A stretch of DNA of 64,000 nucleotides from Candidatus Latescibacterota bacterium (GTDB lineage Bacteria; Latescibacterota; UBA2968). The translations under genes were made by a program, and so were the position numbers. The stretch is from NCBI GenBank assembly GCA_965207885.1, contig OZ242311.1, positions 3,872,001-3,936,000 on the forward strand, written 5' to 3'. Under the pieces are notes generated by a model, which worked only from the letters and a program-made list of their open reading frames with translations, did not search any database and was not told where the DNA came from. Of the stretch, positions 1 through 64,000 are shown piece after piece. Position 1 is the stretch's first letter. The number at the start of each line of letters is the position of its first letter.

Positions 1-683
1 TTTGAAAGCGCAGCGACAAAAGAGGCATTCCGCATCCGCTGAATCAGCGTTGAAAAAATCCCAAAATAATCCGCAGAAATCGAATACGTGGATTCGGGCA
101 TACCGATATAATGCAGCGCGTAATTGGCCAGCAAACCAATCACCTCTCCGTCAACGCCTTGAAAACACAGCACGCCGATCTCCGGGTCAATCGGTCCCAT
201 TGGCGCCATCACATCGGGATTGCCCACCCCCGGGTTCGTGCGCACCGATCCGTCGCGCATGCGATAGCGGCGGTTAAAAACCACGCGGTCTTCAAAAGCC
301 CGACCAAACCCCACCTGCGCTGGCTTTCGGTTCTGCCACGCCAGCCTCACCGCATCGGCAATCCGATCAATCAAAAACGCCGTATAAGCATCATCGCCCG
401 TGACAGCCCCCGTGTGCGTATGCGTGCAAGAGATCAAAACCCGTTCTGCACTCAGTTCCGTCTCCTTCGCGATCCGTTCCTTAGCGCGGTCCAGGTAATC
501 CCGCTTCACCCCGATCAAATCGCACACCGCAATTGCCACACCTTCCCCTTCTCGTTCCACCACAAAACTGCGCACATGCAATGGATCGCGCACCTTTTCT
601 GCGAACCGATCCTCAAACGATCCCGGAATCATCGTACCCAGCGGTGGTGTAATATCCAGACATGCAACCCCTGCGGTGATCAT
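1..683 (-). CDS. Partial (runs off window) neutral/alkaline ceramidase N-terminal-domain-like protein
   Basis: Not in the ORF track because the stop lies outside the window. Read manually from ATG at 683 (GGAG RBS upstream): MITAGVACLDITPPLGTMIPGSFEDRFAEKVRDPLHVRSFVVE...AIAVCDLIG, matching the DITPP..G / DPL..R / DL pattern of this family. Confidence 0.7.
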   Translation of the reverse strand, partial: MITAGVACLDITPPLGTMIPGSFEDRFAEKVRDPLHVRSFVVEREGEGVAIAVCDLIGVKRDYLDRAKERIAKETELSAERVLISCTHTHTGAVTGDDAYTAFLIDRIADAVRLAWQNRKPAQVGFGRAFEDRVVFNRRYRMRDGSVRTNPGVGNPDVMAPMGPIDPEIGVLCFQGVDGEVIGLLANYALHYIGMPESTYSISADYFGIFSTLIQRMRNASFVAALS

Positions 684-706
684 AGAACACTCCTTTTAAA
701 AAAATC

Positions 707-2911
707 CTACGCTTTCTTCATTGCTTGTAGCGAGCGCCACGAATGAATCCCCGTTCGCCCCCAGGCTATCTCGGAAGGTACCGACTCATTGCCCGCCCGA
801 TCCACGGCCGTCACGCGGTAATAATACGTTGTCGAACACCAGTAAGGCGTGGCTGAAGGCAACCCCCAGTCAATCCACCCCGGCTCTGAGGGTGAGGCAA
901 TCAGGGTGCGCTGGTCGCAGACAAAATTGGGATCTGTGCTGGTGTACACATTGTAGTGATGGAAATCCGGATCCGACACAGGTGCCCAGGTCACCTGTAA
1001 TTCCGACACATCGCCAGTCTCCACATCTACCCCCGTCACCTGCGCAGGAGCCACCACATCTTCCCCACCCCTTTCGGAAGGGAGATATGCGGTATCATCA
1101 GTCAGCAGCAATTGATCCAGCTTCACATCCCGATCTGATGTTGTCGCCGTCAACACATGCGCGCCCCCATCCAGATTCAGCACAACAGGTCTTCCGCGCG
1201 CGTCCAGCACCCGCACCCATCCCCAACCATCTACCACTGCCTCACAGCACCCCACCTCCCGGTCATCACATCGTATATTGAATCCCAAAATGCGACCCAG
1301 TTTTCCTGCTACCCGCGCCCACAGACCATAGGATCCGGACCTGGGCACATCCACATCCATGTGTACCCGTCCCGACTGCTCACTATCCTTCAACGACACA
1401 AAATACAGATTGGACGCTCGTCCATCGAACTGGTCGGTTAGCCCTTCTCGCCGCCCCAGTTCCGGTTCGACAAATAGCCGCACAGGCTCTTCCCAAGGCT
1501 CACTTCCCACCCGCACTTCAGCAGAAGGTCGCCCCTCCAGACCGGAATATTCCACCATTGCCACCCGGTAAAACGCCGTACCCTCCCTGTGCGTTCTGTC
1601 TTCAAAAGCCCCCTCAATCACAATCCCCTCGCTGATCTGCTCAAATCCCTCGCCCGATTCTCGACTTCGGTAAACGTAATATCCCTTCGACTCTTTTGAG
1701 CGCGCGGGACGTTCCCACGTCAGCCTTACCCCCTGATCGCCCCATTCAGCCCGTAATCCTACCGGTGGATCGGGTCTTCTCAGCACAACCACATACACCT
1801 CGCCCCACAGCCCCACCATATCCGAATCAAAAACCACCTTGGTCCCATCGGGACTCACAATCGGCGCCGGATGCGTGGACTCGGCATCCGGATGCATTGC
1901 GTCCCAGCCCTGATAGGAGCTATTGTGGTGACAGATCCGGTGAATTCGCCCCCGCTCTTCAGTATGAATCAGCAAAATCTGATTGGCGTATGGCCCTCTA
2001 TCCGTCACATCTGAAACAATCCACTCGTTATCAAAACTCCATCCCCCGTGCATGCCACCCGACAGATCGACGACCTGTCGCTTATTCGTGCCATCTTTAT
2101 CCATCACCCAGATACTCGACTCTGAAGCATAAGACCATGCATGCCCGTCGTGCGCCCAATCCGGATGTCCCGCCTGTCCACAGGGCAACTCTGTTTTACC
2201 CGTTCCATCCGCCTGGATGATATAACTGCCCAGCCTCACCTCTTTGACCGGATCGTTCAAATTGTAAAAGATGGAATAATCTGCCCCCCGCGTGAACCGC
2301 AGCCGGTGAATATTGCCCTCAATGGGTACTTCTCGCTGTTTTCCGCTCTGGATATCGATCAGATAAACCGTCCACACCTTTTGATCCGGATCCTTTCGCC
2401 CCCGCACCAGGAGTTTCTTCTCATCGCTGCTCGGCGGACAAAACTCCACGTTGTGTTGCAGATCTACCGACGCGAGTTCGCACCTTTTTCCCGTCTTTAC
2501 ATTGACTGAACAGAATACCGTTCGAGAGCCGCGATTGGCGGAATAATACATCAAGTCCGGCTCCAAACCACTCCACAAAGGCCGCGGCACCCGTCCTTCT
2601 TCGCCGCGAATATGCAATTCCCGAATTCGCCCTCCATCCGCATCCATAAGCCAGTTTCCCCCGTGTTCGCCCGGTCGCCGCGACACAAAAAACAATGCGG
2701 AACCATCGGCATTCCACGCTGGAATATCGTAATAAATATGCCGCGAAATCGCCGGATCATGCGTCAGTTTCCACACCTCGGCATGCGTTCCCGTATCCCG
2801 AAAAATCGTGCGCTCAGATGCGTAAGCATCTCCATTTTTCAGCTTCTCATACGGCTTATGCCCGTCCCGCACCGAAAGCGCCTCCAGGTTGTGTGAGCGG
2901 TCAATGGCCAT
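707..2911 (-). CDS. Oligogalacturonate-lyase/TolB-like beta-propeller with FN3 and carbohydrate-binding-like modules
   Basis: F-R-D-x-x-T-x-x-E-V-W-K-L-T and HIYY..PAWN.DG N-terminus; HP.W/HP...SPDG..V.FDSD propeller repeats; two FN3-like segments (YYRVTAVDRAGNES). Start moved to ATG 2911 (AGGAG RBS). Confidence 0.65.
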   Translation of the reverse strand: MAIDRSHNLEALSVRDGHKPYEKLKNGDAYASERTIFRDTGTHAEVWKLTHDPAISRHIYYDIPAWNADGSALFFVSRRPGEHGGNWLMDADGGRIRELHIRGEEGRVPRPLWSGLEPDLMYYSANRGSRTVFCSVNVKTGKRCELASVDLQHNVEFCPPSSDEKKLLVRGRKDPDQKVWTVYLIDIQSGKQREVPIEGNIHRLRFTRGADYSIFYNLNDPVKEVRLGSYIIQADGTGKTELPCGQAGHPDWAHDGHAWSYASESSIWVMDKDGTNKRQVVDLSGGMHGGWSFDNEWIVSDVTDRGPYANQILLIHTEERGRIHRICHHNSSYQGWDAMHPDAESTHPAPIVSPDGTKVVFDSDMVGLWGEVYVVVLRRPDPPVGLRAEWGDQGVRLTWERPARSKESKGYYVYRSRESGEGFEQISEGIVIEGAFEDRTHREGTAFYRVAMVEYSGLEGRPSAEVRVGSEPWEEPVRLFVEPELGRREGLTDQFDGRASNLYFVSLKDSEQSGRVHMDVDVPRSGSYGLWARVAGKLGRILGFNIRCDDREVGCCEAVVDGWGWVRVLDARGRPVVLNLDGGAHVLTATTSDRDVKLDQLLLTDDTAYLPSERGGEDVVAPAQVTGVDVETGDVSELQVTWAPVSDPDFHHYNVYTSTDPNFVCDQRTLIASPSEPGWIDWGLPSATPYWCSTTYYYRVTAVDRAGNESVPSEIAWGRTGIHSWRSLQAMKKA

Positions 2912-2932
2912 GTCAAATCTCCTTTTTTTCAT

Positions 2933-3790
2933 TCAACCCATTTCAAACTGTCGCTTCAAAAACTCAACAGTCTCCCAGTAAAACCGCGCCTGAATCGCCC
3001 CTTGATCCTCCTCTAACACATCCTCTCGCATCCGCACCACGCACTCCACGCCCAGCGCATCCATCTTCTCCTTCAGCACCTGTCCGAATATCGGATGGTG
3101 GATTCCCCGCCCCGCATCCGGCTCGGGATCCATCGGCAAATTTGGCGTGGTGTACCACAACATCACGGGCGGCGCGTCTTTAGACACATAATTGATTGCC
3201 GAAGCCGCTTCAAACATCGCCCGGGCCTCTGGCTTGTTGAATTCCTCGGGCGAAAATCCAAAAAATAATTGCAGCGCCTCGTGTGCATACGCCGGCCCCG
3301 AAATAATCGTCCGAATAAAATGCGGATCGTAAGAACACTGCCCCTGCCACGACGCCACGCACGTCAACCGCGTGGATTGCCGGGCCACCGGATCTTCGCT
3401 TTCCGGCTCTGCTTCTTCCCCGCGAAACCCGATCCACATCGAAATCCCGGCCCCCGCAGATCCACCTCCAGCCGCCACTCGAGAAGCGTCCAAATTCCAC
3501 TCCTCTGCCTTCGACCGGATAAACTGAATTGCCCGCCGGCTGTGCTCCATCGCCGCCGGATACCGGTCCGTTCCCGAAAGCGGATAATTGATCGCCGCCA
3601 CAGAAATACCCGCCTTCAGACAGCCTTTTAGCAACACCTGCGAAATTCCTGCTTTGTCCCCACCCCGAAATCCTCCGCCGTGAATATACATATACACCGG
3701 TGTCGGACCTTCCGAATCTGCCTGATACAGATCCACCACATCCCGCTCGTGATCTCCATACGCCATATCTTGAAAAGTCGGTTCGCCCAT
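2933..3790 (-). CDS. Alpha/beta hydrolase (HSL/BD-FAE-like esterase)
   Basis: HGGGF oxyanion motif and GGSAG nucleophile elbow. Confidence 0.85.
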   Translation of the reverse strand: MGEPTFQDMAYGDHERDVVDLYQADSEGPTPVYMYIHGGGFRGGDKAGISQVLLKGCLKAGISVAAINYPLSGTDRYPAAMEHSRRAIQFIRSKAEEWNLDASRVAAGGGSAGAGISMWIGFRGEEAEPESEDPVARQSTRLTCVASWQGQCSYDPHFIRTIISGPAYAHEALQLFFGFSPEEFNKPEARAMFEAASAINYVSKDAPPVMLWYTTPNLPMDPEPDAGRGIHHPIFGQVLKEKMDALGVECVVRMREDVLEEDQGAIQARFYWETVEFLKRQFEMG

Positions 3791-3812
3791 TTTTCCCCCT
3801 TGAAAATCTCAG

Positions 3813-4628
3813 TTATACATCCTCGAAATTGTACGTATAAGGTTTCCGATAGCATTGGTCGAGCTTACCGCGCCACTCGCCTAAAACGCCCCGCAGATCG
3901 GAATTCCGTATATTCTGGAGAAACCATTCGGGAACCTCGTAATGCCGCATATTACAGTAGAAGGGCGGAATAAATGTATAAGTCATCGAATACCGCGTAT
4001 TCTCGGTCAGGATATGGGGCGCCGAATGCATCAGCGATTCCGTAAACAAGAACGCGTCTCCTGCCCTGCAAGTGGCCTCAATAGGCTCACAGGACTTACT
4101 CACTTCCGAGTAGTCACCGTGAACCTTGTGCGACTTATCCATAGCCCAGGTCCCACCATCACCAGGTCCCACATCCGTCAGGAACACAAAGAAATTCAGA
4201 TAAGGGAAATGATGCATTCCCGGGTGACGCTCGTCTTCGTACATTCCCCACTTTGGAGCACTACCGCGATGCCAGCCCTTTCTGTAGCTCATATCTTCCT
4301 TGTATCTTTGGACCTCTTCAGCGTTATGACGAAAATCAGCAGGTCGCTTTATAAAAGCCCAGGAATTCTTGAGTGTGGCTGCAATACCGCCGATCTCGGT
4401 ATAAGCTTCCAGAATGCAGGGGATTTTGATGAACTCGATAAAAGAATCATCTCGAAGAATGAGGGTATCTATTCGAGTGGTCGTCATGTCATTGCCCGTC
4501 AGCGACCAAATACCAGACGCGATGCGGTCTAACGTGGATTTGTAAGCATTTATTTTTTTGGCATCCAATACCCCCTCCAGTCGCACCCAACCGTGTTCTT
4601 CAAAATGCTGACGCATTTCTGATATCAT
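3813..4628 (-). CDS. Phytanoyl-CoA dioxygenase (PhyH) family Fe(II)/2OG protein
   Basis: F..HGW N-terminus, WHRG, LTDV..GDGGT...SHK, AGDA.LF.ESL.H, terminal R. Confidence 0.85.
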   Translation of the reverse strand: MISEMRQHFEEHGWVRLEGVLDAKKINAYKSTLDRIASGIWSLTGNDMTTTRIDTLILRDDSFIEFIKIPCILEAYTEIGGIAATLKNSWAFIKRPADFRHNAEEVQRYKEDMSYRKGWHRGSAPKWGMYEDERHPGMHHFPYLNFFVFLTDVGPGDGGTWAMDKSHKVHGDYSEVSKSCEPIEATCRAGDAFLFTESLMHSAPHILTENTRYSMTYTFIPPFYCNMRHYEVPEWFLQNIRNSDLRGVLGEWRGKLDQCYRKPYTYNFEDV

Positions 4629-6904
4629 AACCCTCTCCTTTTAACCCAGATTGGACTCGACCATGCGAAATCGCCCTGTGCCACCTGCAAATTTCCACAG
4701 CGCCCGCCCATCGGCACCCGGCTAAGCGGCTTTAGTCTAACCTCTACATAATAAAAATGTTCTCCAACGCCTGGCTCGTCCTCAAACCTCAAAACGGCCT
4801 GTTCTTTTCCGACCCATTGCTCCTGTACCTGCTCTCCATCCCTGAACAGCGCAATCTCCTGCACCATTCGGGATGCCTGCACCCTGCAGATTAAGTGTAC
4901 CTGTCCAGCCACCCGCACCTCCGATCCCATGGGCATTCCATTCACCCGCAGATCCAGCATAACACGAGCACCGTTGGTTGCAAAACACCGCCGTGCCCAC
5001 AGAGCTTCAAATAGTGCCTCTCGGGTCAACGCCTCTGCCCACACCCCCGTCAGAGCACCCCCCATCCCGGGCACAATCCGATGGGAATCGCTATTCCCCA
5101 TAAACGCCAGACGATAGCCCTGCCGCAGTGCCTCTGGAATCGTATCCCGCATCTGAATGTAAATATCCCAACACGAACACAGTTCCACGCCCCCGAGCCG
5201 ACTGCTCGGAATCACCCACCATGTGGGATGGTGCGGAAAAGTGAAAGCCCGCGTCCTCTCCATCGCTGCCACCCACTTCTCCAGTGTATCCGCATCGGAC
5301 TCAGTAAAATGATACAGCGGCATTTCTCCGTCCGGAAATAGCATAATCCGATGGTTCGGTCCGCTCTCCGATTCTTTGCGATAGGTGCGCTCATAAGCGG
5401 GAACGGCCACAAATCGTCCCGGATCGTTAAAGTGATCGGCCTCCGCCAGGATCAACTCGAGCTCAGATGGCGTGAGAATATTATCGTAAAGCGCATCATT
5501 ATCCGTCACCGCCATAAAATCCAGCCGTGCTTTGTAGCGCCCATACGCGTAATTCTCGTCGATCTCGCCCTCTGCATCACCCGATAGATTGCCATGACAG
5601 TGGAGGTCCCCCCAATAAAGCTTATAGGTCTTTCCCCCCACCTCTATTTCGGGCCGCTGATCAAACACAGGCGGTTCGGACAGTCGGATCGGTCGCCACG
5701 ACCGCCATGCCGAGACCGGACGTTCCTCCACAGGCTGCGCCTGATCCAGCGGCAAACTTCCGGCACAGATATCTGCATAATATCGCCCCTCGGAAATCTG
5801 GGCGGCAAATGGCAACCTCCCATCCACCACAGGTAAATCTCCATTCACCGTATAGGCGTGTACCCGCCCATCTACCTCACAGGACCGCCCCTGATTTCTC
5901 CCGGTCAGGGGCCGGGCGTAAAACAGCGCATCCGGACCGTGCTGGTTGACCAACTCATCCTCTTTGCGCTCATAAAGAACCCAGACATCCCCATTCGTTT
6001 CTCGCACAATCTGCGGCCGTCGCCGCCATCCCACAAACCCCATATAATGCTCGCGCCCCAGCAATCCATCGTAGAGATGCGCCACATACCCTCCGGGCAT
6101 AGTGCGATCCGGGCCCCTGTAGGGCGTCCAGGACCGACCGTCAAAATGCGAAGCCATCGCCTCCACTTTGTGATCCACAAATCCTTTGGGATGGATCACA
6201 TCGCGCGTGACCGCCCACGTCGCCCAGACCCCGCCCGAACCATCGGGACACAACCTCGGAAATAACTCCCAGTCATCTGTAAGCGAAAACTTCCTCGGCT
6301 TTCCAATCCCATCCGGCGTCCACTTTCTCAAAAACAGATCACAGGCCCCATTACGGAGCGTCTGGTAAGCCACCCAGGCACCCCTGGCATGACCACACAG
6401 CACGGGCCGATAGTGATCTCCCCCACCCTGCGACAGATCCACGGTCTCAGCCCAGCGATCCCCATCCAGACATCGCCCAAACACCCGACGCCTTCTACCC
6501 ACCAGCGCTGTCCAAACCACCCATATCCTGCCCTCACCATCTGAAGTCACATTTGGGAAAGCCAGACTCGCATCCGCCTCGGCCAGCCGCACCACCTCGC
6601 CCATTTCGTCTGCCGATCGGGCCAGCACACACCACCGTCCCTCCCGCACAGCGCACCACACCACCCACACTGCACCGCCCCCGCACGCAATCCGCGGCTG
6701 AAAATTGATCCCCGCCTCTTCGCTCACTACCAGCAGAGGACCTCGCTGCTGGCCCTTAAAAGACCGCACCAGAATCCGGTCTTCTTTGGGTCTGTACCCA
6801 TGCCATGCCACCCAGAATCGACCAGATCCATCCACAGTCAGCGCCGGGTCTTTATCCACATGCCCGCGGCGATGCTCTGACAATCGAATTTGCAAACGCT
6901 CCAT
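4625..6904 (-). CDS. Beta-propeller plus DUF3604/CehA-McbA-like PHP metallohydrolase
   Basis: YWGDLHCH..LSGD, LDF.AVTD, GNSDSH, LTGVWAE.LTRE.LFEAL..RRC.ATNG, AWSSPIW. Start placed at ATG 6904 to avoid overlap with the upstream gene. Confidence 0.8.
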   Translation of the reverse strand: MERLQIRLSEHRRGHVDKDPALTVDGSGRFWVAWHGYRPKEDRILVRSFKGQQRGPLLVVSEEAGINFQPRIACGGGAVWVVWCAVREGRWCVLARSADEMGEVVRLAEADASLAFPNVTSDGEGRIWVVWTALVGRRRRVFGRCLDGDRWAETVDLSQGGGDHYRPVLCGHARGAWVAYQTLRNGACDLFLRKWTPDGIGKPRKFSLTDDWELFPRLCPDGSGGVWATWAVTRDVIHPKGFVDHKVEAMASHFDGRSWTPYRGPDRTMPGGYVAHLYDGLLGREHYMGFVGWRRRPQIVRETNGDVWVLYERKEDELVNQHGPDALFYARPLTGRNQGRSCEVDGRVHAYTVNGDLPVVDGRLPFAAQISEGRYYADICAGSLPLDQAQPVEERPVSAWRSWRPIRLSEPPVFDQRPEIEVGGKTYKLYWGDLHCHGNLSGDAEGEIDENYAYGRYKARLDFMAVTDNDALYDNILTPSELELILAEADHFNDPGRFVAVPAYERTYRKESESGPNHRIMLFPDGEMPLYHFTESDADTLEKWVAAMERTRAFTFPHHPTWWVIPSSRLGGVELCSCWDIYIQMRDTIPEALRQGYRLAFMGNSDSHRIVPGMGGALTGVWAEALTREALFEALWARRCFATNGARVMLDLRVNGMPMGSEVRVAGQVHLICRVQASRMVQEIALFRDGEQVQEQWVGKEQAVLRFEDEPGVGEHFYYVEVRLKPLSRVPMGGRCGNLQVAQGDFAWSSPIWVKRRGL

Positions 6905-6944
6905 ACTCTGCAATCCTTTCGTGAAACGTCCCCTTCCAAAAACA

Positions 6945-7982
6945 CTACGGTGTTTGAAATTTTCGGAATTTTGTCCGAAACCTCGGTGTTTCAAGCACAT
7001 CACGGTTCACCACGGCCTCGGGAATCTCACCCCGAAGAATCTGCGCGGCCTGGCGGAATTTATCGCGCCAGGCGCCTTCAAAGTATTCATCGGTATGCCC
7101 CAGAGAGTGCGGGGATACAACGACATTGTCCATTTTGAGGATCGGATTGTCGGGATCGACGGGCTCCTGTTCGAACACATCCAATCCGGCCCCTCGAATC
7201 CATCCTTGCTGCAGCGCCTGAATGAGCGCTGCTTCATCGACGACGGGGCCGCGCGAGGTGTTGATCAGGTAGGCCGTGGATTTCATTTTGCGCAATTCTT
7301 CTTTCCCAATCAGATGGTGTGTCTCTTCGCTAAATGGGACGCTGATGCTCAGGAAGTCAGACTCGGCCAGAATCGTATCCATATCTACCAGGTCTGCGCC
7401 GATATCGGACACGGCGTCCTGTTCTACGTAGGGGTCACAGGCCAGGTGCCGCATCCCGAACGGCCTGGCCAGTAAAAACACCTCGTGGCCGATGTTGCCG
7501 ACGCCGATGGAACCGAGGGTCTTGCCGGTCAGACCTTCACCGTGATACGCATCCCGTTCCGACCAGCGCTCCTGGCGGGTTATTCTATCCTTGTTAATGA
7601 GTCGCATCGCGAGCGCCAGAATGAAGGTGATGATGGTGCAGGCCATTGGCCGGCGAACCGCGTCGGGAGCAAAGCAGAGCATGACGCCCGCCTGAGTGAG
7701 AGCCTGAACATCGATGTGGTCGTATCCCACACCGGTGTAGAGGACTGCGATCAGTTGGTCGTTTTCCGAAAGTGAGCACTTTGTCCAGTGAGCGGTCCAG
7801 GAGATAACCATATCACATCCACGTATCTGTTCGGCGCCGACTTCCGGCAGAAACCGATCGAATATCCGGTACTCGACTTCGGGCATCTCATTGAGCAGTT
7901 CCAGCCCCGGGCCGGGAATGGCCAGATTTCCGGCCGGATCGAAGAAATCTCTGGTAATTCCGAGTCTGACTTTCCTCTCCAT
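6945..7982 (-). CDS. D-isomer-specific 2-hydroxyacid dehydrogenase
   Basis: GVGYDHID, GVGNIG Rossmann motif, LINTSRGPVVDE, GAGLDVFEQEP, SPH. Confidence 0.9.
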   Translation of the reverse strand: MERKVRLGITRDFFDPAGNLAIPGPGLELLNEMPEVEYRIFDRFLPEVGAEQIRGCDMVISWTAHWTKCSLSENDQLIAVLYTGVGYDHIDVQALTQAGVMLCFAPDAVRRPMACTIITFILALAMRLINKDRITRQERWSERDAYHGEGLTGKTLGSIGVGNIGHEVFLLARPFGMRHLACDPYVEQDAVSDIGADLVDMDTILAESDFLSISVPFSEETHHLIGKEELRKMKSTAYLINTSRGPVVDEAALIQALQQGWIRGAGLDVFEQEPVDPDNPILKMDNVVVSPHSLGHTDEYFEGAWRDKFRQAAQILRGEIPEAVVNRDVLETPRFRTKFRKFQTP

Positions 7983-8017
7983 ATATTCTCTCCTGATTTC
8001 TTACTGGAGATCCCCGT

Positions 8018-8794
8018 TTACGGAATCGCCATTCTGAAAATGGGATGACTATCGGATGCGTTTGAAAGACACCCGTGGCGATTCACAAGCGGGATCATAT
8101 CCGTAGTAATGTGATCCACATTGATATAGCGGCAGATCAGGGAACGGCGCCTTTTAGAAGACGTATTGGAATCAGAGCCGTGGGGCAGGCACAGATGAAA
8201 AAAGAGGGCATCGCCCGCATTCAGAACAACGGGCACGGCATCGGTGGTATCAAATTCTCCTTCGTCAAACCAGGGCTGATCCGAATTGGGGCGTTTCAGG
8301 ATACCCTGCCGGTGCAAACCGGGCACAACTTGAAGACAGCCGTTTTCGGGAGTCGCCTCATCCACAGCGATCCAGACAGTGGCAACTGGGAGAGGTATTG
8401 AATAAAAATAAGGCGCGTCCTGGTGCCAGGCATGAGCAGACCCGTAGAAAGCGGGTTTGAGCTGGGCTTCGTCGCCGAAAAAGCGCAAGTTATCGCCCAG
8501 AATATCCCGCATACACGACAGAATGGGTTCACAGGTAGCCACAGACCGAAAAAAAGAATCGTGCCGGACAACGCGGCTGACTTTGCGAATGCGGTTCAAG
8601 GGATTCTCGGGGCGAATATCCAGGCGCTGGACCTCGGGTTCGACCTGCACGGCAATCCCGGAATCGAGTTGCCCGAGCGCAGCGCGATCCAGGTGTTCGG
8701 CGATCTCTTTGAGAAGCCCCGGCGAAATGAGTCCCTCTACAATGGTAAAACCGTCTGCGTGATAATCCCGGATTTGATTGGGTGTGAGAGTCAT
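8018..8794 (-). CDS. PhyH-family dioxygenase with canonical HxD...H triad
   Basis: WHQD, WIAVDEATPENGCL.VVPG.H, LPHGS..N.S..RR. Confidence 0.9.
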   Translation of the reverse strand: MTLTPNQIRDYHADGFTIVEGLISPGLLKEIAEHLDRAALGQLDSGIAVQVEPEVQRLDIRPENPLNRIRKVSRVVRHDSFFRSVATCEPILSCMRDILGDNLRFFGDEAQLKPAFYGSAHAWHQDAPYFYSIPLPVATVWIAVDEATPENGCLQVVPGLHRQGILKRPNSDQPWFDEGEFDTTDAVPVVLNAGDALFFHLCLPHGSDSNTSSKRRRSLICRYINVDHITTDMIPLVNRHGCLSNASDSHPIFRMAIP

Positions 8795-8870
8795 AAAAAC
8801 CTACCTTTTTTAACCCCAGATGGGTCTTTATCCACATGCCCGCGGCGATGCTCCGACAATCGAAAAACGC
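8791..8870 (-). pseudogene. Head-to-tail deletion scar of a paralogue of the 4625-6904 metallohydrolase gene
   Basis: 8822-8870 matches 6846-6899 (5' end, RLSEHRRGHVDKDP) and is joined directly to 8791-8824, which resembles 4625-4654 (3' end, PIWVKRR). Confidence 0.6.
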
Positions 8871-8977
8871 CTCGGAACTATCCCGAGGGTCACAAGATGA
8901 CTTTTGTTTTAGAAAATAATTGGTATATTCTTCACAAGAATCCTGATACAACCTGCATTTTCTCGGAGAAATCAACA

Positions 8978-10228
8978 GTGACAACAAACACCATTCGCGT
9001 GGGCATCATCGGAACTGGCAGCCGTGGCATCAACTGTATTAGCCATCAAATTGCCGAACAAGCCAGCGACCTGGACATCACAATCACCGCCTTTTGCAAC
9101 CGAACAGAAAGCCGAATGCACATCGCCCTTGAAGATGTGAACAGGATCGCGGCGGCAGCGGGCAACAGAACTTTTTCACCCACATTCTACAGCGCTCCAA
9201 CAGCCCTGATTGCCGACGATAACGTAGATCTGGTTGTCATCACCACGCCCACGGCAGCCCACCGCGAAGCGGCAATACCCGCACTGCGCTCGGGCAAAAA
9301 GGTCTATCTGGACAAGCCCATCGCACATACGCTTGAAGACGCCATAGCCATTCAAAAAGAAGAGCACAACACAAATAATCCGATGATCATGGGCTTTACC
9401 AGGCGCTATGAACAGCCCTGGATCGAACTCTACAACCTGCTGAAAAGCGGCGTCATTGGCGACCTCAAAATGATGCTCATTCGCGCCGTAATCCCCTACA
9501 CGCATTATTTTATGACCTGGCACCGCACGCGGTCCTTAAGCGGTGGTGCGCTCAACGACAAAGCATCGCACTACACAGACGTATTCAACTGGTTTGCGGG
9601 CGGGCATTGCCTCCAGGTCAACGCCTTTGGGGGGCGCAACCTCTTTGAAGTGCGCGAAGACGCCCCTGAATTTTGTGCTGTCTGCGACGACTGGACCTGT
9701 CCTTATCGAGCGGAGTTGGTCGAAACGGGCACACAGGATCAGGCTCGGGGCGCGATAGATCAGACCTTCGCCCAGGAAACCGATCCCATGCGCCGAAAAG
9801 ACAACTGCGTATATAAACCCGGCGCAGACATCTTCGACCACGCATCCATCCACTTCCAGTACGACAACGGAATCGTCGCATCCATCTTCTACGCCATTTA
9901 CGGTCCCCAAGCCGAAGATGAAGAAACCTTTGAACTCGTCGGCACAAAAGGCCGAATGATCCTGACGCGCCTGAGGGGCGAAATCGACCTCGTAACGGAC
10001 TATGGGGAACGCAGAGAAGAAATCATACAATGCAAAGCCGAAGCCTTTGAAACCTCTCACTTCGGCGCAGACCGCAAGCTGGTTCAGGAAATTGCCAAAT
10101 TTGCCCGCGGCGGTCCATCCCCAGTAGATGGCCAATACGGCATGGAAGCCACGCGAATGATCCTATCTGCAATGCAATCCATCGACCAGGGCGGCGAAAC
10201 GGTTCGCCTCGCCAATGGACCAATATAA
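8978..10228 (+). CDS. Gfo/Idh/MocA family oxidoreductase
   Basis: IRVGIIGTGSRG, LDKP, GFTRRY, SGGALNDKASH. True start likely GTG 8978 (GGAG RBS); the ORF-track 5' extension overlaps the opposite-strand gene. Confidence 0.9.
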   Translation: MTTNTIRVGIIGTGSRGINCISHQIAEQASDLDITITAFCNRTESRMHIALEDVNRIAAAAGNRTFSPTFYSAPTALIADDNVDLVVITTPTAAHREAAIPALRSGKKVYLDKPIAHTLEDAIAIQKEEHNTNNPMIMGFTRRYEQPWIELYNLLKSGVIGDLKMMLIRAVIPYTHYFMTWHRTRSLSGGALNDKASHYTDVFNWFAGGHCLQVNAFGGRNLFEVREDAPEFCAVCDDWTCPYRAELVETGTQDQARGAIDQTFAQETDPMRRKDNCVYKPGADIFDHASIHFQYDNGIVASIFYAIYGPQAEDEETFELVGTKGRMILTRLRGEIDLVTDYGERREEIIQCKAEAFETSHFGADRKLVQEIAKFARGGPSPVDGQYGMEATRMILSAMQSIDQGGETVRLANGPI

Positions 10229-10238
10229 AGGAGGAAAA

Positions 10239-11057
10239 ATGACACCCATACCCATGACCGACGAGCAAAAATTCTTCTTCGACCTTCGCGGCTGGATCCT
10301 GCTGCCATCTGTGCTATCGGCAGCCGAGATAGAAGAGATGAAAGCCGAAGTATATGCCGGTGCCAGGAGGAGTTATGAGGGCGCGCTTCAGAACCTGCTG
10401 GACCACCCGGCAATCGTCGGCATTCTAAACGAAATTCTAACCGAGGAACCTTTTGTAAAAGACGATTGCTACGGCTTCCGCTGCGAAGGCTCCTTCACCA
10501 CCGTGCGACCTCCCGGATGGGACAAATCGGAACGGAGAGACAACGGCATGCCCCACGTCGTGCGTCCCCCCCAGCGAGCCAACGCCATGCGCTATCAGGT
10601 CGCGGGAAATAAAATTTTTGCCGGGCTGACCCGGGTCGTATGGGAACTCGAGGAAGTGGTGGCAGGACAGGGCGGAACCTCTTTTCTCAGCGGATCACAC
10701 AAAGCGCACTTCAATTACGGAGGCCCGGATCCGTTTCGACCAAATATCGGCGGTTCCCCCTATGAATCCAGTATGAGAGATGCAATGAATGATTATAGCT
10801 GCCCCGCAGGCTCGGTGGTTATCTTCACGGAAAGCCTGATCCACGCGGCCAACGACTGGATCAATCCGAATAACCCGAGATGCGCGGTCTTCAACTGCTA
10901 CAACTCCATCTGGGCACAATGGCATCGCCTCAACCTCGACCACGAAACAATCGAAGCCATGCCTCCGAAGCGGCGGACGCTCTTCCGCGGCACCTGGGCA
11001 ATTGGTGGCGGGCCAAATGGCAACCGCGAGTACTCCCTGGATAACAGAACCGTCTAA
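10239..11057 (+). CDS. PhyH-family Fe/2OG oxygenase-like protein with atypical iron motif
   Basis: EQKFFFDLRGW, WEL..V..G.GG...L.GSHK, PAGS..IFTESL.H..W, R. Start ATG 10239 after GGAGG. Confidence 0.8.
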   Translation: MTPIPMTDEQKFFFDLRGWILLPSVLSAAEIEEMKAEVYAGARRSYEGALQNLLDHPAIVGILNEILTEEPFVKDDCYGFRCEGSFTTVRPPGWDKSERRDNGMPHVVRPPQRANAMRYQVAGNKIFAGLTRVVWELEEVVAGQGGTSFLSGSHKAHFNYGGPDPFRPNIGGSPYESSMRDAMNDYSCPAGSVVIFTESLIHAANDWINPNNPRCAVFNCYNSIWAQWHRLNLDHETIEAMPPKRRTLFRGTWAIGGGPNGNREYSLDNRTV

Positions 11058-12817
11058 CGGCCTGTTCTATTCCGCATCTGTTCAACCACTGGCGTCACTG
11101 GCGCTTCGCCGCTATAAAGTGCCTGCCCCCGTTCGTAGGAAACCTCCACCTCGCCATCCTTCACCTCCAGCCGGGGCACATTGTATTCTCGCGCATCCCG
11201 ATCCGTGCCGCGCATTACGGCCAAATGTGCGTCCGTCATACCCTCCACCATATCGTCGCCCCAGCGGTTCCACGGATGCACGATTTCCCCGCCGCTGCGG
11301 TGAAAACTCCGCGACGAGTATTTGATTAAAATCCCTCGCCGCGGGATGGGATTCTTCCACGCCGTGGTGCCATGCGTCGTCGAGCCATCGGCAAAAAACA
11401 GCACATCTCCCGCCTCCATCACCAACTGCTTCACCAGCCCCATGTCATCGTCGCAGGACCGCACGCCCGGCGGCGTCGGGTATTTCCCCTTGTGAGAACC
11501 CGGAACACAGGCAAACCCGCCAAGACCGGGCGGAACATCCCGCAACTGCCATGTAATCGTCACCGCCTCCGAATAGCTCCGCCCATTCTGAAACTGATAG
11601 CCCATCGGCGGATACATCGGTTCCCCGGCATCGTGCAGCGCATGGCCAGACGTCCCCTGAACCGAACAAAACGCCGACGGACCACTCATTCGCGCGCCGC
11701 TCCCGCCCATCCACGTCAACCTGTGCTGCACAGGCGGGTGAGCCACCATCTTCCGAAACGGCTCGCAATACGGCTCGGGAAGATCCAGCAAACCGCCCAG
11801 CACCGGACGCCCCGTGCCCGCCAGACTCTTTGACCCCCGCGACAATTCCTCCTGCACCACAATCTGGTCTTCAAACTTGTCAATCGCCTCGTTCGCCTTC
11901 TCCAACCATTCCTCGTCCATCACCCCTTTGAGAATCAAATACCCGTTCAACTCCCAGAAATAGAACTCTTTTTCATCGATATTGGAATTGGGATCCCGAC
12001 TGTAAATTGAAGGGTGAAACACCTCTCGCGATTCATCTATTTTTACCGTCTCGCCATCCGTCACAATCACCGGCGGAGGCGTCGAATACGCATAATCCGG
12101 TTTGTAAAGCGACGCGCGCTGTTCGGGGCTGATCTCTGCCTGCCATTCAGGAGAGGGATCCTCCGCAACCATTGGACCCGTCCCGGCAGACTGAATCGCC
12201 GCCCGCCCCACATACTCGTAGCTCAACAATCTCCGAGACTCTTTGCTCGACCGCACCCCCTGCAACACCGTCCCCGCCACCAGAAATAGATCTCCGGCCT
12301 TTAGCAATGGCTGGAACGTCAGACCCATATCGTCCACACCCGTAGCCACGTCCTCTGGCGTCTCCACATTCACCTTGTGGGTACACGGCACCATCACAAA
12401 ACCACCATCGCCCTCTTCCACATCCTCAAGCGCCCAGATCGCCCGCACTGCCTGGCAATACCGGCGACCATTCTGAAAATAGTACGCCCTGGCAGGATTT
12501 CTCGGCTCATTGCCCCCCACCAGAGGCGCCTCTACATCCCAGGTCTCATCGCACAACAACTCTGGCTCCCGGTCCAGCCGGAACCCATGGCCCACAATCT
12601 GATTTAAATACCACACCAATTGTGGATGAATCATCAAATCCCGAAACAGATCCCGAAGTGGGGAATCCCATCTCAACATCCCCTCACTCTCCCCCCCTTT
12701 GTCCAGCGCCTCATTCAGCGCCTTCACCTCACCTCGGTTCAACACGCCCGGGATGTGCAAATAACCTGCCACATCAAAGCTGTAATTCTCCTCGTTGCTC
12801 ATCGCTTCCCGGTCCAT
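11054..12817 (-). CDS. Tandem two-domain PhyH-like protein (paralogue 1)
   Basis: Two internally homologous PhyH repeats (Y.FDVAGYL / FYFWELNGYL; GGF..VP..HK; AGD). Confidence 0.85.
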   Translation of the reverse strand: MDREAMSNEENYSFDVAGYLHIPGVLNRGEVKALNEALDKGGESEGMLRWDSPLRDLFRDLMIHPQLVWYLNQIVGHGFRLDREPELLCDETWDVEAPLVGGNEPRNPARAYYFQNGRRYCQAVRAIWALEDVEEGDGGFVMVPCTHKVNVETPEDVATGVDDMGLTFQPLLKAGDLFLVAGTVLQGVRSSKESRRLLSYEYVGRAAIQSAGTGPMVAEDPSPEWQAEISPEQRASLYKPDYAYSTPPPVIVTDGETVKIDESREVFHPSIYSRDPNSNIDEKEFYFWELNGYLILKGVMDEEWLEKANEAIDKFEDQIVVQEELSRGSKSLAGTGRPVLGGLLDLPEPYCEPFRKMVAHPPVQHRLTWMGGSGARMSGPSAFCSVQGTSGHALHDAGEPMYPPMGYQFQNGRSYSEAVTITWQLRDVPPGLGGFACVPGSHKGKYPTPPGVRSCDDDMGLVKQLVMEAGDVLFFADGSTTHGTTAWKNPIPRRGILIKYSSRSFHRSGGEIVHPWNRWGDDMVEGMTDAHLAVMRGTDRDAREYNVPRLEVKDGEVEVSYERGQALYSGEAPVTPVVEQMRNRTGR

Positions 12818-12864
12818 CGGTGACCTCCTGTAAGAAGATTGGGGTTTATTAGTGCATTTAATAC

Positions 12865-12914
12865 ATAGTAAGCTAATTTCTGGATCAATTCAAAATAAAA
12901 ATGCTTATACTGTT
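12865..12914 (-). promoter_or_regulatory. Putative sigma70 promoter of the tandem PhyH gene (TTGAAT-17-TACTAT) with AT-rich upstream block
   Basis: Same geometry at 17619-17668 (TTGAAT-17-TACCAT); 33 bp identical (12882-12914 = 17636-17668). Confidence 0.55.
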
Positions 12915-12960
12915 ACGAGGGTAGCAATTAAATCCAAAAACAGAAAAGGAATTACAAAAC

Positions 12961-13863
12961 ATGACCACACAAACGCGAAAATCGCCCGATGAAATCAAAA
13001 ACCTCCTCGAAGGTCCTGTCACATCAATACCGACACCTTTTCTCTCAAATGGAGACATCGACTGGAACGGTGTGGGCAACATCATCGAAATCGGCATTGG
13101 AGGCGGTAGCGGCGTCATCTTACTGACAGCGGGCGACAGCCAGTACTTCTGCCTGAGCGAAGACGAAATCGCGCAACTCACACAATTTACCATCGCGCGC
13201 ACCGCCGGTCGCGCCCTCACCATCGCCGCGACCGGGGCATGGCCCACCCGGCAAGCAGAAGCGTTCGCCCACAGATGCGTCGAATGGGGCGTAGATGCGC
13301 TCATGTCCGTCACCACATTCCACGGCTCAGACCCCGAAGGCGTGGCCGCCCACAATGCCGCAATCGGCAAAATCATCCCGGTAATGCTCGTCGGCTATCC
13401 CTCACACCGCGCACTGGATATGCTCATAGACGAACCCGGCATCTGCTGCTTCAAAGAAGACGGCGACACGGCCTATGCCGTAGAAACCCTGCAAAAATAC
13501 GGCCACCACTGGAAAATCATGACCGGAGGCACCCTGTGGCGTCACCTTCTCGAATGGCCCTTTGGCTGCACCACCTTCATGGACTGGTCCACCTCATTCG
13601 CCCCTTACATCGGCTCGGAATTCCACCAAGCTCTATGCCGCAACGACATAGTCGAAGCGCGGCGGATCACAGTCGAAATCGAACGCCCGCTCTGGGATCT
13701 GCAGCCCAATTTCCGGGGCGGATGGCAAACCATGTGGCGCGCCATCCTGGAACTCTACGGCGTCTCCGCCCGATATCTCAGATCCCCCCAACTCTCTGCC
13801 ACGGAAAAAGACATGGAATTTCTCCGTGCGTCCCTGGATCAAATCGGCCTGCTCCCCGAGTAA
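12961..13863 (+). CDS. Dihydrodipicolinate synthase/N-acetylneuraminate lyase (DapA) family aldolase
   Basis: TPF..NG.ID, LS..E, Schiff-base Lys in CCFKED; GTTGE replaced by AGDSQ, so not true DapA. Confidence 0.75.
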   Translation: MTTQTRKSPDEIKNLLEGPVTSIPTPFLSNGDIDWNGVGNIIEIGIGGGSGVILLTAGDSQYFCLSEDEIAQLTQFTIARTAGRALTIAATGAWPTRQAEAFAHRCVEWGVDALMSVTTFHGSDPEGVAAHNAAIGKIIPVMLVGYPSHRALDMLIDEPGICCFKEDGDTAYAVETLQKYGHHWKIMTGGTLWRHLLEWPFGCTTFMDWSTSFAPYIGSEFHQALCRNDIVEARRITVEIERPLWDLQPNFRGGWQTMWRAILELYGVSARYLRSPQLSATEKDMEFLRASLDQIGLLPE

Positions 13864-13865
13864 TA

Positions 13866-15173
13866 TTAAGGCAACGCATACACCCACATAAACCTTCGGT
13901 CGTAAATCAGAGCCTCATCTCTACCGTCATTGTTCATATCACACACCTGCATCGCATAGCTATAACCGATATCGTCGAGCCGCGTACGCTCCAAAATACC
14001 CGCCGGACAATCGGGATGTTTGGCATTTGCCGGTGGAGAAAACGCCAGCGATATCTCGCCGTCTCCATCCATCCCCCAGGGCCATCCGCCATCGGCATAC
14101 CCGATCCATGTCTGGCTCCCCCGAAGCGCGATAATCGGCCGGTTTCTGTGCATGCGGAGCTTTTCCCCGCCTCTGGGAAAACCCATCGGCCAGACCCGCT
14201 CGGTGGGCCTGCTCCACACTTCTGTGCCATCTGGTCCGTAGAGCACCATAGGGCCATCTGGCGAATTGTAGAGCGCGACCTGAAATTCAGAATCCGAACG
14301 AAAGCGTCCCAGAGCCGTACCCTGGCAATGAATGTGTTCTCTCGAAAAATAAGTCCCGCCTCCCGCCCCAAAAAGGTGCAACTTGTCGGACGCGGCAATA
14401 GAAAAAACTGGCCCGCTGGCAGTGTGAAACACATCCGTGTAATCCACATGCTGTTGGTCTGCATTCAGTGTTTCCGAGTCAACAGCATCCATCGTCCACA
14501 AAATCTGCCCGTCCATGCCCACGGCACAGTATCCGATCAGATACACCTGCTCGCCATCCACATCCAGAGACAAAATGTGGTGTCCACCTCCCGGAACGGC
14601 TTTGGGGCCCCATACCGGCTCCAGATCTGCATTCAAACCCAGCACTGGCTCGCCATATCGCCACGAACCATTTCCCATCTCTCCATTTTTGATCGCAATA
14701 GCGGCCTCGTGTTTATCGGTGGGCCGTACAGCGGTCTGGAGGATATAGTAATTCTCATCGGGAAGACGGGCACTCTTTACCTCCTCCCCTGTCTCGCCAT
14801 CCAGGACCACAACCCTATCGCCATCAGCTAAGACCACCTCAATGCGCCCGTCCCCATCAATATCCCCCGTGGCGATACAGGCTTCATAGGAGTGAGAGAT
14901 ATAGGGGATATACGGCGGATTTGGCTTTCCCCACGTCCACATGCGTCGGCCATCTGCGCGAAACGCCGAGACAGACACCGTCTCGGGAAACAGCGCGCTT
15001 ACAAAATCCCAACTCCGGAACGGCTCTGGCCCAAAGATGCCCGGCCCCTGATAGGTGATAATCTCCGGAACTCCATCTCCGTCGATATCCGCCGGAAAAC
15101 ACTCTGCCCCGCCGTATTCCTCAAATGCAATTTCAAACAAACACGATACCGTTGCCATTATCGCCTCCTGCAC
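13866..15173 (-). CDS. FG-GAP/VCBS-repeat beta-propeller protein (polysaccharide-lyase-like)
   Basis: Repeated D-I-D-G-D-G-x-x-E-I motifs (ADIDGDGVPEII, GDIDGDGRIEVV, DMNNDGRDEAL), GHH, HVD, HCQ. Confidence 0.6.
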   Translation of the reverse strand: MQEAIMATVSCLFEIAFEEYGGAECFPADIDGDGVPEIITYQGPGIFGPEPFRSWDFVSALFPETVSVSAFRADGRRMWTWGKPNPPYIPYISHSYEACIATGDIDGDGRIEVVLADGDRVVVLDGETGEEVKSARLPDENYYILQTAVRPTDKHEAAIAIKNGEMGNGSWRYGEPVLGLNADLEPVWGPKAVPGGGHHILSLDVDGEQVYLIGYCAVGMDGQILWTMDAVDSETLNADQQHVDYTDVFHTASGPVFSIAASDKLHLFGAGGGTYFSREHIHCQGTALGRFRSDSEFQVALYNSPDGPMVLYGPDGTEVWSRPTERVWPMGFPRGGEKLRMHRNRPIIALRGSQTWIGYADGGWPWGMDGDGEISLAFSPPANAKHPDCPAGILERTRLDDIGYSYAMQVCDMNNDGRDEALIYDRRFMWVYALP

Positions 15174-15202
15174 AAAACCGGGACTTGCGATAAGCCCCGG
15201 TT

Positions 15203-15820
15203 CTATAGCCCTTGCAACTCAATCTCACCAGCGGCAATGCGCTGCAACGTCCGGACGTAAAGCCTGTGTTCCTGTTGCAGCACCCGGGCCGATAGGGTCT
15301 CGACCGAATCTCCAGGCTCAACCGGCACCTGGACCTGGTCCAAAACCTGACCGTGGTCGTATTCTTCGTCAACCAGATGCACTGTAGCCCCGGTCTCGCG
15401 CTTACCCGCGGCCAACACCGCCCGATGCACGACATCTCCGTAAAAACCCTGACCGCCAAACCTCGGCAACAGGGATGGATGGATATTGAGAACGCGCCCC
15501 CTGTACGCTGCCAAAGTCCGCGGCCCCAACCGTTTCATATACCCGGCAAGGCAGACCACCTCGACCCCATACGCCTGCAAAATCGCCAGAATAGCCTCAT
15601 CCAGAGCACCGGGCTTGGGATGGGTATAAGTACTCAAATGTGCTGCTGGCACGCCCATCTTTCTCGCCCGCTGTAGAGCACCGGAATCCGAGTTATTGCT
15701 GATAACCACCCGGGGCCTGGCCTGCAAGCGTCCTGTTTTGCAAGCATCGAGGATAGCCTGCAAATTGGTGCCTCTGTGCGAAGCCAGAAAGCCCAGTTGC
15801 AAGACCCTTCTACTCGGCAT
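15203..15820 (-). CDS. purN: Phosphoribosylglycinamide formyltransferase
   Basis: S.RGTNLQAI, CLAGYMKRL, LNIHPSLLPRFGG, TGATVHLVDEEYDHG, EH. Confidence 0.92.
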   Translation of the reverse strand: MPSRRVLQLGFLASHRGTNLQAILDACKTGRLQARPRVVISNNSDSGALQRARKMGVPAAHLSTYTHPKPGALDEAILAILQAYGVEVVCLAGYMKRLGPRTLAAYRGRVLNIHPSLLPRFGGQGFYGDVVHRAVLAAGKRETGATVHLVDEEYDHGQVLDQVQVPVEPGDSVETLSARVLQQEHRLYVRTLQRIAAGEIELQGL

Positions 15821-15832
15821 TTTCGTTCCTTC

Positions 15833-17572
15833 CTATCCTGACTTCTCCCCCGGCTTGCGATAAGACGCCGCATAGCGATCCCCTTCCGGATCGTACGACA
15901 CATGCACCTGTCCATCCCGCACGACCAACCTGGGCACTGTGCGATCCCATCCATCGCGCTCGGGGCCGCGCATAACCGCAAACTGTTCCTCCGTCATATC
16001 TTCGACCATATCGCCCCAGCGCTCCTGGGGATCGATCACGCCACCACCCCAGTTGGAATTTTTAGACTGATATTTAACCAGCACGCCCCGTCTGGGAATC
16101 GGATTTTTCCACGCCAGCGCGCCGTGTGTACACCCGCCATCCATAAAAAATAACACATCTCCCGCTTTCATTGCCGGCTGCACCACCAGCCCCATCGTCT
16201 CGTCGCATGTACGGATTCCCGGAGGCATCGAATACTGCGTCTTATGAGAACCCGGCACACAGGCAAACCCACCCAACTCCGGCTCCACATCCCGCAACTG
16301 CCACGTAATCGTCACTGTCTCGCAATAACTCCGCCCATTCTTAAACTGGTAGCCCCGCGAAGGGCTCATCGGCTCATTCCCATCGTGCAACGCGTGGCCC
16401 GACGTCCCTTGCACAGCGCAAAACACGGTACCGCCACCCGTGCGATACCCGCTGGCTCCCATCCAGTTCAGCCGATGCACCACAGCGGGATGGGCAATCA
16501 TGCGCCGGAAAGGCTCGCAATAAGGCGCGGGCAAATCCACCAGCCCCGGCAACAACGGCCGCCCCGTTCCCGCTTGACTCTTTGAACCTCGCGCCAGTTC
16601 TGCACCAACCTCAATCCGATCCTGAAATTTATCCACCGCCTCATTCGCCTTTTCCAGCCATTCTTCGTCCATCACCCCACGCACCACCAGATACCCATTC
16701 AAATCCCAAAAATAAAATTCTTTCTCATCAATTTTTGAATTTGGATCCCGAATATAAATCGAAGGATGAATCACCTCAGAATTCTCCTCCACCCGCGTCT
16801 TTTCGCCATCGGTATTCAGCACTGGCGGTGGATTAGATCCCTTAGCCCCCGGCCTGTACATCACCGCCTTCTGTTCGGGAGGCGCACTCTCCGTCCACTC
16901 GGGTCGCGTTTCGGTCTCAGCCCCCGGTCCCGGTCCATTCGACTGAATGACCGCCCGCCCTGCATACCAGTACGTCAACAGCCGTTTCGATGAACCCGTC
17001 CACGGACGCATCCCCTGCAAAGCAGATTCCGCCAGCAAAAACAAATCGCCCGCCTTTAGCACCGGCTGTTTCACCAAACCCATATCGTCCTGCCCCGTCG
17101 CCAGATCCCCGGGTGTTTCCACATTGCTCTTGTGACTCGCCTGAACCACCACAAGTCCGCCATCTCCATCCTCCACATCCTCCAGCACCCAGACCGCCTT
17201 CACCCCCTGGCACGACCGACGACCATTTTGAATAAAATACGCCCGGGACGGATTCCGAGGTTCATCTCCGCCAAACAGGCCCTGCCCGATCTCCCCCTCC
17301 CGGCTCCCCAACAACCGGGGTGCCTGATCCAGCCGGAACCCATGTCCGATAATCTGGTTCAAATACCAGACCAGTTGCGGATGCACCAGCAAATTTCGAA
17401 ACAGATCCCGCTGGGGTGCCTCCCAACCCAGCATGCCTTCGGATCCACCCACTTCGTCCAGCGCCCTGTTCAAAGTCTCAACTTCCCCGCGACTCAACAC
17501 CCCTGGAACGTGCAAATATCCGGCGACATCAAACGCATAGTTCTCTTCATTGCTCATCTCTTCCCGGTCCAT
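15833..17572 (-). CDS. Tandem two-domain PhyH-like protein (paralogue 2)
   Basis: Colinear paralogue of 11054-12817 from the first residue (MDRE.MSNEENY.FDVAGYLH). Confidence 0.85.
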   Translation of the reverse strand: MDREEMSNEENYAFDVAGYLHVPGVLSRGEVETLNRALDEVGGSEGMLGWEAPQRDLFRNLLVHPQLVWYLNQIIGHGFRLDQAPRLLGSREGEIGQGLFGGDEPRNPSRAYFIQNGRRSCQGVKAVWVLEDVEDGDGGLVVVQASHKSNVETPGDLATGQDDMGLVKQPVLKAGDLFLLAESALQGMRPWTGSSKRLLTYWYAGRAVIQSNGPGPGAETETRPEWTESAPPEQKAVMYRPGAKGSNPPPVLNTDGEKTRVEENSEVIHPSIYIRDPNSKIDEKEFYFWDLNGYLVVRGVMDEEWLEKANEAVDKFQDRIEVGAELARGSKSQAGTGRPLLPGLVDLPAPYCEPFRRMIAHPAVVHRLNWMGASGYRTGGGTVFCAVQGTSGHALHDGNEPMSPSRGYQFKNGRSYCETVTITWQLRDVEPELGGFACVPGSHKTQYSMPPGIRTCDETMGLVVQPAMKAGDVLFFMDGGCTHGALAWKNPIPRRGVLVKYQSKNSNWGGGVIDPQERWGDMVEDMTEEQFAVMRGPERDGWDRTVPRLVVRDGQVHVSYDPEGDRYAASYRKPGEKSG

Positions 17573-17618
17573 CTCTGACCTCCTCTTGGAAAATTGGGGT
17601 TATTGATGCATCTAAAAC

Positions 17619-17668
17619 ATGGTACGCCAATTTTCGGATCAATTCAAAATAAAAATGCTTATACTGTT
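17619..17668 (-). promoter_or_regulatory. Putative sigma70 promoter (TTGAAT-17-TACCAT), duplicate of 12865-12914
   Basis: Conserved between the two paralogue upstream regions. Confidence 0.55.
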
Positions 17669-17761
17669 GTGAAATCGAATTTTTGTACAAAAAAATGAGA
17701 GACTTACAGATAAACATAAGTCCCTCTCGCAACTTGCTGTGAAATTTTCTTTACCCAGCGA

Positions 17762-18151
17762 TTATTCGAGTTCGTCCAAAATAAGCCTTAAAACTTCAAG
17801 GCCATTGATCGGTGCATGGTTCACCACTTGGTTCTTGGCTCCTTCGTGAAGATGATCGGGAAATGTATCTATCTCAGGATGGTGCGGGGCATTATCCCAA
17901 CGTTTGATCAACTTTCCAGTGCTGGTCTGCCAGTGATGACGATATTTGGTCACTTCCAGGCTACTCCGTAATTCCAGAACCCGTTCCGTCATCTCGACAA
18001 GCCCACCATCTGCCAACGTTACACGATAACGGTAATTCAGAACCTTTTCCAGTTCGGTATCCCGAATAGACCGTCTGAGAATCTGTACTTCCCTGACAAG
18101 TGGATTTGCGCTGAGGAGTTCATCAATTTGCTGAAGGTACGTCTCTATCAT
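17762..18151 (-). CDS. DUF6516/TumE-like putative toxin
   Basis: KYRHHWQ...G.LI.RWDNAPHH..I.TFP.HLH signature; 129 aa; 4-nt overlap with the upstream small gene. Confidence 0.7.
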   Translation of the reverse strand: MIETYLQQIDELLSANPLVREVQILRRSIRDTELEKVLNYRYRVTLADGGLVEMTERVLELRSSLEVTKYRHHWQTSTGKLIKRWDNAPHHPEIDTFPDHLHEGAKNQVVNHAPINGLEVLRLILDELE

Positions 18152-18453
18152 TCTTCAACCACTGCACGCAAGGCTTTAACTCGCTCCCTGTAAAGCTGCA
18201 TATCGTCATAAAGGCCCATCCACTCCATAAAGTCAGCTACATCATCCAATTCTCCAGCCATAAATTGCCGGTGGCATTCCTCAGAACTCATACTATACCG
18301 CCGCTCAAAGGGTTTTAAATCCCTCTTGACCTCTTCAATTTGTTTTTCATATTTCTGCAAATGCAAATAAATCAATTTTTGCAGTGCCTGATGGGCGAGA
18401 TAGCCTGCTCCAATATTCTCCATAGCCTGGATTTTCTCAATTAAGGTACTCAT
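18148..18453 (-). CDS. Putative antitoxin (TumA-like)
   Basis: 101 aa, L..FERRY.MSSEE....F.AGEL.D..DF.EW motif, upstream of and overlapping the DUF6516-like gene. Confidence 0.65.
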   Translation of the reverse strand: MSTLIEKIQAMENIGAGYLAHQALQKLIYLHLQKYEKQIEEVKRDLKPFERRYSMSSEECHRQFMAGELDDVADFMEWMGLYDDMQLYRERVKALRAVVEE

Positions 18454-18573
18454 GATGGCCCTCCAGTCGCCCTCAATATTGTCACGACAGGCAGAACTTG
18501 GCTTTCTTACAAGATTGACTAAAATAAGCTGGAAATATGCTAAAAATGCAATAAAATTATCAAGTACGGGCGA

Positions 18574-19590
18574 TTAAATCTGATGCACCGCCTTGCGCTT
18601 CGCGCGCATACTGGCGTGTGATTCTGGCGACCCATCGTGAAACGTCCCAAACCAGTAATCGAACGGAAAATCATTCTCTCCGTAATTGCACTCAAAATAG
18701 CGGTGATGCAACTGGTGAAAAAACGACGCCGCGGGCATTCTATCACTCCTTCCCACCTCAATTTTATCAAACCCCACATGCCCCTGCGCTGGCGTAAACG
18801 CCGCATGTTGTGCGTTCATCAACATGTGAATCGGATGGGACGGCACCACCCAGTGGATCAAAATACAGCTAAAATACAACAAATGCTCAATCGGATGCAT
18901 AGCCAGCCCGGACCACGGCCCGATATTGATATTCTTGTGATGCAAATAATGCGCGGACTTGTACAGCGGTTTCCAGTGGGTCAGGCGGTGAACCCAATAA
19001 AAATGGAAAAGCCGCCAGAACTGAATACCGCATAGCAACGCAACAAAGTAGATCGGTTCTGTGCGCCAATCGACATAGGGAATTATCTCGTTCGCAAATG
19101 CCCACATAGAAACCACTTCATAAGCCGTCCAGATCGTGCCCCCACTCACACAACTCCAGAAAATATTATCGCGCAGTTGATTGCCCCACAAAAACTTGCG
19201 ATTCGATGTGGCGAGCCATTTCGACGTGTATTTATACCGCGTGCCCTGCGCCTTGAACCTGTAAAAATACACATGCCACGCGCCCGCGATAACAATTAGC
19301 ATCGCAATATTGCGCACGAACATCTCGGCAATCCAATCCACGCGAAATTCCACACAGCGCTCGAGCGCGGGTTGCAAATAAAGCCATGTTCCAATGGCAA
19401 TAAGCATATAAATCGCATTCCATGGCCACAAATAGCCCGGAAAACCAAACATCCACTTCAACGCCTCAACAGGACGCGGAGGCCATGCAAAAATCGGCGC
19501 AGGCGCCGGGCGTTTTGCGGGCTGCCACTCGCCACTTTCATCTCGGGCAACGCCATCTACAACTTCCTTCTCCACTCTGGTATCAGCCAT
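18574..19590 (-). CDS. Sterol desaturase/fatty acid hydroxylase superfamily membrane di-iron enzyme
   Basis: His boxes HFYWVHRLTH, HYLHH, HP.E, GHVGF, HQLHH..FECNYG, D.WFGT. Confidence 0.88.
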   Translation of the reverse strand: MADTRVEKEVVDGVARDESGEWQPAKRPAPAPIFAWPPRPVEALKWMFGFPGYLWPWNAIYMLIAIGTWLYLQPALERCVEFRVDWIAEMFVRNIAMLIVIAGAWHVYFYRFKAQGTRYKYTSKWLATSNRKFLWGNQLRDNIFWSCVSGGTIWTAYEVVSMWAFANEIIPYVDWRTEPIYFVALLCGIQFWRLFHFYWVHRLTHWKPLYKSAHYLHHKNINIGPWSGLAMHPIEHLLYFSCILIHWVVPSHPIHMLMNAQHAAFTPAQGHVGFDKIEVGRSDRMPAASFFHQLHHRYFECNYGENDFPFDYWFGTFHDGSPESHASMRAKRKAVHQI

Positions 19591-19623
19591 TGTACACTCT
19601 CCTCGAATGGTTGAGACTACGTA

Positions 19624-20283
19624 CTAAATCCTCCCGCTGACCCACTGAATACCCCGCATTAACACCGTCTGAAAATTTTCATCCTTCCACGTCTGATTGT
19701 CGTGCCCACTCTGAAGGCAAAACACCCGCGTACCATTGTATTGTCGCGTCCAGCCAATCGACTTCATACACGCCGGATGATCTGTCGTCAACAGCAAATG
19801 GCTATCCGAATCCGGTTCGCCCATCACATAAGTCTCATCGATCATCTCCCAATCGGATATCCCTCGCGTAATCGGATGATCCCCATCCTCTACCGCAATC
19901 CGCATCACCTCATCGTGGCTGAACGACTCAAACGACCCCGCGACAACACCGGCCATCTGCACCCAGGGATCCCAATTTGGAAATGCCAAAATCGCGTGGT
20001 GCAACAACACAACACCCTTACCCGTCGCCAGCCAGGACTCCAGCGCGCTTAGAGGTCGTCCCATCCACCCGGGGCGGTTCTCATCTGTCGGACCTTCCTT
20101 GTGCATATTATAAAACACAACCACATCGTAGAAATCGCGCTCCTCTGCTCGTGGCGATGCAAAATCCTCCAGAGACTGAATATAGGCATCCACGCCTTCC
20201 ATATTGCGAAACAACCCGTGAAAATTCGGCACATCGAAACGGTAGCCGCCGGTCACCACCGCAACCTTAATAGAATCGTCCAT
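19624..20283 (-). CDS. ThuA (trehalose utilisation)-like domain protein
   Basis: GKG.VLLHHA, HPITRG..D..M.DETY, W.R.Y...RVF..Q.GHD. Start ATG 20283 (GGAGG RBS). Confidence 0.8.
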   Translation of the reverse strand: MDDSIKVAVVTGGYRFDVPNFHGLFRNMEGVDAYIQSLEDFASPRAEERDFYDVVVFYNMHKEGPTDENRPGWMGRPLSALESWLATGKGVVLLHHAILAFPNWDPWVQMAGVVAGSFESFSHDEVMRIAVEDGDHPITRGISDWEMIDETYVMGEPDSDSHLLLTTDHPACMKSIGWTRQYNGTRVFCLQSGHDNQTWKDENFQTVLMRGIQWVSGRI

Positions 20284-20308
20284 AAATGTACCTCCCGTAA
20301 AATATAAC

Positions 20309-21751
20309 CTATCTCCCTCGATTTGTCTCCCAAACCGGCCTTTCCTGCCACGGCTCAAAATCTGGATTCTCCTCGGGAATTTTGGCTTCGATCTCCTCCT
20401 GCCACGCTTTCAGAAGCGCGTGCAATCGATCTCGCACACCGGGCAATTCATCTGCCAGATCATTCTCCTCGCCAATATCCTCTCGCAAATTGTACAACTC
20501 GACATGCCCGGATTCAAAAAACTCGATCAGCTTATAATCCCCCGCTCGAACCGAAGACCCAGGTGTCCCTCCCTGATTGCCATAATGCGGAAAATGCCAG
20601 AAAATCGCATCGCGCGCCAGATCGTCCCCCCTCAACAAAGGCGCGATACTCACGCCATCGCAATGCTGATCGGGAATCAAATCCAGACCCGCCATTTCCA
20701 GTATCGTCGGATAATAATCTGTACTCGTCACCGGAACATCACAAACAGACCCCGCCTGTGTCACACCGGGCCATTTGACAATCAGCGGCTCTCGCGTTCC
20801 GCCTTCATACATCCAGCCCTTGCCCTCGGCGAGCGGCGCATTGCACGTTGGCGAACCTTCACTCGTCGCCAACCCACCATTATCTGAGGTAAACATAATC
20901 GCGGTATTATCGGCAATACCCGCTACTTCCAGCGCGTCTAAAATGCGCCCCACACTCTCATCCATGCTCTCGATCATCGCGGCATACACCGGATCGGACT
21001 GCACCGTCCGCCGCGTAATGCGCCTATCCTTCTTGTGTTCCCCCGGGAAAAAATCACCCTCTTCAAACGGCTCAATTTTATCCAGACCCATCTTCTTTGC
21101 CTTCTCTTCGTACTTCTCAATCTTTTCCTGCTTCGCCTGAATAGGCGTATGCACCGTATAATACCACAAATTCAGAAAAAATGGGCGATCATCGCGGTTC
21201 TCGATCAAATCTACGACGCGATCCGTCAAATAATCCGTCAAATACGTGCCATCTGGAACATCCACATCGTCCAGCACCGGAATCGTCCAGGGACTAAAAT
21301 AACCCCCGCGCCCGGGAGACCCATGTTCGCATCCGCCCACATTCACCTCAAACCCGTGTTCATCGGGATAAAACCCAGGTCCCCCCAAATGCCATTTGCC
21401 AACATGCCAGGTCGCATATCCCCCGTCCTTCATCGCCTGTGCAACCGTGCGCTCTTCATGGGGCAAATACCTGAAATAGGGCACATCGATCAATTTACCG
21501 CGGTTGGGATGATTTCTCCCGCTCCAATCGATAAAATTCGTCACCCCAACCCGCGCGGGATATTTGCCACTCATCACACTCGCACGCGTTGGCGAACACA
21601 CCGGGCACGACGCGTACGCATCCGTAAACTTCATCCCCTCAGCGCACAACCGATCCAGATTGGGCGTCTCGTAAAATTCACTTCCGTAACACGTCGTATC
21701 TGCCCATCCGTAATCGTCCAGCAAAATAAAAATAATATTGGGTTTGCCCAT
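20309..21751 (-). CDS. Formylglycine-dependent sulfatase (S1 family)
   Basis: PNIIFILLDD.G, CSPTRAS signature, GKWHLG, TSDNG, YEGG.R.P. Confidence 0.95.
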   Translation of the reverse strand: MGKPNIIFILLDDYGWADTTCYGSEFYETPNLDRLCAEGMKFTDAYASCPVCSPTRASVMSGKYPARVGVTNFIDWSGRNHPNRGKLIDVPYFRYLPHEERTVAQAMKDGGYATWHVGKWHLGGPGFYPDEHGFEVNVGGCEHGSPGRGGYFSPWTIPVLDDVDVPDGTYLTDYLTDRVVDLIENRDDRPFFLNLWYYTVHTPIQAKQEKIEKYEEKAKKMGLDKIEPFEEGDFFPGEHKKDRRITRRTVQSDPVYAAMIESMDESVGRILDALEVAGIADNTAIMFTSDNGGLATSEGSPTCNAPLAEGKGWMYEGGTREPLIVKWPGVTQAGSVCDVPVTSTDYYPTILEMAGLDLIPDQHCDGVSIAPLLRGDDLARDAIFWHFPHYGNQGGTPGSSVRAGDYKLIEFFESGHVELYNLREDIGEENDLADELPGVRDRLHALLKAWQEEIEAKIPEENPDFEPWQERPVWETNRGR

Positions 21752-21756
21752 TTCCG

Positions 21757-22749
21757 TTAAATCTCCACATCCACACTCTTGCCAGAAGCACCCGACTCGC
21801 GTGCCGCGTGCAACACCTGCATCACCCGCAAACCGTGCTCCGCGGTAATAATCAGATCCTCACCCTCGCGCAAATGCCGCGCAATATTCGCGTGCAGATT
21901 TTCTCGCGGTACTGCATCGGTGCGCACTTCCTCAGAATCTTCACCGTAAACCGTCACCTCGCCACCGCCCCCACGTTCACACACAAGTGTGGCTTCCGTG
22001 CCCAGAACAACCCACTTATACGGCAAGGAATAAAAAGAAATATCCGCCTTGGCAGCACGCGCGCGCACCCCATTGTCAAACACCATCACAATATCGAACA
22101 AATCGTCTGAATCGCCCCACTTCGTATGCCGCACATCGGCAAATACCGATACCACCTTGTGACCCGACATCAAATCGATAATCTGCTCAATCCAGTGCGG
22201 ACCAAAATCCAGCAATGTTCCACCACCCGCCGCGGCTGTCACGCGCCATTGCTGATTGTAATCAGGCACGCCAAAACCCACTGCGGGACGCGCCCCCATG
22301 GTGCGATTCTCAAGCGAAACAATCTCGCCAACCGCGCCATCTAAAACCGCGTGCTTCACCAGACAATAATCGCGATCGTAATGCCGGTTGTGGTGCATCG
22401 TCAACACTACGCCATTATCTCTGGCAGCCTGCACCATTTCCTCGGCCTCTGGCCCGGTCAGTGACATCGGCTTTTCAATCAGCATGTGCTTCTTCGCCGC
22501 CGCCACCTTGAGCGCATCCGCATAATGCGCCGCCGAATGCGTCGCGATCAAAACCAGTTCGATATCCCAACCGAGAAAATCATCGAGATCACCGGTCGCG
22601 CGCAGGCCCTCGCCAACCGCCTCTTCCCGCCTGGATTCCGTAATATCGCACACACCCACCACATCGTACAACCCCGTCTCGCGCATCGTTCTCAGATGAC
22701 CACCAGCCACCCGCCCAAAACCGATAATACCCGCCTTGATCTTTTCCAT
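21757..22749 (-). CDS. Gfo/Idh/MocA family oxidoreductase
   Basis: GIIGFG, IEKPM, HHNR, GGG.LLDFGPH. Confidence 0.9.
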   Translation of the reverse strand: MEKIKAGIIGFGRVAGGHLRTMRETGLYDVVGVCDITESRREEAVGEGLRATGDLDDFLGWDIELVLIATHSAAHYADALKVAAAKKHMLIEKPMSLTGPEAEEMVQAARDNGVVLTMHHNRHYDRDYCLVKHAVLDGAVGEIVSLENRTMGARPAVGFGVPDYNQQWRVTAAAGGGTLLDFGPHWIEQIIDLMSGHKVVSVFADVRHTKWGDSDDLFDIVMVFDNGVRARAAKADISFYSLPYKWVVLGTEATLVCERGGGGEVTVYGEDSEEVRTDAVPRENLHANIARHLREGEDLIITAEHGLRVMQVLHAARESGASGKSVDVEI

Positions 22750-22838
22750 TTATTCTTCCTCATCATCTCCGTATTCTTCACTGCAATAAGCCGCACACAA
22801 TTCGGCGATATTGGTCGCCTTCTCAACGCGCGCCTGAA
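22730..22838. repeat. 109-bp direct repeat, copy 1 (rraA 3' end / gfo 5' start junction)
   Basis: Matches 23961-24069 with about 10 mismatches counted by eye. Confidence 0.9.
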
Positions 22839-22852
22839 CTGTCTCGTTGGAT

Positions 22853-23956
22853 TCATTCGGCCCCGATCCACGCGGAACCGTAGTCGTTATCAAGCTCACG
22901 ATACATGCTTTGAGCATGATCTATGGTGCCTTCGCCGTTTTGAACCGCGTATTCGATTACCATGGACGGGCTGGTCACGCGGAAATACGCGGCACCCAGG
23001 ACACCCTGCCGCCCCCACCATCCAAAGTATGTGTCCTCGATCTCGGCCACCACGGTTTTCATTTTCTCAGCATAGTCGTCATTGTTCATGAGACCCAAAC
23101 GGGCCTCAATTACATCCAGGAGTAACGTTCTCTGCATAGCTGTAAGTTCGCTTCCCTTAATGCCTTCCGGCGCAACTGTTGCACCATACTTTCCTGGCCC
23201 CAGCAAGAGGTCAGTGGGCTGATCTGCACGAACGGCTTGTCCTTTCTGTTCGTCCGTAAGGCTATCCATGAACGCTTGCGCTGCCGCAGTTTCCCTCTGC
23301 GTAATGAAGATTTCGTCACCGTCAAGGCGCAAGTGCAGCGGTTGGCCGCCAGTCAGCATCGGTGAAAAGGAAACGTTCGGTCCGAATACTGTGGCGTTTA
23401 TTGCGAGATGGTGCCCGCCGAACTGGAACATCCAGGGCTCTGTACTTGACGGTTCACCGAGAAATGCAGCGTAAAAGTACTTACTGCCGTATTTCATGAC
23501 GCCGAACAGGTCTCCTGAGATCAGTAAGTCTGCTGCAGCCAGTTGATAAGTGATATTTTTCACACCGTCTTCACTCAAGAGTTCATCAAGGAGCTTATCG
23601 AGATTCGCCCGCTGTATTGCAGAGAGAACACCGAGCTTTACACCACCACGCGGAACCATACCCTCAGGAAAGTTGGACCAATTTGAACGCTGTGCGTTAT
23701 CGGTAAACCGATATGTCGCCGCTTGTCTCTGATTGTCGTCCAGTGAGTCCAGAAAGAGCCTTGCAGCCGCCACGATGGCCACGGTCTTCTCGTCGGCAAC
23801 AGGCAGGTCGTGAGCGTGCTTGAGATTGATCTCTACTGGTACGGGAACCGCTCCAAAAAAGACCCGAGCTACAATATCGGGATGAAAAAACAGATAGACG
23901 AAAACTGCGGCAACGACAATCACTGTACCGAGAAGGTAGATCAACACACGTCTCAT
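22853..23956 (-). CDS. DUF3500 domain protein with N-terminal membrane anchor
   Basis: AA..FL.SL...QR, WSNFP, Y.AFLGEPS...PW..QFGGHHLAIN.T, H..S.YR...NDYG. Confidence 0.8.
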   Translation of the reverse strand: MRRVLIYLLGTVIVVAAVFVYLFFHPDIVARVFFGAVPVPVEINLKHAHDLPVADEKTVAIVAAARLFLDSLDDNQRQAATYRFTDNAQRSNWSNFPEGMVPRGGVKLGVLSAIQRANLDKLLDELLSEDGVKNITYQLAAADLLISGDLFGVMKYGSKYFYAAFLGEPSSTEPWMFQFGGHHLAINATVFGPNVSFSPMLTGGQPLHLRLDGDEIFITQRETAAAQAFMDSLTDEQKGQAVRADQPTDLLLGPGKYGATVAPEGIKGSELTAMQRTLLLDVIEARLGLMNNDDYAEKMKTVVAEIEDTYFGWWGRQGVLGAAYFRVTSPSMVIEYAVQNGEGTIDHAQSMYRELDNDYGSAWIGAE

Positions 23957-23960
23957 GGAT

Positions 23961-24069
23961 CCCGCCTTGATCTTTTCCTTTTATTCTTCCTCATCATCTC
24001 CGTATTCTTCACCGCGATAAGCCGCGCGCAACTCAGCGATATTGGTCGCCTTCTTAACGCGCTCTTGAA
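23961..24069. repeat. 109-bp direct repeat, copy 2
   Basis: Matches 22730-22838; the gfo ATG is mutated to AAG in this copy. Confidence 0.9.
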
Positions 24070-24706
24070 GCGCCTCTTCCCCTGCGATCAGTTCCTTCAC
24101 ATTCGCCAGCACCTCCGCCATCCGATCTGCGGGAAACTTAACCGCGCCATTTTCATCCATGTGAATAATCTCGCCAGGCGCAACATCCATCCCGCAAATC
24201 GACACCGGCACATTCACCGCCTGCACAGCCTGATCGCCATGGCCGGGCGAAATACCCGTCAACAAATACTGAAATTCCATCGGACGGATTTCATCGATAT
24301 CTCTCGACGGCCCATTTGACACGCACCCCACGCACCCCAGCGCTTTCATCGTCGTCGTCATATTGCCGCCCGCAAGCCCCACCTTACCCGCAATCTCCGG
24401 CGGAAACTTCTGCTCCAGCGCCAGTATTGTCGGCTTTGGCGACGCATCCAGTGCCTCGGACACATCCATAAACGACAACCGGCTAAATCCCGCATCCGGC
24501 AACCCAAAAGTACACGTCACAGCATACCCACACCGCGCGCCGAGTTCTGGATACATACACTTAATCGTCTGATCCGTGTACCAGTTCTCAACCCACGGAT
24601 TATAAAGCCCCAAACACAACGGATTACTCGGATACGTCGCCACCACATTTGTAATAGACGGCGTATCGAAATTCTCCAGTTCCTTCAAAATCTCCTGCTC
24701 TGTCAT
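23981..24706 (-). CDS. RraA/HMG-aldolase family protein
   Basis: FDTP.I.N, GYAVT, GG.M....KALGC.G.V.NG..RD.DE, V.PG.IIH.DENG. Confidence 0.85.
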   Translation of the reverse strand: MTEQEILKELENFDTPSITNVVATYPSNPLCLGLYNPWVENWYTDQTIKCMYPELGARCGYAVTCTFGLPDAGFSRLSFMDVSEALDASPKPTILALEQKFPPEIAGKVGLAGGNMTTTMKALGCVGCVSNGPSRDIDEIRPMEFQYLLTGISPGHGDQAVQAVNVPVSICGMDVAPGEIIHMDENGAVKFPADRMAEVLANVKELIAGEEALQERVKKATNIAELRAAYRGEEYGDDEEE

Positions 24707-24746
24707 GGTAATCTCCTTAAAAGGCGGTCAGTCCACCCAGCTCATC

Positions 24747-24772
24747 GGGCGACCACAGGGGGTCGCCCCTAC
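24747..24772 (-). repeat. GTAG-type REP-like palindrome
   Basis: Minus strand reads GTAG-GGGCGACC-ccctgt-GGTCGCCC; intergenic. Confidence 0.65.
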
Positions 24773-24787
24773 AGACCAATTCACTTC

Positions 24788-25753
24788 TCACTTCCCCACC
24801 TTCACCACATGTTCCTGATCCCAATCCTGGATCAACGGCTCCAGATCATCCCAAAACGCTTCGGGAATTTTAATACTACCAGCTTCGGCATTTTGAATGG
24901 TCTCCGCTTTGTTTCGCCCCCCGCAAATCGCCGTTGCAATCAACGGATGCCTTGTACACCACTGCAGCGAGGCAGCCACCAGTGGAATGCCATAATCGTC
25001 GCAAAGTGCTTTTATCCTCCCAACGCGGCCCAAAACAGCCTGACTAAAATTGCGATTCACATAAGAATGCCCGGGCAAGGGTCCCGTCGCCAACAAACCG
25101 CGTTCCAGAGGCGTAGCAAGCGCAATCCCCACATTGTGTTTTTCAGCACCGGGAAAAATGAGTGTATCCGCCGTACGGTTCAACAAACTCCACGCATCGG
25201 GAACCACCGAAGCATCAAACTCACCCGTATCAATATAGGGACCATTTGAATCGGGATCATTCGCCGCAATACCTACAAAACGCACCACACCCTCATCCTG
25301 CAATTTGCGCAACGCACCAAGCGCGCCATCTTTTGCCATCACCTGCTGCATGGGAAAATCCATCGGATCGTGAATGTACAGCACGTCAAATGCATCCAGC
25401 CCCAACCGCTCTTGACTGTCTTCCACCTGCTGCATCACCCCGTCGAAAGAGAAATCGTATTCATTTCCCGATCTTCCCACTTTTGTCGTCACCGTACACT
25501 TTTCAGCCAGATCGGGGCGTTCGCGCAACGCGCGACCGATAATTTTCTCGCTCACAGTATTCCCATAAAGCGGTGCTGTATCGACCAGCGTACACCCGGC
25601 CTCAATAGCAGCCACCACATTCTCTACGCCCACATCTTCATCGACACCCGGCAAAAAATGACCATCTGCCCCCATCGTGCGAGCGAGAAATGCCGTGCCA
25701 AAACTGACGATTGGAACTTCCAACCCCGTTCTACCCAATATCTTACTCTGCAT
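24788..25753 (-). CDS. Aldo/keto reductase
   Basis: LGRTGL.V....FG, DTAPLYG..SE..IG, TKVG, S..RLG....D.L.IHD. Start ATG 25753. Confidence 0.9.
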   Translation of the reverse strand: MQSKILGRTGLEVPIVSFGTAFLARTMGADGHFLPGVDEDVGVENVVAAIEAGCTLVDTAPLYGNTVSEKIIGRALRERPDLAEKCTVTTKVGRSGNEYDFSFDGVMQQVEDSQERLGLDAFDVLYIHDPMDFPMQQVMAKDGALGALRKLQDEGVVRFVGIAANDPDSNGPYIDTGEFDASVVPDAWSLLNRTADTLIFPGAEKHNVGIALATPLERGLLATGPLPGHSYVNRNFSQAVLGRVGRIKALCDDYGIPLVAASLQWCTRHPLIATAICGGRNKAETIQNAEAGSIKIPEAFWDDLEPLIQDWDQEHVVKVGK

Positions 25754-25769
25754 CGCAAATCTCCCCAAG

Positions 25770-25819
25770 CGAATCAACGAATCAACGAATAGACGAATAG
25801 ACGAATCAGCGAATAGACG
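25770..25819. repeat. 8-bp tandem repeat (CGAATCAA/CGAATAGA, about 6 units)
   Basis: cgaatcaa cgaatcaa cgaataga cgaataga cgaatcag cgaataga in the AKR leader. Confidence 0.85.
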
Positions 25820-26096
25820 GAGCAATGTACAACTGACCGCCTCACGCATAACGTCAGATTCTCAGAGAACGCTCACGCATAATAGACGACAGAACCCTGC
25901 GTGTCAATGCGAAAAAATCCCCTGCTCTATGTCATAAGTGATGTTACACAACTTTAGGCAGATTTGCGTTGTTTGTCGAAAGTGTTGGTGATGATTCCAC
26001 TTTTTCTCTTTGTTCTGCCTTCGGCGTAGAGTCGAAGTGATAAAGACGGGTGTCATTGCGGCATGGTTTTGAGCCGCAATCCAGTCTATAAAAATA

Positions 26097-26142
26097 TTGA
26101 CAAACTATTCTCATTCTGTTATACTTGTCATTATTATGACAA
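26097..26142 (+). promoter_or_regulatory. Near-consensus sigma70 promoter (TTGACA-17-TATACT) with palindromic operator TTGTCAT-N4-ATGACAA over the hsdM start codon
   Basis: -35 at 26097-26102, -10 at 26120-26125, perfect 7-bp inverted repeat 26125-26142, ATG at 26136 with no Shine-Dalgarno. Confidence 0.75.
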
Positions 26143-27971
26143 ACATAATAGAAATACAAAACATTTCGGCTGTTTTGCGCGCCATTCGCGCCCATCTTGA
26201 TCTTACACAAGAGCAACTCGCGGATCGACTTGGCGTTGCCTTCGCCACCGTCAACCGCTGGGAAGGTGGCGTAACTAAGCCTCAGAAGGCAGCGCGAGAG
26301 GCCATCGTCGCACTCGCAGACGAGGCGGGAATCGACATGGCGGAAGTTGCCGCAGAACCAGTCGAAGCCGCAGCGCAAGTGACAAGACGACGGCGCGTTT
26401 CCAAAGCTCCTTCGACGAAGACCATGGAGCAAATGTTGTGGGACGCGGCCTGCTCCATCCGAGGTGAAAAGGACGCGGCCAGGTTCAAGGATTATCTACT
26501 CCCCCTCCTCTTTCTCAAACGCCTATCCGATGTCTTTGACGACGAGATCGAGCGTCTCGCAGAGGAATACGGCGACCGAGAGACCGCCCTGGAAATTTCC
26601 GAACTGGACCACGGACTATTGCGCTTTTATCTCCCACCCGAGGCACGATGGGCTGTCATAAATGGACGCGAGGATTATAAATGGCCTGAAAACCAGGGGC
26701 GAAGCACACGCCCGAAGGATATTGGTGAGCATCTGACAAGATCTGTCCGCACCATAGTGCGACATAACCCCTCGCTCTCTGGTGTCATTGACCTCGTAGA
26801 TTTCGCCGCCGAGCGCGATGGACAGCGCGACATTAACGCAAAAAAACTCATCGAGGTTGTCGAAACCTTCTCCGATCCACGCTACCGCCTGGGGCTTGCT
26901 GACGTTCAGCCCGATTTTCTTGGCCGCGCCTACGAGTTCCTCCTGCGAAAATTTGCCGAAGGCTCCGGCCAGAGCGCGGGTGAATTTTTCACCCCAACCG
27001 AAGTCGGCCTTCTAATGGCCCACATCATGCGTCCAAGACCAGGCGAGGAATGCCACGACTATGCCTGCGGTTCAGCCGGTCTGCTCGTAAAACTCCAACT
27101 CGTCGCCCGCGAACTCGACCCTACAAGTCGCGTGCCGCTCAAACTCTATGGACAGGAACTACAGGCCGAAAGCTACGCGGTCGCCAAAATGAACGCGATC
27201 ATCCACGACATGGAAGCCGAAATCGAGCGCGGCGATACAATGATCAATCCGAAGTTCAAAACCGCAGACAGCAAAATCCGCACTTACGATATCGTCGTCG
27301 CCAATCCAATGTGGAATCAGCCGTTCAACCCGGACATCTTCGCCGACGACCCCTTCGACCGATTCCGCACCCAGGGCGGCGTTACCACTGGCAAAGGCGA
27401 CTGGCCCTGGCTACAACACACCCTCACCTGCCTGAACGAGCGCGGACGTGCGGCAGTGGTACTCGACACCGGCGCAGTGACGCGCGGATCTGGTTCCAGA
27501 AATGAGGACAGAGAACGCAACATCCGCAAGTGGTTTGTTGAGAACGACCTGATTGACGGCGTGATCCTGCTGCCGGACAACCTCTTCTACAACACCAGCG
27601 CCGCTGGCGTGATCATCGTCCTCTCAAAGCGCAAGCCTGCCTCACGAAAGAACAAAATCGTGCTCCTCAACGCCAGCCAGCGCGTGCGTAAGGGCCGTCC
27701 GAAAAACTATATCCCGGAAGAAGACCTGCGCCCACTCGCAGCCGCCTATATCAAAGGCGAACCAGTTGAAGGCGAGGTCGCAGTCATCACGCGGGAGCAA
27801 GTAGTGGAAGCAGACTACAACCTCAGCCCGAGCCGGTGGGCAGGGCAGACGGCCGCCTTTGACCACCGGCCTATCTCAGAGATTATTGCAGACTTGAACA
27901 AACTGAATGAAGAAGCCCGTGAGATTGACGGGCATTTGGCAGATATACTCGCACAATTGCAAGAAAAATGA
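26136..27971 (+). CDS. hsdM: Type I R-M methyltransferase subunit with N-terminal XRE-type HTH
   Basis: [29 protein letters not shown] (HTH_XRE); [42 protein letters not shown] (motif I), ANPMW (motif IV variant). Confidence 0.92.
27603..27839. repeat. About 237-bp direct repeat, copy 1 (hsdM 3' region)
   Basis: Matches 28359-28595 at offset 756. Confidence 0.9.
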
Positions 27972-27996
27972 ACCTCGAAAAAGAAAGGAGAAAAAC

Positions 27997-28368
27997 ATGG
28001 GCGCAACACACGTCACAGTCAGAATTACAAACCCGGCGGATCCGGACAGGTTTTGGGAAGGGCTTTTTCTGGTGGATACAGGAGCAACCGATTCCCTGGT
28101 GCCCAGACCTTACTTGGAAGCCATCGGCCTGAAGCCGAAGGGCAAGAGAGTATACGAACTTGCAGACGGCACTGACCTCGCCATCGATATCACCACGGCT
28201 GACCTCGAATTCATGGGTGAGATAGTCGGCGGGACGATCATCATGGGGGCGGAGAGCGCGGAGCCACTACTGGGCGTGACTGCGCTGGAATCCGTCGGTA
28301 TAGAAGTAGATCCGTTGAATCAGCAGTTGAAGAGGTTGCCAGCCGTACGGCTCAAGGGGCTGGTGTGA
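27997..28368 (+). CDS. Clan AA (retropepsin-like) aspartic protease, AF_0612-like
   Basis: LVDTGA catalytic motif, LADG, LLG.TALE..G..VDP; AGGAG RBS before ATG 27997. Confidence 0.85.
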   Translation: MGATHVTVRITNPADPDRFWEGLFLVDTGATDSLVPRPYLEAIGLKPKGKRVYELADGTDLAIDITTADLEFMGEIVGGTIIMGAESAEPLLGVTALESVGIEVDPLNQQLKRLPAVRLKGLV

Positions 28369-28748
28369 TCATCGTCCTCTCAAAGCGCAAGCTTGCCTCA
28401 CGAAAGAACAAAATCGTGCTCCTCAACGCCAGCCAGCGCGTGCGTAAGGGCCGTCCAAAAAACTATATTCCGGAAGAAGACTTGCGTCCACTCGCAGCAG
28501 CCTATCTCAAGGGCGAACCAGTCGAGGATGAGATCGCTGTCGTTACGCGGGAGCAAGTAGAAGAAGCAGATTACAACTTCAGTCCAAGCAGGTGGATTTT
28601 AGAAATAAAGAACAATGAAGTATCTTCCGTCAAGGAACTAATTGATCAACTCGCCACGCTATCAAAAGAGCAATTCCAGCATGATGAAAAACTATTTGCT
28701 CTCTTGAAGCCGCTAACTGATGGAACACTCAATGTCGCTACTGACTGA
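28365..28748 (+). pseudogene. Second, stand-alone HsdM C-terminal fragment with an alternative tail
   Basis: First about 77 aa nearly identical to the HsdM C-terminal region, then a different helical tail overlapping the hsdS start; no catalytic motifs. Confidence 0.75.
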
Positions 28749-29997
28749 ATGGGGCCAGCATCGCTTAAGTGAGGTAACTGTTCCGGCAACGAAATGGAAT
28801 CCTCGCCTTGATCCCCGTCCTTCAATCCGTTATATCGATGTTTCGGCTGTTTCGCGGGATGAACTCAGGATCGTCTCTGAGGCAACATACTCGTCAAATG
28901 ACGCCCCAAGCCGGGCTCGCAAAATCGTAAAGGCTGGAGATACAATCTTCGCAACGATCCGCCCCACTCTGCGGCGAATTGCACAGATACCGTCGTCTTT
29001 GGATGGTGAAATTGTCTCCACGGCCTTTTGCGTCCTTCGACCCGATCTTAAGGTGATTGACACGGATTTTCTCTACTTCGCCACGCAGCTTGAGTCCGTA
29101 ATGAAGGGGATCTCTGCTATGGAGTCGGGCGCAAGCTATCCAGCGGTAAGGGATGTTGACGTTCTCGATCAAGTAGTTCCTCTTCCTCCTTTGCTTGAGC
29201 AAAGGGAAATTGCTACAGTTCTCAACACCATACGCACTGCTTTGCTCCATCAAACTAAATGTGAAGAAAACGCAACCGCTCTCAAACGCGCTACGATGCA
29301 AGAGGTATTCACTCAGGGCCTGCGAGGCGAAGTGCAAAAGGAAACTGAGATCGGTACGATACCGGAGAGTTGGGTTACCGAGACGATCAACGATCACTTC
29401 TCAGTTGTTACAGGTGGGACTCCACCTCGAAGAATACCAACGTTCTGGACCGGTGGTATGATCCCATGGGTGAAGACAACCGAGGTTGACTATTGCGTTA
29501 TTCAGAAGACTGAAGAACATATCACACAAGCTGGTCTTGATGGGTCAGCAGCAAAACTGCTTCCTCCAGGTACACTACTCATGGCAATGTATGGGCAGGG
29601 CGTTACACGAGGCAAGGTTGCAATCCTCGGGGTCGAGGCGACATGTAATCAAGCATGCGCTGCTATCAATCCGCACGATAATGTAGTTGATACCAAATAC
29701 CTCTATCACTTTCTATCCTTTCGCTATGAGGCAATCCGTCGCTTGGCACATGGTGGACAACAACAGAATCTGAACTTGGATATTGTGCGTGGCCTTCCCA
29801 TAGCATATCCAACTAACCCAGAGGAGCAATGCGAAATCGTCACTATCCTCGACACCATTGACCGCAAAATTGACTTACACCGAAGGAAACGCGCAGTGCT
29901 CGACGATTTGTTCAAAGTGCTGCTGCACAAGCTGATGACGGGGGAGATACGGGTGGGGGAGCCTAGACTCATGACGGCTACTTCAGCGGAGGAATAG
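28732..29997 (+). CDS. hsdS: Type I R-M specificity subunit
   Basis: Two TRDs each followed by a conserved helix (PLPPL.EQ.EIA..L; EQ.EIV..L..ID.KI), KETEIG.IPESW spacer, LL..LMTGE. Confidence 0.92.
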   Translation: MSLLTEWGQHRLSEVTVPATKWNPRLDPRPSIRYIDVSAVSRDELRIVSEATYSSNDAPSRARKIVKAGDTIFATIRPTLRRIAQIPSSLDGEIVSTAFCVLRPDLKVIDTDFLYFATQLESVMKGISAMESGASYPAVRDVDVLDQVVPLPPLLEQREIATVLNTIRTALLHQTKCEENATALKRATMQEVFTQGLRGEVQKETEIGTIPESWVTETINDHFSVVTGGTPPRRIPTFWTGGMIPWVKTTEVDYCVIQKTEEHITQAGLDGSAAKLLPPGTLLMAMYGQGVTRGKVAILGVEATCNQACAAINPHDNVVDTKYLYHFLSFRYEAIRRLAHGGQQQNLNLDIVRGLPIAYPTNPEEQCEIVTILDTIDRKIDLHRRKRAVLDDLFKVLLHKLMTGEIRVGEPRLMTATSAEE

Positions 29998-29998
29998 T

Positions 29999-30946
29999 AT
30001 GCGAGAGTTCATAGAACTGCTCAATCAAGCGGCGGAACTGAACTCAAAGTTCCTTCCGTACGTGGACGTGCGCGAACTGCACCAGCGCATCTCCGACTTC
30101 AGGAAGCTCAACTTCGGCTTGCTTTCGTATGGAGACCTGGTACAAGCCATTCAGCAGGTCGTCATGTTCGACACGCCGAACGGAAGGATCAGTGTGCTGC
30201 AGCCTGTGGGCGGCCAGTATCCTGCGGGAACCCACTTCTACCGGGTCAGGCGCATTCCCAAGGACGATCACACGATTCCCTTGAAATCAATGTCGAAGAT
30301 CGATGACTGCTGGGAGCCGCCTCGGGAGGTTGTACCAATCGGGAGGCTGAACAAGGAACACGAACCACTCCTCTATACCTCGCCAATCGACCCGCGCGTG
30401 GCTATTGACGAACTCAAGGTCCCCGACGGAGAATGGTTCAGCCTGATCGTGTACGAGGCAGTCGAGGAAGTGAACGTGACGATTATCGGCAGGCAGCCCG
30501 ACACAGAAGATATCGACGACACCGACGCGCTGAAGGTTGAGATGCTCCAAGGGTTTCTGCGTGATGAGTTCACCCGTGATGTAGGTACGGGCACTGAGTA
30601 TCTTTATCGGATTTCGGAGATCATTGCAAAGAACTACTTTGATCTCCCGCCCGCGATGCAGGACGCCTGGTGCTACCCGTCAATAGTGGACAAAAACAAA
30701 TTCAACGTCGCATTCCGCCCCAATACACGCACGAAGCTGCGGCTGACCGGCGTGGAGATAGCCAAGGTCAGCAGGATGGCGGCCGGGGAACTCGCGCTTG
30801 AGGTGGGCCTAGTGGTCAAGGAGAACGAAGACAGCGATGTCCTCGACTACTTCCAAATCGGCTCTCCCGAACAGCGGGAGCTGTTCCCCTGGATCACTAA
30901 GAACAAGCCTCCCGGTGCCCCGGATGGCTCTGGGGTTCCGTCATGA
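29999..30946 (+). CDS. RES-domain-containing protein
   Basis: FYRVR...GRLN...EPLLYTS....AI.E...YPS pattern. Confidence 0.7.
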   Translation: MREFIELLNQAAELNSKFLPYVDVRELHQRISDFRKLNFGLLSYGDLVQAIQQVVMFDTPNGRISVLQPVGGQYPAGTHFYRVRRIPKDDHTIPLKSMSKIDDCWEPPREVVPIGRLNKEHEPLLYTSPIDPRVAIDELKVPDGEWFSLIVYEAVEEVNVTIIGRQPDTEDIDDTDALKVEMLQGFLRDEFTRDVGTGTEYLYRISEIIAKNYFDLPPAMQDAWCYPSIVDKNKFNVAFRPNTRTKLRLTGVEIAKVSRMAAGELALEVGLVVKENEDSDVLDYFQIGSPEQRELFPWITKNKPPGAPDGSGVPS

Positions 30947-31041
30947 TCCCCAAGGAATGCAAGCGACTGGCCGCGCTGAACTTTCCCATCGCCGAGGTGT
31001 TACGGCACATAGTGCGGAAGAACTCGTTTGATCCTGACTGA
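30943..31041 (+). pseudogene. N-terminal stub of a DUF1156-type adenine methylase gene
   Basis: MIPKECKRLAALNFPIAEVLRH..RK resembles the recalled DUF1156 N-terminus (MIPKECKRLAEVDFPI..VS.H..REK); ATGA overlap with the RES stop; stops after 32 codons. Confidence 0.6.
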
Positions 31042-31161
31042 ATGAACCGCTGCGCCTACATCTTTCTCGACGAGTCTGGAAAATTGGCGTTCTTAGCATC
31101 CGTTGATGAAATTCCTGCAATTGGACCGACAGTGTCGGACCAATCTATTTCCCTGCTGCTA

Positions 31162-32032
31162 TTAGGTAGTGTCTGAAAAGTAAGCTTTGAAGAGTTGTCT
31201 GATACAGGCCAGCTTGACCATAGTGAGAAAATGAGTCGCCTTTTTTTCAAATCGGGTCACAATCCGTCGGCAGTGTTTAAGCCAACCAAAGAGACGCTCC
31301 ACGATATTGCGTTTGGCATATAATCTTTTATCACACTTAGGCCGTGGTCCTCTCTTACGCCGTTTTCTGCCTTTGGGAATCGCCTTGTTTGGGATAGCAG
31401 CCTTGATACCCCGTTTGCGTAGATAGACTCTGATGCGTGAGACATCATAAGATTTATCAGCTACCAGATACTTGGGTCGGTTTCTTGGACGCCCTCGTTT
31501 GGTGGGTATGCATACCTTTGACAGTAGCCTTTCAGCCTGTGTGGATTCTGACTGGTTACCAGGGAGAAGATCCACTGCTAAAGGATGCCCGACTGCATCG
31601 CAAAGAAGATGGATTTTCGTGGTCAAACCGCCACGAGAGCGTCCTAAAGCGTGATCTGGGGGCTCTTCTTCACCCTTTTTGCCCTTTTTTTTTCGCTCCT
31701 GCCGCGGCTTGTGTGGCTCGAATATGGGTTGCATCCATCATCCAGGTCGCATAATCTAAAAGACCATCTTCACCCAATTTGAGATGTAGCTTTTCTACAA
31801 TGCGATCAAAGGTGCCATCCTGTTTCCATTTGCAGAATCGGTCAAAGGCTGTCTGCCAAGGACCATATCGTTCTGGCAGGTCGCGCCAAGCTGCACCTGA
31901 ACACAATATCCAGAAGATCCCGTTGAATAATGTACGATCATCCCGACGGGGACGACCCATCTTCTTCGGCGGTGGGAACAGGTCTTGGATCAGATGCCAA
32001 GCCTCGTCGCGCAGTTCATATCTCCGTTGCAT
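31162..32032 (-). CDS. IS5-family DDE transposase (orfA 31670-32032 plus orfB 31162-31734, probable -1 frameshift)
   Basis: GIFWIL.SGA.WRDLPERYGPWQT, D.T, GRSRGGLTTKIHL, ADK.YD, Y..RN.VER.F..LK..RR..TR.EK; A9 slippery run at 31685-31693. Confidence 0.9.
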
Positions 32033-32101
32033 ATCATACTCCTTGGTTTAGGGCGTATGCTGCAACTAAAATACATACTTTACGACTTTTCAGACACTAC
32101 C
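31165..32101 (-). mobile_element. IS5-family insertion sequence (937 bp)
   Basis: Perfect 17-bp terminal IRs GGTAGTGTCTGAAAAGT (31165-31181 / 32085-32101), flanking TA duplication, two-ORF transposase. Confidence 0.93.
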
Positions 32102-32147
32102 TAGGCGCATTGCGTCTGAGGGAAGACACAATTTCGAACTAATACAG

Positions 32148-32570
32148 GTTCGGGGTATTGTTGGGGTCTTATATGACAAGCTATGACAAGTATTACAGAA
32201 TCGTGAGAGAATGGGCTGATACATGGGGCGTAATGGGGCACTATTGAGGTCTCATTGGGGTCTCATTGGGGTCTTATTGGGGGTCTTATTGGGGGTCTTA
32301 TTTCGTCTTAACCCTCCCAAATAGAGAAAGAAAATCCGTGTAGGAATGGCGCGTTGGAAACGCCTGTGAGGACTGCGGTTGGCTTATTCTGGCTTATTCT
32401 GGCTTATTCTGGCTTATTCGACGGCTTCTGGCAAACGATATGTGTTTAATGATGGATAAAACCTGGCTCTGAAGCTATGACAAGGAATCGTGAGAGAATG
32501 GGCTGACACATGTTCGGGGGCGTAATGGGGCGCAATAGGAGCGCAATAGGAGCGCAATAGGGGGCGCAAT
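32148..32570. repeat. Non-coding composite repeat region: two copies of an approximately 60-bp block plus three 10-12-bp VNTRs
   Basis: GCTATGACAAG..GAATCGTGAGAGAATGGGCTGA.ACATG..GGGGCGTAATGGGG at about 32180-32238 and 32474-32530; (ATTGGGGTCTC/T)n 32243-32301; (GGCTTATTCT)x4 32381-32420; (GGAGCGCAATA)n 32527-32570. Confidence 0.85.
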
Positions 32571-32608
32571 TGACCTAAAAGATACGCTCAAACTCTGGAA
32601 ACCACAAC

Positions 32609-35554
32609 ATGACCGACCTAAAAATCACAGAGGCTGGCACTGTCCAATTCCCCATGGTTCGCCATGCAGCCGAGATTGGTTGGACCGCGATCTCGCCCAG
32701 TGTTGCCAGACAGAGGCGCGGCGATGAAGCGGAGATGCTATTTCGCGACGAACTCGAAACAAAGCTCGCCGAGTTCAATCCGTGGATGTCTGCCGACACC
32801 ATACGTCAGATCATTGAGCGGATAGAGGCGATCTCACCGACGATTGAGGGCAATCGTGAGATGCTCAATTGGCTACGCGGAGAGCGGCAATGGTATGATG
32901 AATCCGAGAACCGACAGCGGCAGGTCCAGTTCATCGATTTTGAGCATCCAGCCAACAATATTTTTCACGTCACTTGGGAATGGAAGCTCAAGCCTCCGTC
33001 CCGAAAGGGCAACCGGGCAGACGTAATGTTTGTCATCAACGGCATACCAGTCGCCATTGTCGAGCACAAAAACCCGAAGACCGCCAATGCCATTGAACGG
33101 GGTATCACCCAATTGCGACGCTACGAAATGGAGACACCCGAGTTGATGGGAATGGCGCAACTCTTCAACGTCACGCATCTCCTCGAATACTGGTACGGTG
33201 TCACCTGGAACACCTCGCGTCGCTTCATGGCACGCTGGAAGGAACGCCCGGATGAGACCTATCGATTCGCTGTGCAGTCCTTCTTTGAGCCAACAGATTT
33301 TCTACGCACACTGCGAGACTGGATACTTTTCTATGTCGAAGATGGCGAGACGCGGAAATCTGTACTGCGCCAGCATCAACGCCGCGCAATCGACCGCATT
33401 CTCGAACGCTGTGCCGAACCATCCATGCGTCGCGGGCTGATATGGCACACCCAGGGATCCGGCAAAACCTTTACACTACTCACCGCCGCACGCCTGATTC
33501 TGGAACACAAGGAACGGTTCCACACGCCAACCGTGGTGGTAGTCGTAGATCGCAGAGAACTCGAAGGACAGCTCAAGGAATGGGTTGAACGCCTGCTCGG
33601 TGAAATGCAACAACAAGACATCGCGGTATGGCGTGCAAACTCTAAGGAAGACCTCCGGGATATGCTCAAAACCGACAAACGCGGGCTGATCCTGTCTATG
33701 ATCCACAAGTTCGAGGGCATTGAGCGGAATGCCAACACCCGCGACAACATCTATGTTTTCATAGACGAGGCGCATCGCTCAGTCGCCAAAGACCTCGGCA
33801 CGTATCTTATGGCGGCGGTACCAAATGCTACCATCATCGGTTTTACCGGCACACCGATAGCCAGGACAGAGCATGGGGCAGGCACCTTCATGATCTTCGG
33901 TGCCGATGACGAGCAAGGCTATCTCGATAAGTATTCGATCAGTGAGTCTATTGAAGACGAAACAACGCTACCGATCCGCCATACTATGGCACCGAGCGAA
34001 ATGACTGTGCCAACTGAGCAACTCGATAAAGAATTCTTTGAACTTGCTCAAGCCGAAGGCGTTACAGATGTCGATGAACTCAATAAGGTCCTCGATCAGG
34101 CCGTGGGCTTACGTACCTTCCTGACCGCCGATGACCGCATTGAGAAGATCTCCAAATACGTAGCCGAGCACTTTGTGGAAAACGTAGTTCCACTCGGCTA
34201 CAAGGCATTTCTCGTAGGCGTGAACCGCGAAGCCTGCGCCAAATACAAACGCGCACTCGACAAACTCTTGCCATCCGACTGGACAGCACCTGTCTATACA
34301 GAGAATACTTCCGACATCATCGACCGACCGCTCGTTGCAGAACTTCAACTCACTGAGGATCAGGAGGCGGACACGCGCCGCCTGTTCAAAAAGGCGGATG
34401 AGAACCCAAAGATCCTCATCGTGACCGATAAATTATTGACGGGTTACGACGCGCCCCTACTCTATTGCATGTATCTCGACAAGCCAATGCGCGATCATGT
34501 CCTCTTACAAGCTATCGCACGCGTGAACCGCCCGCATGTAGATGCGAATGGCACCCGCAAACCCATCGGCCTCATTGTCGATTTCGTCGGCGTACTCCGT
34601 GAACTGAGAAAAGCATTGCGATTCGACTCGTCTGATGTAAGCGGTGTGATTGAGGACCTCGACCTGCTGTTGGATGCCTTTCTAAACAAGATTGAAAAGG
34701 CGAAAACGGACTACCTCACTGTCCGGGAAAATGGCAGCGCAGACGAGCATCTCGAATGGGTTGTCTATGGACGTTTCTTAGATTTAGAGGTACGCAAAGC
34801 ATTCTGCGAAGCGTACAAAGATATTGAGGCACTCTGGGAGATTTTGTCACCTTCGCCAGACCTGCGCGACCACATCGACACCTATAAGCAACTCGCCAAT
34901 CTTTATTCAGCCGTACGCAATGCCTATACTACCAGCACTACCCCCGTAATAGACTTAGCCAACAAGACGCGCTCCCTGGTCCAGGACAGCGCTACCCAGG
35001 AAGGTCTCGGCTACCTGACAAAAACAGCGACATTCGACGTAAACACGCTCAAAACACTCCAAAACGAGTCTGGCTCACACGAAGCCAAAGTGTTCAACCT
35101 CGTGCGCGGCTTGCGGAAGGAAGTCGAACAGGAATCGGAAATGGCGTCTGTGCTGCTGCCTTTGAAAGAACGCGCTGAACGCATTTTGGAGGATTTGGAG
35201 AATCGCAAAATAACCGCACTCGCGGCGATGGATCAGTTAGATGCCCTTGCAAAAGAAAAAGAGGAAGCTATCGAGGCCGCGCAGAACAGCGGACTTTCGC
35301 CGCGTGCATTTGGCATCCATTTGGCACTAAAAAACGATCCGAATATAGAGACTGTCGGCATATCGACATTGAACGTGGCACAGGAAGTGGAAACGCTTCT
35401 CAATCGCTTTCCCAACGCGGCTGTCAACGCCGACGAACAACGGCGACTACGTGCGGCTCTCTATCTCCCGCTTCTAAAACTGGACAAAGACGAGCGCAGC
35501 CGCGCTGTAGATCGCGTCCTTTCAATTCTTCTGGACACAGACACCGATGTGTAA
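32609..35554 (+). CDS. hsdR: Type I R-M restriction subunit
   Basis: RAD..F.INGIP..IVEHK nuclease motif, [36 protein letters not shown]. Confidence 0.95.
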
Positions 35555-35840
35555 TGAACGGCGCAAGGTCATCCGCGACCGCGTCGAATACTGGGCGCAG
35601 CGATTGAACGTCCATCCCCGGCATGTTCGCGTTCAACACATGACTCGGAAGTGGGGTTCCTGCTCAACATCCGGAATCATCACACTCGCCATTGATCTGG
35701 CTGATCGGGAAGTAGGATTTCAGGACTTCGTCATCGCGCACGAGTTGTTGCACCTCCGCGTTCCCAACCATGGAAAATTATTTAAGGCGTTAATGACCGT
35801 TCATGTGCCTGAGTGGAAGAAATACAACATTACCAAATAG
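35547..35840 (+). CDS. Short M48/YgjP-like metallopeptidase domain protein
   Basis: KWGSCS, HELLHL...NH...F; a common type I R-M neighbour. Confidence 0.8.
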
Positions 35841-36124
35841 CGCACTGCTCGTGGTTCAATTTTCCAATCTCATCGCTCGTTGCTGTGTAAAAAAAGCAAC
35901 CGATTAGTGTGCTCTTTGGTGCCATCAATTGGCTACTCAAAGAATGGCCCAATCATATCTTGCTGATCCCAACATCTCGTGCTCTCGCTATGCTGACGGT
36001 ATCATCGCGCAGAGAGAGTATTTGGAGTTGCGAAGGTATTACAGGATTTCAAATGGTCCCTATATCTCCTATATTCGCATACATCAAGAGATAATTATCA
36101 AATCCCGAGAGATGACAAACAACC

Positions 36125-37309
36125 ATGTCCAATATTCTGAAAAAACTCCGGCTTGACTTTAATCCCTTCGAGCCAGCGGCAACAGGTGCGCCCCTACAGG
36201 CCAAATTTCCGCCCCCAAAAGAATTGGAATATCGAGTGAAAGAACTCCTCGACTTACATCAATCAGGAGCCGGCGGTGTAAAGGCCATCGTCATCGTTGG
36301 CGAGTATGGAACCGGAAAGACCTGCTTCCTGCAATGGCTCCATAGCGAGGTCTTTCCAAGCCGTCACATCAAATCGTTCTACTTCAATAACTCTGGAGTG
36401 CAATTTTACGACCTCGCCAATAGGTTGTTGCGTACTATCGGTCGCAAGAACTTCGCCAAATTTATCTGGGAGTTTGCTGGTGCGTATGTGACCGTTCCAT
36501 ATCGGGGAAGACTTTTTCAAAAGGGCTATGAGGAATATTTGGCGACCTGGACGAAACCAGGCCGCCAACAAGACTTGACGATCCCCCTCCAAGAGGCCAT
36601 CAAAAGTGCAAATGTGACCACTAACGAACAGATCGCTCACTGTCTTGCCCGGATTGTTACCGAGATTGTGAAGAAACCATATTTCGAATATCGGGACTTC
36701 ATACCGAGGCAGAGCGGCAGCATGGTTTCGGAAGGAGAGGAGGCACCTTACTTCCGCGCAATATTGAAAACGATCTTACAAGGAACGAGTGCCAAAGCCA
36801 TTGCATTCCTCATTGACGAGTTCGAGGAAATAGGTCTTCAAAAAAGGCTCACCAGACGTGCTGCACATGATTACTTGGCAACGCTGAAACGTTTGATAAA
36901 CCTCGCTCAAAGCGAACAGGTTGACTTCTGGATTGTCTTTTCAATGACACCTGGTGCTTATGAGATCACTAAGGAGCTTGAACCTTCGCTGATTGAACGC
37001 ATTTCTGGGCAAATATTAAATATCGATCTCTTAACGAACTCAGAAGCACTGGCCTTAATGAGATCACGGATAGAAGCTGCTCGGTCAAGCGAGACGGACG
37101 AATCAATAGGAGATATTTTTCCGTTTCCTGATGATATTGGCTTCCGATCCAACACTTACTCGAATCCCAGACGGCTGATAAAGACATGTTTTCGAGTGAT
37201 TGCACAGGCGGATGCAGATGTTCAGCTACCATTTACTGAAGACTATCTTCATAAAATTGAAGACGAACTTTATCCCCGATTGACTAATAGCGCGAATGGG
37301 CAACCATGA
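36125..37309 (+). CDS. P-loop (AAA+-like) ATPase, probably defence-associated
   Basis: NPF N-terminus, GEYGTGKT Walker A, FLIDEFEE Walker B, NPR. Confidence 0.75.
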   Translation: MSNILKKLRLDFNPFEPAATGAPLQAKFPPPKELEYRVKELLDLHQSGAGGVKAIVIVGEYGTGKTCFLQWLHSEVFPSRHIKSFYFNNSGVQFYDLANRLLRTIGRKNFAKFIWEFAGAYVTVPYRGRLFQKGYEEYLATWTKPGRQQDLTIPLQEAIKSANVTTNEQIAHCLARIVTEIVKKPYFEYRDFIPRQSGSMVSEGEEAPYFRAILKTILQGTSAKAIAFLIDEFEEIGLQKRLTRRAAHDYLATLKRLINLAQSEQVDFWIVFSMTPGAYEITKELEPSLIERISGQILNIDLLTNSEALALMRSRIEAARSSETDESIGDIFPFPDDIGFRSNTYSNPRRLIKTCFRVIAQADADVQLPFTEDYLHKIEDELYPRLTNSANGQP

Positions 37310-37335
37310 AAGAGAAACAAAACTTCAGGAAAGTA

Positions 37336-37416
37336 GTGTTCAATGATGGATAGCTTGACTCATGAGCTATGACAAGCTGTGACAAGGAGCTGTGACAACC
37401 CATCATAGAATCGCGA
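37336..37416. repeat. Third copy of the GTGTTYAATGATGGATA...GCTATGACAAG...GAATCGYGA block
   Basis: Homologous to 32442-32493, with the TGACAA unit present three times. Confidence 0.75.
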
Positions 37417-37492
37417 AAAAAAGTGACCCCCCCGACTACTCCGTAATGGAGAGTGCTCGCCTGGAGCACTTGTCATCGGGGGGGAACCTTTT
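37416..37492 (-). terminator. Branched intrinsic-terminator-like structure
   Basis: Outer stem C7GA/TCG7 enclosing two hairpins, followed by T7 on the minus strand just after the 37525 gene stop. Confidence 0.6.
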
Positions 37493-37524
37493 GTCCATCG
37501 GATGAACCATGACGAAACAAATAT

Positions 37525-38271
37525 CTAAACCGCCATTGCCTCTTCTTTCAGATGCGTCAACCCTTCAAACTCGCGCCAGATATCGGCCATAGCATCCGTG
37601 CTATTTTCTCTCGAGTTGACGTGTCGAGGTCTAAAAATCACGGCATAACGGATATCGGGCGAATGATTTGGTCCTCCATTGTGATACATCTGGTGATGGC
37701 AGATCACGGCATCGCCCGCTTCGCCCATAAACTGAATCGGCCCATGCGGCAAATCGATATCGGGAATCCGGCGATTGGCCTTTGCCGTCTCCACATAATT
37801 GGGATCTTTTTGAAACGCCGCCTCATAAGCGCGATGAGACCCCGGCCAAAAACAGAAATTGCCCATAAATGGTCGCGGAACATCGTGAACCAGAATCACC
37901 ACCAGCAGCGTCATACCGCGACTCAGCAACCCATCCTTCAACTTCCCACCCAAATCCAGATGCCCTCGCGTCAGCGGGCGCTCCTCTGCATCGGGAAAAT
38001 TGAGCTTCACATTGCCTCCCTGCGGCTGGATCAACTTCCCCTCTCCCACAACCGACTCGCACAGACCCCAAAGCGGCGATTTATTAAACAAATCTGTAAT
38101 CACCGGCTCATTGCTCAACCCCGGATTTCGTCCCTGTTGCATCACGCGATAACGCATATGCCGATTAATAGCCTTGCGCGCTTGATCGGCCATCAACTTT
38201 GGCACAGCACCTCGCACAAGCACATATCCTTCTTCAAAAAACTGCTGCTTTTGAGCTTTGGTCATCTGCAT
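37525..38271 (-). CDS. PhyH-family dioxygenase
   Basis: QK.QF.EEGY, HLD, GNF..WPGSH, GEAGD..I.H....H...N.S..IR. Confidence 0.85.
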   Translation of the reverse strand: MQMTKAQKQQFFEEGYVLVRGAVPKLMADQARKAINRHMRYRVMQQGRNPGLSNEPVITDLFNKSPLWGLCESVVGEGKLIQPQGGNVKLNFPDAEERPLTRGHLDLGGKLKDGLLSRGMTLLVVILVHDVPRPFMGNFCFWPGSHRAYEAAFQKDPNYVETAKANRRIPDIDLPHGPIQFMGEAGDAVICHHQMYHNGGPNHSPDIRYAVIFRPRHVNSRENSTDAMADIWREFEGLTHLKEEAMAV

Positions 38272-38280
38272 GGCAACCTC

Positions 38281-39249
38281 CTATTCATAATCCAGCACAA
38301 CCTTAATCGCCTCATCGCGATGATCGATAAACAATTCAAAACCCTTTTGCACCTCTGTAAACGGCAAATGGTGTGTAATAATCGGCGAAACATCGATGCG
38401 TCCCTGTGCGATCATATCCATAGCCAGGGGATAATCATTCAGCGAATCTGGCCCCACAGAACCGATCAGCGTCACATTCTTACTGAAAAAAGCGCGATAA
38501 TTAAACGCATACACATCGTCATCGGGCACACCAAACGCCAGCACCGTACCCAGACGCTTGGTCAAATTCAGACACAAATTGACCGTATCCTGATTGTGCC
38601 CCACAATTTCCACCGTCAGGTCGGCCATGCGCCCATCCGTAATATTTCTCACAACAGCCACCACATCTTCCCTATCGGGATTTACCACATGGGTTGCCCG
38701 CATCTTTTTTGCCGCCTCGAGACGAAAATCGACCGTATCCACAGCAACAACGGTCTTCGCCCCCAAATTGCTCAACAAATGCGTCATCAACAAACCCATT
38801 GGACCCTGCCCCACCACCACAGCATCCTGATTGAGAATATTACCCAACTTGCGACACGCCCAAATCACCGTTCCCAGAGGCTGTGACATCAACAATTCAT
38901 CGAGCGGTTTATAATCTGCGAGATGCACCCCCACTCTTTCGCTCGAAATATAATACTCAGCCAACCCACCAATACCCGCCGTGGGCCGCGCCTGCACAAA
39001 ATCCCCGGGTTGAAACCGATTCGACGACGACGCAACCACCGTCCCAATACACTCGTGAATTGAAGTCCCAATATTCATCGGATACACTGCGTCCGGCTGT
39101 TTCAATACAAACTTTGGCGAATCCGACCCGCAAATCGCGGTCATATGCGCTTTAACCTTTATCGATCCCTTTGGAAAATCCTCAATATTCGGCTCATCGG
39201 CCTCAAACATCTCAATCTGCCGATGAGCGACAACGTGTGCTGCTTTCAC
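38281..39249 (-). CDS. Zinc-binding (MDR) dehydrogenase
   Basis: ICGSD, HE, GQGPMGL, ITH..P, IKVVL. Start GTG 39249 with GGAGG RBS. Confidence 0.88.
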   Translation of the reverse strand: MKAAHVVAHRQIEMFEADEPNIEDFPKGSIKVKAHMTAICGSDSPKFVLKQPDAVYPMNIGTSIHECIGTVVASSSNRFQPGDFVQARPTAGIGGLAEYYISSERVGVHLADYKPLDELLMSQPLGTVIWACRKLGNILNQDAVVVGQGPMGLLMTHLLSNLGAKTVVAVDTVDFRLEAAKKMRATHVVNPDREDVVAVVRNITDGRMADLTVEIVGHNQDTVNLCLNLTKRLGTVLAFGVPDDDVYAFNYRAFFSKNVTLIGSVGPDSLNDYPLAMDMIAQGRIDVSPIITHHLPFTEVQKGFELFIDHRDEAIKVVLDYE

Positions 39250-39267
39250 CAATGCCTCCTTCCAAAA

Positions 39268-39386
39268 GAAGTAAGAAGTGAGAAGTAAGAAGTGAGAAGA
39301 CCCCGCCCAACCGCCCAAAGGCTGGTGCTCCATCACACACTTCCTCCTTCACACTTCCTCCTTCACACTTTCTCCTTCACACTTCC
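39268..39386. repeat. Oppositely oriented heptamer tandem-repeat arms
   Basis: (GAAGTRA)x4 at about 39268-39299 and (CACACTT CCTCCTT)x3.5 at about 39336-39386. Confidence 0.8.
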
Positions 39387-41147
39387 CTAATCCGCCGCCT
39401 CAATCCGCGGAGCCTCCAACTCACTGCGCTTTCCCAACCATATAAACACACCGCCAACGCCCAGCACAAAACCGCCCACAAACAAAATCCCCAGACGTCC
39501 GATCAGTGGATTGGGCAACAAGACGAGCGTACAAATCACCCCACCAATAACCGCAGCAAAACTACCGATAATTTTGAGCTGGCGCAAATCATTTGGTATG
39601 CCGATCTCTTTCTCAAAATCAACCGGTGTCAGCATGCGATCAAAAAAGTCCTGCGCCTGCCTCCTATAAACTTCCGGCGTGCGATTCCAGAACGGCATCG
39701 TCAACAAATAAACCACTATCCCCACGGTGAGATTGACAAACACCTTCTGCTGAAATGACCAGGTCTCGCCAAAGAGTTCCGCGCTGAAAAACCCGAATGC
39801 CGATGGAATCAACGTCACACACACCGTCACAATAGCCGCCCAACTCGGCGACGTGCGAATAAACAGCCCCATCAACGCAGGCACAGCCATCGGCAACGCC
39901 AACAACGCGCCGATATTCAACATATGTTCAAACACCCCTCTGCCCTCTGTATTTGCAAAATACGTGGCAATACTCACAATGCACACCCCAAACACCGCTG
40001 AAAACACCTGTCCCAACCGCATCAGGCTCTTGCCCTTAACAGACGCTCTCCCAAACAACCGGCACAGCGTCGGATAAATATCATTCGTAAAAATCGCCGC
40101 ATTGCGGTTCAACCCCGAATCCATCGAACTCATCGTCGCCGCAAACATCGCCACCACCATCAGCCCCGTCATACCCAGCGGCAACACATTCAAACTCGCA
40201 ATAGCATACGCCGCTTCCGCAGCTTTGGGAATATCGACCGCCATCACCTCCGCGTGAAACAAAAGCCGCGCAGTCATCGGCGGAATAAACCAGATAAAAG
40301 CACCCGCCGTCATCAGCACAAAGCCCAGCCACGCAGCTTTCTGCGCCTCGCGTCCATCCTTCACCAGAAAATACCGCTGTGCCGACGTAAGCGTATTGTA
40401 TCCAATCACATTCTTCAGCAACATCGCTATAGCCCACGCATACGTATAAGCCCGCAGCGGAAACTGGTCAGGTGCGTTAAACACACCATAAGCCGACGAC
40501 AGCCCCATATTCTGAATGCCCTGAAACAAAGCACCCACGCCGCCGAGCTTTACCAGACACAACACCCCCACCAGAATAGTAATGGGAATGAGGATAAGCG
40601 TCTGCAGAAAATCCGTAGCCGTCACCGCCCAGCTACCCCCAATCAACGAATAGATCAAAACCACCGCGCCCACCACCACGATCACCTGCTCAATTTTATA
40701 TCCAAACACCGCCGAACAGAAAATCGCCAACCCCAGAAGATGCAGCGACGAATACAGGGTTTGCATCACAAACGACATCCACGCGTAAAATTGTTGTGTC
40801 GAAATACCAAAGCGCAGGCGGATAACCTCGGGACCCGTAATCGCCCTGATCTGTCGAAACCATTTGGCGAGAAACAAACCGTTAATCGCAAAACCCACTG
40901 AATTTGCCAGATAAATCACCAGCACACTCCAGCCCGCTTCATAAGCCGCACCCGCTGCACCCGAAAAAGTCCACGCACTAAACGCCGTCATAAACGCACT
41001 CGACCCCACCAGCCACCAGGTGCCCTTACAACCGTTTCGAAAATAGTCACTCACATTTTCATTAAAACGGCGAAACACCATCCCCACCCCAACCAGCACG
41101 GCCAAATAACATCCAATCACAACGTATTCAACCGATGTTTCACTCAT
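39387..41147 (-). CDS. Sodium:solute symporter (SSS) family transporter
   Basis: DYFR.G....WWL.G.S.FM..FSAWTF.GAAG.AY, GG.WAV.ATDF.Q, A.TMSSMDSGLN; multi-TM. Confidence 0.9.
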   Translation of the reverse strand: MSETSVEYVVIGCYLAVLVGVGMVFRRFNENVSDYFRNGCKGTWWLVGSSAFMTAFSAWTFSGAAGAAYEAGWSVLVIYLANSVGFAINGLFLAKWFRQIRAITGPEVIRLRFGISTQQFYAWMSFVMQTLYSSLHLLGLAIFCSAVFGYKIEQVIVVVGAVVLIYSLIGGSWAVTATDFLQTLILIPITILVGVLCLVKLGGVGALFQGIQNMGLSSAYGVFNAPDQFPLRAYTYAWAIAMLLKNVIGYNTLTSAQRYFLVKDGREAQKAAWLGFVLMTAGAFIWFIPPMTARLLFHAEVMAVDIPKAAEAAYAIASLNVLPLGMTGLMVVAMFAATMSSMDSGLNRNAAIFTNDIYPTLCRLFGRASVKGKSLMRLGQVFSAVFGVCIVSIATYFANTEGRGVFEHMLNIGALLALPMAVPALMGLFIRTSPSWAAIVTVCVTLIPSAFGFFSAELFGETWSFQQKVFVNLTVGIVVYLLTMPFWNRTPEVYRRQAQDFFDRMLTPVDFEKEIGIPNDLRQLKIIGSFAAVIGGVICTLVLLPNPLIGRLGILFVGGFVLGVGGVFIWLGKRSELEAPRIEAAD

Positions 41148-41168
41148 AGAGAAATTCCCCGGTTACCA

Positions 41169-43145
41169 TCACCAGTGATGCACAAGATGCCCTTGCCCAA
41201 AGAAAAACAACACATCCACAATAAAAATCAGCCCAATACCCAGAACATAACCGAGCATCAGCCCCATAAACAAAGGCAGAGATTGGCGATAAAGACCAAT
41301 ACCGCCAATTTTTAACAAAACGGACTTAACCGTCCACGCCACAAAAACCGTAAACACCTGCCGCTGCAAAATACCCGTTGTAAACACCGTCAATCCAATG
41401 GGACTCAACGGCCACCGCAAAAACCGGTAGCGCAAAAAACTACACAAAACGGTGAGACCCGCGCCAATACCAAAAAACATCAGCCTATCCAGACTGATGC
41501 CAAAGGGATTTTGCAATTTCATCACCACATTGCTAAAAATCACCACATTCCCGGAATTAAACGTATAAACATTAAAATTGTATGCGCCATACATATACCC
41601 CAGATACAGCGTGAACACCGCCGAAATAACCATCGACACCACCAGAGCGCACATCGTTGTCCAGAATAGCGACCGGGTCTTGAGCTTGAGCCTCGCCCCC
41701 ATCTGTGCGATATGTGCCAGCGTAGAAGCACCAAAAGTATTGCCCAGACCAAACGTCGAATAAGACAGCGCCAGAGATGCGGCGCTATTGGTATCCATCT
41801 GCCGAATACCAATCGTATAAAACGTGAAACTCTGCGGCGTAATGGGCATCCGCGCATAAGCCAAACCCGACTCGGCCACAAACCGCGTCACACCCACCGT
41901 CATCAAAATCAGCGCAAAAAGAAAAACGCCAGCCACAAGCGCGGACATACCCGAATGCCACAACCAGAAAAACAAAAACGCCGCTCCCACAATAATACCC
42001 CACACCGCCGCCCGATAAGACAACAGTTCATTCGAATCGTCCACAGCATCATCGCCGCGCATTGCCTTGCGCCACACATCCCGCAAATGAGCGCGCGCCA
42101 TCCACATACTCAACGCCGTAAATGCAAAAAAAGCCCCCATCGCCTGCCATCCCATCGCAGCGCCGCCGCGGGAGCCCCAGATATCGGACGCGCCAATAGA
42201 ATATCCCAAACGGTCAAAAACACCGGTTTGCACAATACCCAGCGCGTAGAAAAACCACAAACTGAACAACACATCGAGATTGGTAAAAAACGCGAATCCC
42301 AGAACAAAAAAATTGAACTTGATCGGAATAGCGGGAAACCCGCGCCCAATTGGCAGCGCCCATCTATCCATCAACGGAATAGGTGGAAATGTGTGCCAGA
42401 AATAACCCACGATATTCCACACCACCACAACCACGGGAATAGTCACACCAGCCCAAAACAAACGAGAATACAGAAGCCTGTATTTTCCTGCCTCAACCTC
42501 TTCCAACATCGTCAGCGGTGCTTCAGCCAGGGGAAAAGGCAGACGTTCTCGATCCACCCACTGCCGCCGCAACACAGCCATCAGCGCCACGCTCACCAGC
42601 GCCAGTGCAATGAGAAAAACACCCCACCACACAAGCGGCGTCATCCACGCATCCCAGGGAATATCAACCCCGGGAGGCTTGCCCTCAAAAAAATACGTCA
42701 TCTGATTGGCGTGATTGGGCGGCGCAGCCCATTTGGGCAACCCATCCAGCAAATAATCGCCCCACTGATTCTCGGGCGAGGCGTAATAATAAGGCGCGGC
42801 AATCCCCCCAATAAACAAACCCATAAAATTCGCCGCTGGCACAGCCCCTGCAATCCACCCCATCGAAAAAACCACCACCATCTCGCCCCGCGACAGTGCC
42901 CACTGCGGCTTTACCTGCGCCACCAGAACATTCAACGGCCACGCCAGCACCGTGAAAACCACCATAGTCGCCATCGGCAAATGGGCAAAAACCATGCGCG
43001 ACGAATGCACGATATAGGCCGAATAAGCGGGCAACAGATTCACCAGGAACGTCACCGCAATCCCCACGCAAAAGGCGCGTGTGGTCACGCTCAAATGTTT
43101 GCTCTCCGGGTGCAAATCCCGATCCATCGCTTTCAATTCGGCCAT
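41169..43145 (-). CDS. DUF6785/DUF6784 polytopic membrane protein (putative transporter)
   Basis: IPW..W..PL.WW, LRRQWVD.ERL.FPL, AW.VK...LK.GG..LYR...PLF.GL..G. Confidence 0.7.
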   Translation of the reverse strand: MAELKAMDRDLHPESKHLSVTTRAFCVGIAVTFLVNLLPAYSAYIVHSSRMVFAHLPMATMVVFTVLAWPLNVLVAQVKPQWALSRGEMVVVFSMGWIAGAVPAANFMGLFIGGIAAPYYYASPENQWGDYLLDGLPKWAAPPNHANQMTYFFEGKPPGVDIPWDAWMTPLVWWGVFLIALALVSVALMAVLRRQWVDRERLPFPLAEAPLTMLEEVEAGKYRLLYSRLFWAGVTIPVVVVVWNIVGYFWHTFPPIPLMDRWALPIGRGFPAIPIKFNFFVLGFAFFTNLDVLFSLWFFYALGIVQTGVFDRLGYSIGASDIWGSRGGAAMGWQAMGAFFAFTALSMWMARAHLRDVWRKAMRGDDAVDDSNELLSYRAAVWGIIVGAAFLFFWLWHSGMSALVAGVFLFALILMTVGVTRFVAESGLAYARMPITPQSFTFYTIGIRQMDTNSAASLALSYSTFGLGNTFGASTLAHIAQMGARLKLKTRSLFWTTMCALVVSMVISAVFTLYLGYMYGAYNFNVYTFNSGNVVIFSNVVMKLQNPFGISLDRLMFFGIGAGLTVLCSFLRYRFLRWPLSPIGLTVFTTGILQRQVFTVFVAWTVKSVLLKIGGIGLYRQSLPLFMGLMLGYVLGIGLIFIVDVLFFFGQGHLVHHW

Positions 43146-43190
43146 CGCAATCTCTCAAAAATGTAGGGGATTTCCCGCGCAATGTACCTC

Positions 43191-43231
43191 AAAAAGAAAG
43201 TGTGTGCAAGGTATCCATCCCCTGCACACAC
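43191..43231 (-). terminator. Intrinsic terminator after the porV-like gene
   Basis: GTGTGTGCA...TGCACACAC stem followed by TTTCTTTTT on the minus strand. Confidence 0.65.
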
Positions 43232-43276
43232 CGGTTGTGGTTCAGGATCTATCAGCGATCCACTCACAGACCGCTA

Positions 43277-44239
43277 TCAAAACGACCCACTAACAGCCAT
43301 GCGCAACGGCGCATCGAAATACACGCCGCCATCGCTATACGACAGATCCACGCGGATATCGCGCCCGCCAAAATCGTACTTCAGGCCAGCGCCCAAACTG
43401 TAATCCTCCACGTCGTAGTTGACCTTATATCCACCGCGCAATGCGAGCATATTGGAAATCCAAAGCTCACCGCCAAAATTCCACCGCTGACCGTAATCAG
43501 TAGCCATAATGGTCTCGGCCGCAAGCGTCAAATACGTCGGATCGCCCTGTTCCCCATAGACCTCACCTGCCAGGCCAAAATTGAAATTGATCGGCGGTGA
43601 ATACTGCTCGGTTTCCACAGTAATATCGGCACCCACATTGCGCGCGGCAGCGGCAATACGCAAACTGCGATAGCCCGTATATGCCGAAATACCCAGATCA
43701 AACTGAAAGGTACTCGTCGTTTTGAGCACCAGATCTTCCTGCACCCACCGCGCCTGCACACCCCAGGACACTTTATCGGTCATCTGACGCGCAAACATAA
43801 ACCCAATGGCTGTATCGCCGCCCTGGATCATGCGCCCGGTACCTGTGGCTTGAAAAATCGTCGTCTCCTCCACCTCTTCGGGCACAAAGCTCACAATGGA
43901 AACACCAAACGTATTACCGCCCCATTTATAAGCCAATGCCCCCGAATACAATCCCGAATTGACCAGCCAGCGCGTGTACGACAGCGCGTATTCTCCGCCC
44001 GAAACAAATCCCAGTGCGCCGGGATTGTAAAAAGACGCATCAATACCGCCGTTCATCGCGACAAAGGCTTCGCCCATAGCCACGGCACGGGGTGACGCAC
44101 CAATTTTGAGAAATGCCAGCGACGACTGCCCCTTCACCGGCAAAATCGTACCGTATTCGCCAAAATCCGACTGGGCAAAGGCCGGTCCTGTCATCAGCCC
44201 GACCACCAGCATTAGCACCAGTAATATTCGTTTGTTCAT
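43277..44239 (-). CDS. PorV/PorQ (UPF0164)-like outer-membrane beta-barrel
   Basis: Signal peptide; FLKIG.SPRA.AMGEA.VA.......YNP.AL; LRGGY; C-terminal F. Confidence 0.8.
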   Translation of the reverse strand: MNKRILLVLMLVVGLMTGPAFAQSDFGEYGTILPVKGQSSLAFLKIGASPRAVAMGEAFVAMNGGIDASFYNPGALGFVSGGEYALSYTRWLVNSGLYSGALAYKWGGNTFGVSIVSFVPEEVEETTIFQATGTGRMIQGGDTAIGFMFARQMTDKVSWGVQARWVQEDLVLKTTSTFQFDLGISAYTGYRSLRIAAAARNVGADITVETEQYSPPINFNFGLAGEVYGEQGDPTYLTLAAETIMATDYGQRWNFGGELWISNMLALRGGYKVNYDVEDYSLGAGLKYDFGGRDIRVDLSYSDGGVYFDAPLRMAVSGSF

Positions 44240-44249
44240 GTCAGGCTCC

Positions 44250-46625
44250 TTATCTCAAAATGTAAAACGTCCCCGTCACCGTTTGCCCCATACTTTCGGG
44301 CGTCAGCGATTCAACGACGTAAAAATAAATCCCGCTGGCCACATCAGGCGAAGTCACATTGCGTTCAATTTGGAACCACGATGCTTCGCCAGAACTCGCA
44401 TCGTCGTGCAGGATTTCACCCACAATATCACCCGCCACATTGAAGATTAGCACGCGGCTTTTGGGAGGCAATCCCAGAAAGCGGATCTTTTTTGAACTCT
44501 GGTAATTATAAGCCGCTTCCGACAAACTGAACGGATTGGGCACCACGCGCACGCGCTTTTCCGGCCATGACGGTGCCAGACCCGGCTGAAACGGACTGAG
44601 GTCCAGGTTCACGCGCTGCTCGGGGGCAGAATATCCACCTTCGAGTCCAGCCTGTAAATGACCCTGCACTTCTTCGGGCAAATCGCCCATGCTCGACATG
44701 CCATTGCTCCATGAACTGCGCGGTTTGGCGAAAGCCCGCACATTGTAAAAGTACCGGAACCCGGCAACTGCCGTATTGTCGCGCCACACGTATTGACCGC
44801 CCGAATAGTCCCAGGTAGATCCGGAGGTACCTGCAGTGACAGTACCTACGTCTTCCCATGGACCAAATTCCTGATAGGCGGATCGGAACACGCGATATCC
44901 CACCACATCGGCATCGCCAAAATCGGGATGCACCGACGACTCAGCGGCATCATTCCACGTCAATGTAATCTCGGCATCCTGATTCACCCCAGGCGCAAAC
45001 TTCACATCGGGTGGATAATCGGGCAGATCGTACATATTGTCGTACGCAAATTGTGCGGCCTTCAAATGCGCCACAAGAGCAGCTTCTCCCTTGCTCAACC
45101 GCGCCAATCGTTCTTCTACGGGTAGTGGAATATCTTTCAAACAAAATGCCTGCACATCGATTGCATAAGCAGACTGGCCTTCGCGGGATATCGCCTGTGC
45201 GCCTGTCCCGGCGACATAAGCCACCACGATCTTGGCCTTCTCGCCCACAGCCAGATTATACGGCCCAAAAGTGAGTGCATTGGCCATCGCATTGACGGTG
45301 GTTGGATTGGCATCGGTTGTTCCCGAAAAAGTTTCGTAAATGCCCTGCTCGGAATCGCTCTGCAAATTCGGCAAATCCGTCCTCAACCCCCAGAAATCCC
45401 GCGTTTCCCACCACTTTGACGTCCTGGGTTGTTCGCCTACTGGATTGACGTATTTGCCCTGATCGTCGGCATTAAACACATGCGACGGCCCGCTATCGCG
45501 ATAGGCCAACGGTGCAACGCCCACGTACTGCGGCGATCTCATTTGCCCGTCAAACACACCGCCCGGCAGTCTTTTTGCATTGCCGTGTACGCTTTCAAGA
45601 TAAACGGGCTGCCCGGTATCCTCTTCAGCACGCTGGATACTGTCGCCATCCCACTGATAATTCATCTTCAAATCGACGTATTCAGCAGGTCCGTCGTAAT
45701 TCGGCGCACCCGTATAGCGGTATTGATCGTCTTGTGGCTGATACGATCCGGGCATGCCAGATCCGATGCTATTCCAATTGCCCTCGCCCGACATGCTCAC
45801 CGTAAAGCCCTGAACAAATGAGAAATACGCCCCCGTTAGATTATGTCCTGCACCGCCATTCACATCGGCCACACCATCGCCATCTGAATCACCCGTGTTC
45901 TCAAATTCCACTTCCAATATGAAGAAATCGTCAAACCCCTGATAACTCCAGGCCATGGCTTTGCGCGTGATCGTAACACCGTGTTTGGTCGTCCACCTGC
46001 TAAAAACGATATCTTCTGCGCGGTCATCCTTATCGGCGTCCATATACTGGCCCCACCGATGATTCAAGACTTCATAGGGCACGCCCGTTCTCGGCGCATC
46101 GGTTTGCAATGCAGCACCGGGATACCAGTTGGGCATAATTGCTCCCGCACCCAATCCATGGGGTGGTACTTCGACCTGGTATCCCCAGTTGGCTTCGGGA
46201 CTGTTGGCAATATCGTAATACATTGGCGCGATATCCGCCGAAGGCGTCCACGGTCCCGAATACGACACGCCGTATTCGCCGCCGACATTGGTCAACACCC
46301 ATATACCTTCCCCTCCCGACAAATTCTGTGCCTCATTTTTTTGTTCAGCCCAGCTAAAACCGTTCTTTTTGCCGAAATACTCAATATAGTCCGCACCCGC
46401 CATATTGAGCATAAGGCCATTGCCCATGCCCGGATACGTCAAGCGGGGCGCACCGCGAGAACTTCGGTCATCCCAGACACCGCCCTGAGTACCCTCATTG
46501 CGGAATCCGGTCCAGAGTTGTCCTCGGGTGAGTTGCCTCAAATTCTGCGTGTCCAAAGCATAGGCACCAAACGCCCATCCCAAAACTATCAGAATCAGGA
46601 CAGCAGCTTGAAATTTCCTGTTCAT
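44250..46625 (-). CDS. Secreted protein with T9SS-type/FlgD-like C-terminal sorting domain
   Basis: Signal peptide (MNRKFQ...AYA); C-terminal VVPNPF...IRF..LP....I.IFN.AG..V...W...VASGIYFY.V. Confidence 0.7.
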   Translation of the reverse strand: MNRKFQAAVLILIVLGWAFGAYALDTQNLRQLTRGQLWTGFRNEGTQGGVWDDRSSRGAPRLTYPGMGNGLMLNMAGADYIEYFGKKNGFSWAEQKNEAQNLSGGEGIWVLTNVGGEYGVSYSGPWTPSADIAPMYYDIANSPEANWGYQVEVPPHGLGAGAIMPNWYPGAALQTDAPRTGVPYEVLNHRWGQYMDADKDDRAEDIVFSRWTTKHGVTITRKAMAWSYQGFDDFFILEVEFENTGDSDGDGVADVNGGAGHNLTGAYFSFVQGFTVSMSGEGNWNSIGSGMPGSYQPQDDQYRYTGAPNYDGPAEYVDLKMNYQWDGDSIQRAEEDTGQPVYLESVHGNAKRLPGGVFDGQMRSPQYVGVAPLAYRDSGPSHVFNADDQGKYVNPVGEQPRTSKWWETRDFWGLRTDLPNLQSDSEQGIYETFSGTTDANPTTVNAMANALTFGPYNLAVGEKAKIVVAYVAGTGAQAISREGQSAYAIDVQAFCLKDIPLPVEERLARLSKGEAALVAHLKAAQFAYDNMYDLPDYPPDVKFAPGVNQDAEITLTWNDAAESSVHPDFGDADVVGYRVFRSAYQEFGPWEDVGTVTAGTSGSTWDYSGGQYVWRDNTAVAGFRYFYNVRAFAKPRSSWSNGMSSMGDLPEEVQGHLQAGLEGGYSAPEQRVNLDLSPFQPGLAPSWPEKRVRVVPNPFSLSEAAYNYQSSKKIRFLGLPPKSRVLIFNVAGDIVGEILHDDASSGEASWFQIERNVTSPDVASGIYFYVVESLTPESMGQTVTGTFYILR

Positions 46626-46643
46626 ATCACTATCCTCCAATTC

Positions 46644-49600
46644 TCAAAACTGAATTTCCAGACCGATTTCCACTTCGCGCGGATGATACCTGTAGCGCGT
46701 GGCTTCTCTCGGGTCGCCATATAGCAAAAACTCGGTATCATCTGGCGGGGGTAGCCGCAACCCGTACTGTATATACGTGAAATCCGAATCTCGGCTCTCC
46801 GTACTCCTTTCATTGAACAAATTGCTCACCTCCAAAAATAGCGTGGGACGCAAATTGCCAATGGCTCGAAAATCTTTGGCCGCGTAAAGATCCGTCTTCA
46901 TCACCGTTGCTCCCGTGCGAAATTCGCGCGGGCCAATCGGGGGAACATACTCAAACGGCTCACCGCTGAAAATGCGGTAAATCATACTCACGCGCAGACC
47001 GCCAAATGGATTAATCGCGCCCATTTGGGGTCCATAAGCCATCGGCGTGGCATAATACAACTGAAGCGACAACTGATTCCTGCGCTGTCCGCCGGTAGGT
47101 TCTGCCGAAAAGACTTGCCCATTTGAAGCCGTCCATATCCCGTTATCATTGGTTTTGATGGGAGGCTGCCAGGGACCTGCACCTGGCCCCTGTGACCCGG
47201 CTTGCTCGGTCCAAGACACGATATTTGCCTCGGCTTTAGCGCTAATATCGGCCACTTGCTCAGATGTGAGCGGCACGGGCCTCTCCGAACCATCGGATTG
47301 CACTTCCCAATCGGTCCAGTAGTGTCCGCCCGAAATAAAATCGGCATCGGGAAGCACATACCAGTTCGCAGAGTGTTTGCCGTAGTGAACGCCACCCGGG
47401 TCGCGCACCCATTCGGCGTTGTAGGACAAATTGAACTGGAAATTATTGCTAAACGTCTTCTTCAGCGACAATTCAATCCCGCGCGCTGTCTGCCAGTAGG
47501 TATTGCGTATGGCGTTGACCTGTGAGGACTGGCCTCTGAGGGGATCTACCCAATAGGAAATGTTGTTTCTGGAGTACAATCCCTCATCGCGCCGATAGTG
47601 TGCCGTAATACTCGCCGTATAATCAGCCACAAAATTCCAATCCACCCCCATTTCCATACTCGTCGTGCGCTGGGGTTTCATGCCATCGGACGGCTGCCGC
47701 GCCGTGGTATGCACTTCCATAGCATTCCACTTTTCGGTCTCATCAATAATGCCGTTGCCATTGAGGTCATTGTCCGGCGCCTCACTCGAGAACTGTCTGC
47801 GATGGGTCTCGAGGAGCACGGGAAAGACATTCGCTCGACCAATGAAATAGTGCGCTGCCAGACGGTCTGTAATCGGGTGTGACAGGCCCACGCGAGGACT
47901 CAATGCCGTCATTGTTGGCTTCGAACTATCGAGGTGATCCATTTCATACCGCGCCCGCGTAAACGTGCTGTACATCGGCGATTTGCCCAGCGCCTCTCCC
48001 ATTGAGCCATTGCGCCCAAAATTGTAATAATCCCAGCGCAAACCCAGATTGGCGACCAGACCCCCGTACTCGATCTTGTCCTGCACGTACAGGTTCAGCG
48101 TCCACGGTTTCACATTTTTGCCCAGTTCAAAACCATCTGCCACAAACTCGAGAAAACGACTCTTGGTATTGTCAAAATCTTCTCGCGTGCGGTGATATAA
48201 CCGTTGTGTGAGCACCAATCCCGTCTGAATCAAGTGCGACCGATTGACCTGACTCACAAAATCGTATTTGATGCCGTATCTCGTATCTTCCTCTTCGGTG
48301 TATTCGCGCAACAGCGTGGGCAAATTGAAAAACCCCGCCTTATCTTTGCGCACGGCTTCGGTGGCATCCGGCACATCGAACGCATCACGGTCGTATTTGT
48401 TGTAGAAAAATTTCAGGTCGTAATACGTGTTTTCGCCCAATGTATGTGTCAGCGTCAATACCTGGAGCTGCCGCGACAAGGTGTAAGTTCCCGAAGCTGA
48501 AAAATCCTCGGGAAAGAAAATATTTTGTGCATTATTGCGCGTCGATCCCTGAAATCGATCTGACCGTTGATACATACCCAGTGCTTTAACCTTGATATCT
48601 GCACCGGGCCGATACGTCAATGTCGCCTGCATGCGCGGTGGATCGTCCGATACCTGTTCAGCCGCCGGGAACCTGGCCGGACTGCGGGCATAACTCACAC
48701 TGGCAAAATACGAAAAATCGCGTGAGAGCGGACCGCCCAATGTACCTTCCAGGCGGTGTCCACGCTTGTCCGTATAATCGACGCGTTCGTGCGCCATACG
48801 CTCGACATCGTCAGACGTTCCCAGCGTGCGATCTGGTCCTGGATCCATATACGTTTCATTCACCCAATCGGGATTGTCCCATTGCACATTGTCTTCAAAT
48901 CCGGGACTTTCATAAACATCTCGACCCCAGTGCTTTTTGCCCGCAGGTGTGAACTTATACTCCACCCGACCGGAGAAATTGCCTCGACCTTCTTTTGTCA
49001 CCAGACTCACAATACCCGCCCCCGCATTGCCAAATTCTGCATTCATACCGCCGGTTAGCACACTCAATTCCTGAATAGCCGTGGTATTTACGCCCGTAAG
49101 CATGCTCCGATCAACTTCAATCCCATCGATATAATAGCCCACCTGCGTACCCGTTTGCACCTGCGTTGAACTTCCGCGAATGCGGTTGGTGCCATCCAGC
49201 GCCATACCCGGTTGCAACGCGATCAATTGCGATGTCGATCTCACCTGCGGCACAGCCTGAATATCTGCCGCGGAAACCACGTATTTGCTCGTGGTTTTAT
49301 CTGGCTCCACAGGCGGGCGCTCCGCCACGACAACCAGCTCGGCCAATTCCAGACTGGCTTCTTTCAGTGCAAAATCCACCGTGGATGTATAATCCACAAT
49401 CACCTGCACCGCTTCTTTCTTTTCCGTGCCATAGCCCACCATCGTCGCCGTAAGGGTGTACATGCCGGGATCTACAGCCAGAATTAAATAGCGGCCCTCG
49501 GCATCGGTAGTCGCTCCTTTGCGGGTCCCTTCGAGCGTCACATTAGCGCCCGGTAAGGACTCACCTGTAGCGGCATCTGTGATGACACCCGTAATTTTTC

Positions 49601-49670
49601 CCGCTGTTGTCGCCATGGCCGATGTACCCATCAGCAACAACAAAATAAATCCCAATATTAACTGCTTCAT
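46644..49670 (-). CDS. TonB-dependent receptor
   Basis: Signal peptide, GKITG.I.DA.TGE.L.GANV carboxypeptidase-regulatory domain, plug IRG...Y.IDG...TGG.NAEFGN, terminal PR....GL...F. Confidence 0.92.
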   Translation of the reverse strand: MKQLILGFILLLLMGTSAMATTAGKITGVITDAATGESLPGANVTLEGTRKGATTDAEGRYLILAVDPGMYTLTATMVGYGTEKKEAVQVIVDYTSTVDFALKEASLELAELVVVAERPPVEPDKTTSKYVVSAADIQAVPQVRSTSQLIALQPGMALDGTNRIRGSSTQVQTGTQVGYYIDGIEVDRSMLTGVNTTAIQELSVLTGGMNAEFGNAGAGIVSLVTKEGRGNFSGRVEYKFTPAGKKHWGRDVYESPGFEDNVQWDNPDWVNETYMDPGPDRTLGTSDDVERMAHERVDYTDKRGHRLEGTLGGPLSRDFSYFASVSYARSPARFPAAEQVSDDPPRMQATLTYRPGADIKVKALGMYQRSDRFQGSTRNNAQNIFFPEDFSASGTYTLSRQLQVLTLTHTLGENTYYDLKFFYNKYDRDAFDVPDATEAVRKDKAGFFNLPTLLREYTEEEDTRYGIKYDFVSQVNRSHLIQTGLVLTQRLYHRTREDFDNTKSRFLEFVADGFELGKNVKPWTLNLYVQDKIEYGGLVANLGLRWDYYNFGRNGSMGEALGKSPMYSTFTRARYEMDHLDSSKPTMTALSPRVGLSHPITDRLAAHYFIGRANVFPVLLETHRRQFSSEAPDNDLNGNGIIDETEKWNAMEVHTTARQPSDGMKPQRTTSMEMGVDWNFVADYTASITAHYRRDEGLYSRNNISYWVDPLRGQSSQVNAIRNTYWQTARGIELSLKKTFSNNFQFNLSYNAEWVRDPGGVHYGKHSANWYVLPDADFISGGHYWTDWEVQSDGSERPVPLTSEQVADISAKAEANIVSWTEQAGSQGPGAGPWQPPIKTNDNGIWTASNGQVFSAEPTGGQRRNQLSLQLYYATPMAYGPQMGAINPFGGLRVSMIYRIFSGEPFEYVPPIGPREFRTGATVMKTDLYAAKDFRAIGNLRPTLFLEVSNLFNERSTESRDSDFTYIQYGLRLPPPDDTEFLLYGDPREATRYRYHPREVEIGLEIQF

Positions 49671-49691
49671 AATCCTCTCCTCGTTTGAGAT

Positions 49692-50384
49692 CTACCAGTA
49701 CAATTTGAACGCCGTCCTGAAATCGAACATCGCAATGGGAAATACTCCGGGCAGATCCCACGCCTCCATCGGACGCAAATCACCCAAAATCATGTGATAA
49801 CGCCCGCGGATATCCAGCCCGAATCGCCCCTGCACCACCGTCATGCCCAACCCCACATTCGCACCCAGAGCCGTATGTTCATCCTCTCGATCATCCAGCA
49901 TCAGATCCGCATTCAAAGGCTCTTCTTTTTGCCCCGGATAAATCAGACCAGTAATCCGATCCTGATAATCGTAGAACCCCGCTCCCACAGCGATATATGG
50001 CAAAAGTTGCAAATCACTGCCGGACTTTCGGGTATTGAGATACGCCAGAGCATTGATCAAAAAGCTGTTGAGATTAAACCGAGAATTTGCATCGGGACTC
50101 AAATATTGTTGCTTGTCAATAGGCCAGGTAAACGCCAGACCTTCGATCTTTCCGTCATCCATTGTCAGATGATGGTATTCAAACTCCATCGTAGCACGCG
50201 AACTGACCTGATAATCCAGCACCGCACCATATACCTGAGAAGCCGAATACCGATCGTGAAATCCCAGCACGGGCACGCTGCGGTTAAAAAACACGCCAGC
50301 ACCGTATCGAGCCTCCTGGGCAGAAACCGGCACCGCGATCAACAATGCCAGCAGCCACATATTCAACATCAAATATCTATTCAT
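49692..50384 (-). CDS. Outer-membrane beta-barrel domain protein
   Basis: Signal peptide, amphipathic strands (PYIAVGAG, G.NVG.G), terminal W. Start ATG 50384 (AGGAG RBS). Confidence 0.65.
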   Translation of the reverse strand: MNRYLMLNMWLLALLIAVPVSAQEARYGAGVFFNRSVPVLGFHDRYSASQVYGAVLDYQVSSRATMEFEYHHLTMDDGKIEGLAFTWPIDKQQYLSPDANSRFNLNSFLINALAYLNTRKSGSDLQLLPYIAVGAGFYDYQDRITGLIYPGQKEEPLNADLMLDDREDEHTALGANVGLGMTVVQGRFGLDIRGRYHMILGDLRPMEAWDLPGVFPIAMFDFRTAFKLYW

Positions 50385-50539
50385 AGATATGTCTCCTTTT
50401 AACAGTACACAGTTGTATAACATGCCACATCTCTTGTCATATTGCCTCCTTTCCAGGGAGCACAAGTATTTATCTCTATTGAAGCGATGTACAACTTCGT
50501 AGAAGTTTAACCGTCGGTATTTTCCTCCTCTCTCAAGTA

Positions 50540-50666
50540 TTGACAAAAACACATAAAATTGTTATGGTTTTTGTTTTTTGTCGTACGATGGATTTCTAAA
50601 TCCTTTATACGGTCACCTGGTCGTTAGCCCGACCTCGCCAAAGTTCGAAGGCTAACGGCCTTTTTT
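50540..50666 (+). ncRNA. Candidate approximately 90-nt small RNA (promoter plus terminator, no ORF)
   Basis: TTGACA(50540)-17-TATGGT(50563); 11-bp stem GGTCGTTAGCC/GGCTAACGGCC plus T6 at 50619-50666; both flanking genes are on the minus strand. Confidence 0.4.
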
Positions 50667-50704
50667 ATATGACCAAACAGAAATTCCGAATGTTCCAACC
50701 CCGC

Positions 50705-51475
50705 TCAAACCCCTAACTTCTTGATAAACGCCAGATTCTTCGCGTGATCGGCATTTGGGTCATCGCCCGAAGGCGTCTCCAGAACAATGTACCCATCGTA
50801 ACCGATCTCGCGCATCGCCGCATCCACCGAATCAAAATCCACGCGCCCGTCTCCCAATGCCTGCCGGTCCGTATCCTTCGCGTGAATCATCCCGACACCC
50901 TCAGGCCCCAGCTTCAAAATTTCCTCAGCCGGATCCTGTCCGCGCGTCATCGTATTGCCCGTATCGTGATAGACCTTCACCGCAGGAGACCCCACGCGAT
51001 CCAAAATCATCACCAGTTGATCCGCGCTAAAGGTCGTCTCCAGATCCAAAATCACGTCGTGTTCTTCCGCAACATCGCCCAGTGCTTTGAACCCATCCAC
51101 CAGTTGATCCCACGTCGAATCCGGCCACTCATCCATATCTCGCGGAAACATCGGCACCAAAATATGCCGCGTATCAACGGCAGCGCACGACCCAATCACA
51201 TGCGTCAAAATCTCAACACCCTCGGCGCGCTTTTCCGCTTCTGGCAATGCGGGATGAAATTGTGAAAACACCCCTGGCGACAGTGAAGAAATCTCAACAC
51301 CCGCCGCATCTGCCAATCCCTTCAGCTTCTCTGCCCCACCATCCTCCCACAAAATATTCTCCCCATAGTCTCGCCCAACGCAAAACTCCACCCCATCAAA
51401 TCCAATATCCTTCGCCACTGAAAATACCGCTTCCAGCGGTGCTTTTAACATATTATCTCGAATACCGTATTTCAC
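50705..51475 (-). CDS. Sugar phosphate isomerase/epimerase (xylose-isomerase-like TIM barrel)
   Basis: GFDGVE, LE, Y.DTGN, IH.KD, G.G.VDF, GY.G..VLE. Confidence 0.88.
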   Translation of the reverse strand: MKYGIRDNMLKAPLEAVFSVAKDIGFDGVEFCVGRDYGENILWEDGGAEKLKGLADAAGVEISSLSPGVFSQFHPALPEAEKRAEGVEILTHVIGSCAAVDTRHILVPMFPRDMDEWPDSTWDQLVDGFKALGDVAEEHDVILDLETTFSADQLVMILDRVGSPAVKVYHDTGNTMTRGQDPAEEILKLGPEGVGMIHAKDTDRQALGDGRVDFDSVDAAMREIGYDGYIVLETPSGDDPNADHAKNLAFIKKLGV

Positions 51476-51730
51476 AATAAATCTCCTTTCAGATATTTAA
51501 TTAAAACTTAAAGAACCAATTTATAGAATTTTCTATATTTAATAAATAAAATTTATTACAGGCCTTCATTAAAAAAGACAATAGGGTTCCAAAAGATTCC
51601 ACTCGCATTTTACCTTTTACAACTTTCACCTTGTCCGCCTGCCGTAAATAGCTTATAAATGATAACGCGATGTGCTGCTTTGTGTTTTTTTGTAATACAA
51701 ACATATGTTTCTAATAGAGATGAAACCTTT

Positions 51731-52828
51731 ATGTCTTTGACAGAATCTGCGGACTTACGAACCAGAAGTGCTAATCGACCCGTTATGAATAGACCTGATG
51801 AGCTACCGCCATTTCCCGAGGGGTGGTATTTCGTCGCAAGCCGCGAGTCCATTCTGCGAGAGAAACTGATCGAGAAAACGTGGCTGGGCGAGGAAATCGT
51901 CGCCTGGTGCGACGAGTCAGGCCGTGTCTGCGTGGCCGACGCGGTATGTCCGCACCTGGGCTCGCACCTGGGGCCGGAGGTCGGTGGGAAGATATGCAAT
52001 GGTCGCCTCGTCTGTCCTTTTCACGGATTTGAGTACGATACGACCGGTCAATGCGTTGCGACTCCGAATGCCCCGGCACCCAGAGTTGCGAGACTGAAAG
52101 TATATGAGACGCGAGAGAGCCTCGGCATGGTCTTCGCCTGGTTCGGGAGCGGCGGCCGGCCGCCGCAGTGGGACCTTCCAAACGAGCCAACCACTGGACA
52201 AGAGTGGTGTGAACTGGGATTCAACATACTCCGGTTCCGTGGACATCCCCAGGAAACAACCGAGAATTCCGTGGATCTGGGACATCTGCGCTACGTGCAT
52301 GGTTACGACAATGTGAATCCAGTCGGTTCGGTAACGGTAGATGGTGCCTATTTGAAGAGTTGCTTTGACTTCAAACGCGTTCGCAAAATCCTGGGTGTAA
52401 AGGACCTCGTGTACGAACCCTCGGCCATCACCCACGTCTATGGACTGGGCTACTCCTTCGTCGAAATCCACGAGAAAACTATCGATATGAATGCGAGATT
52501 GTGGGTGCTCGCAACGCCCATTGATGGCACCCTCATCGATCTTGCATTGGTCAGCCAGGCGCGAGAAATCCGCAAGCCCAGGCGATTCATCTCAGGCCTG
52601 GGGTTTCTGCCGATGAAGCTGCGCCACAGGCTGATGAATCGCATTTTGTTGTCACAACAAAAACGGGATGTCCTGCAGGATGTGGTGATCTGGGAACGGA
52701 AACGGTATCGGCCTACCCCCAGGTTGTGCCGCGCCGACGGCCCCATAGGGAAGTACCGCCGGTATTGCCGGCAGTTCTATCCGGATCCGACAATTGCGAC
52801 GGGAAGTGGAGACTCGATCTCCGATTAG
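51731..52828 (+). CDS. Rieske non-heme iron oxygenase, Neverland/DAF-36 (sterol 7-desaturase) or KshA type
   Basis: PFPEGWY, CPHLG.HLG...CPFHG Rieske ligands, EN.VD..H...VH mononuclear site, D..IW..K.Y...P.L...DGPI..YRR...QFY tail. Confidence 0.8.
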   Translation: MSLTESADLRTRSANRPVMNRPDELPPFPEGWYFVASRESILREKLIEKTWLGEEIVAWCDESGRVCVADAVCPHLGSHLGPEVGGKICNGRLVCPFHGFEYDTTGQCVATPNAPAPRVARLKVYETRESLGMVFAWFGSGGRPPQWDLPNEPTTGQEWCELGFNILRFRGHPQETTENSVDLGHLRYVHGYDNVNPVGSVTVDGAYLKSCFDFKRVRKILGVKDLVYEPSAITHVYGLGYSFVEIHEKTIDMNARLWVLATPIDGTLIDLALVSQAREIRKPRRFISGLGFLPMKLRHRLMNRILLSQQKRDVLQDVVIWERKRYRPTPRLCRADGPIGKYRRYCRQFYPDPTIATGSGDSISD

Positions 52829-52919
52829 GCGGCAGCCGATGAGGGCGCATCATGTACGGCTGGCGGTTCAGGAAGGCACCCTGACTTGAGGGGCCCGCGC
52901 GAAGGCGCGCCAGGCGGGC

Positions 52920-53954
52920 CTAAAGAGGCTTGCGAGCCAAGAAACAGTACAGCGGCGTAAAGATACCCGCCTTGCCGCCCGCGATATAAGCCTCCGCGGT
53001 CCGATCCAGAAGTCGGATGACTTCCGCGGAGCCCTTCGGAAAGAGCCGCAGTACTTCAGCCAGCTTCGATCCTGTGATGACCGCTTTACGGCCCCACGGA
53101 AGCCTGCGCAAGGCGTTTCCGACCGTCCCATGGCGACTCTCCATGGGTTGATACCAAGGTGTGGAGGGTCCTTCCTGGATCGCCCGGTCCATCCCTTCCA
53201 TGACTTGGAATCCCGCGGCTCCGAGCGCGTGATCCACTTCCCCGAAGGTGGCGATGTCCTTCAGCGCAATGCCGCGCATGAGATCCTCCTTGATGGCCCG
53301 ATGCCGGTCATCCTTCGGATCGAACTTGCCCGTCAGACACATTTCCTGCCCCCAGAACAGGGCACCGGGTTTCAGCACGCGGAATACCTCCTCGAAGGCG
53401 CGTTGCTTGTCCGGTGCATGGCACGTTGACTCTATGGCATAACCCCGGTCGAAGGTATCGTCCTCAATGGTGCTCATGTCCATGAAGCTGCACGTCTCGA
53501 AATCGACCATGTGATCAAGCCCCGCCTCGGCGTTCAACCTCTTCGCCTCTTCCAACTGGATCTCATTGATGTTGATTCCTACAACCCTGACACCAGCCTC
53601 ACGGACGACGCGGCGCATGGGGGCGCCGACTCCACAACCAACGTCGACCACCGTCATACCCTGTTGCAATTCCAACTTGGAAATCATCAGCCGCTGATGC
53701 CGGACCTTGGACTCCTCCAGACTCTCATGAGGCGTGAGGGGCGCGAAGTGCAGGGACTGGCCCCAGCCCCACACCATGAACCCGCTACAAAGGTCGTAAT
53801 AGTCTTTCACCGTTTCCGTGTGATCGTACCCGCCCGCGCCACCGGGCTCCAGTACCGCCCGGTCGAGCCAGCCGTCGAAGTGCTGCACTCGACGTGCGAC
53901 GCCCGATCCCCGGTACGCATCTCTCAGTTCTCTTGACAGTTTGCACAGCCGCAT
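52920..53954 (-). CDS. smt: Sterol C24-methyltransferase (ERG6/SMT family)
   Basis: All SMT regions in order: YYDL...F..WGWGQSLHFA (I), DVGCGVG.P (II), YAIESTCHAP (III), RVLKPG (IV), PWY.P, GG..GIFTP.Y.FLARKP. Confidence 0.88.
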   Translation of the reverse strand: MRLCKLSRELRDAYRGSGVARRVQHFDGWLDRAVLEPGGAGGYDHTETVKDYYDLCSGFMVWGWGQSLHFAPLTPHESLEESKVRHQRLMISKLELQQGMTVVDVGCGVGAPMRRVVREAGVRVVGININEIQLEEAKRLNAEAGLDHMVDFETCSFMDMSTIEDDTFDRGYAIESTCHAPDKQRAFEEVFRVLKPGALFWGQEMCLTGKFDPKDDRHRAIKEDLMRGIALKDIATFGEVDHALGAAGFQVMEGMDRAIQEGPSTPWYQPMESRHGTVGNALRRLPWGRKAVITGSKLAEVLRLFPKGSAEVIRLLDRTAEAYIAGGKAGIFTPLYCFLARKPL

Positions 53955-53996
53955 TTCGTGGTGTTTTCCCCCCTGGCTCTACAAGGAGCCAAGTCG

Positions 53997-56030
53997 TCAG
54001 GTGAACAGCTCCCGTCTCTGCTGGGAGATGTGGAACTTCAGCTTCTTGCTCGGTTTCAGCGACGGGAACGGACTGAAACGGAGCTTGTGCTTGTACTTCG
54101 CCGGCGACACCTCAATAGTGAAGTAGTGCGCCAGCATCAGCAAGTTGGCCGCCAGGTGCAGCTCCATCCACCGGGTGCCGAGACACTTGTGCGTGCCCAG
54201 CCCGTACGGGGCGTACCCGGGGCTTCGGTGTTCATGGCGCAACGGCAGGTAGCGGTCGATGTCGAACTTGTAGGGGTCGGGAAAGACCTCGCTCATGTAA
54301 TGCGTGGCGGTCATGGCGATGTGGATCCGTTCCCCCATGGGCAGCTCGTAGTCCTCGACCACGCACGTATTCATCACGTTCCGAATGGACATGGAGACGA
54401 TCGGGTACATGCGCATGCACTCCATGAGGAAGCGGTGGGTAACGTCAATGTTGGCGGGGGTGAAATCCTCTCTCTCGGGGTCTCCCTTGGCGAACAGGGC
54501 ATCTGCTTCGGCCTGAATTCTGGCGTAGAGGTCGGGCTGCGACGCCATGGCATAGACTACGAGGCTGAACGTATCGCCGAGGTACACGCTGGCAATCAAG
54601 GCCGCGGAAAAGGAGAACAGAAGGTTGGACTCCGGGAGAAACTGCGGGTCGCTCGCGTGCAGGCTGAGATAATCGTCCACCAGGTCCCGCGGGCTGTCCA
54701 CTCGTTGGGCGGGGGTATGGATGTCCTGGACCCGCTGCATCAGTGTGTCCAGGGCTTTCGCCCGGCGTCTCATGCCCGGGGTGTTCAGCGTGAATCTGGG
54801 CAAGAGCTTGGCGACGTGCACGCTGAGGGCCCGTTCCTTGTACGCCATCAGGTCGTCCATGAGGTCCTGGGTATCGACGCCGATGAACAGTGGGGAGAGC
54901 TGGGCGTTCACCATCTCCCGGCACATGGATGTGGCGCGGTATGAGTCCCCAACCGTCAAGCTCGCCATGTACTTGCGCCCCTGATTGTAGAGCTGGTCTA
55001 GCTGCCCTCCCAGCCTCACGGCAGAATAGGCGGGCGACAGGGACTGGCGAAGCCGGAAGTGATCGGCTCCGTCCAGGGCGGGCAGGACGCCGGACGCGCC
55101 GTAGACCTTCTCGAAGTCGCTGAAGTAGTCCCTGGCTCTCAGGTACATGCGCCCGCGCTTGTGCACCCAGCGGTTTGTCTCGAGTCCGGCCAGGAAGATC
55201 ATGGGCTTCGAGAAGGGAGGGCGAATCTGGAACACCGGACCGTACTCCTCCGCAAGGTTCCCGAAGAGCGCGTTCAGGTTGCCGTCTCGACTATGCGGGT
55301 TCAGCAGCAGCTTGGGCAGCGAAACCGTCGGAATTTTCCTGGCAAGGGCAGGACGTCGAAGGGCTGGGCCGGCGAGGTTCTGAGAGACCGCAGAGGCCAG
55401 GGAGCGGCCGATCAGATCCATCTTGCAGATGAACTCGATGCGCTCCTCCGCCTCGTCGTCGAGCTGGAATATGAAACGAAAGACGTCGCAGGTATTGACG
55501 AGGCAGATAATGATGACATCTCTCGGATCGGGAATCTCGTCGGTGAAGATGACCCTGCTGATCCGCGTTTTTATGAACTGGCCTGCAGTGCCCTCTTCCG
55601 ACTTGCTGGACAGTTCCCCACGCCAGACGGTAGGAGCCAGTGTCCAGAATTCACCGTCGTGATATTCCAGGATCTTCAGGTCAACCAGGCGGTCCAGAAC
55701 CGAATCAATGATCGACTCCGCACGGGGAGCGAGCCGTTCGATCCAGTACTGGGCGTTCCGTTGAACAGATTCGGCTGCGATTTCTTTCAGAATGGGGTCC
55801 AGGGTAGGTCTCCCCGTTTCCGACTCGTCCACGAGGAACAGGGATTCCAGGTCCGTGTCGATGCGCGATCTGAGTGAAAGCTCCGCGAGCACGGCACCGA
55901 CCACGGCGCAGTTCAAATGCCAGCCGGGTACCTGGTGAAAGTAGCCAGTCTCCTCGTTGAGGAGCATCAGGATGAGCTCTTCGGTGAGACTTAGCGATTG
56001 GGGCGTCAAACCCTCGGTAGTATTAGCCAT
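53997..56030 (-). CDS. GPP34/GOLPH3-like domain fused to cytochrome P450
   Basis: N-terminal LSL.EEL.L..L...G...GAVL.EL.L..RI...TG...LD..L..I; C-terminal ECMR (ExxR), F.DP..FD..RY, PYG.G.HKCLG heme Cys. Start ATG 56030 (GGAGG RBS). Confidence 0.85.
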   Translation of the reverse strand: MANTTEGLTPQSLSLTEELILMLLNEETGYFHQVPGWHLNCAVVGAVLAELSLRSRIDTDLESLFLVDESETGRPTLDPILKEIAAESVQRNAQYWIERLAPRAESIIDSVLDRLVDLKILEYHDGEFWTLAPTVWRGELSSKSEEGTAGQFIKTRISRVIFTDEIPDPRDVIIICLVNTCDVFRFIFQLDDEAEERIEFICKMDLIGRSLASAVSQNLAGPALRRPALARKIPTVSLPKLLLNPHSRDGNLNALFGNLAEEYGPVFQIRPPFSKPMIFLAGLETNRWVHKRGRMYLRARDYFSDFEKVYGASGVLPALDGADHFRLRQSLSPAYSAVRLGGQLDQLYNQGRKYMASLTVGDSYRATSMCREMVNAQLSPLFIGVDTQDLMDDLMAYKERALSVHVAKLLPRFTLNTPGMRRRAKALDTLMQRVQDIHTPAQRVDSPRDLVDDYLSLHASDPQFLPESNLLFSFSAALIASVYLGDTFSLVVYAMASQPDLYARIQAEADALFAKGDPEREDFTPANIDVTHRFLMECMRMYPIVSMSIRNVMNTCVVEDYELPMGERIHIAMTATHYMSEVFPDPYKFDIDRYLPLRHEHRSPGYAPYGLGTHKCLGTRWMELHLAANLLMLAHYFTIEVSPAKYKHKLRFSPFPSLKPSKKLKFHISQQRRELFT

Positions 56031-56061
56031 CGGTTTCTGCCTCCCTGCATCATAAAGTGCA

Positions 56062-59000
56062 TTACCCGGTACCGGCGCCGGAACGGCCCCGCGAAGCAAT
56101 CAGACGCAGATGGATGGTGTAAAGTGCGGGAACGACCATCATGAGTATAGCCGTAGTAAAGAGAATGCCGCAACCGAGCGAGGCGGCAAAGGGGATCAGG
56201 AACTGGGCTTGGATGGCACGTTCCAGAATAAGGGGAGTGAAGCCGAGGAACGTAGTCACGGAAGTGAGCATGATCGGACGAAAGCGCCCCTTGGCGCCCT
56301 CCACGATCGCCGTCCTTGCCAAGGCGCCTTCCCCGATTCTCTGATCGATGAAATCGATCATGACCAGGGAATCGTTCACGACCACCCCACTCAGGCCGAA
56401 GATACCCATGAAAGATACGGCACTCAGGGCTACTCCCAGGACCCAGTGACCCAGGATCACTCCGATGAACCCGAAGGGGATGACGGCCATGATGATGAAC
56501 GGCTTTGTATAGGATCGGAGGGGGATGGCGAGCAGCGCGAAGATCAGGAGCAGGGCAATCGCAAATCCGCGATACAGCGCATCCAGGGATTCGAGCTGCT
56601 GTTGTTGTTCCCCTCCGAAGCTGTATGTCAGGTCTGGGTGCAGGGCGGTCAGATCCGCGAGGATCGAATTGGTCAGGATGTCGTTGGCTTCGTCGCCTGA
56701 AATCACCGAAGCATCCACGTCCGCAGTGACCGTGACGACGCGCTGGCCGTCCTTCCGTCGAATGGCCGGCGGCGACACCCCTGGGTTCAGGGAGGCCACA
56801 CTCATGACCGGGACCTCGGCCCCGCCCGGCGTACGGAGCAGGTATCCTTCGACATCGGTGATGGATTTTCGTTCATCGGAGGGCAGGCGCACATAGACCC
56901 GGACCTCTTCCCGGTCGCGCTGCACCCGAACGGCCTCTGCGCCGAAGAACGCCGCCCGTGCCTGCCCGGCCAGGTCGTGGAGTGTGAGACCGAGGGTTCG
57001 CGCTTCCGGCCGCAGCTCCAGTTGAACTTCCGGGATGCCCGGGGAGTGGTCCGAACGTATGTCATAGACGCCTCCCACCCCACGGAGTCCATCGACCACG
57101 GAGTCTGCAATCCGGGCAAGGCGCTCCGGGTCCGGATGCGACAACACGGCCTCCACCGGGTTGCCCAAGTCGAAGACCTCGCCGCTGAAGGTGATGCCGC
57201 GTACGTAGGGCAGCACCCCCACCTCCTCCCGCCATGCCTGCACGACCTCTCCGGTGGAGATTTCTCTCTGTTGGGCACCCAGGAGTTTGAACTCAATGGT
57301 GGCGATGTTGGCTTGCGGATTGAGGGTCGGCTCCGGATTGAGCCCGCCCGCGAGTCTCGAGCCCTGTCCGACGGTCACCGTTACGCCGGTCAGCAGCGGT
57401 GGTGCATCCCCGGGCCGCCCGCGCGAGAGTCGTTCGATGACCCGGTGGCCTGCGGCCTCCAGTTCCTGCGCCACTTCGTACGTCCTCGGAGCGGTCGCCC
57501 CATCGGGCATCTCCAGGACGACCGTCGCGATATCCCCTTCCACGTCAGCGGCCAGCGTGGTAGGAACGATCCCCGCGGGCAACAGGGAGATGCTCAGCAC
57601 GAGCATTCCCACAGCCCCCGACATCGTCACCGCGGGCTGGTCGGTGGCAAACTGCAGGGCCCGATCCAGCGGGCCCTGGACGAACCTGTTCAGCAGCGCG
57701 TCAACGCGCCCCTGGAGCCGCGCGAAGAACCGGTCGAAGGCATTGGCCGGCACCCACTCCGGACCGTGCAGGTGGGACAGGTGGTTGGGCAGCACGAACA
57801 GCGATTCGACCAGGGAAACCAGCAGCATGGCGATCATGATGATCGGCAGGGCCCGCCACACCTCACCGACGCCGCCGGGAATGAACAGCAACGGGACGAA
57901 GGCCACCACCGACGTCAGAACTGCGAACGTCAACGGCACCTTGATCCGTCGTACGCCGCGGATCGCGGCCGTGACCCCGGGTGTTCCCCGCTTGCGTTCG
58001 TATTGAATGTGCTCGGCCACGACGATGGCATCGTCGACGATGATTCCTATGGCGAGGACAAAGGAGAACAGGCTGATGGTGTTGATCGCCACGTCGAATG
58101 CCATCATGATGGCGAGGGCACCGATTCCCGAAACGGTGAGGCCCACGGCGACCCAAAGCGCGAGCCGGATTTCGAGAAACAGGCTGAGTGCGATCAGCAC
58201 CAGCAACAGGCCCAGGATCCCGTTCTTGAGGAGAAGATCGGCGCGTTCCTCATAGACCTGGGATTCGTCATTCCACATGGTGACGCCCACACCGTCGGGT
58301 AGGGAAGGGATCACTTCGTTTGCCAGGTGCTGTCGGACGGTCGTGGCGACATCCATCACTTGCTCACCAGCGGCGCGGTAGATCTCCACGAATACCCCGG
58401 GATGGTTCTGGTGCCGGATGATCAGGTCTGCTTCCTGAAAACCGTCGCGAACCTCGGCGATATCTCCAAGGCGCAGGACCGTGCCGTCACGTCCGCTGAG
58501 AAGGACGATCTCCTCGAAGTCCTGTTGGTCGTAGTTCTGGCCGAGGGTGCGGACCCGCACCTGGGATTCCCGGGTATTGATACTGCCGGCAGATAAGTCC
58601 AGGGAACTGCGACGAATGGTGTTGGCTATGTCGGTGAGTGTGAGTCCAAGTGCTCTTAGCCGATGAAGCGGTACCTCGATAGAGATCTCGTATTTCCGAA
58701 TACCACTGACTTCGACCTGGGACACGGAGGGAAGTGTTGTGAGTTCATCTTCGATCTGGTACGCCAATTCTTTCAGCGAGCGCTCAGGTACATCGCCATA
58801 TACAATGAGCCGCATCATGCTCATGCGGTTGGTCATCTCCCTGAAACTGGGACGATCGGCACCGGCCGGGAAAGACTGTATGCGATTGACCGCAGACTCG
58901 ATATCGTTCAGCGCCTGGACCATATCCGTACCGAAATCCATTTGAATCCGTACGGATGCCATACCCGGGGCCGATACGGACTTGACCGCCTTCACGTCAT

Positions 59001-59256
59001 CCAACCCGCTGACCTGGTCTTCGATCTTGACGACGATCGACTCCTCGATCTCCTCCGGTGTGGCGCCGGGATAGGCCATCGACACTTCGATATGGTAGAA
59101 AGGGGTGGTCGGCCACGCTTCCCGGTCGAGTCCGGTCAGCGACACCAGCCCGGCGGCGATAATGGCCCACATCAGTAGATTGGCGGCTATACTGTTACCA
59201 GCCATATAAGCTATGGGACCACGCTGTTCCCGTGCGGAACCTTCTTCCCGGTTCAT
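56062..59256 (-). CDS. RND efflux permease (AcrB/AcrD/AcrF family)
   Basis: N.IAANLLM, YPGATPEE.EE, GI.VDDAIVV.E, G.VVND, RFRPI.LT..TT..G..PL. Confidence 0.95.
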   Translation of the reverse strand: MNREEGSAREQRGPIAYMAGNSIAANLLMWAIIAAGLVSLTGLDREAWPTTPFYHIEVSMAYPGATPEEIEESIVVKIEDQVSGLDDVKAVKSVSAPGMASVRIQMDFGTDMVQALNDIESAVNRIQSFPAGADRPSFREMTNRMSMMRLIVYGDVPERSLKELAYQIEDELTTLPSVSQVEVSGIRKYEISIEVPLHRLRALGLTLTDIANTIRRSSLDLSAGSINTRESQVRVRTLGQNYDQQDFEEIVLLSGRDGTVLRLGDIAEVRDGFQEADLIIRHQNHPGVFVEIYRAAGEQVMDVATTVRQHLANEVIPSLPDGVGVTMWNDESQVYEERADLLLKNGILGLLLVLIALSLFLEIRLALWVAVGLTVSGIGALAIMMAFDVAINTISLFSFVLAIGIIVDDAIVVAEHIQYERKRGTPGVTAAIRGVRRIKVPLTFAVLTSVVAFVPLLFIPGGVGEVWRALPIIMIAMLLVSLVESLFVLPNHLSHLHGPEWVPANAFDRFFARLQGRVDALLNRFVQGPLDRALQFATDQPAVTMSGAVGMLVLSISLLPAGIVPTTLAADVEGDIATVVLEMPDGATAPRTYEVAQELEAAGHRVIERLSRGRPGDAPPLLTGVTVTVGQGSRLAGGLNPEPTLNPQANIATIEFKLLGAQQREISTGEVVQAWREEVGVLPYVRGITFSGEVFDLGNPVEAVLSHPDPERLARIADSVVDGLRGVGGVYDIRSDHSPGIPEVQLELRPEARTLGLTLHDLAGQARAAFFGAEAVRVQRDREEVRVYVRLPSDERKSITDVEGYLLRTPGGAEVPVMSVASLNPGVSPPAIRRKDGQRVVTVTADVDASVISGDEANDILTNSILADLTALHPDLTYSFGGEQQQQLESLDALYRGFAIALLLIFALLAIPLRSYTKPFIIMAVIPFGFIGVILGHWVLGVALSAVSFMGIFGLSGVVVNDSLVMIDFIDQRIGEGALARTAIVEGAKGRFRPIMLTSVTTFLGFTPLILERAIQAQFLIPFAASLGCGILFTTAILMMVVPALYTIHLRLIASRGRSGAGTG

Positions 59257-60449
59257 GGATCACCTCCGATCCGCACCACCCTGCCTTCGGTTGCGACCTT
59301 TATCCCGCCTATGACGACCGCCTGACCGGCTTTCAGCGTGCCGGTTACGAACACCTTATCATCGGAACGCTGAAGGACGCGCACTGGGACGATGGTCAAT
59401 AGTGTGTCATCGCGCACTGCCCAGACCTCGTTGCCCGGTCTGAGTGCTGATCGCCGCAGGATGAAGTACTGGTCTGGGATGATTCCCTCAATTCGCACTT
59501 CTGCGAATTTGCCCACGAGAAGGGGCGGGCCAAGATCTGCGCCTGCCCCTTCGACTCGGGTGCCGCTTGTAAAAGGATTCGGGACGCGTACGATGACGTT
59601 GATGGTGCGCGTCTGTTCGTCCAGGGATGCCTCTGCTCGATCTACATAGCCCTCCCAGGCATAGCTCCCGTCGCCGTATTCAGCGATGACACGAGCCTTG
59701 ACCCGCCTATCTCCGTCGCCCGCTTCCAGCCCCCAAAGGCCGGGAATAAGGGCCGCATTGGCATCGGAGAGGGGAACTACCACCTCTACTGCGTCGGTCG
59801 CGTAAAGTCGCCCCACGCTCTGACCGGCTACCACGAACTGCCCCACATCTATCGATTCTGTCTGCACGACACCTCTGAAAGGCGCGCGGACTTTTGTGCG
59901 TGCCAGAGCCAACTCGGCGTCAGCGAGCACAGCACTATCTCTGGCCACCGAGGCGCGGGCTGCCTCGAGTTGAGGCTCCCACAGCGCAAGGGGATTGGCT
60001 TTGGCTATATCCGTTTGGTCACGTCTGAACTGCGCGTACTCAGCGCGTGCGATCTGGGCTTCTTCATTCGCCCTGAGGAGTGCGACATGCTGCGCGGCCA
60101 CGTTGGCACGCGCCTGCTGAACTCTGTTGAGGTAGTCGGCATCATTAATGCGGAAGAGAACCTGCCCTTTTCTGACTCGTCCGCCACTCTGAAACGCCGG
60201 ATCTACCCAAACAACCTTACCATTGATTTCAGCGGCAACATCTATCTCTGCGACGGGCCGAACCGTTCCGGCCCCGTACACGGGAATTGCACCAGCACCG
60301 ATCGCCGCCGGAGCCGTGACTGCGAAAGGCGCCCGGGAAGTAAGAGGCCGGACTTCCTGCTCAGGCTTCAGCCAGACCATAAAGTAGGCAACCGTCAAGG
60401 ATATGAGAAGGATGGCACCTGCCACAAGTAAGCTTCTTCCGCGATTCAT
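59253..60449 (-). CDS. RND periplasmic adaptor (MFP) subunit
   Basis: N-terminal TM, G.V.KGQ.L..I lipoyl half-motif, L.RT...APF.G, GQ.V; ATGA overlap with the RND gene. Confidence 0.92.
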   Translation of the reverse strand: MNRGRSLLVAGAILLISLTVAYFMVWLKPEQEVRPLTSRAPFAVTAPAAIGAGAIPVYGAGTVRPVAEIDVAAEINGKVVWVDPAFQSGGRVRKGQVLFRINDADYLNRVQQARANVAAQHVALLRANEEAQIARAEYAQFRRDQTDIAKANPLALWEPQLEAARASVARDSAVLADAELALARTKVRAPFRGVVQTESIDVGQFVVAGQSVGRLYATDAVEVVVPLSDANAALIPGLWGLEAGDGDRRVKARVIAEYGDGSYAWEGYVDRAEASLDEQTRTINVIVRVPNPFTSGTRVEGAGADLGPPLLVGKFAEVRIEGIIPDQYFILRRSALRPGNEVWAVRDDTLLTIVPVRVLQRSDDKVFVTGTLKAGQAVVIGGIKVATEGRVVRIGGDP

Positions 60450-60525
60450 CTCTCTTCTCTTTTCATTAAAGTCCGATAATCACCCGGGGTAACGCCTCTC
60501 TTCCCTACGCCGAGTTCTAACGCTG

Positions 60526-61641
60526 TCAACAGAAGATTTCGTCTCCAATATCTATTTGCGGCAACACCGCACACAACACCTTCGCAAAAGCTTGCCGCTC
60601 GGCGGATAGCCCCACGGTCACGCGAATGCAGCGGTCGAGCGGATCCACGCCTGGCATCCGCACGAAGACCCCGTGCTGCAAAAGCATCTGCATCAGCCGC
60701 CGCGCTCGCTCGCCACTACCCACGTCGAGGGCCACAAAATTAGTCGCCGAAGGCACCGTTTGCAGCCCCAATTCCGCCGCCAGCACCGCGTATTCCCGTC
60801 GGCCTTCCTCTACTTGCCGCACCACCGAGCGCACGAACGCATCGTCGCCCAGCGAAGCAAGTGCCCCAGCTTGGGCGATGCGATTGACGCCAAAGTGATT
60901 GCGCACCTTGTCGAGCGCGGCCACCACATCGCGGTGTGCCAGCGCGTAGCCGACCCTGGCCCCAGCCATGCCGTGCGCCTTGGAAAACGTCCGCAACCGC
61001 ACCACCTGTGCCCGTTCCACTTCCAGCGGCAACAGGGCATCCTCCGGCGCGAAGTCGATATACGCCTCGTCGAGCAGCAACACACAATCCGGCGGCAACC
61101 CCACGATAAAATCCCGCAACTCGTCGGCTCGCTGATAGGTGCCCATGGGGTTGTCGGGATTGGCCACGTAGATCAGCTTGGGGCGCACTTGCCGCGCCTT
61201 GTCCAACAGGGCCGGCAAGTCCTCTCGATCCGCGCGATAGGGCACCTTGTGCAACACCGCCCCGTGCCCCTCGACGTGGTAGTTAAACGTGGGATAGGCC
61301 CCCAGCGACGTCACCACCGCGTCGCCCGGCTCGGCAAAAAGGCGCACCAAAAGCCCCAACAGTTCGTCAATCCCCGCACCCAAGACGACCTCTTCCTGCG
61401 CCACCCCGTGCCGCACCGCCAACGCCGAGCGCAGCTCGTATCCCTCTGGATCGTTGTACCAATGCACTTGCTCCACCGCCTCTACCATGGCCTGCCGCGC
61501 ACGCGGCGAGATACCAAAATTGCTCTCATTAGCACCAACTCGCAGGGCGAGCGGCTGCCCTTGCTCCCGCTCCAATGCCTCGGGCGGCACAAAGGGAACG
61601 GTCGCTGGCAGGGCGCGGACGATGTGCGTAAACGGCAACAC
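60526..61641 (-). CDS. PLP-dependent class I/II aminotransferase (HisC-like)
   Basis: GANE, G.DE, NPDNP.G, DEAY, RTFSKAHGMAG.RVGY, TNFV, IRV.VG. Confidence 0.85.
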   Translation of the reverse strand: MLPFTHIVRALPATVPFVPPEALEREQGQPLALRVGANESNFGISPRARQAMVEAVEQVHWYNDPEGYELRSALAVRHGVAQEEVVLGAGIDELLGLLVRLFAEPGDAVVTSLGAYPTFNYHVEGHGAVLHKVPYRADREDLPALLDKARQVRPKLIYVANPDNPMGTYQRADELRDFIVGLPPDCVLLLDEAYIDFAPEDALLPLEVERAQVVRLRTFSKAHGMAGARVGYALAHRDVVAALDKVRNHFGVNRIAQAGALASLGDDAFVRSVVRQVEEGRREYAVLAAELGLQTVPSATNFVALDVGSGERARRLMQMLLQHGVFVRMPGVDPLDRCIRVTVGLSAERQAFAKVLCAVLPQIDIGDEIFC

Positions 61642-61644
61642 GGG

Positions 61645-62463
61645 TTAAGACCACACGTAGATTTCGTCGTCGTCTTCGGCATAGCCAATGAAGACGGCGA
61701 GCACCACCCGCGGATCGTCCCCCTGTACCGCAGGGACCTCGTGGATGCAGCGCGTATTGAAGAAATACAAATCGCCCGGCTCGAGCGCGACCTCGCAGTG
61801 CGCCACGCCATGCGCGGCCGCATATTCGTGAAAACGGCCCTCGGCGATATACGGCTGTATCTCCTTGGTCCACAGACAGCGATGCAACACAGCCTGCACC
61901 CCAGGTCCTGCGGAATCCGCGTTCTGTACGCACAGCACACCGGCAAATTGGTGGGTAAAGCGCGTCACCTCGTAGTTGAACCGCTTTTCGCGCAGAACGA
62001 CGTGGTCGATGTGCGGACTATAGGCGTGGGTCTCGTAGTGGATGCGAAAGATGGCCGGGCCGTACAAGCACCCGTCGCGCTCGCGCGCCGTCTTAACCTC
62101 CTTATTGGAAGCCAACGCCTGCAAGTGCCTATAGAGCAGTTGCACCGGGTCGAGCAAACCCGCAAAAAGGGTAGCAAAAAGCGCTTGCGTCTCCTCCGCA
62201 TCTGCCAAGAACGCCTCTTGGTCGCCGCCCAAGTTGCCGAGGCTGGTGCCAATGTCGATGCGCGTGCGCTCGTCGCCCGCAGCGCGCAGCAACCCGCGCT
62301 CGGCAAAGCGTTCCATCAGCCGCTGGCAATCGGCTGGCGTACAGACCTGGGGCAACAGAATCGCCGGTATCTCCGCCCGAGCCAAGGCGCCGAGCGGATC
62401 GGCGCACGCGTCCGGCCCCACGGGCCGCCAAGCGGCTCTTGTGTGACCCTGTGGATACTTCAA
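61645..62463 (-). CDS. Fe(II)/2OG oxygenase-like protein
   Basis: PHID, L.PGDLY.FN...IHEV..V.G..PR. Confidence 0.7.
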   Translation of the reverse strand: MKYPQGHTRAAWRPVGPDACADPLGALARAEIPAILLPQVCTPADCQRLMERFAERGLLRAAGDERTRIDIGTSLGNLGGDQEAFLADAEETQALFATLFAGLLDPVQLLYRHLQALASNKEVKTARERDGCLYGPAIFRIHYETHAYSPHIDHVVLREKRFNYEVTRFTHQFAGVLCVQNADSAGPGVQAVLHRCLWTKEIQPYIAEGRFHEYAAAHGVAHCEVALEPGDLYFFNTRCIHEVPAVQGDDPRVVLAVFIGYAEDDDEIYVWS

Positions 62464-62502
62464 TGCGGATCCTTCCTTTTAGCCTTTGCAGATGCCCTAT
62501 GC

Positions 62503-63870
62503 CTAATTCTTCGGCCAGTCAAAATGCGCGTTAATATTTTCCACGTATTTCATCGGCTCATTGGGTTCAATATTAAACAGCGCATCCAGCACCTCCAACC
62601 CGTGCTGGTATGATTTTGTCTCCTTACTTTCGAGCACGCCAAATAGCATCATCGACTTATCGCCCGACAAAACCGCTTCGAGCGTGCGCTCCATATTGAG
62701 CCAATCGGGATAAATGCACTCCAGCATAATTTTCTTTGGCAATGGCGGCACGCGCAAAGGCTGAATGCCCTTCTTATTCACAATCGCGGGAACTTCCACC
62801 GCCACATCGTCGGGAATACCCGGTAGCGCGCCGCAATTGGGCACATTCACCTGAAACTGACCCTCCACATTGTTCACCAGCCCATTCATAATCGGAATAT
62901 GCTGCTCGTGCGTCATCTGATCGCCAAACAAATCAATCGGCCGAATTTTCTCATCATAAGCCGCCGCCTTCATCTGCTCGTATTTTTCTGCCTTACCCTC
63001 CAGCACCGCATCGCGGCCGGCTGGCGTGTCTTTACCCCCATTGGGGTCGTACCAGTATTTCCGCGCATCCAGATCCGTGTGATACCACCAACCGCCCCGC
63101 CGGGGCGTATCGCCAATGGGCATCAAACCATACATCTTGTATTGATGAATCGATGCGCGCGACATCTGCGTGGGAATAGACTTGCCCTCTCGGGTCAACC
63201 GCTCCCAATACGCCTCGCTCTCCTCCGCAATCCACTGATCCAACTTCGGATACATATCCTCATTCTCAAAGATAAAATCCGTCATCCAAATATTGTGATT
63301 CAGTCCCGGTGCCTGCCACGTCACCTCATCCGGATCCAATCCCAATGTGCGCGCCACACCCGCATAGCCATAATGCCCGTGACACAACCCGCACACCTTA
63401 ATCTCCGTCTCCCGCGTCATCAATGTCGTCCCATCAAATACCGGATTACCCGCCAGCAAAATCCACGCATCGGGACACAGCTTCTCCATATCTCTCGCCA
63501 CATCCAGCATCAGTTGCAAATTGTAATACTCGGGCATCCCGGTCTTATCGTAAAAATACCCGAGCTTCGCCGTCATCTTGCGTCGCCGCTGCATAAAATA
63601 CTCATTGTGCGTCACCGTCGCCGTATTGATCACAAAATCGGCATCCTGCAACGCGGCCTCTCTATCAGTCGTTTTCTCAAACGTCATATCCGCGCTCAAA
63701 TCTTCGGCATAACGCCGCCCGAGTTCGTAAATCACATCGAGCACTTCCTCATTGATATCCATAAAACAAACGTGGCTGCCATTCAATTCCTTTGTCAGAC
63801 ACAAATCCTTCACCAGCCCGAGCGAAAACACCACGCTACCCGCACCAAAAATCGTCACCTTATTTGCCAT
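62503..63870 (-). CDS. Family 4 glycoside hydrolase (NAD-dependent alpha-glucosidase/alpha-galactosidase)
   Basis: IFGAGSVVF, L.DADFV, CP.AW....NP, GLCHG, G.NH..W, VN.PN.G...P.D..VE.P. Start ATG 63870. Confidence 0.9.
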   Translation of the reverse strand: MANKVTIFGAGSVVFSLGLVKDLCLTKELNGSHVCFMDINEEVLDVIYELGRRYAEDLSADMTFEKTTDREAALQDADFVINTATVTHNEYFMQRRRKMTAKLGYFYDKTGMPEYYNLQLMLDVARDMEKLCPDAWILLAGNPVFDGTTLMTRETEIKVCGLCHGHYGYAGVARTLGLDPDEVTWQAPGLNHNIWMTDFIFENEDMYPKLDQWIAEESEAYWERLTREGKSIPTQMSRASIHQYKMYGLMPIGDTPRRGGWWYHTDLDARKYWYDPNGGKDTPAGRDAVLEGKAEKYEQMKAAAYDEKIRPIDLFGDQMTHEQHIPIMNGLVNNVEGQFQVNVPNCGALPGIPDDVAVEVPAIVNKKGIQPLRVPPLPKKIMLECIYPDWLNMERTLEAVLSGDKSMMLFGVLESKETKSYQHGLEVLDALFNIEPNEPMKYVENINAHFDWPKN

Positions 63871-64000
63871 TACGCACTCCCTATAAAAACATGAGAAACA
63901 ACACTCTCGCACAATTTACAACAACCCATCCCGTCTCGCCAGTTCTTTCCCCGTATATACTCAACGATTCAGACGCCTTTTCCATTCATCGCCATCAAAT

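Follow-up and report, generated by a model that had tools for sequence, protein, structure and literature searches.

A putative sterol-tailoring and transport cassette with a GPP34-cytochrome P450 fusion in a Latescibacterota bacterium

Proteins that join a GPP34 domain to a cytochrome P450 (GPP34_L, the long form) are known as a family of sponge symbionts with 1 to 6 copies per genome (PMC11706023, Microbiome 2025). As the main text of that paper has it, the long form is found only in sponge symbionts, including 92.6% of 27 Latescibacterota and 92.6% of 54 Gemmatimonadota symbiont genomes; its proposed role is PI4P binding and the evasion of phagocytosis, and both GPP34 forms are expressed in a sponge metatranscriptome. 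Bacterial sterol methyltransferases (SMTs) have been described with Rieske gene neighbours that are named as sdmA homologues (PMC10070321; 10.64898/2025.12.19.695621). The words "P450," "Rieske," and "RND" do not occur in the main text of the former, nor do "P450," "Rieske," "efflux," and "GPP34" in the latter. Ircinia symbionts of many phyla are reported to carry steroid gene clusters (ERG24-CYP51-LSS, with or without an SMT), with evidence of horizontal transfer and an enrichment of SMT (PMC9531527). For BstABC sterol transport of Methylococcus capsulatus and for the hopanoid transporter HpnN, an RND-superfamily protein encoded next to sterol enzymes is the proposed mover of the lipid to the outer membrane (PMC10942540). 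No paper linking GPP34-P450 fusions with bacterial SMTs was found in the literature. The initial annotation did not know the five-gene combination described below as a described system; its GPP34-P450 and SMT parts have been published (PMC11706023, PMC10070321).

The window, by which we mean the whole 64,000-nt stretch of Latescibacterota DNA analysed, contains an island of five intact genes at 51731-60449. Four are on the minus strand and form an operon, in which the gene for a periplasmic adaptor (membrane fusion protein, MFP; 59253..60449, 398 aa) comes first, followed by an RND inner-membrane transporter of the AcrB/MdtB (HAE1) kind (56062..59256, 1064 aa), a GPP34-cytochrome P450 fusion (53997..56030, 677 aa, consisting of an N-terminal GPP34 domain, a short linker and a complete P450) and, last, an SMT-family methyltransferase (52920..53954, 344 aa). 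Convergent to the operon, on the plus strand, is the gene for a Rieske non-haem iron oxygenase of the KshA/Neverland kind (51731..52828, 365 aa). The convergent Rieske and SMT stop codons are separated by a GC-rich gap (52829..52919, 91 nt, 72.5% GC), in which no terminator-like site was called. The Rieske reading frame spans 51659-52828(+), with the ATG at 51731 being the start initially annotated. The fusion frame spans 53997-56099(-); homologues of 675-677 aa start at the ATG at 56030, which leaves 31 nt between the RND and fusion genes and 42 nt between the fusion and SMT genes. The MFP and RND genes share a 4-nt overlap. The five genes, their coordinates and their spacing were thereby confirmed from the list of reading frames and the homologue starts, and the family-level identities hold, every domain being confirmed by Pfam.

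The AT-rich junction that had been noted ahead of the block is real: the intergenic stretch at 51476..51730, between a divergent TIM-barrel gene and the Rieske gene, has a GC content of 28%. The island itself is 60.0% GC against 51.1% for the genome, a value reached by only about 4 of 3111 segments of equal size. The frequency of C at third codon positions is 0.32-0.45 in the five island genes and 0.13-0.24 in three upstream genes; the claim of a codon style unlike that of the flanks is therefore correct for the upstream side, but the two genes directly downstream are also GC-rich (0.27 and 0.37). Homology of the cassette with close relatives, by blastn, starts at about 51720 and ends at 60477, some 28 nt upstream of the MFP gene. 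At about 51600-51640 there is a single copy of a sequence of about 36 bp; in locus L014 this sequence lies on both sides of the cassette, as an imperfect direct repeat.

Linkage was surveyed in the best 80 loci with orthologues of the fusion (69-99% identity), which cover at least eight labelled phyla; the labels are those of the submitters' titles, and some Gemmatimonadota and Latescibacterota labels clash with RpoB identities. A cassette-type SMT is present in 65 of these loci, the Rieske gene in 66 and both in 59, while an RND-superfamily transporter occurs in 69, this being an AcrB-type RND in 49 and an MMPL protein instead in 20. SMT, Rieske and transporter are found together in 52 of the 80, and in 46 of the 66 with full 10-kb flanks. 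Four of the genes around the island in the window (three on its two sides, plus GH4 further downstream) were also tested and occur in none of the 80. The grouping is more than chance, because most of these loci keep the genes together and the flanking genes are in none. The initial annotation had made its proposal depend on such co-occurrence elsewhere, and the survey bears it out. A FAD oxidoreductase gene, present in 43 of the 80 related loci, is missing from the window genome, so that the window copy is a reduced version. An OEP gene lies upstream of the adaptor in 24 of the 80. The AcrB-type pump is missing from all 20 Chloroflexota-labelled loci; the MMPL protein that they have shows weak matches to Sterol-sensing (E = 3.5e-11) and Patched and in some loci stands beside members of the LppX_LprAFG lipoprotein (8 loci) and MFS (9 loci) families. 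In loci labelled Nitrospirales, Binatia, Thermodesulfobacteriota and, once, Opitutales, the cassette adjoins ERG4_ERG24 (245 bits), an SdmA-like Rieske gene and a canonical SMT, each present in 7 of the 80; the separate Rieske gene beside ERG24 in locus L056 scores 407.5 bits on NF052579. This company, in Nitrospirales- and Binatia-labelled genomes, strengthens the link to sterols that had been suggested.

Horizontal acquisition and spread of the cassette, which the initial annotation had proposed, is supported by several kinds of sequence comparison in addition to the GC and codon contrast. In genomes of other phyla RpoB is 54-58% identical to that of the window genome, compared with 84-88% for RND and 72-79% for the fusion; one genome combines 69% for RpoB with 94-97% for the cassette proteins. 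For cassette copies in other phyla, RND identity is 84-98%, and the RND tree is shallow with the phyla interleaved. Relatives with flanks that are 90-92% identical (blastn) carry the cassette at another chromosomal site. In a sample of the phylum the fusion was found in 42 of 151 genomes and 3 of 14 families; none of the 7 sampled genomes from the genus of the window bacterium, 5 of them in one contig, has it. The reading that we favour, and consider reasonably probable, is that of a horizontally mobile cassette of sponge-associated bacteria whose enzymes modify sterols or closely related steroid-like lipids and whose pump removes these from the cytoplasmic membrane.

The SMT-like protein is the only one in the genome with Sterol_MT_C (PF08498, at residues 282-343; 56.6 bits, cut-off 21.7) and also has a class I methyltransferase domain (Methyltransf_11, 64.2 bits). 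Functional SMTs are characterized by a sterol-binding Region I (Y74, T78, Y/F81-E82-Y/F83, G84-W-G-x-x-F89-H-F91) and a Region II of D-x-G-x-G-x-x-G-P, according to the Results of 10.64898/2025.12.19.695621, from whose motifs our residue numbering was mapped. Region I of the window protein is FMVWGWGQSLHF; at the same place the canonical paralogues of related loci show FYE[FY]GWGxSFHF. The window protein thus has Y74, W83, GWG, H90 and F91 together with S78, M81, V82 and L89, and this clade deviates from the published motif at positions 78, 81, 82 and 89. M81 and L89 are found in all 53 cassette-type SMTs examined, while the canonical paralogues have E82 in 12 of 12 and F89 in 11 of 12. Region II is present as DVGCGVGAP, which retains D125, G127, G129 and P133 and has A for G at position 132; most cassette orthologues read GGP here. 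The changes thus affect residues that all functional SMTs are reported to share: T78 (to S), F89 (to L) and, as noted for the window protein only, G132 (to A). Judged by its Region I, which is non-canonical in the sterol-binding residues, the protein falls into a clade of its own, and the usual delta-24 sterols, or even sterols in general, may not be its substrates. The name sterol C24-methyltransferase stands as regards the family, but the assignment to C24 is insecure.

The departures in Region I, shared by all 53 sequences, also suggest a non-sterol lipid or natural-product pathway, in which the SMT-like enzyme would methylate some other unsaturated lipid (an isoprenoid, fatty acyl or polyketide), the oxygenases would decorate it, and the pump would serve for export or self-resistance. 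The enzyme matches CMAS (66 bits), the P450 weakly matches terpene oxygenase models, and the carrier genome makes no sterol. We nevertheless regard this pathway as unlikely in view of the Sterol_MT_C domain, the steroid-oxygenase domain KshA_C in the Rieske protein, the weak sterol-sensing-like match of the Chloroflexota MMPL, and the position of the cassette among ERG24, SdmA-like and canonical SMT genes in sterol-producing phyla.

In Pfam the Rieske protein scores 59.5 bits on Rieske and 80.4 bits on KshA_C (cut-off 23.3), and it is encoded by the only KshA_C gene of the genome. Its translation contains CPHLGSHL...CPFHG and ENSVDLGHLRYVH, which correspond to the CxH...CxxH (2Fe-2S) and E-x3-D-x2-H-x4-H (mononuclear iron) motifs, respectively. 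The domain architecture is common to KshA, a 3-ketosteroid 9-alpha-hydroxylase, and Neverland/DAF-36, a cholesterol 7-desaturase. The best solved relative is KshA (4qdc, E = 1.2e-23), in a match that covers only residues 52-214, and the nearest Atlas clusters bear the automatic name cholesterol 7-desaturase (score 0.97), to be taken as a lead only. An identity with SdmA was rejected (30.8 bits on NF052579, cut-off 600). A role in steroid catabolism, with the KshA-like enzyme opening ring B by 9-alpha-hydroxylation, the P450 attacking the side chain and host sterols serving as carbon source, would agree with these solved relatives, and P450s do start sterol side-chain degradation in actinobacteria. 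We think it quite improbable, since the operon combines a biosynthetic-type methyltransferase with an exporter and has no importer, KshA_C is confined to a single gene, and further catabolic genes are absent from the cassette in all 80 loci surveyed.

In the fusion, matches to GPP34 (101.5 bits) and p450 (115.4 bits) follow each other in one reading frame, so that PF05719 precedes PF00067 in one protein as in GPP34_L; homologues carry both domains. The genome holds two long GPP34 forms and one short. The haem-ligand and ExxR motifs are recognisable in the P450 part. The AF2 model is confident (pLDDT 89.9, pTM 0.87), its nearest folds in Foldseek being CYP184A1, CYP51 and BM3 at 14-20% identity. 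An assignment to CYP51 was rejected: the best solved CYP51 (E = 5e-17) matches the C-terminal half only, and the Foldseek identity of 19% is comparable to that with CYP184A1, BM3 and CYP120. As far as its sequence goes, the P450 carries no specific sterol-P450 signature. The published proposal for the long form, reported only from sponge symbionts (PMC11706023), would make the protein a host-manipulation effector: its GPP34 domain would attach to PI4P of the host and keep phagosomes from maturing, and the genes next to it would have no part in this. An alignment with Vps74 (E of 0.09 only), in which W37 and R54 seem to align with the W and R of the eukaryotic pocket, points in this direction. 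By-eye inspection of the fusion, however, revealed no signal peptide or other secretion mark; the model joins GPP34 and an intact P450 confidently into a single fold; and the linkage with SMT, Rieske and transporter genes is kept across phyla. The main text of PMC11706023 has no occurrence of sterol, methyltransferase or efflux, and it describes flanking genes for the short form only. An effector is thus unlikely. The confident two-domain model fits a single folded cytoplasmic enzyme, and we interpret the GPP34 domain as the part that docks the P450 to lipids or to the membrane.

The RND protein matches ACR_tran over profile positions 9-1019 of 1021 (532.5 bits), and its solved relatives include 8yr0 (E = 1.1e-69) and MdtB (9lyq, E = 6e-69); on the NCBIfam model RND_permease_2 it scores 428.7 bits, under the cut-off of 1250. 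The adaptor matches HlyD_3 (59.3 bits), HlyD_D23 and TIGR01730 RND_mfp (142.8 bits against a cut-off of 94.9). An MMPL transporter was ruled out for the window, there being no Pfam MMPL match and only 29.5 bits on HAE3 TIGR00921 (cut-off 351.9). A full-length ACR_tran permease beside an adaptor gene is the HAE1 arrangement, but the tripartite operon is incomplete, the window having no outer-membrane factor gene; two TolC/OEP-like genes (30% identity) are located elsewhere in the genome. Redox partners, an uptake system and an outer-membrane channel are likewise not encoded in the window. RND pumps export, and those of this kind are usually drug exporters, so that the pump leaves the uptake of host sterols unexplained. 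What had been called a dedicated RND pump does belong to the module, as its replacement by MMPL in Chloroflexota-labelled loci indicates, but it does not account for that uptake, and by sequence the adjacency of the genes does not prove a substrate common to pump and enzymes.

The window genome is a single contig of 6.23 Mb, 97% complete. A profile search detected no SQHop_cyclase_C, SQHop_cyclase_N or SE domain in it, and tblastn no ERG24; the same cyclase search returned 300-490 bits in other genomes. The absence of osc and sqmo, first noted for the window, thus extends to the whole genome, and without triterpene cyclase or squalene epoxidase the cell has to obtain the substrate from its surroundings. 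That the window bacterium runs a de novo sterol pathway, of the kind formed by the ERG24, CYP51, LSS and SMT clusters of Ircinia symbionts (PMC9531527), is accordingly very improbable, even though 25 of the 80 carrier genomes have a full-length cyclase (0 of 40 and 25 of 40). The other 55 show none, which in drafts is weak evidence; by hand count, 29 of these 55 loci are on records titled "chromosome: 1." The carrier, unable to make sterols, probably remodels sterols taken from its host, although neighbouring sterol-making symbionts could also be the source. Contigs of at least 95% identity from RNA libraries (four runs from three studies, two of the runs labelled sponge metagenome) cover parts of the SMT, fusion, RND and MFP genes and give a weak hint of expression, DNA being possible in such libraries.

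For the favoured reading, a tailoring and export cassette, we envisage that exogenous sterol would partition into the cell envelope and be modified at the cytoplasmic face by the three enzymes: the SMT-like protein might carry out SAM-dependent side-chain alkylation, probably on a non-classical substrate or carbon, the P450 would act while anchored through its GPP34 domain, and a hydroxylation or desaturation could be the work of the KshA-type Rieske oxygenase. The specific positions put forward in the initial annotation (C7, C9 and C22, possibly leading to delta5,7,22 products) are conjectural. The product would then leave by way of the MFP and RND proteins, together with an outer-membrane channel whose gene lies at another place, and reach the outer membrane or the medium around the cell. 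The sterol activity of the five proteins is putative, and the interpretation given in the initial annotation is, as a whole, partly supported.

How does the cassette compare with the systems described? The Rieske protein shares the Rieske and KshA_C architecture with KshA, but the KshA system includes a KshB-type reductase, and Pfam reveals none in the cassette, near the Rieske gene. The published bacterial SMT clusters have in common with it the Sterol_MT_C family, an origin in sponge symbionts and Rieske gene neighbours (PMC10070321; 10.64898/2025.12.19.695621). They are read as serving de novo synthesis, 13 of 24 tested SMTs occurring with OSC, whereas the window genome has no OSC; their Rieske genes are sdmA homologues, while that of the cassette is not SdmA-like; and, by the published motifs, M81, V82 and L89 of the cassette SMT stand against Y/F, E and F in functional SMTs. 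The Ircinia steroid clusters resemble the cassette in their occurrence in many sponge-symbiont phyla and their horizontal transfer, and genes of that kind (ERG24, SMT) are found close to the cassette in loci labelled Nitrospirales and Binatia; the core genes of the Ircinia clusters differ from those of the cassette, which is also found in genomes without LSS. As in the BstABC and HpnN systems, an RND-superfamily gene adjoins putative sterol enzymes (PMC10942540). The MMPL of the Chloroflexota cassettes shares its Pfam family with BstA and HpnN, although its scores on the two models are low (38.7 bits for BstA, 99.4 bits for HpnN), and the window has, in place of an MMPL, an HAE1 pump of the AcrB type accompanied by an adaptor. 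GPP34_L has the same one-frame architecture as the window fusion and, by the account in PMC11706023, comes from the phyla of the cassette loci (Latescibacterota, Gemmatimonadota, Acidobacteriota, Nitrospirota, Rhodothermia and Chloroflexota). There the family is given a proposed role in PI4P binding and the evasion of phagocytosis; here, one orthologue group of the fusion shares a conserved operon with genes for an SMT, a Rieske oxygenase and a transporter.

All five genes placed at 51731-60449 by the initial annotation were recovered as intact ORFs, and Pfam confirmed every domain. The Rieske gene lies on the plus strand (ORF 51659-52828, its ATG at 51731 being the start chosen originally), while the minus strand carries genes for a sterol methyltransferase (SMT; 52920-53954), a GPP34-P450 fusion (ORF 53997-56099), an RND permease (56062-59256) and an MFP adaptor (59253-60449). 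Database homologues of the fusion are 675-677 amino acid residues long and start at the ATG at 56030; with this start, the gaps of 31 and 42 nt and the 4-nt overlap described for the cassette are reproduced. The AT-rich junction was also found (28% GC at 51476-51730). The GC content of the island is 60.0% versus 51.1% for the genome, and approximately 4 of 3111 windows of equal size reach 60%. The proportion of C at third positions is 0.32-0.45 in the five cassette genes and 0.13-0.24 in the three upstream genes; a codon style unlike that of the flanks had been proposed, and this holds on the upstream side; the two downstream genes, for an aminotransferase and a WelO5-like enzyme, are GC-rich as well. 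Between 51300 and 60800 no signal was seen for promoter-like (two versus 3.1 expected) or terminator-like sites (five versus 7.2 expected). The minus-strand genes at 46644-51475 specify a TonB-dependent receptor (CarboxypepD_reg and Plug), a small β-barrel outer-membrane protein and a xylose-isomerase-like TIM-barrel protein, all with a GC content near the genome mean. At 60526-62463, also on the minus strand and 5′ of the operon, are genes for an aminotransferase and a WelO5-like Fe/2-oxoglutarate enzyme (62-63% GC). The stop codon of the aminotransferase gene lies only 76 nt from the start of the adaptor gene, so read-through transcription is possible.

Relatives were identified by scanning one genome per species with a four-row alignment of the fusion. 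This gave 568, of which the best 80 (69-99% identity) were surveyed with 10-kb flanks, more distant fusions and a paralogue group being left out. Because ORF clustering proved crude, gene counts per locus were taken from tblastn with the proteins of the window. Taxon labels and habitats are those of the submitters' record titles, and some Gemmatimonadota and Latescibacterota labels conflict with RpoB identities. The labels among the 80 loci are Latescibacterota, Gemmatimonadota (including Candidatus Palauibacter and Longimicrobiales), Rhodothermales, Vicinamibacteria, Nitrospirales, Opitutales, Binatia, Chloroflexota/Dehalococcoidia and Thermodesulfobacteriota. A cassette-type SMT is present in 65 of them, a Rieske gene in 66 and both in 59, and an AcrB-type RND gene in 49. 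The synteny search suggested at the outset therefore reveals co-occurrence elsewhere, SMT, Rieske gene and transporter being found together in 52 of the 80 loci (46/66 among those with full flanks). By tblastn, none of the 80 carries any of the four flanking genes tested, and the aminotransferase gene adjoins the cassette in none. ORF clustering revealed frequent extra members, namely an FAD oxidoreductase of the amine-oxidase family (43/80), an outer-membrane factor 5′ of the adaptor gene (24/80) and a 268-residue protein without an assigned family (12/80), none of which is found in the genome of the window. Three Latescibacterota-labelled loci (L055, L060 and L083) present a variant without SMT, in which MFP, RND and fusion genes are followed by a convergent Rieske gene; here the fusion is only 72-74% identical to that of the window, and the Rieske protein 88%.

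The AcrB-type pump is absent from all 20 Chloroflexota-labelled loci, which instead possess an MMPL protein with weak Sterol-sensing and Patched matches, joined in some loci by members of the LppX_LprAFG lipoprotein family (eight) and the MFS family (nine). This exchange of one lipid transporter for one of another kind argues that transport belongs to the module. A 675-residue database protein (P0274), 60% identical to the Rieske protein of the window, combines MMPL, Rieske and KshA_C domains and could be a genuine fusion or else result from read-through between the MMPL and Rieske genes, which are neighbors in the Chloroflexota version.

The initial proposal that the module was acquired horizontally is upheld by its GC content, by an alternative chromosomal site and by protein identities far above those of RpoB. 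Genomes bearing labels of other phyla have RpoB proteins 54-58% identical to that of the window's genome, whereas their RND proteins are 84-88%, fusions 72-79% and SMTs 76-82% identical; for one genome the values are 69% for RpoB and 94-97% for the cassette proteins. The RND tree is shallow with interleaved phyla, Rhodothermales and Vicinamibacteria sequences being nested, with starred support, inside a Gemmatimonadota clade. In four loci of relatives (L014, L015, L017 and L060) the cassette lies between flanks 90-92% identical to positions 4205709-4211079 and 4212060-4219547 of the window's genome, approximately 280 kb from the cassette of the window (51720-60477). At the corresponding site (G000:C1:4211079-4212060, locus L095 of the window's own genome) there is instead an IS5-family element (DUF4096 and DDE_Tnp_1) with 18-bp inverted ends, adjoining a D-Tyr-tRNA deacylase gene. 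L014 and L060 share one chromosomal site, filled in the former by a cassette with SMT and in the latter by one without. Within the phylum sample the fusion occurs in 42 of 151 genomes and three of 14 families, and within the genus in 12 of 19 genomes, five of the seven without it being one-contig assemblies of 97-99% completeness. At a threshold of 60% identity, neither the fusion nor the SMT is present in any PLSDB plasmid record (weak matches number 204 and 65, respectively), and no vehicle was identified. A sequence of approximately 36 bp ending in CAAGGTGAAAG forms an imperfect direct repeat around the cassette of L014 (~5310-5345 and 14485-14520); one copy lies at 51600-51640 of the window, 5′ of the Rieske gene, and another at the 'empty' site of the same genome, which contains its 11-mer seven times. 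The role of this repeat may be regulatory or that of an attachment-like site.

The genome of the window, a single contig of 6.23 Mb (97% complete), contains one SMT, one KshA_C, three P450 and three GPP34 genes. A genome-wide check for oxidosqualene cyclase and squalene epoxidase had been advised, and neither squalene-hopene or oxidosqualene cyclase domains nor a squalene epoxidase were found in this contig; the same search recovered cyclases of 300-490 bits in other genomes. ERG24 was found neither by tblastn with the protein of locus L056 nor by a search for the ERG4_ERG24 family; as the positive control of the latter was silent, its absence rests on tblastn. With no cyclase, epoxidase or ERG24 found, de novo sterol synthesis was rejected for this bacterium. 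Two adjacent genes of the SQS_PSY family (squalene/phytoene synthase type) are located at G000:C1:935464-937031 of this cyclase-free genome. Another GPP34-P450 paralogue (36-37% identity to that of the window) lies in locus L011:8263-14188 (G000:C1 ~5691260-5697190). It has the gene for a PhyH-type dioxygenase on one side and that for a sulfotransferase on the other, and a CysQ-like Inositol_P gene is near. This locus could serve to hydroxylate and sulfate a lipid.

Full-length cyclases (at least 300 bits, in ORFs of 600-950 residues) are found in none of the first 40 carrier genomes and in 25 of the second 40. These 25 comprise all four Nitrospirales, all three Binatia, the one Thermodesulfobacteriota and 17 of 20 Chloroflexota, while none was found in the Latescibacterota, Gemmatimonadota, Rhodothermales, Vicinamibacteria and Opitutales genomes among the 80. 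By hand count, 29 of the 55 cyclase-less loci are on records titled 'chromosome: 1'. Since these lineages, that of the window included, carry the cassette without a cyclase, their putative substrate has to be exogenous, and the number of such carriers points to bacterial remodelling of host sterols. That the cassette is part of a de novo sterol pathway of the window's bacterium, as its cyclase-bearing carriers might be taken to indicate, is highly improbable. Seven genomes (G043, G050, G059, G060, G062, G076 and G080) contain ORFs of 1211-1315 residues that span the entire SQHop_cyclase_C profile with scores of 175-195 bits and are distinct from normal cyclases of 600-950 residues; such an ORF is the sole cyclase-like match in G080, where ERG24, an SdmA-like gene and a canonical SMT lie close to the cassette.

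The cassette adjoins ERG24, an SdmA-like gene and a canonical SMT in Nitrospirales, Binatia, Thermodesulfobacteriota and one Opitutales locus, which ties it to sterols; a pathway acting on a non-sterol lipid is, given such neighbors, rather unlikely. For a comparison of SMT residues, 65 SMT-like ORFs found in the loci were aligned and numbered by mapping from printed motifs. In the preprint by Brown and Welander (10.64898/2025.12.19.695621), 25 residues are reported as conserved across all functional SMTs, including Y74, T78, G84-W-G-x-x-F89-H-F91 and D125-x-G-x-G-x-x-G-P133; in docking, the side chain of the sterol comes to lie between residue 81 and G249, and seven of 11 SMTs inactive on desmosterol and 24-methylenecholesterol deviate at one or more conserved residues. 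The 12 paralogues (40-46% identity) in our alignment possess a canonical Region I, the sterol-binding motif (Y/F81 in 11/12, E82 in 12/12 and F89 in 11/12). The cassette-type SMTs have M81 and L89 in 53/53, S/N78 in 50/53 and V82 in 51/53, with W, F or Y at residue 83. On this alignment the cassette SMT is a separate clade and, by the published criteria, its altered sterol-contact residues predict failure on desmosterol and 24-methylenecholesterol. Taking these departures together with those of the inactive SMTs, we class the enzyme within the SMT family, its substrate or site of attack probably being other than in classical C-24 methylation.

The Rieske protein contains Rieske and KshA_C domains, and its best solved relatives are 3-ketosteroid 9-α-hydroxylases (E 1.2e-23, residues 52-214). 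It scores 30.8 bits on the model of SdmA, the bacterial C-4 demethylase, against a cut-off of 600, which rules out that assignment; a separate Rieske gene next to ERG24 in L056 scores 407.5 bits. From its relatives and this score, the protein is classed as KshA/Neverland-like. The functions of KshA, Neverland and the CYP51 relatives, and the pocket residues of GOLPH3, are taken here as general background. The same hydroxylase relatives might suggest steroid catabolism, a role which we consider improbable. When longer proteins were searched with the Rieske protein, none of ten matches carried GPP34; this weak search lends no support to a Rosetta-stone link between the two. The P450 domain has the haem-cysteine and ExxR motifs. 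Its similarity to CYP51 is remote (E 5e-17 over the C-terminal half only; 19% identity by Foldseek, level with CYP184A1, BM3 and CYP120), ruling out membership of that family, and Foldseek allowed no functional family to be assigned. The fusion is confidently predicted to fold as a single protein of two domains (pLDDT 89.9, pTM 0.87), joined by a short linker of low confidence, and no signal peptide was recognized by eye. Among solved structures the GPP34 domain matches Vps74 alone, at an E-value (0.09-0.14) too weak for judging the lipid pocket.

On balance, we favor, with some reservation, a mobile module which tailors sterols not made by the cell and exports the product. Its enzymes would be cytoplasmic or membrane-peripheral, with GPP34 serving as a lipid or membrane dock for the P450 where eukaryotic P450s have a membrane anchor; redox partners for the Rieske enzyme and P450, and an outer-membrane channel for the pump, would be encoded elsewhere. 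Such a module could protect the bacterial envelope against host sterols, provide the holobiont with modified sterols, or act in signalling. A more specific and decidedly speculative extension is that the cassette is bacterial machinery for the unconventional side chains of sponge sterols (26-methyl, higher-alkyl and cyclopropyl), made from host sterols. Symbionts incapable of sterol synthesis would take up host sterols, the SMT clade with its altered Region I would redirect methyl transfer, the GPP34-docked P450 and the Rieske enzyme would oxidize or desaturate, and the pump would return the products. If so, 'sponge' biomarker sterols would be produced jointly by the host and by bacteria lacking a cyclase. 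To our knowledge, bacterial remodelling of host sterols has not been considered in the sponge biomarker debate (24-isopropyl and 26-methyl steranes).

Parts of the SMT, fusion, RND and adaptor genes are matched, at 95% identity or above, by RNA-library contigs from four runs of three studies, two runs being labelled sponge metagenome; of the Rieske gene, 52617-52824 is the sole part matched, in one run of the four. DNA may be present in these libraries, and the contigs show neither level, strand nor ends. According to the main text of PMC11706023, both GPP34 forms are expressed in a sponge metatranscriptome and GPP34-P450 fusions are exclusive to sponge symbionts; PI4P binding and phagocytosis evasion are proposed. 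The words 'sterol', 'methyltransferase' and 'efflux' do not occur in that main text, where flanking genes are given for the short form only. Such an effector role for the fusion strikes us as unlikely, and the cassette places GPP34_L in a biochemical setting that can be tested, the oxidation of lipids or sterols, instead of or in addition to mimicry of host phosphoinositides. In PMC10070321 and PMC9531527, the SMTs of bacteria and the steroid gene clusters found in sponge symbionts are presented as de novo pathways, the main text of the former containing no instance of 'P450', 'Rieske' or 'RND'. No publication on the cassette was found among the matches listed from open-access papers and bioRxiv, which in one case were the best 10 of 560; Atlas cluster names, being automatic, served as leads only. 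One conserved mobile operon physically unites what had been published as three separate observations: GPP34-P450 fusions as a sponge-symbiont hallmark, the bacterial SMTs of sponge metagenomes and dedicated sterol transporters of the RND superfamily. The pump of the window is, by homology, an AcrB/MdtB-type HAE1 permease with its adaptor, which excludes it from the group of BstA and HpnN, described in PMC10942540 as MMPL proteins.

Follow-up and report, generated by a model that had tools for sequence, protein, structure and literature searches.

A GPP34-cytochrome P450 fusion in a candidate sterol-tailoring gene cassette of a Latescibacterota bacterium

Proteins that join a GPP34 domain to a cytochrome P450 are already in print as GPP34_L of sponge symbionts (Ferreira et al., Microbiome 2025;13:4; PMC11706023; cited throughout from part of its text). 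In the text cited, 656 of the 663 long forms consist of GPP34 plus P450 and come from many phyla. Few bacterial genes on record are as specific to sponges as these fusions. GPP34 proteins, the P450-fused form included, are proposed there to be secreted effectors that bind host PI4P and halt phagosome maturation. A second body of work concerns the sterol clusters of sponge symbionts (Brown et al., Nat Commun 2023; PMC10070321; likewise cited in part), in which an SMT-family gene occurs with Rieske-type sterol enzymes in uncultured bacteria. The terms P450, Rieske and Golgi do not occur in its main text, and a 2025 bioRxiv paper on SMT does not mention P450, Rieske, GPP34 or symbiont. Literature searches joining GPP34, sterol and sponge returned nothing beyond an unrelated review, and none was found on sterol methyltransferase in Gemmatimonadota.

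The fusion described here has the domain order and size of GPP34_L, and its occurrence in runs labeled sponge metagenome fits the link to that habitat. It departs from the published account, as far as the text cited goes, in lacking the PI4P pocket residues and in lying among genes of lipid tailoring (PMC11706023). The gene lies in a 64,000-nucleotide stretch of contig OZ242311.1, referred to below as the window, with the following features:

51620..60486, no strand: shared cassette, delimited by DNA homology and composition
51659..52828, plus strand: Rieske [2Fe-2S] oxygenase with a KshA_C domain (Pfam), 389 aa, convergent with the SMT gene
52920..53954, minus strand: SMT-like SAM methyltransferase with a Sterol_MT_C domain (Pfam), 344 aa, 42 bases downstream of the fusion gene
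53997..56030, minus strand: GPP34-P450 fusion gene, 677 aa (open reading frame with translation, Pfam); stop codon at 53997-53999
54000..55346, minus strand: P450 domain, residues ~229-677 (Pfam, full-length model)
54183..54185, minus strand: codon of the heme-ligand Cys616, in YGLGTHKCLG
54579..54593, minus strand: I-helix residues A480-S481-V482-Y483-L484, at the position of A-G-x-D/E-T in relatives
55383..55988, minus strand: GPP34 domain, residues 15-216 (Pfam, profile alignment, fold model)
56040..56045, minus strand: Shine-Dalgarno-like GGGAGG, nine bases 5' of the fusion ATG (from sequence)
56062..59256, minus strand: AcrB-type RND permease, 1064 aa, its stop codon 31 bases before the fusion ATG
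59253..60449, minus strand: RND periplasmic adaptor (membrane fusion protein) of 398 aa, which shares 4 bases with the RND gene

The fusion is encoded by a single minus-strand gene with an ATG start. The first-pass annotation had proposed that a GPP34-like N terminus is joined in frame to a full P450, and Pfam analysis bore this out, with both families matched within the one 677-aa product. The GPP34 match (PF05719) covered positions 1-199 of the 201-position profile (E, 7.7e-29; 101.6 bits against a cutoff of 29.1), and the p450 match (PF00067) had an E value of 3.3e-33. In the full-length model (pLDDT, 89.0), residues 225-228 form a short, low-confidence linker from GPP34 to P450; the pTM of 0.86 is at most compatible with a fixed domain arrangement. 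The architecture is not unique to this assembly. At least 120 clusters (75-99% identity) have the same two domains within 664-686 aa, which excludes an assembly artifact. Among more distant representative clusters, 47 were of 630-720 aa, and 42 of these, with both domains present, are included in our alignment of 52 fusion sequences (A1); a nine-sequence subfamily alignment (A2) was the query for the locus search. Contigs from RNA libraries (three studies) mapped onto the SMT, fusion, RND and adaptor genes. A scan for promoters and terminators yielded sites no more frequent than in shuffled sequence and so does not define the limits of an operon. The architecture had also been put forward as a functional clue for bacterial GPP34, a value weakened by its prior publication (PMC11706023, in the part cited).

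Inspection of the P450 domain located the expected ExxR motif (E537/R540) and the heme-ligand cysteine (C616) in a loop of the FxxGxxxCxG type, and all three residues were invariant in the 52 aligned fusions. By Foldseek, the model matched P450 structures with a TM score of 0.83. The I-helix stretch AALIASVYLGDT (residues 476-487) was found in 113 of 121 close homologues, and in the remaining 8 its last T is replaced by M (six) or A (two). The initial description of this helix as noncanonical stands, but the register that it implied, with GDT as the acid-alcohol pair, does not. In alignments with canonical relatives, A-G-x-D/E-T falls not on G485-D486-T487 but on A480-S481-V482-Y483-L484 plus a one-residue deletion, and the acid-alcohol pair (A/G)Gx(D/E)T is absent from the helix. 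The place of the deletion is ambiguous: Y483 pairs with the acid in one alignment and with the Thr in another. Neither Y483 nor G485 varies within the subfamily. The genome also encodes a paralogous fusion, adjoining a sulfotransferase, whose I helix is canonical; the division into two fusion subfamilies, noncanonical (Tyr) and canonical, is drawn in the present analysis from these sequences.

P450s that do without the I-helix acid-alcohol pair include CYP74 allene oxide synthase, CYP8A/CYP5A, P450nor, P450eryF and the CYP152 peroxygenases, and enzymes lacking the (A/G)Gx(D/E)T proton relay usually catalyze rearrangements or peroxide-driven or substrate-assisted reactions. None of these enzymes was a close relative of the fusion in sequence or fold searches, and we know of no P450 with an invariant Tyr at this place. 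The subfamily with Tyr in place of acid and alcohol may perform unusual chemistry.

The best solved relative by sequence was the CYP51 of Methylococcus capsulatus (a CYP51-ferredoxin fusion; 6mcw, 7jj1), which also ranked with the top matches in fold (target TM, 0.83) and is a sterol enzyme that occurs as a bacterial fusion protein. The similarity is nevertheless weak (E, 4.8e-17; ~20% identity when the model is aligned by Foldseek) and spans residues 406-651 only, whereas membership of CYP51 calls for strong full-length similarity. The possibility that the fusion replaces CYP51 beside an ERG24-like reductase was considered and rejected, since at one locus (L096) a separate, true CYP51 (E, 1.7e-103) adjoins the orthologous fusion; the fusion is thus an additional P450 and not the demethylase.

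The neighboring genes were then analyzed. The SMT-like protein matches Sterol_MT_C (E, 2.8e-15; 56.6 bits against a cutoff of 21.7) and also contains a SAM-methyltransferase core. In what we take to be the YE(Y/F)GWG region of SMTs it reads MVWGWG. The best solved relatives of the Rieske protein are 3-ketosteroid 9-alpha-hydroxylases (E, 1e-23). These are the genome's sole Sterol_MT_C and KshA_C genes. No ferredoxin or reductase gene is present in the cassette.

Orthologues of the fusion at least 69% identical to it were found under nine phylum labels. Across 80 loci carrying these labels, the SMT gene was present in 72, the Rieske gene in 70, the RND gene in 42 and the adaptor gene in 31; the corresponding counts for the 20 loci of the same phylum were 12, 18, 20 and 18. 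At one Dehalococcoidia locus (L079, the only one scanned by Pfam), an MMPL/Patched/sterol-sensing transporter lies beside the SMT gene, and three other Dehalococcoidia loci have an open reading frame of the same size at its place. DNA homology to the 20 same-phylum loci, which include same-genus genomes, was confined to the 8.9-kb cassette when positions 46000-64000 of the window were compared. This island has a GC content of 0.59-0.64, against ~0.53 elsewhere, and a GC skew near 0. Taken with a gene tree of the fusion (FastTree; locus L042 left out, as its translation from the given start runs into a stop after 4 residues), the extent and composition of the island favor a horizontally mobile cassette.

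The first-pass annotation had also suggested a link to sterols or lipids, and the gene neighborhood favors it: the partners are an SMT-like and a KshA-like protein, and an orthologue 73% identical to the fusion lies in a full sterol cluster. The gene order of this cluster (L096) is adaptor, RND, second fusion, type-A fusion (the 73%-identical orthologue), ERG4/ERG24 reductase (E, 1e-69), CYP51, squalene epoxidase-cyclase fusion, SMT and Rieske. In the true sterol clusters (L096, L081 and L073), the SMT is just 40-46% identical to that of the window, the Rieske gene of L096 belongs to the VanA_C type, and at L081 the Rieske match with the highest identity reaches only 26%. A cyclase, in a frame of 1211-1315 aa and 5-13 kb from the fusion, was found in 5 of 24 fusion-bearing genomes. 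The window's own genome (6.23 Mb, 97% complete, a single contig) contains no match to PF13243, PF13249 or PF08491, that is, neither cyclase nor squalene epoxidase. A search of it for ERG4_ERG24 also gave no match, but the control likewise matched in no genome, which makes this search uninformative. Because the genome lacks cyclase and squalene epoxidase, any sterol substrate must come from outside; and because it cannot make sterols, a sterol substrate is argued here from orthology and from the families to which the neighbors are assigned. The lack of a cyclase also sets this genome apart from the sponge-symbiont sterol clusters published so far as cited here (PMC10070321).

This leaves room for a different substrate, namely an isoprenoid lipid of the cell's own making, acyclic or otherwise (for example, one derived from squalene), that would undergo SMT-like methylation, oxidation by the P450 and Rieske enzymes, and export. 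SMT-like enzymes of Botryococcus methylate squalene. The window's genome, though devoid of squalene epoxidase and cyclase, has two adjacent SQS_PSY genes, which make an endogenous acyclic triterpenoid a possible substrate; 12 of 24 other fusion-bearing genomes lack a cyclase as well, and amine-oxidase/phytoene-desaturase-like FAD enzymes occur in the cassettes of four loci (L069, L070, L073 and L092). We nonetheless consider an isoprenoid substrate unlikely. Orthologues adjoin genes for a squalene epoxidase-cyclase fusion, CYP51 and ERG4/24, the Rieske protein is closest among solved structures to steroid hydroxylases, the transporter of the scanned Dehalococcoidia locus bears a sterol-sensing domain, and the solved P450 nearest by sequence is a sterol enzyme.

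It is improbable that the cassette instead initiates catabolism of host sterols for carbon, with a KshA-like Rieske oxygenase and a P450 acting as in actinobacterial steroid degradation. A KshA_C-type oxygenase and a P450 are indeed present in a genome without sterol synthesis, but in the cassette they are joined by a methyltransferase of biosynthetic type and by an efflux pump rather than by genes for uptake or ring cleavage, the conserved block stops at five genes, and in other phyla these genes are found inside sterol biosynthesis clusters.

The GPP34 domain was also examined by modeling. The AlphaFold model of the N-terminal 224 aa (pLDDT, 83.4) matched only GOLPH3/Vps74 at an E value of 0.001 or lower (8 of 8 matches; TM, 0.59-0.71; PDB 3kn1, 9qpq and 2zih), which establishes the predicted fold; the profile match extends over nearly the whole domain, and a beta-hairpin (residues 121-131 of the fusion model) occupies the corresponding position. 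The PI4P pocket of GOLPH3 is formed by W81, R90, R171 and R174 (PMC2806290, cited in part). Profile alignment (E, 1.5e-10) pairs these with P35, V44, E105 and I108 of the fusion, so that none of the four is kept. In the 52 aligned fusions, there is no W in the W81 column and no R or K in the R90 and R171 columns, whereas 24 of them carry R or K at the position of R174. The domain further differs from GOLPH3/Vps74 in being acidic and fused to an enzyme, in a bacterium without a Golgi apparatus. Its net charge is about -17, and the pI of the GPP34 part (residues 1-226) is 4.54, compared with 9.03 for the P450 part. To our knowledge, PI4P synthesis is not generally known in bacteria. The replaced pocket residues and the acidity of the domain do not support the earlier idea of PI4P targeting in the manner of GOLPH3. 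Neither a signal peptide nor a transmembrane helix is predicted in the fusion protein, and it is plausible that the GPP34 domain substitutes for a membrane anchor. Complex prediction with alignments for residues 1-226 against 229-677, run without controls, scored 0.00, 0.42 and 0.27 where 0.32 was the mark, and is counted neither for nor against contact between the domains.

These data bear on the published effector proposal. In its favor, the protein is a true homologue of the PI4P effector GOLPH3 and has its fold, and the family is patchily distributed in the phylum (present in 78 of its 168 genomes and in 10 of its 49 genera, but in 20 of 20 in the window's genus). Metagenomic runs labeled sponge (four studies) contained 0.60-0.62 of the sampled words of the window's stretch, in agreement with the published link to sponge habitats (PMC11706023, in the part cited); one marine-metagenome study contained 0.63-0.67. 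The loss of the pocket, with three of its four columns free of the basic or Trp residue throughout the 52 fusions, the acidity of the domain and the missing signal peptide all speak against secretion to bind host PI4P, as does the packing of the gene between an efflux pump and a methyltransferase. A P450, moreover, requires heme and electrons from NAD(P)H by way of a redox chain in the cytoplasm. We therefore judge the effector role very improbable. The words "sterol," "methyltransferase" and "efflux" are absent from the main text of the paper proposing it (PMC11706023).

Docking of the P450 onto the RND pump by the GPP34 domain, the alternative offered in the first-pass annotation, is the least credible reading: the RND gene is adjacent in all 20 same-phylum loci and ends just upstream of the fusion ATG, but an AcrB-type pump is missing from 38 of the 80 orthologous loci, with the MMPL/sterol-sensing transporter in its stead at L079, Chloroflexota fusions without an AcrB-type RND gene stay 69-74% identical, and the paralogous fusion has no pump beside it.

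We favor, with a probability of about 0.5, the reading that the fusion works in the cytoplasm as a sterol-tailoring oxygenase, with its GPP34 domain serving as an adaptor and not as a PI4P binder. The fusion would be a two-domain P450 within a mobile cassette of sponge-associated bacteria, together with a KshA-like Rieske oxygenase, an SMT-like methyltransferase and a lipid exporter. Its substrate would be an external sterol, from the sponge host or neighboring cells. The P450 would carry out an atypical oxidation, such as a desaturation or a reaction whose proton relay comes from the substrate or from Tyr483. Its target is probably the side chain or the nucleus of the sterol, on which the methyltransferase and the Rieske oxygenase would work together with it, and the product would be expelled through the RND pump. 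We infer that the acidic GPP34 domain could be a fixed adaptor packed onto the basic P450 domain, where it would position the enzyme at the membrane or pass on the lipid substrate, replacing the transmembrane anchor of eukaryotic P450s. A broader proposal is speculative, and the odds are well against it: GPP34-P450 with the Tyr-type I helix, SMT and KshA-like Rieske proteins might form a module for remodeling host sterols, by which symbionts incapable of sterol synthesis would take up sponge sterols, desaturate and alkylate them, and export them again. Bacteria would thus contribute to the unusual side-chain-alkylated demosponge sterols behind the 24-isopropylcholestane "sponge biomarker," and bacterial GPP34 would serve quite generally to bring soluble oxygenases, as their adaptor, to lipid substrates embedded in the membrane.

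The secreted PI4P-binding effector is the only published idea for these proteins, and it fits neither the sequence nor the gene context. The present analysis adds the loss of the pocket residues, the register of the I helix with Tyr483, the extent of the island, the linkage to SMT and Rieske genes, and the orthologue in a sterol cluster. If the cassette does encode sterol-tailoring enzymes, it would provide a direct, testable handle on whether bacteria shape the sterol profiles of sponges, a question that bears on how Neoproterozoic sterane biomarkers are read. It would also give the GOLPH3 fold its first function in bacteria.

Window 53997-56030 (-) is a single ORF of 677 codons. Its ATG start follows GGGAGG by nine bases, and 31 bases separate it from the stop codon that ends the RND gene upstream. 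Pfam placed a GPP34 domain of full length at residues 15-216 (101.6 bits, cut-off 29.1; E = 7.7e-29) and, in the same ORF, a P450 domain (E = 3.3e-33), which bears out the first-pass annotation that a GPP34 N-terminus is joined to a P450. At least 120 clusters at 75-99% identity have both Pfam domains in 664-686 aa; the fusion is therefore neither unique to this assembly, an outcome the first-pass annotation had named as counting against its proposal, nor an assembly artefact. When 1.84 billion cluster representatives were searched exhaustively, the best 150 included 47 further clusters (630-720 aa, 25-58% identity). We aligned 42 of these with the window protein, the paralogue from its genome and eight homologues closer to it, and E537 and R540 (ExxR) and the haem C616 were invariant in the resulting 52 fusions.

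The same architecture was named GPP34_L by Ferreira et al. (Microbiome 2025;13:4; PMC11706023), whose main text gives 656 of 663 long GPP34 proteins as P450 fused and places them solely in symbionts of sponges, spread over many phyla. The architecture is thus known, and the protein studied here is a new member of GPP34_L. The words "sterol," "methyltransferase," and "efflux" do not occur in that main text. Nor did we find, in the main texts of the papers searched, the sterol-cassette context of the fusion, the lost PI4P pocket, the division of the fusions into two subfamilies by I-helix, the association of the second of them with sulfotransferases, or carriers that, like the window's genome, are without sterol synthesis. 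The genes concerned are as follows.

51659-52828 (+): Rieske oxygenase with a KshA_C domain, convergent with the SMT gene; top solved relatives are 3-ketosteroid 9-alpha-hydroxylases (E = 1.2e-23)
52920-53954 (-): SAM methyltransferase (SMT-like), 344 aa, Sterol_MT_C E = 2.8e-15, 42 bases downstream of the fusion
53997-56030 (-): GPP34-P450 fusion
56062-59256 (-): AcrB-type RND permease, upstream of the fusion
59253-60449 (-): periplasmic adaptor, upstream of the fusion
L007:9348-11309, own genome C1:5692347-5694308 (+): second GPP34-P450 fusion, 653 aa, canonical AGLDT I-helix

The Sterol_MT_C and KshA_C genes are each the sole one in the genome. DNA homology to 20 same-phylum loci (five are also same-genus) is limited to about 51,620-60,486, and the flanks are not shared with these loci. 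This block has a GC content of 0.59-0.64 and a GC skew near 0, compared with about 0.53 and mostly -0.15 to -0.3 in the rest of the window; it is an island gained as a unit. The adaptor is 87-90% identical in same-genus loci. In L011-L013 and L032-L040 its identity is only 54-62%, against 83-97% for RND, fusion and SMT, which points to a putative recombination boundary inside or beside the adaptor gene.

Neighbours in the 20 same-phylum loci were RND (20/20), adaptor (18/20), Rieske (18/20) and SMT (12/20). A wider scan took a single genome from each species, and at least 580 of 600 candidate stretches contained relatives. The best 80 of these loci were 69-99% identical to the fusion and carried, by the submitters' own labels, nine phylum names (Latescibacterota, Gemmatimonadota, Rhodothermota, Acidobacteriota, Nitrospirota, Verrucomicrobiota, Binatota, Chloroflexota and Thermodesulfobacteriota), with 7/80 records titled just "bacterium." Within 10 kb there were SMT in 72, Rieske in 70, RND in 42 and adaptor in 31 of the 80, several of the contigs being too short to show neighbours. 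The AcrB-type pump was missing from the Chloroflexota loci among these 80; in L079 (Dehalococcoidia), the sole one of them scanned with Pfam, SMT adjoins an MMPL protein of 827 aa that has Patched/sterol-sensing domains, and three other Dehalococcoidia loci have a same-size ORF in that position. A FastTree tree of 79 orthologues and the window protein formed a single shallow clade on which phylum labels changed 13 times against a minimum of 8. DDE transposase genes directly adjoin the cassette in two loci, one labelled Acidobacteriota (L051:13184-15076) and one Rhodothermales (L042:13408-15288). In four loci of other phyla (L069, L070 [12067-13443], L073 and L092) an amine-oxidase/phytoene-desaturase-like FAD protein adjoins the fusion; this gene is absent from the window's cassette.

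One locus, L096, places an orthologue within a sterol cluster. Its order is adaptor, RND, a canonical-type GPP34-P450, an orthologue 73% identical to the studied fusion, a reductase of the ERG4/ERG24 family (E = 1e-69), a true CYP51 that matches its Methylococcus counterpart at E = 1.7e-103, a squalene epoxidase-cyclase fusion, SMT and Rieske. The two GPP34-P450s stand in tandem (7773-9797 and 10001-12016), one of canonical and one of Tyr type, and the epoxidase-cyclase (14134-17955) is one 1273-aa polypeptide with SE, cyclase N and cyclase C domains (squalene epoxidase plus oxidosqualene/squalene cyclase). Since a separate true CYP51 lies beside it, the fusion is an additional P450 in sterol clusters, distinct from the 14-demethylase. 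A tandem GPP34-P450 pair also occurs in another genome (G143:C1:2167834-2170560). Cyclase matches at E <= 1e-10 were found in 12/24 fusion-bearing genomes with other labels, and in 5/24 the cyclase lay in a 1211-1315-aa frame 5-13 kb from the fusion; four genomes other than that of L096 have cyclase matches in such frames.

The window's own genome is one contig of 6,228,721 bases and 97% complete. No cyclase C domain, cyclase N domain or squalene epoxidase was found in it, and 0/20 other genomes of the genus gave a cyclase match. Two adjacent SQS_PSY-family genes (C1:935464-937031; E = 1.5e-69 and 1.1e-82) may make squalene or a carotenoid precursor.

The genome has three GPP34 genes: the studied fusion, the second fusion and a 223-aa short form. 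The second fusion is flanked by a gene for a PhyH dioxygenase on one side and an overlapping sulfotransferase gene on the other, with a CysQ/inositol-monophosphatase-family gene nearby, and sulfotransferase homologues, often two or three in tandem, flank second-type fusions in 11/15 loci of the phylum. These neighbours suggest a lipid that is hydroxylated and then sulfated. The stand-alone short protein (L008:9020-9691; C1:4663019-4663690, +; Pfam E = 3.4e-45) is adjoined by ThuA and nitroreductase genes.

By sequence, the top solved relative of the P450 domain is the Methylococcus CYP51 heme domain (E = 4.8e-17, confined to residues 406-651), with CYP120 and plant taxadiene hydroxylase also among the best; the best fold matches are CYP184A1, Methylococcus CYP51 and P450 BM3 (TM 0.83 on target). 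The I-helix is modelled as an uninterrupted helix (467-496). When 49 full-length fusions are aligned, the A-G-x-D/E-T present in most clusters matches A480-S481-V482-Y483-L484, after which one residue is deleted; in a second alignment the deletion falls one position earlier and Y483 stands opposite the conserved Thr. Under either alignment the acid-alcohol pair is absent. The helix is thus noncanonical, as first annotated, but the "GDT" noted in that annotation lies one turn beyond the motif position and is unconserved: the nearest clusters have GDA, GSG, GAG, GSA or GNS there, and 8/121 close homologues have M or A in place of its T. Y483 and G485 are invariant in the Tyr483 subfamily (type A) down to 36% identity, and most other fusions and 17/21 stand-alone relatives have the canonical motif. 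On general P450 grounds, the missing acid-alcohol pair and the invariant Tyr suggest that type A may activate oxygen in an atypical way or carry out a desaturase- or lyase-type reaction.

We propose, at a probability of about one half, that the protein is a cytoplasmic sterol-tailoring oxygenase. A sterol substrate would follow from the sterol-type neighbours and the orthologues in sterol clusters. A non-sterol isoprenoid, a less likely rival, would suit the SQS_PSY pair and is set against those same neighbours. Sterol catabolism, an unlikely rival, would suit the relatives of the Rieske oxygenase; the L096 cluster, in which an orthologue occurs, includes epoxidase, cyclase and CYP51.

A further unlikely alternative, proposed in the main text of PMC11706023, is that GPP34 proteins are effectors which are secreted, bind PI4P and prevent phagosomes from maturing. 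The fold itself is in keeping with it: the model of residues 1-224 (pLDDT 83.4, pTM 0.83) gave eight PDB matches at E <= 0.001, all of them GOLPH3 or Vps74 (TM 0.59-0.71), so that the N-terminal assignment also holds at the structural level. The PI4P pocket is described in PMC2806290 as W81, R90, R171 and R174 in GOLPH3 and W88, R97, K178 and R181 in Vps74. A profile of 17 bacterial domains matched GOLPH3 (E = 1.5e-10) and, in agreement with pairwise alignments, placed P35, V44, E105 and I108 of the fusion at the four GOLPH3 positions. Among the 52 fusions, Trp occurs in none at W81, and Arg or Lys in none at R90 (A in 35, V in 11) or R171 (D in 24, E in 13) and in 24 at R174; the 223-aa short protein keeps the R174 equivalent alone. 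The GPP34 part is acidic (pI 4.54; 38 D+E versus 21 K+R) and the P450 part basic (pI 9.03). Because the fold matches, the pocket residues are replaced and the domain is acidic, the domain is in the GOLPH3 fold family yet without its functional signature, and the evidence excludes a conserved PI4P pocket of the GOLPH3 type. The fusion protein has neither a signal peptide nor a transmembrane segment. Docking on the pump, also raised in the first-pass annotation, would suit the adjacent RND gene and fares poorly at the Chloroflexota loci.

The SMT-fusion stretch had 0.60-0.67 of its sampled words in runs with a sponge-metagenome label from four studies and in one marine-metagenome study. Metatranscriptome libraries of three studies gave contigs that match the SMT, fusion, RND and adaptor genes with 90-99% likeness, and one of these contigs spans the SMT-fusion junction; this marks presence in RNA libraries and is no proof of transcription. 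For the proposed sterol-tailoring oxygenase, the sterol would here come from the host, because the genome is without cyclase and epoxidase. The whole model (pTM 0.86, four-residue linker) is compatible with GPP34 as a fixed adaptor packed on the P450. A Rieske domain and an ABC ATPase are further reported fusion partners of GPP34 (main text of PMC11706023), and these fusions would fit a general role for the domain in bringing lipid-handling proteins to the membrane.
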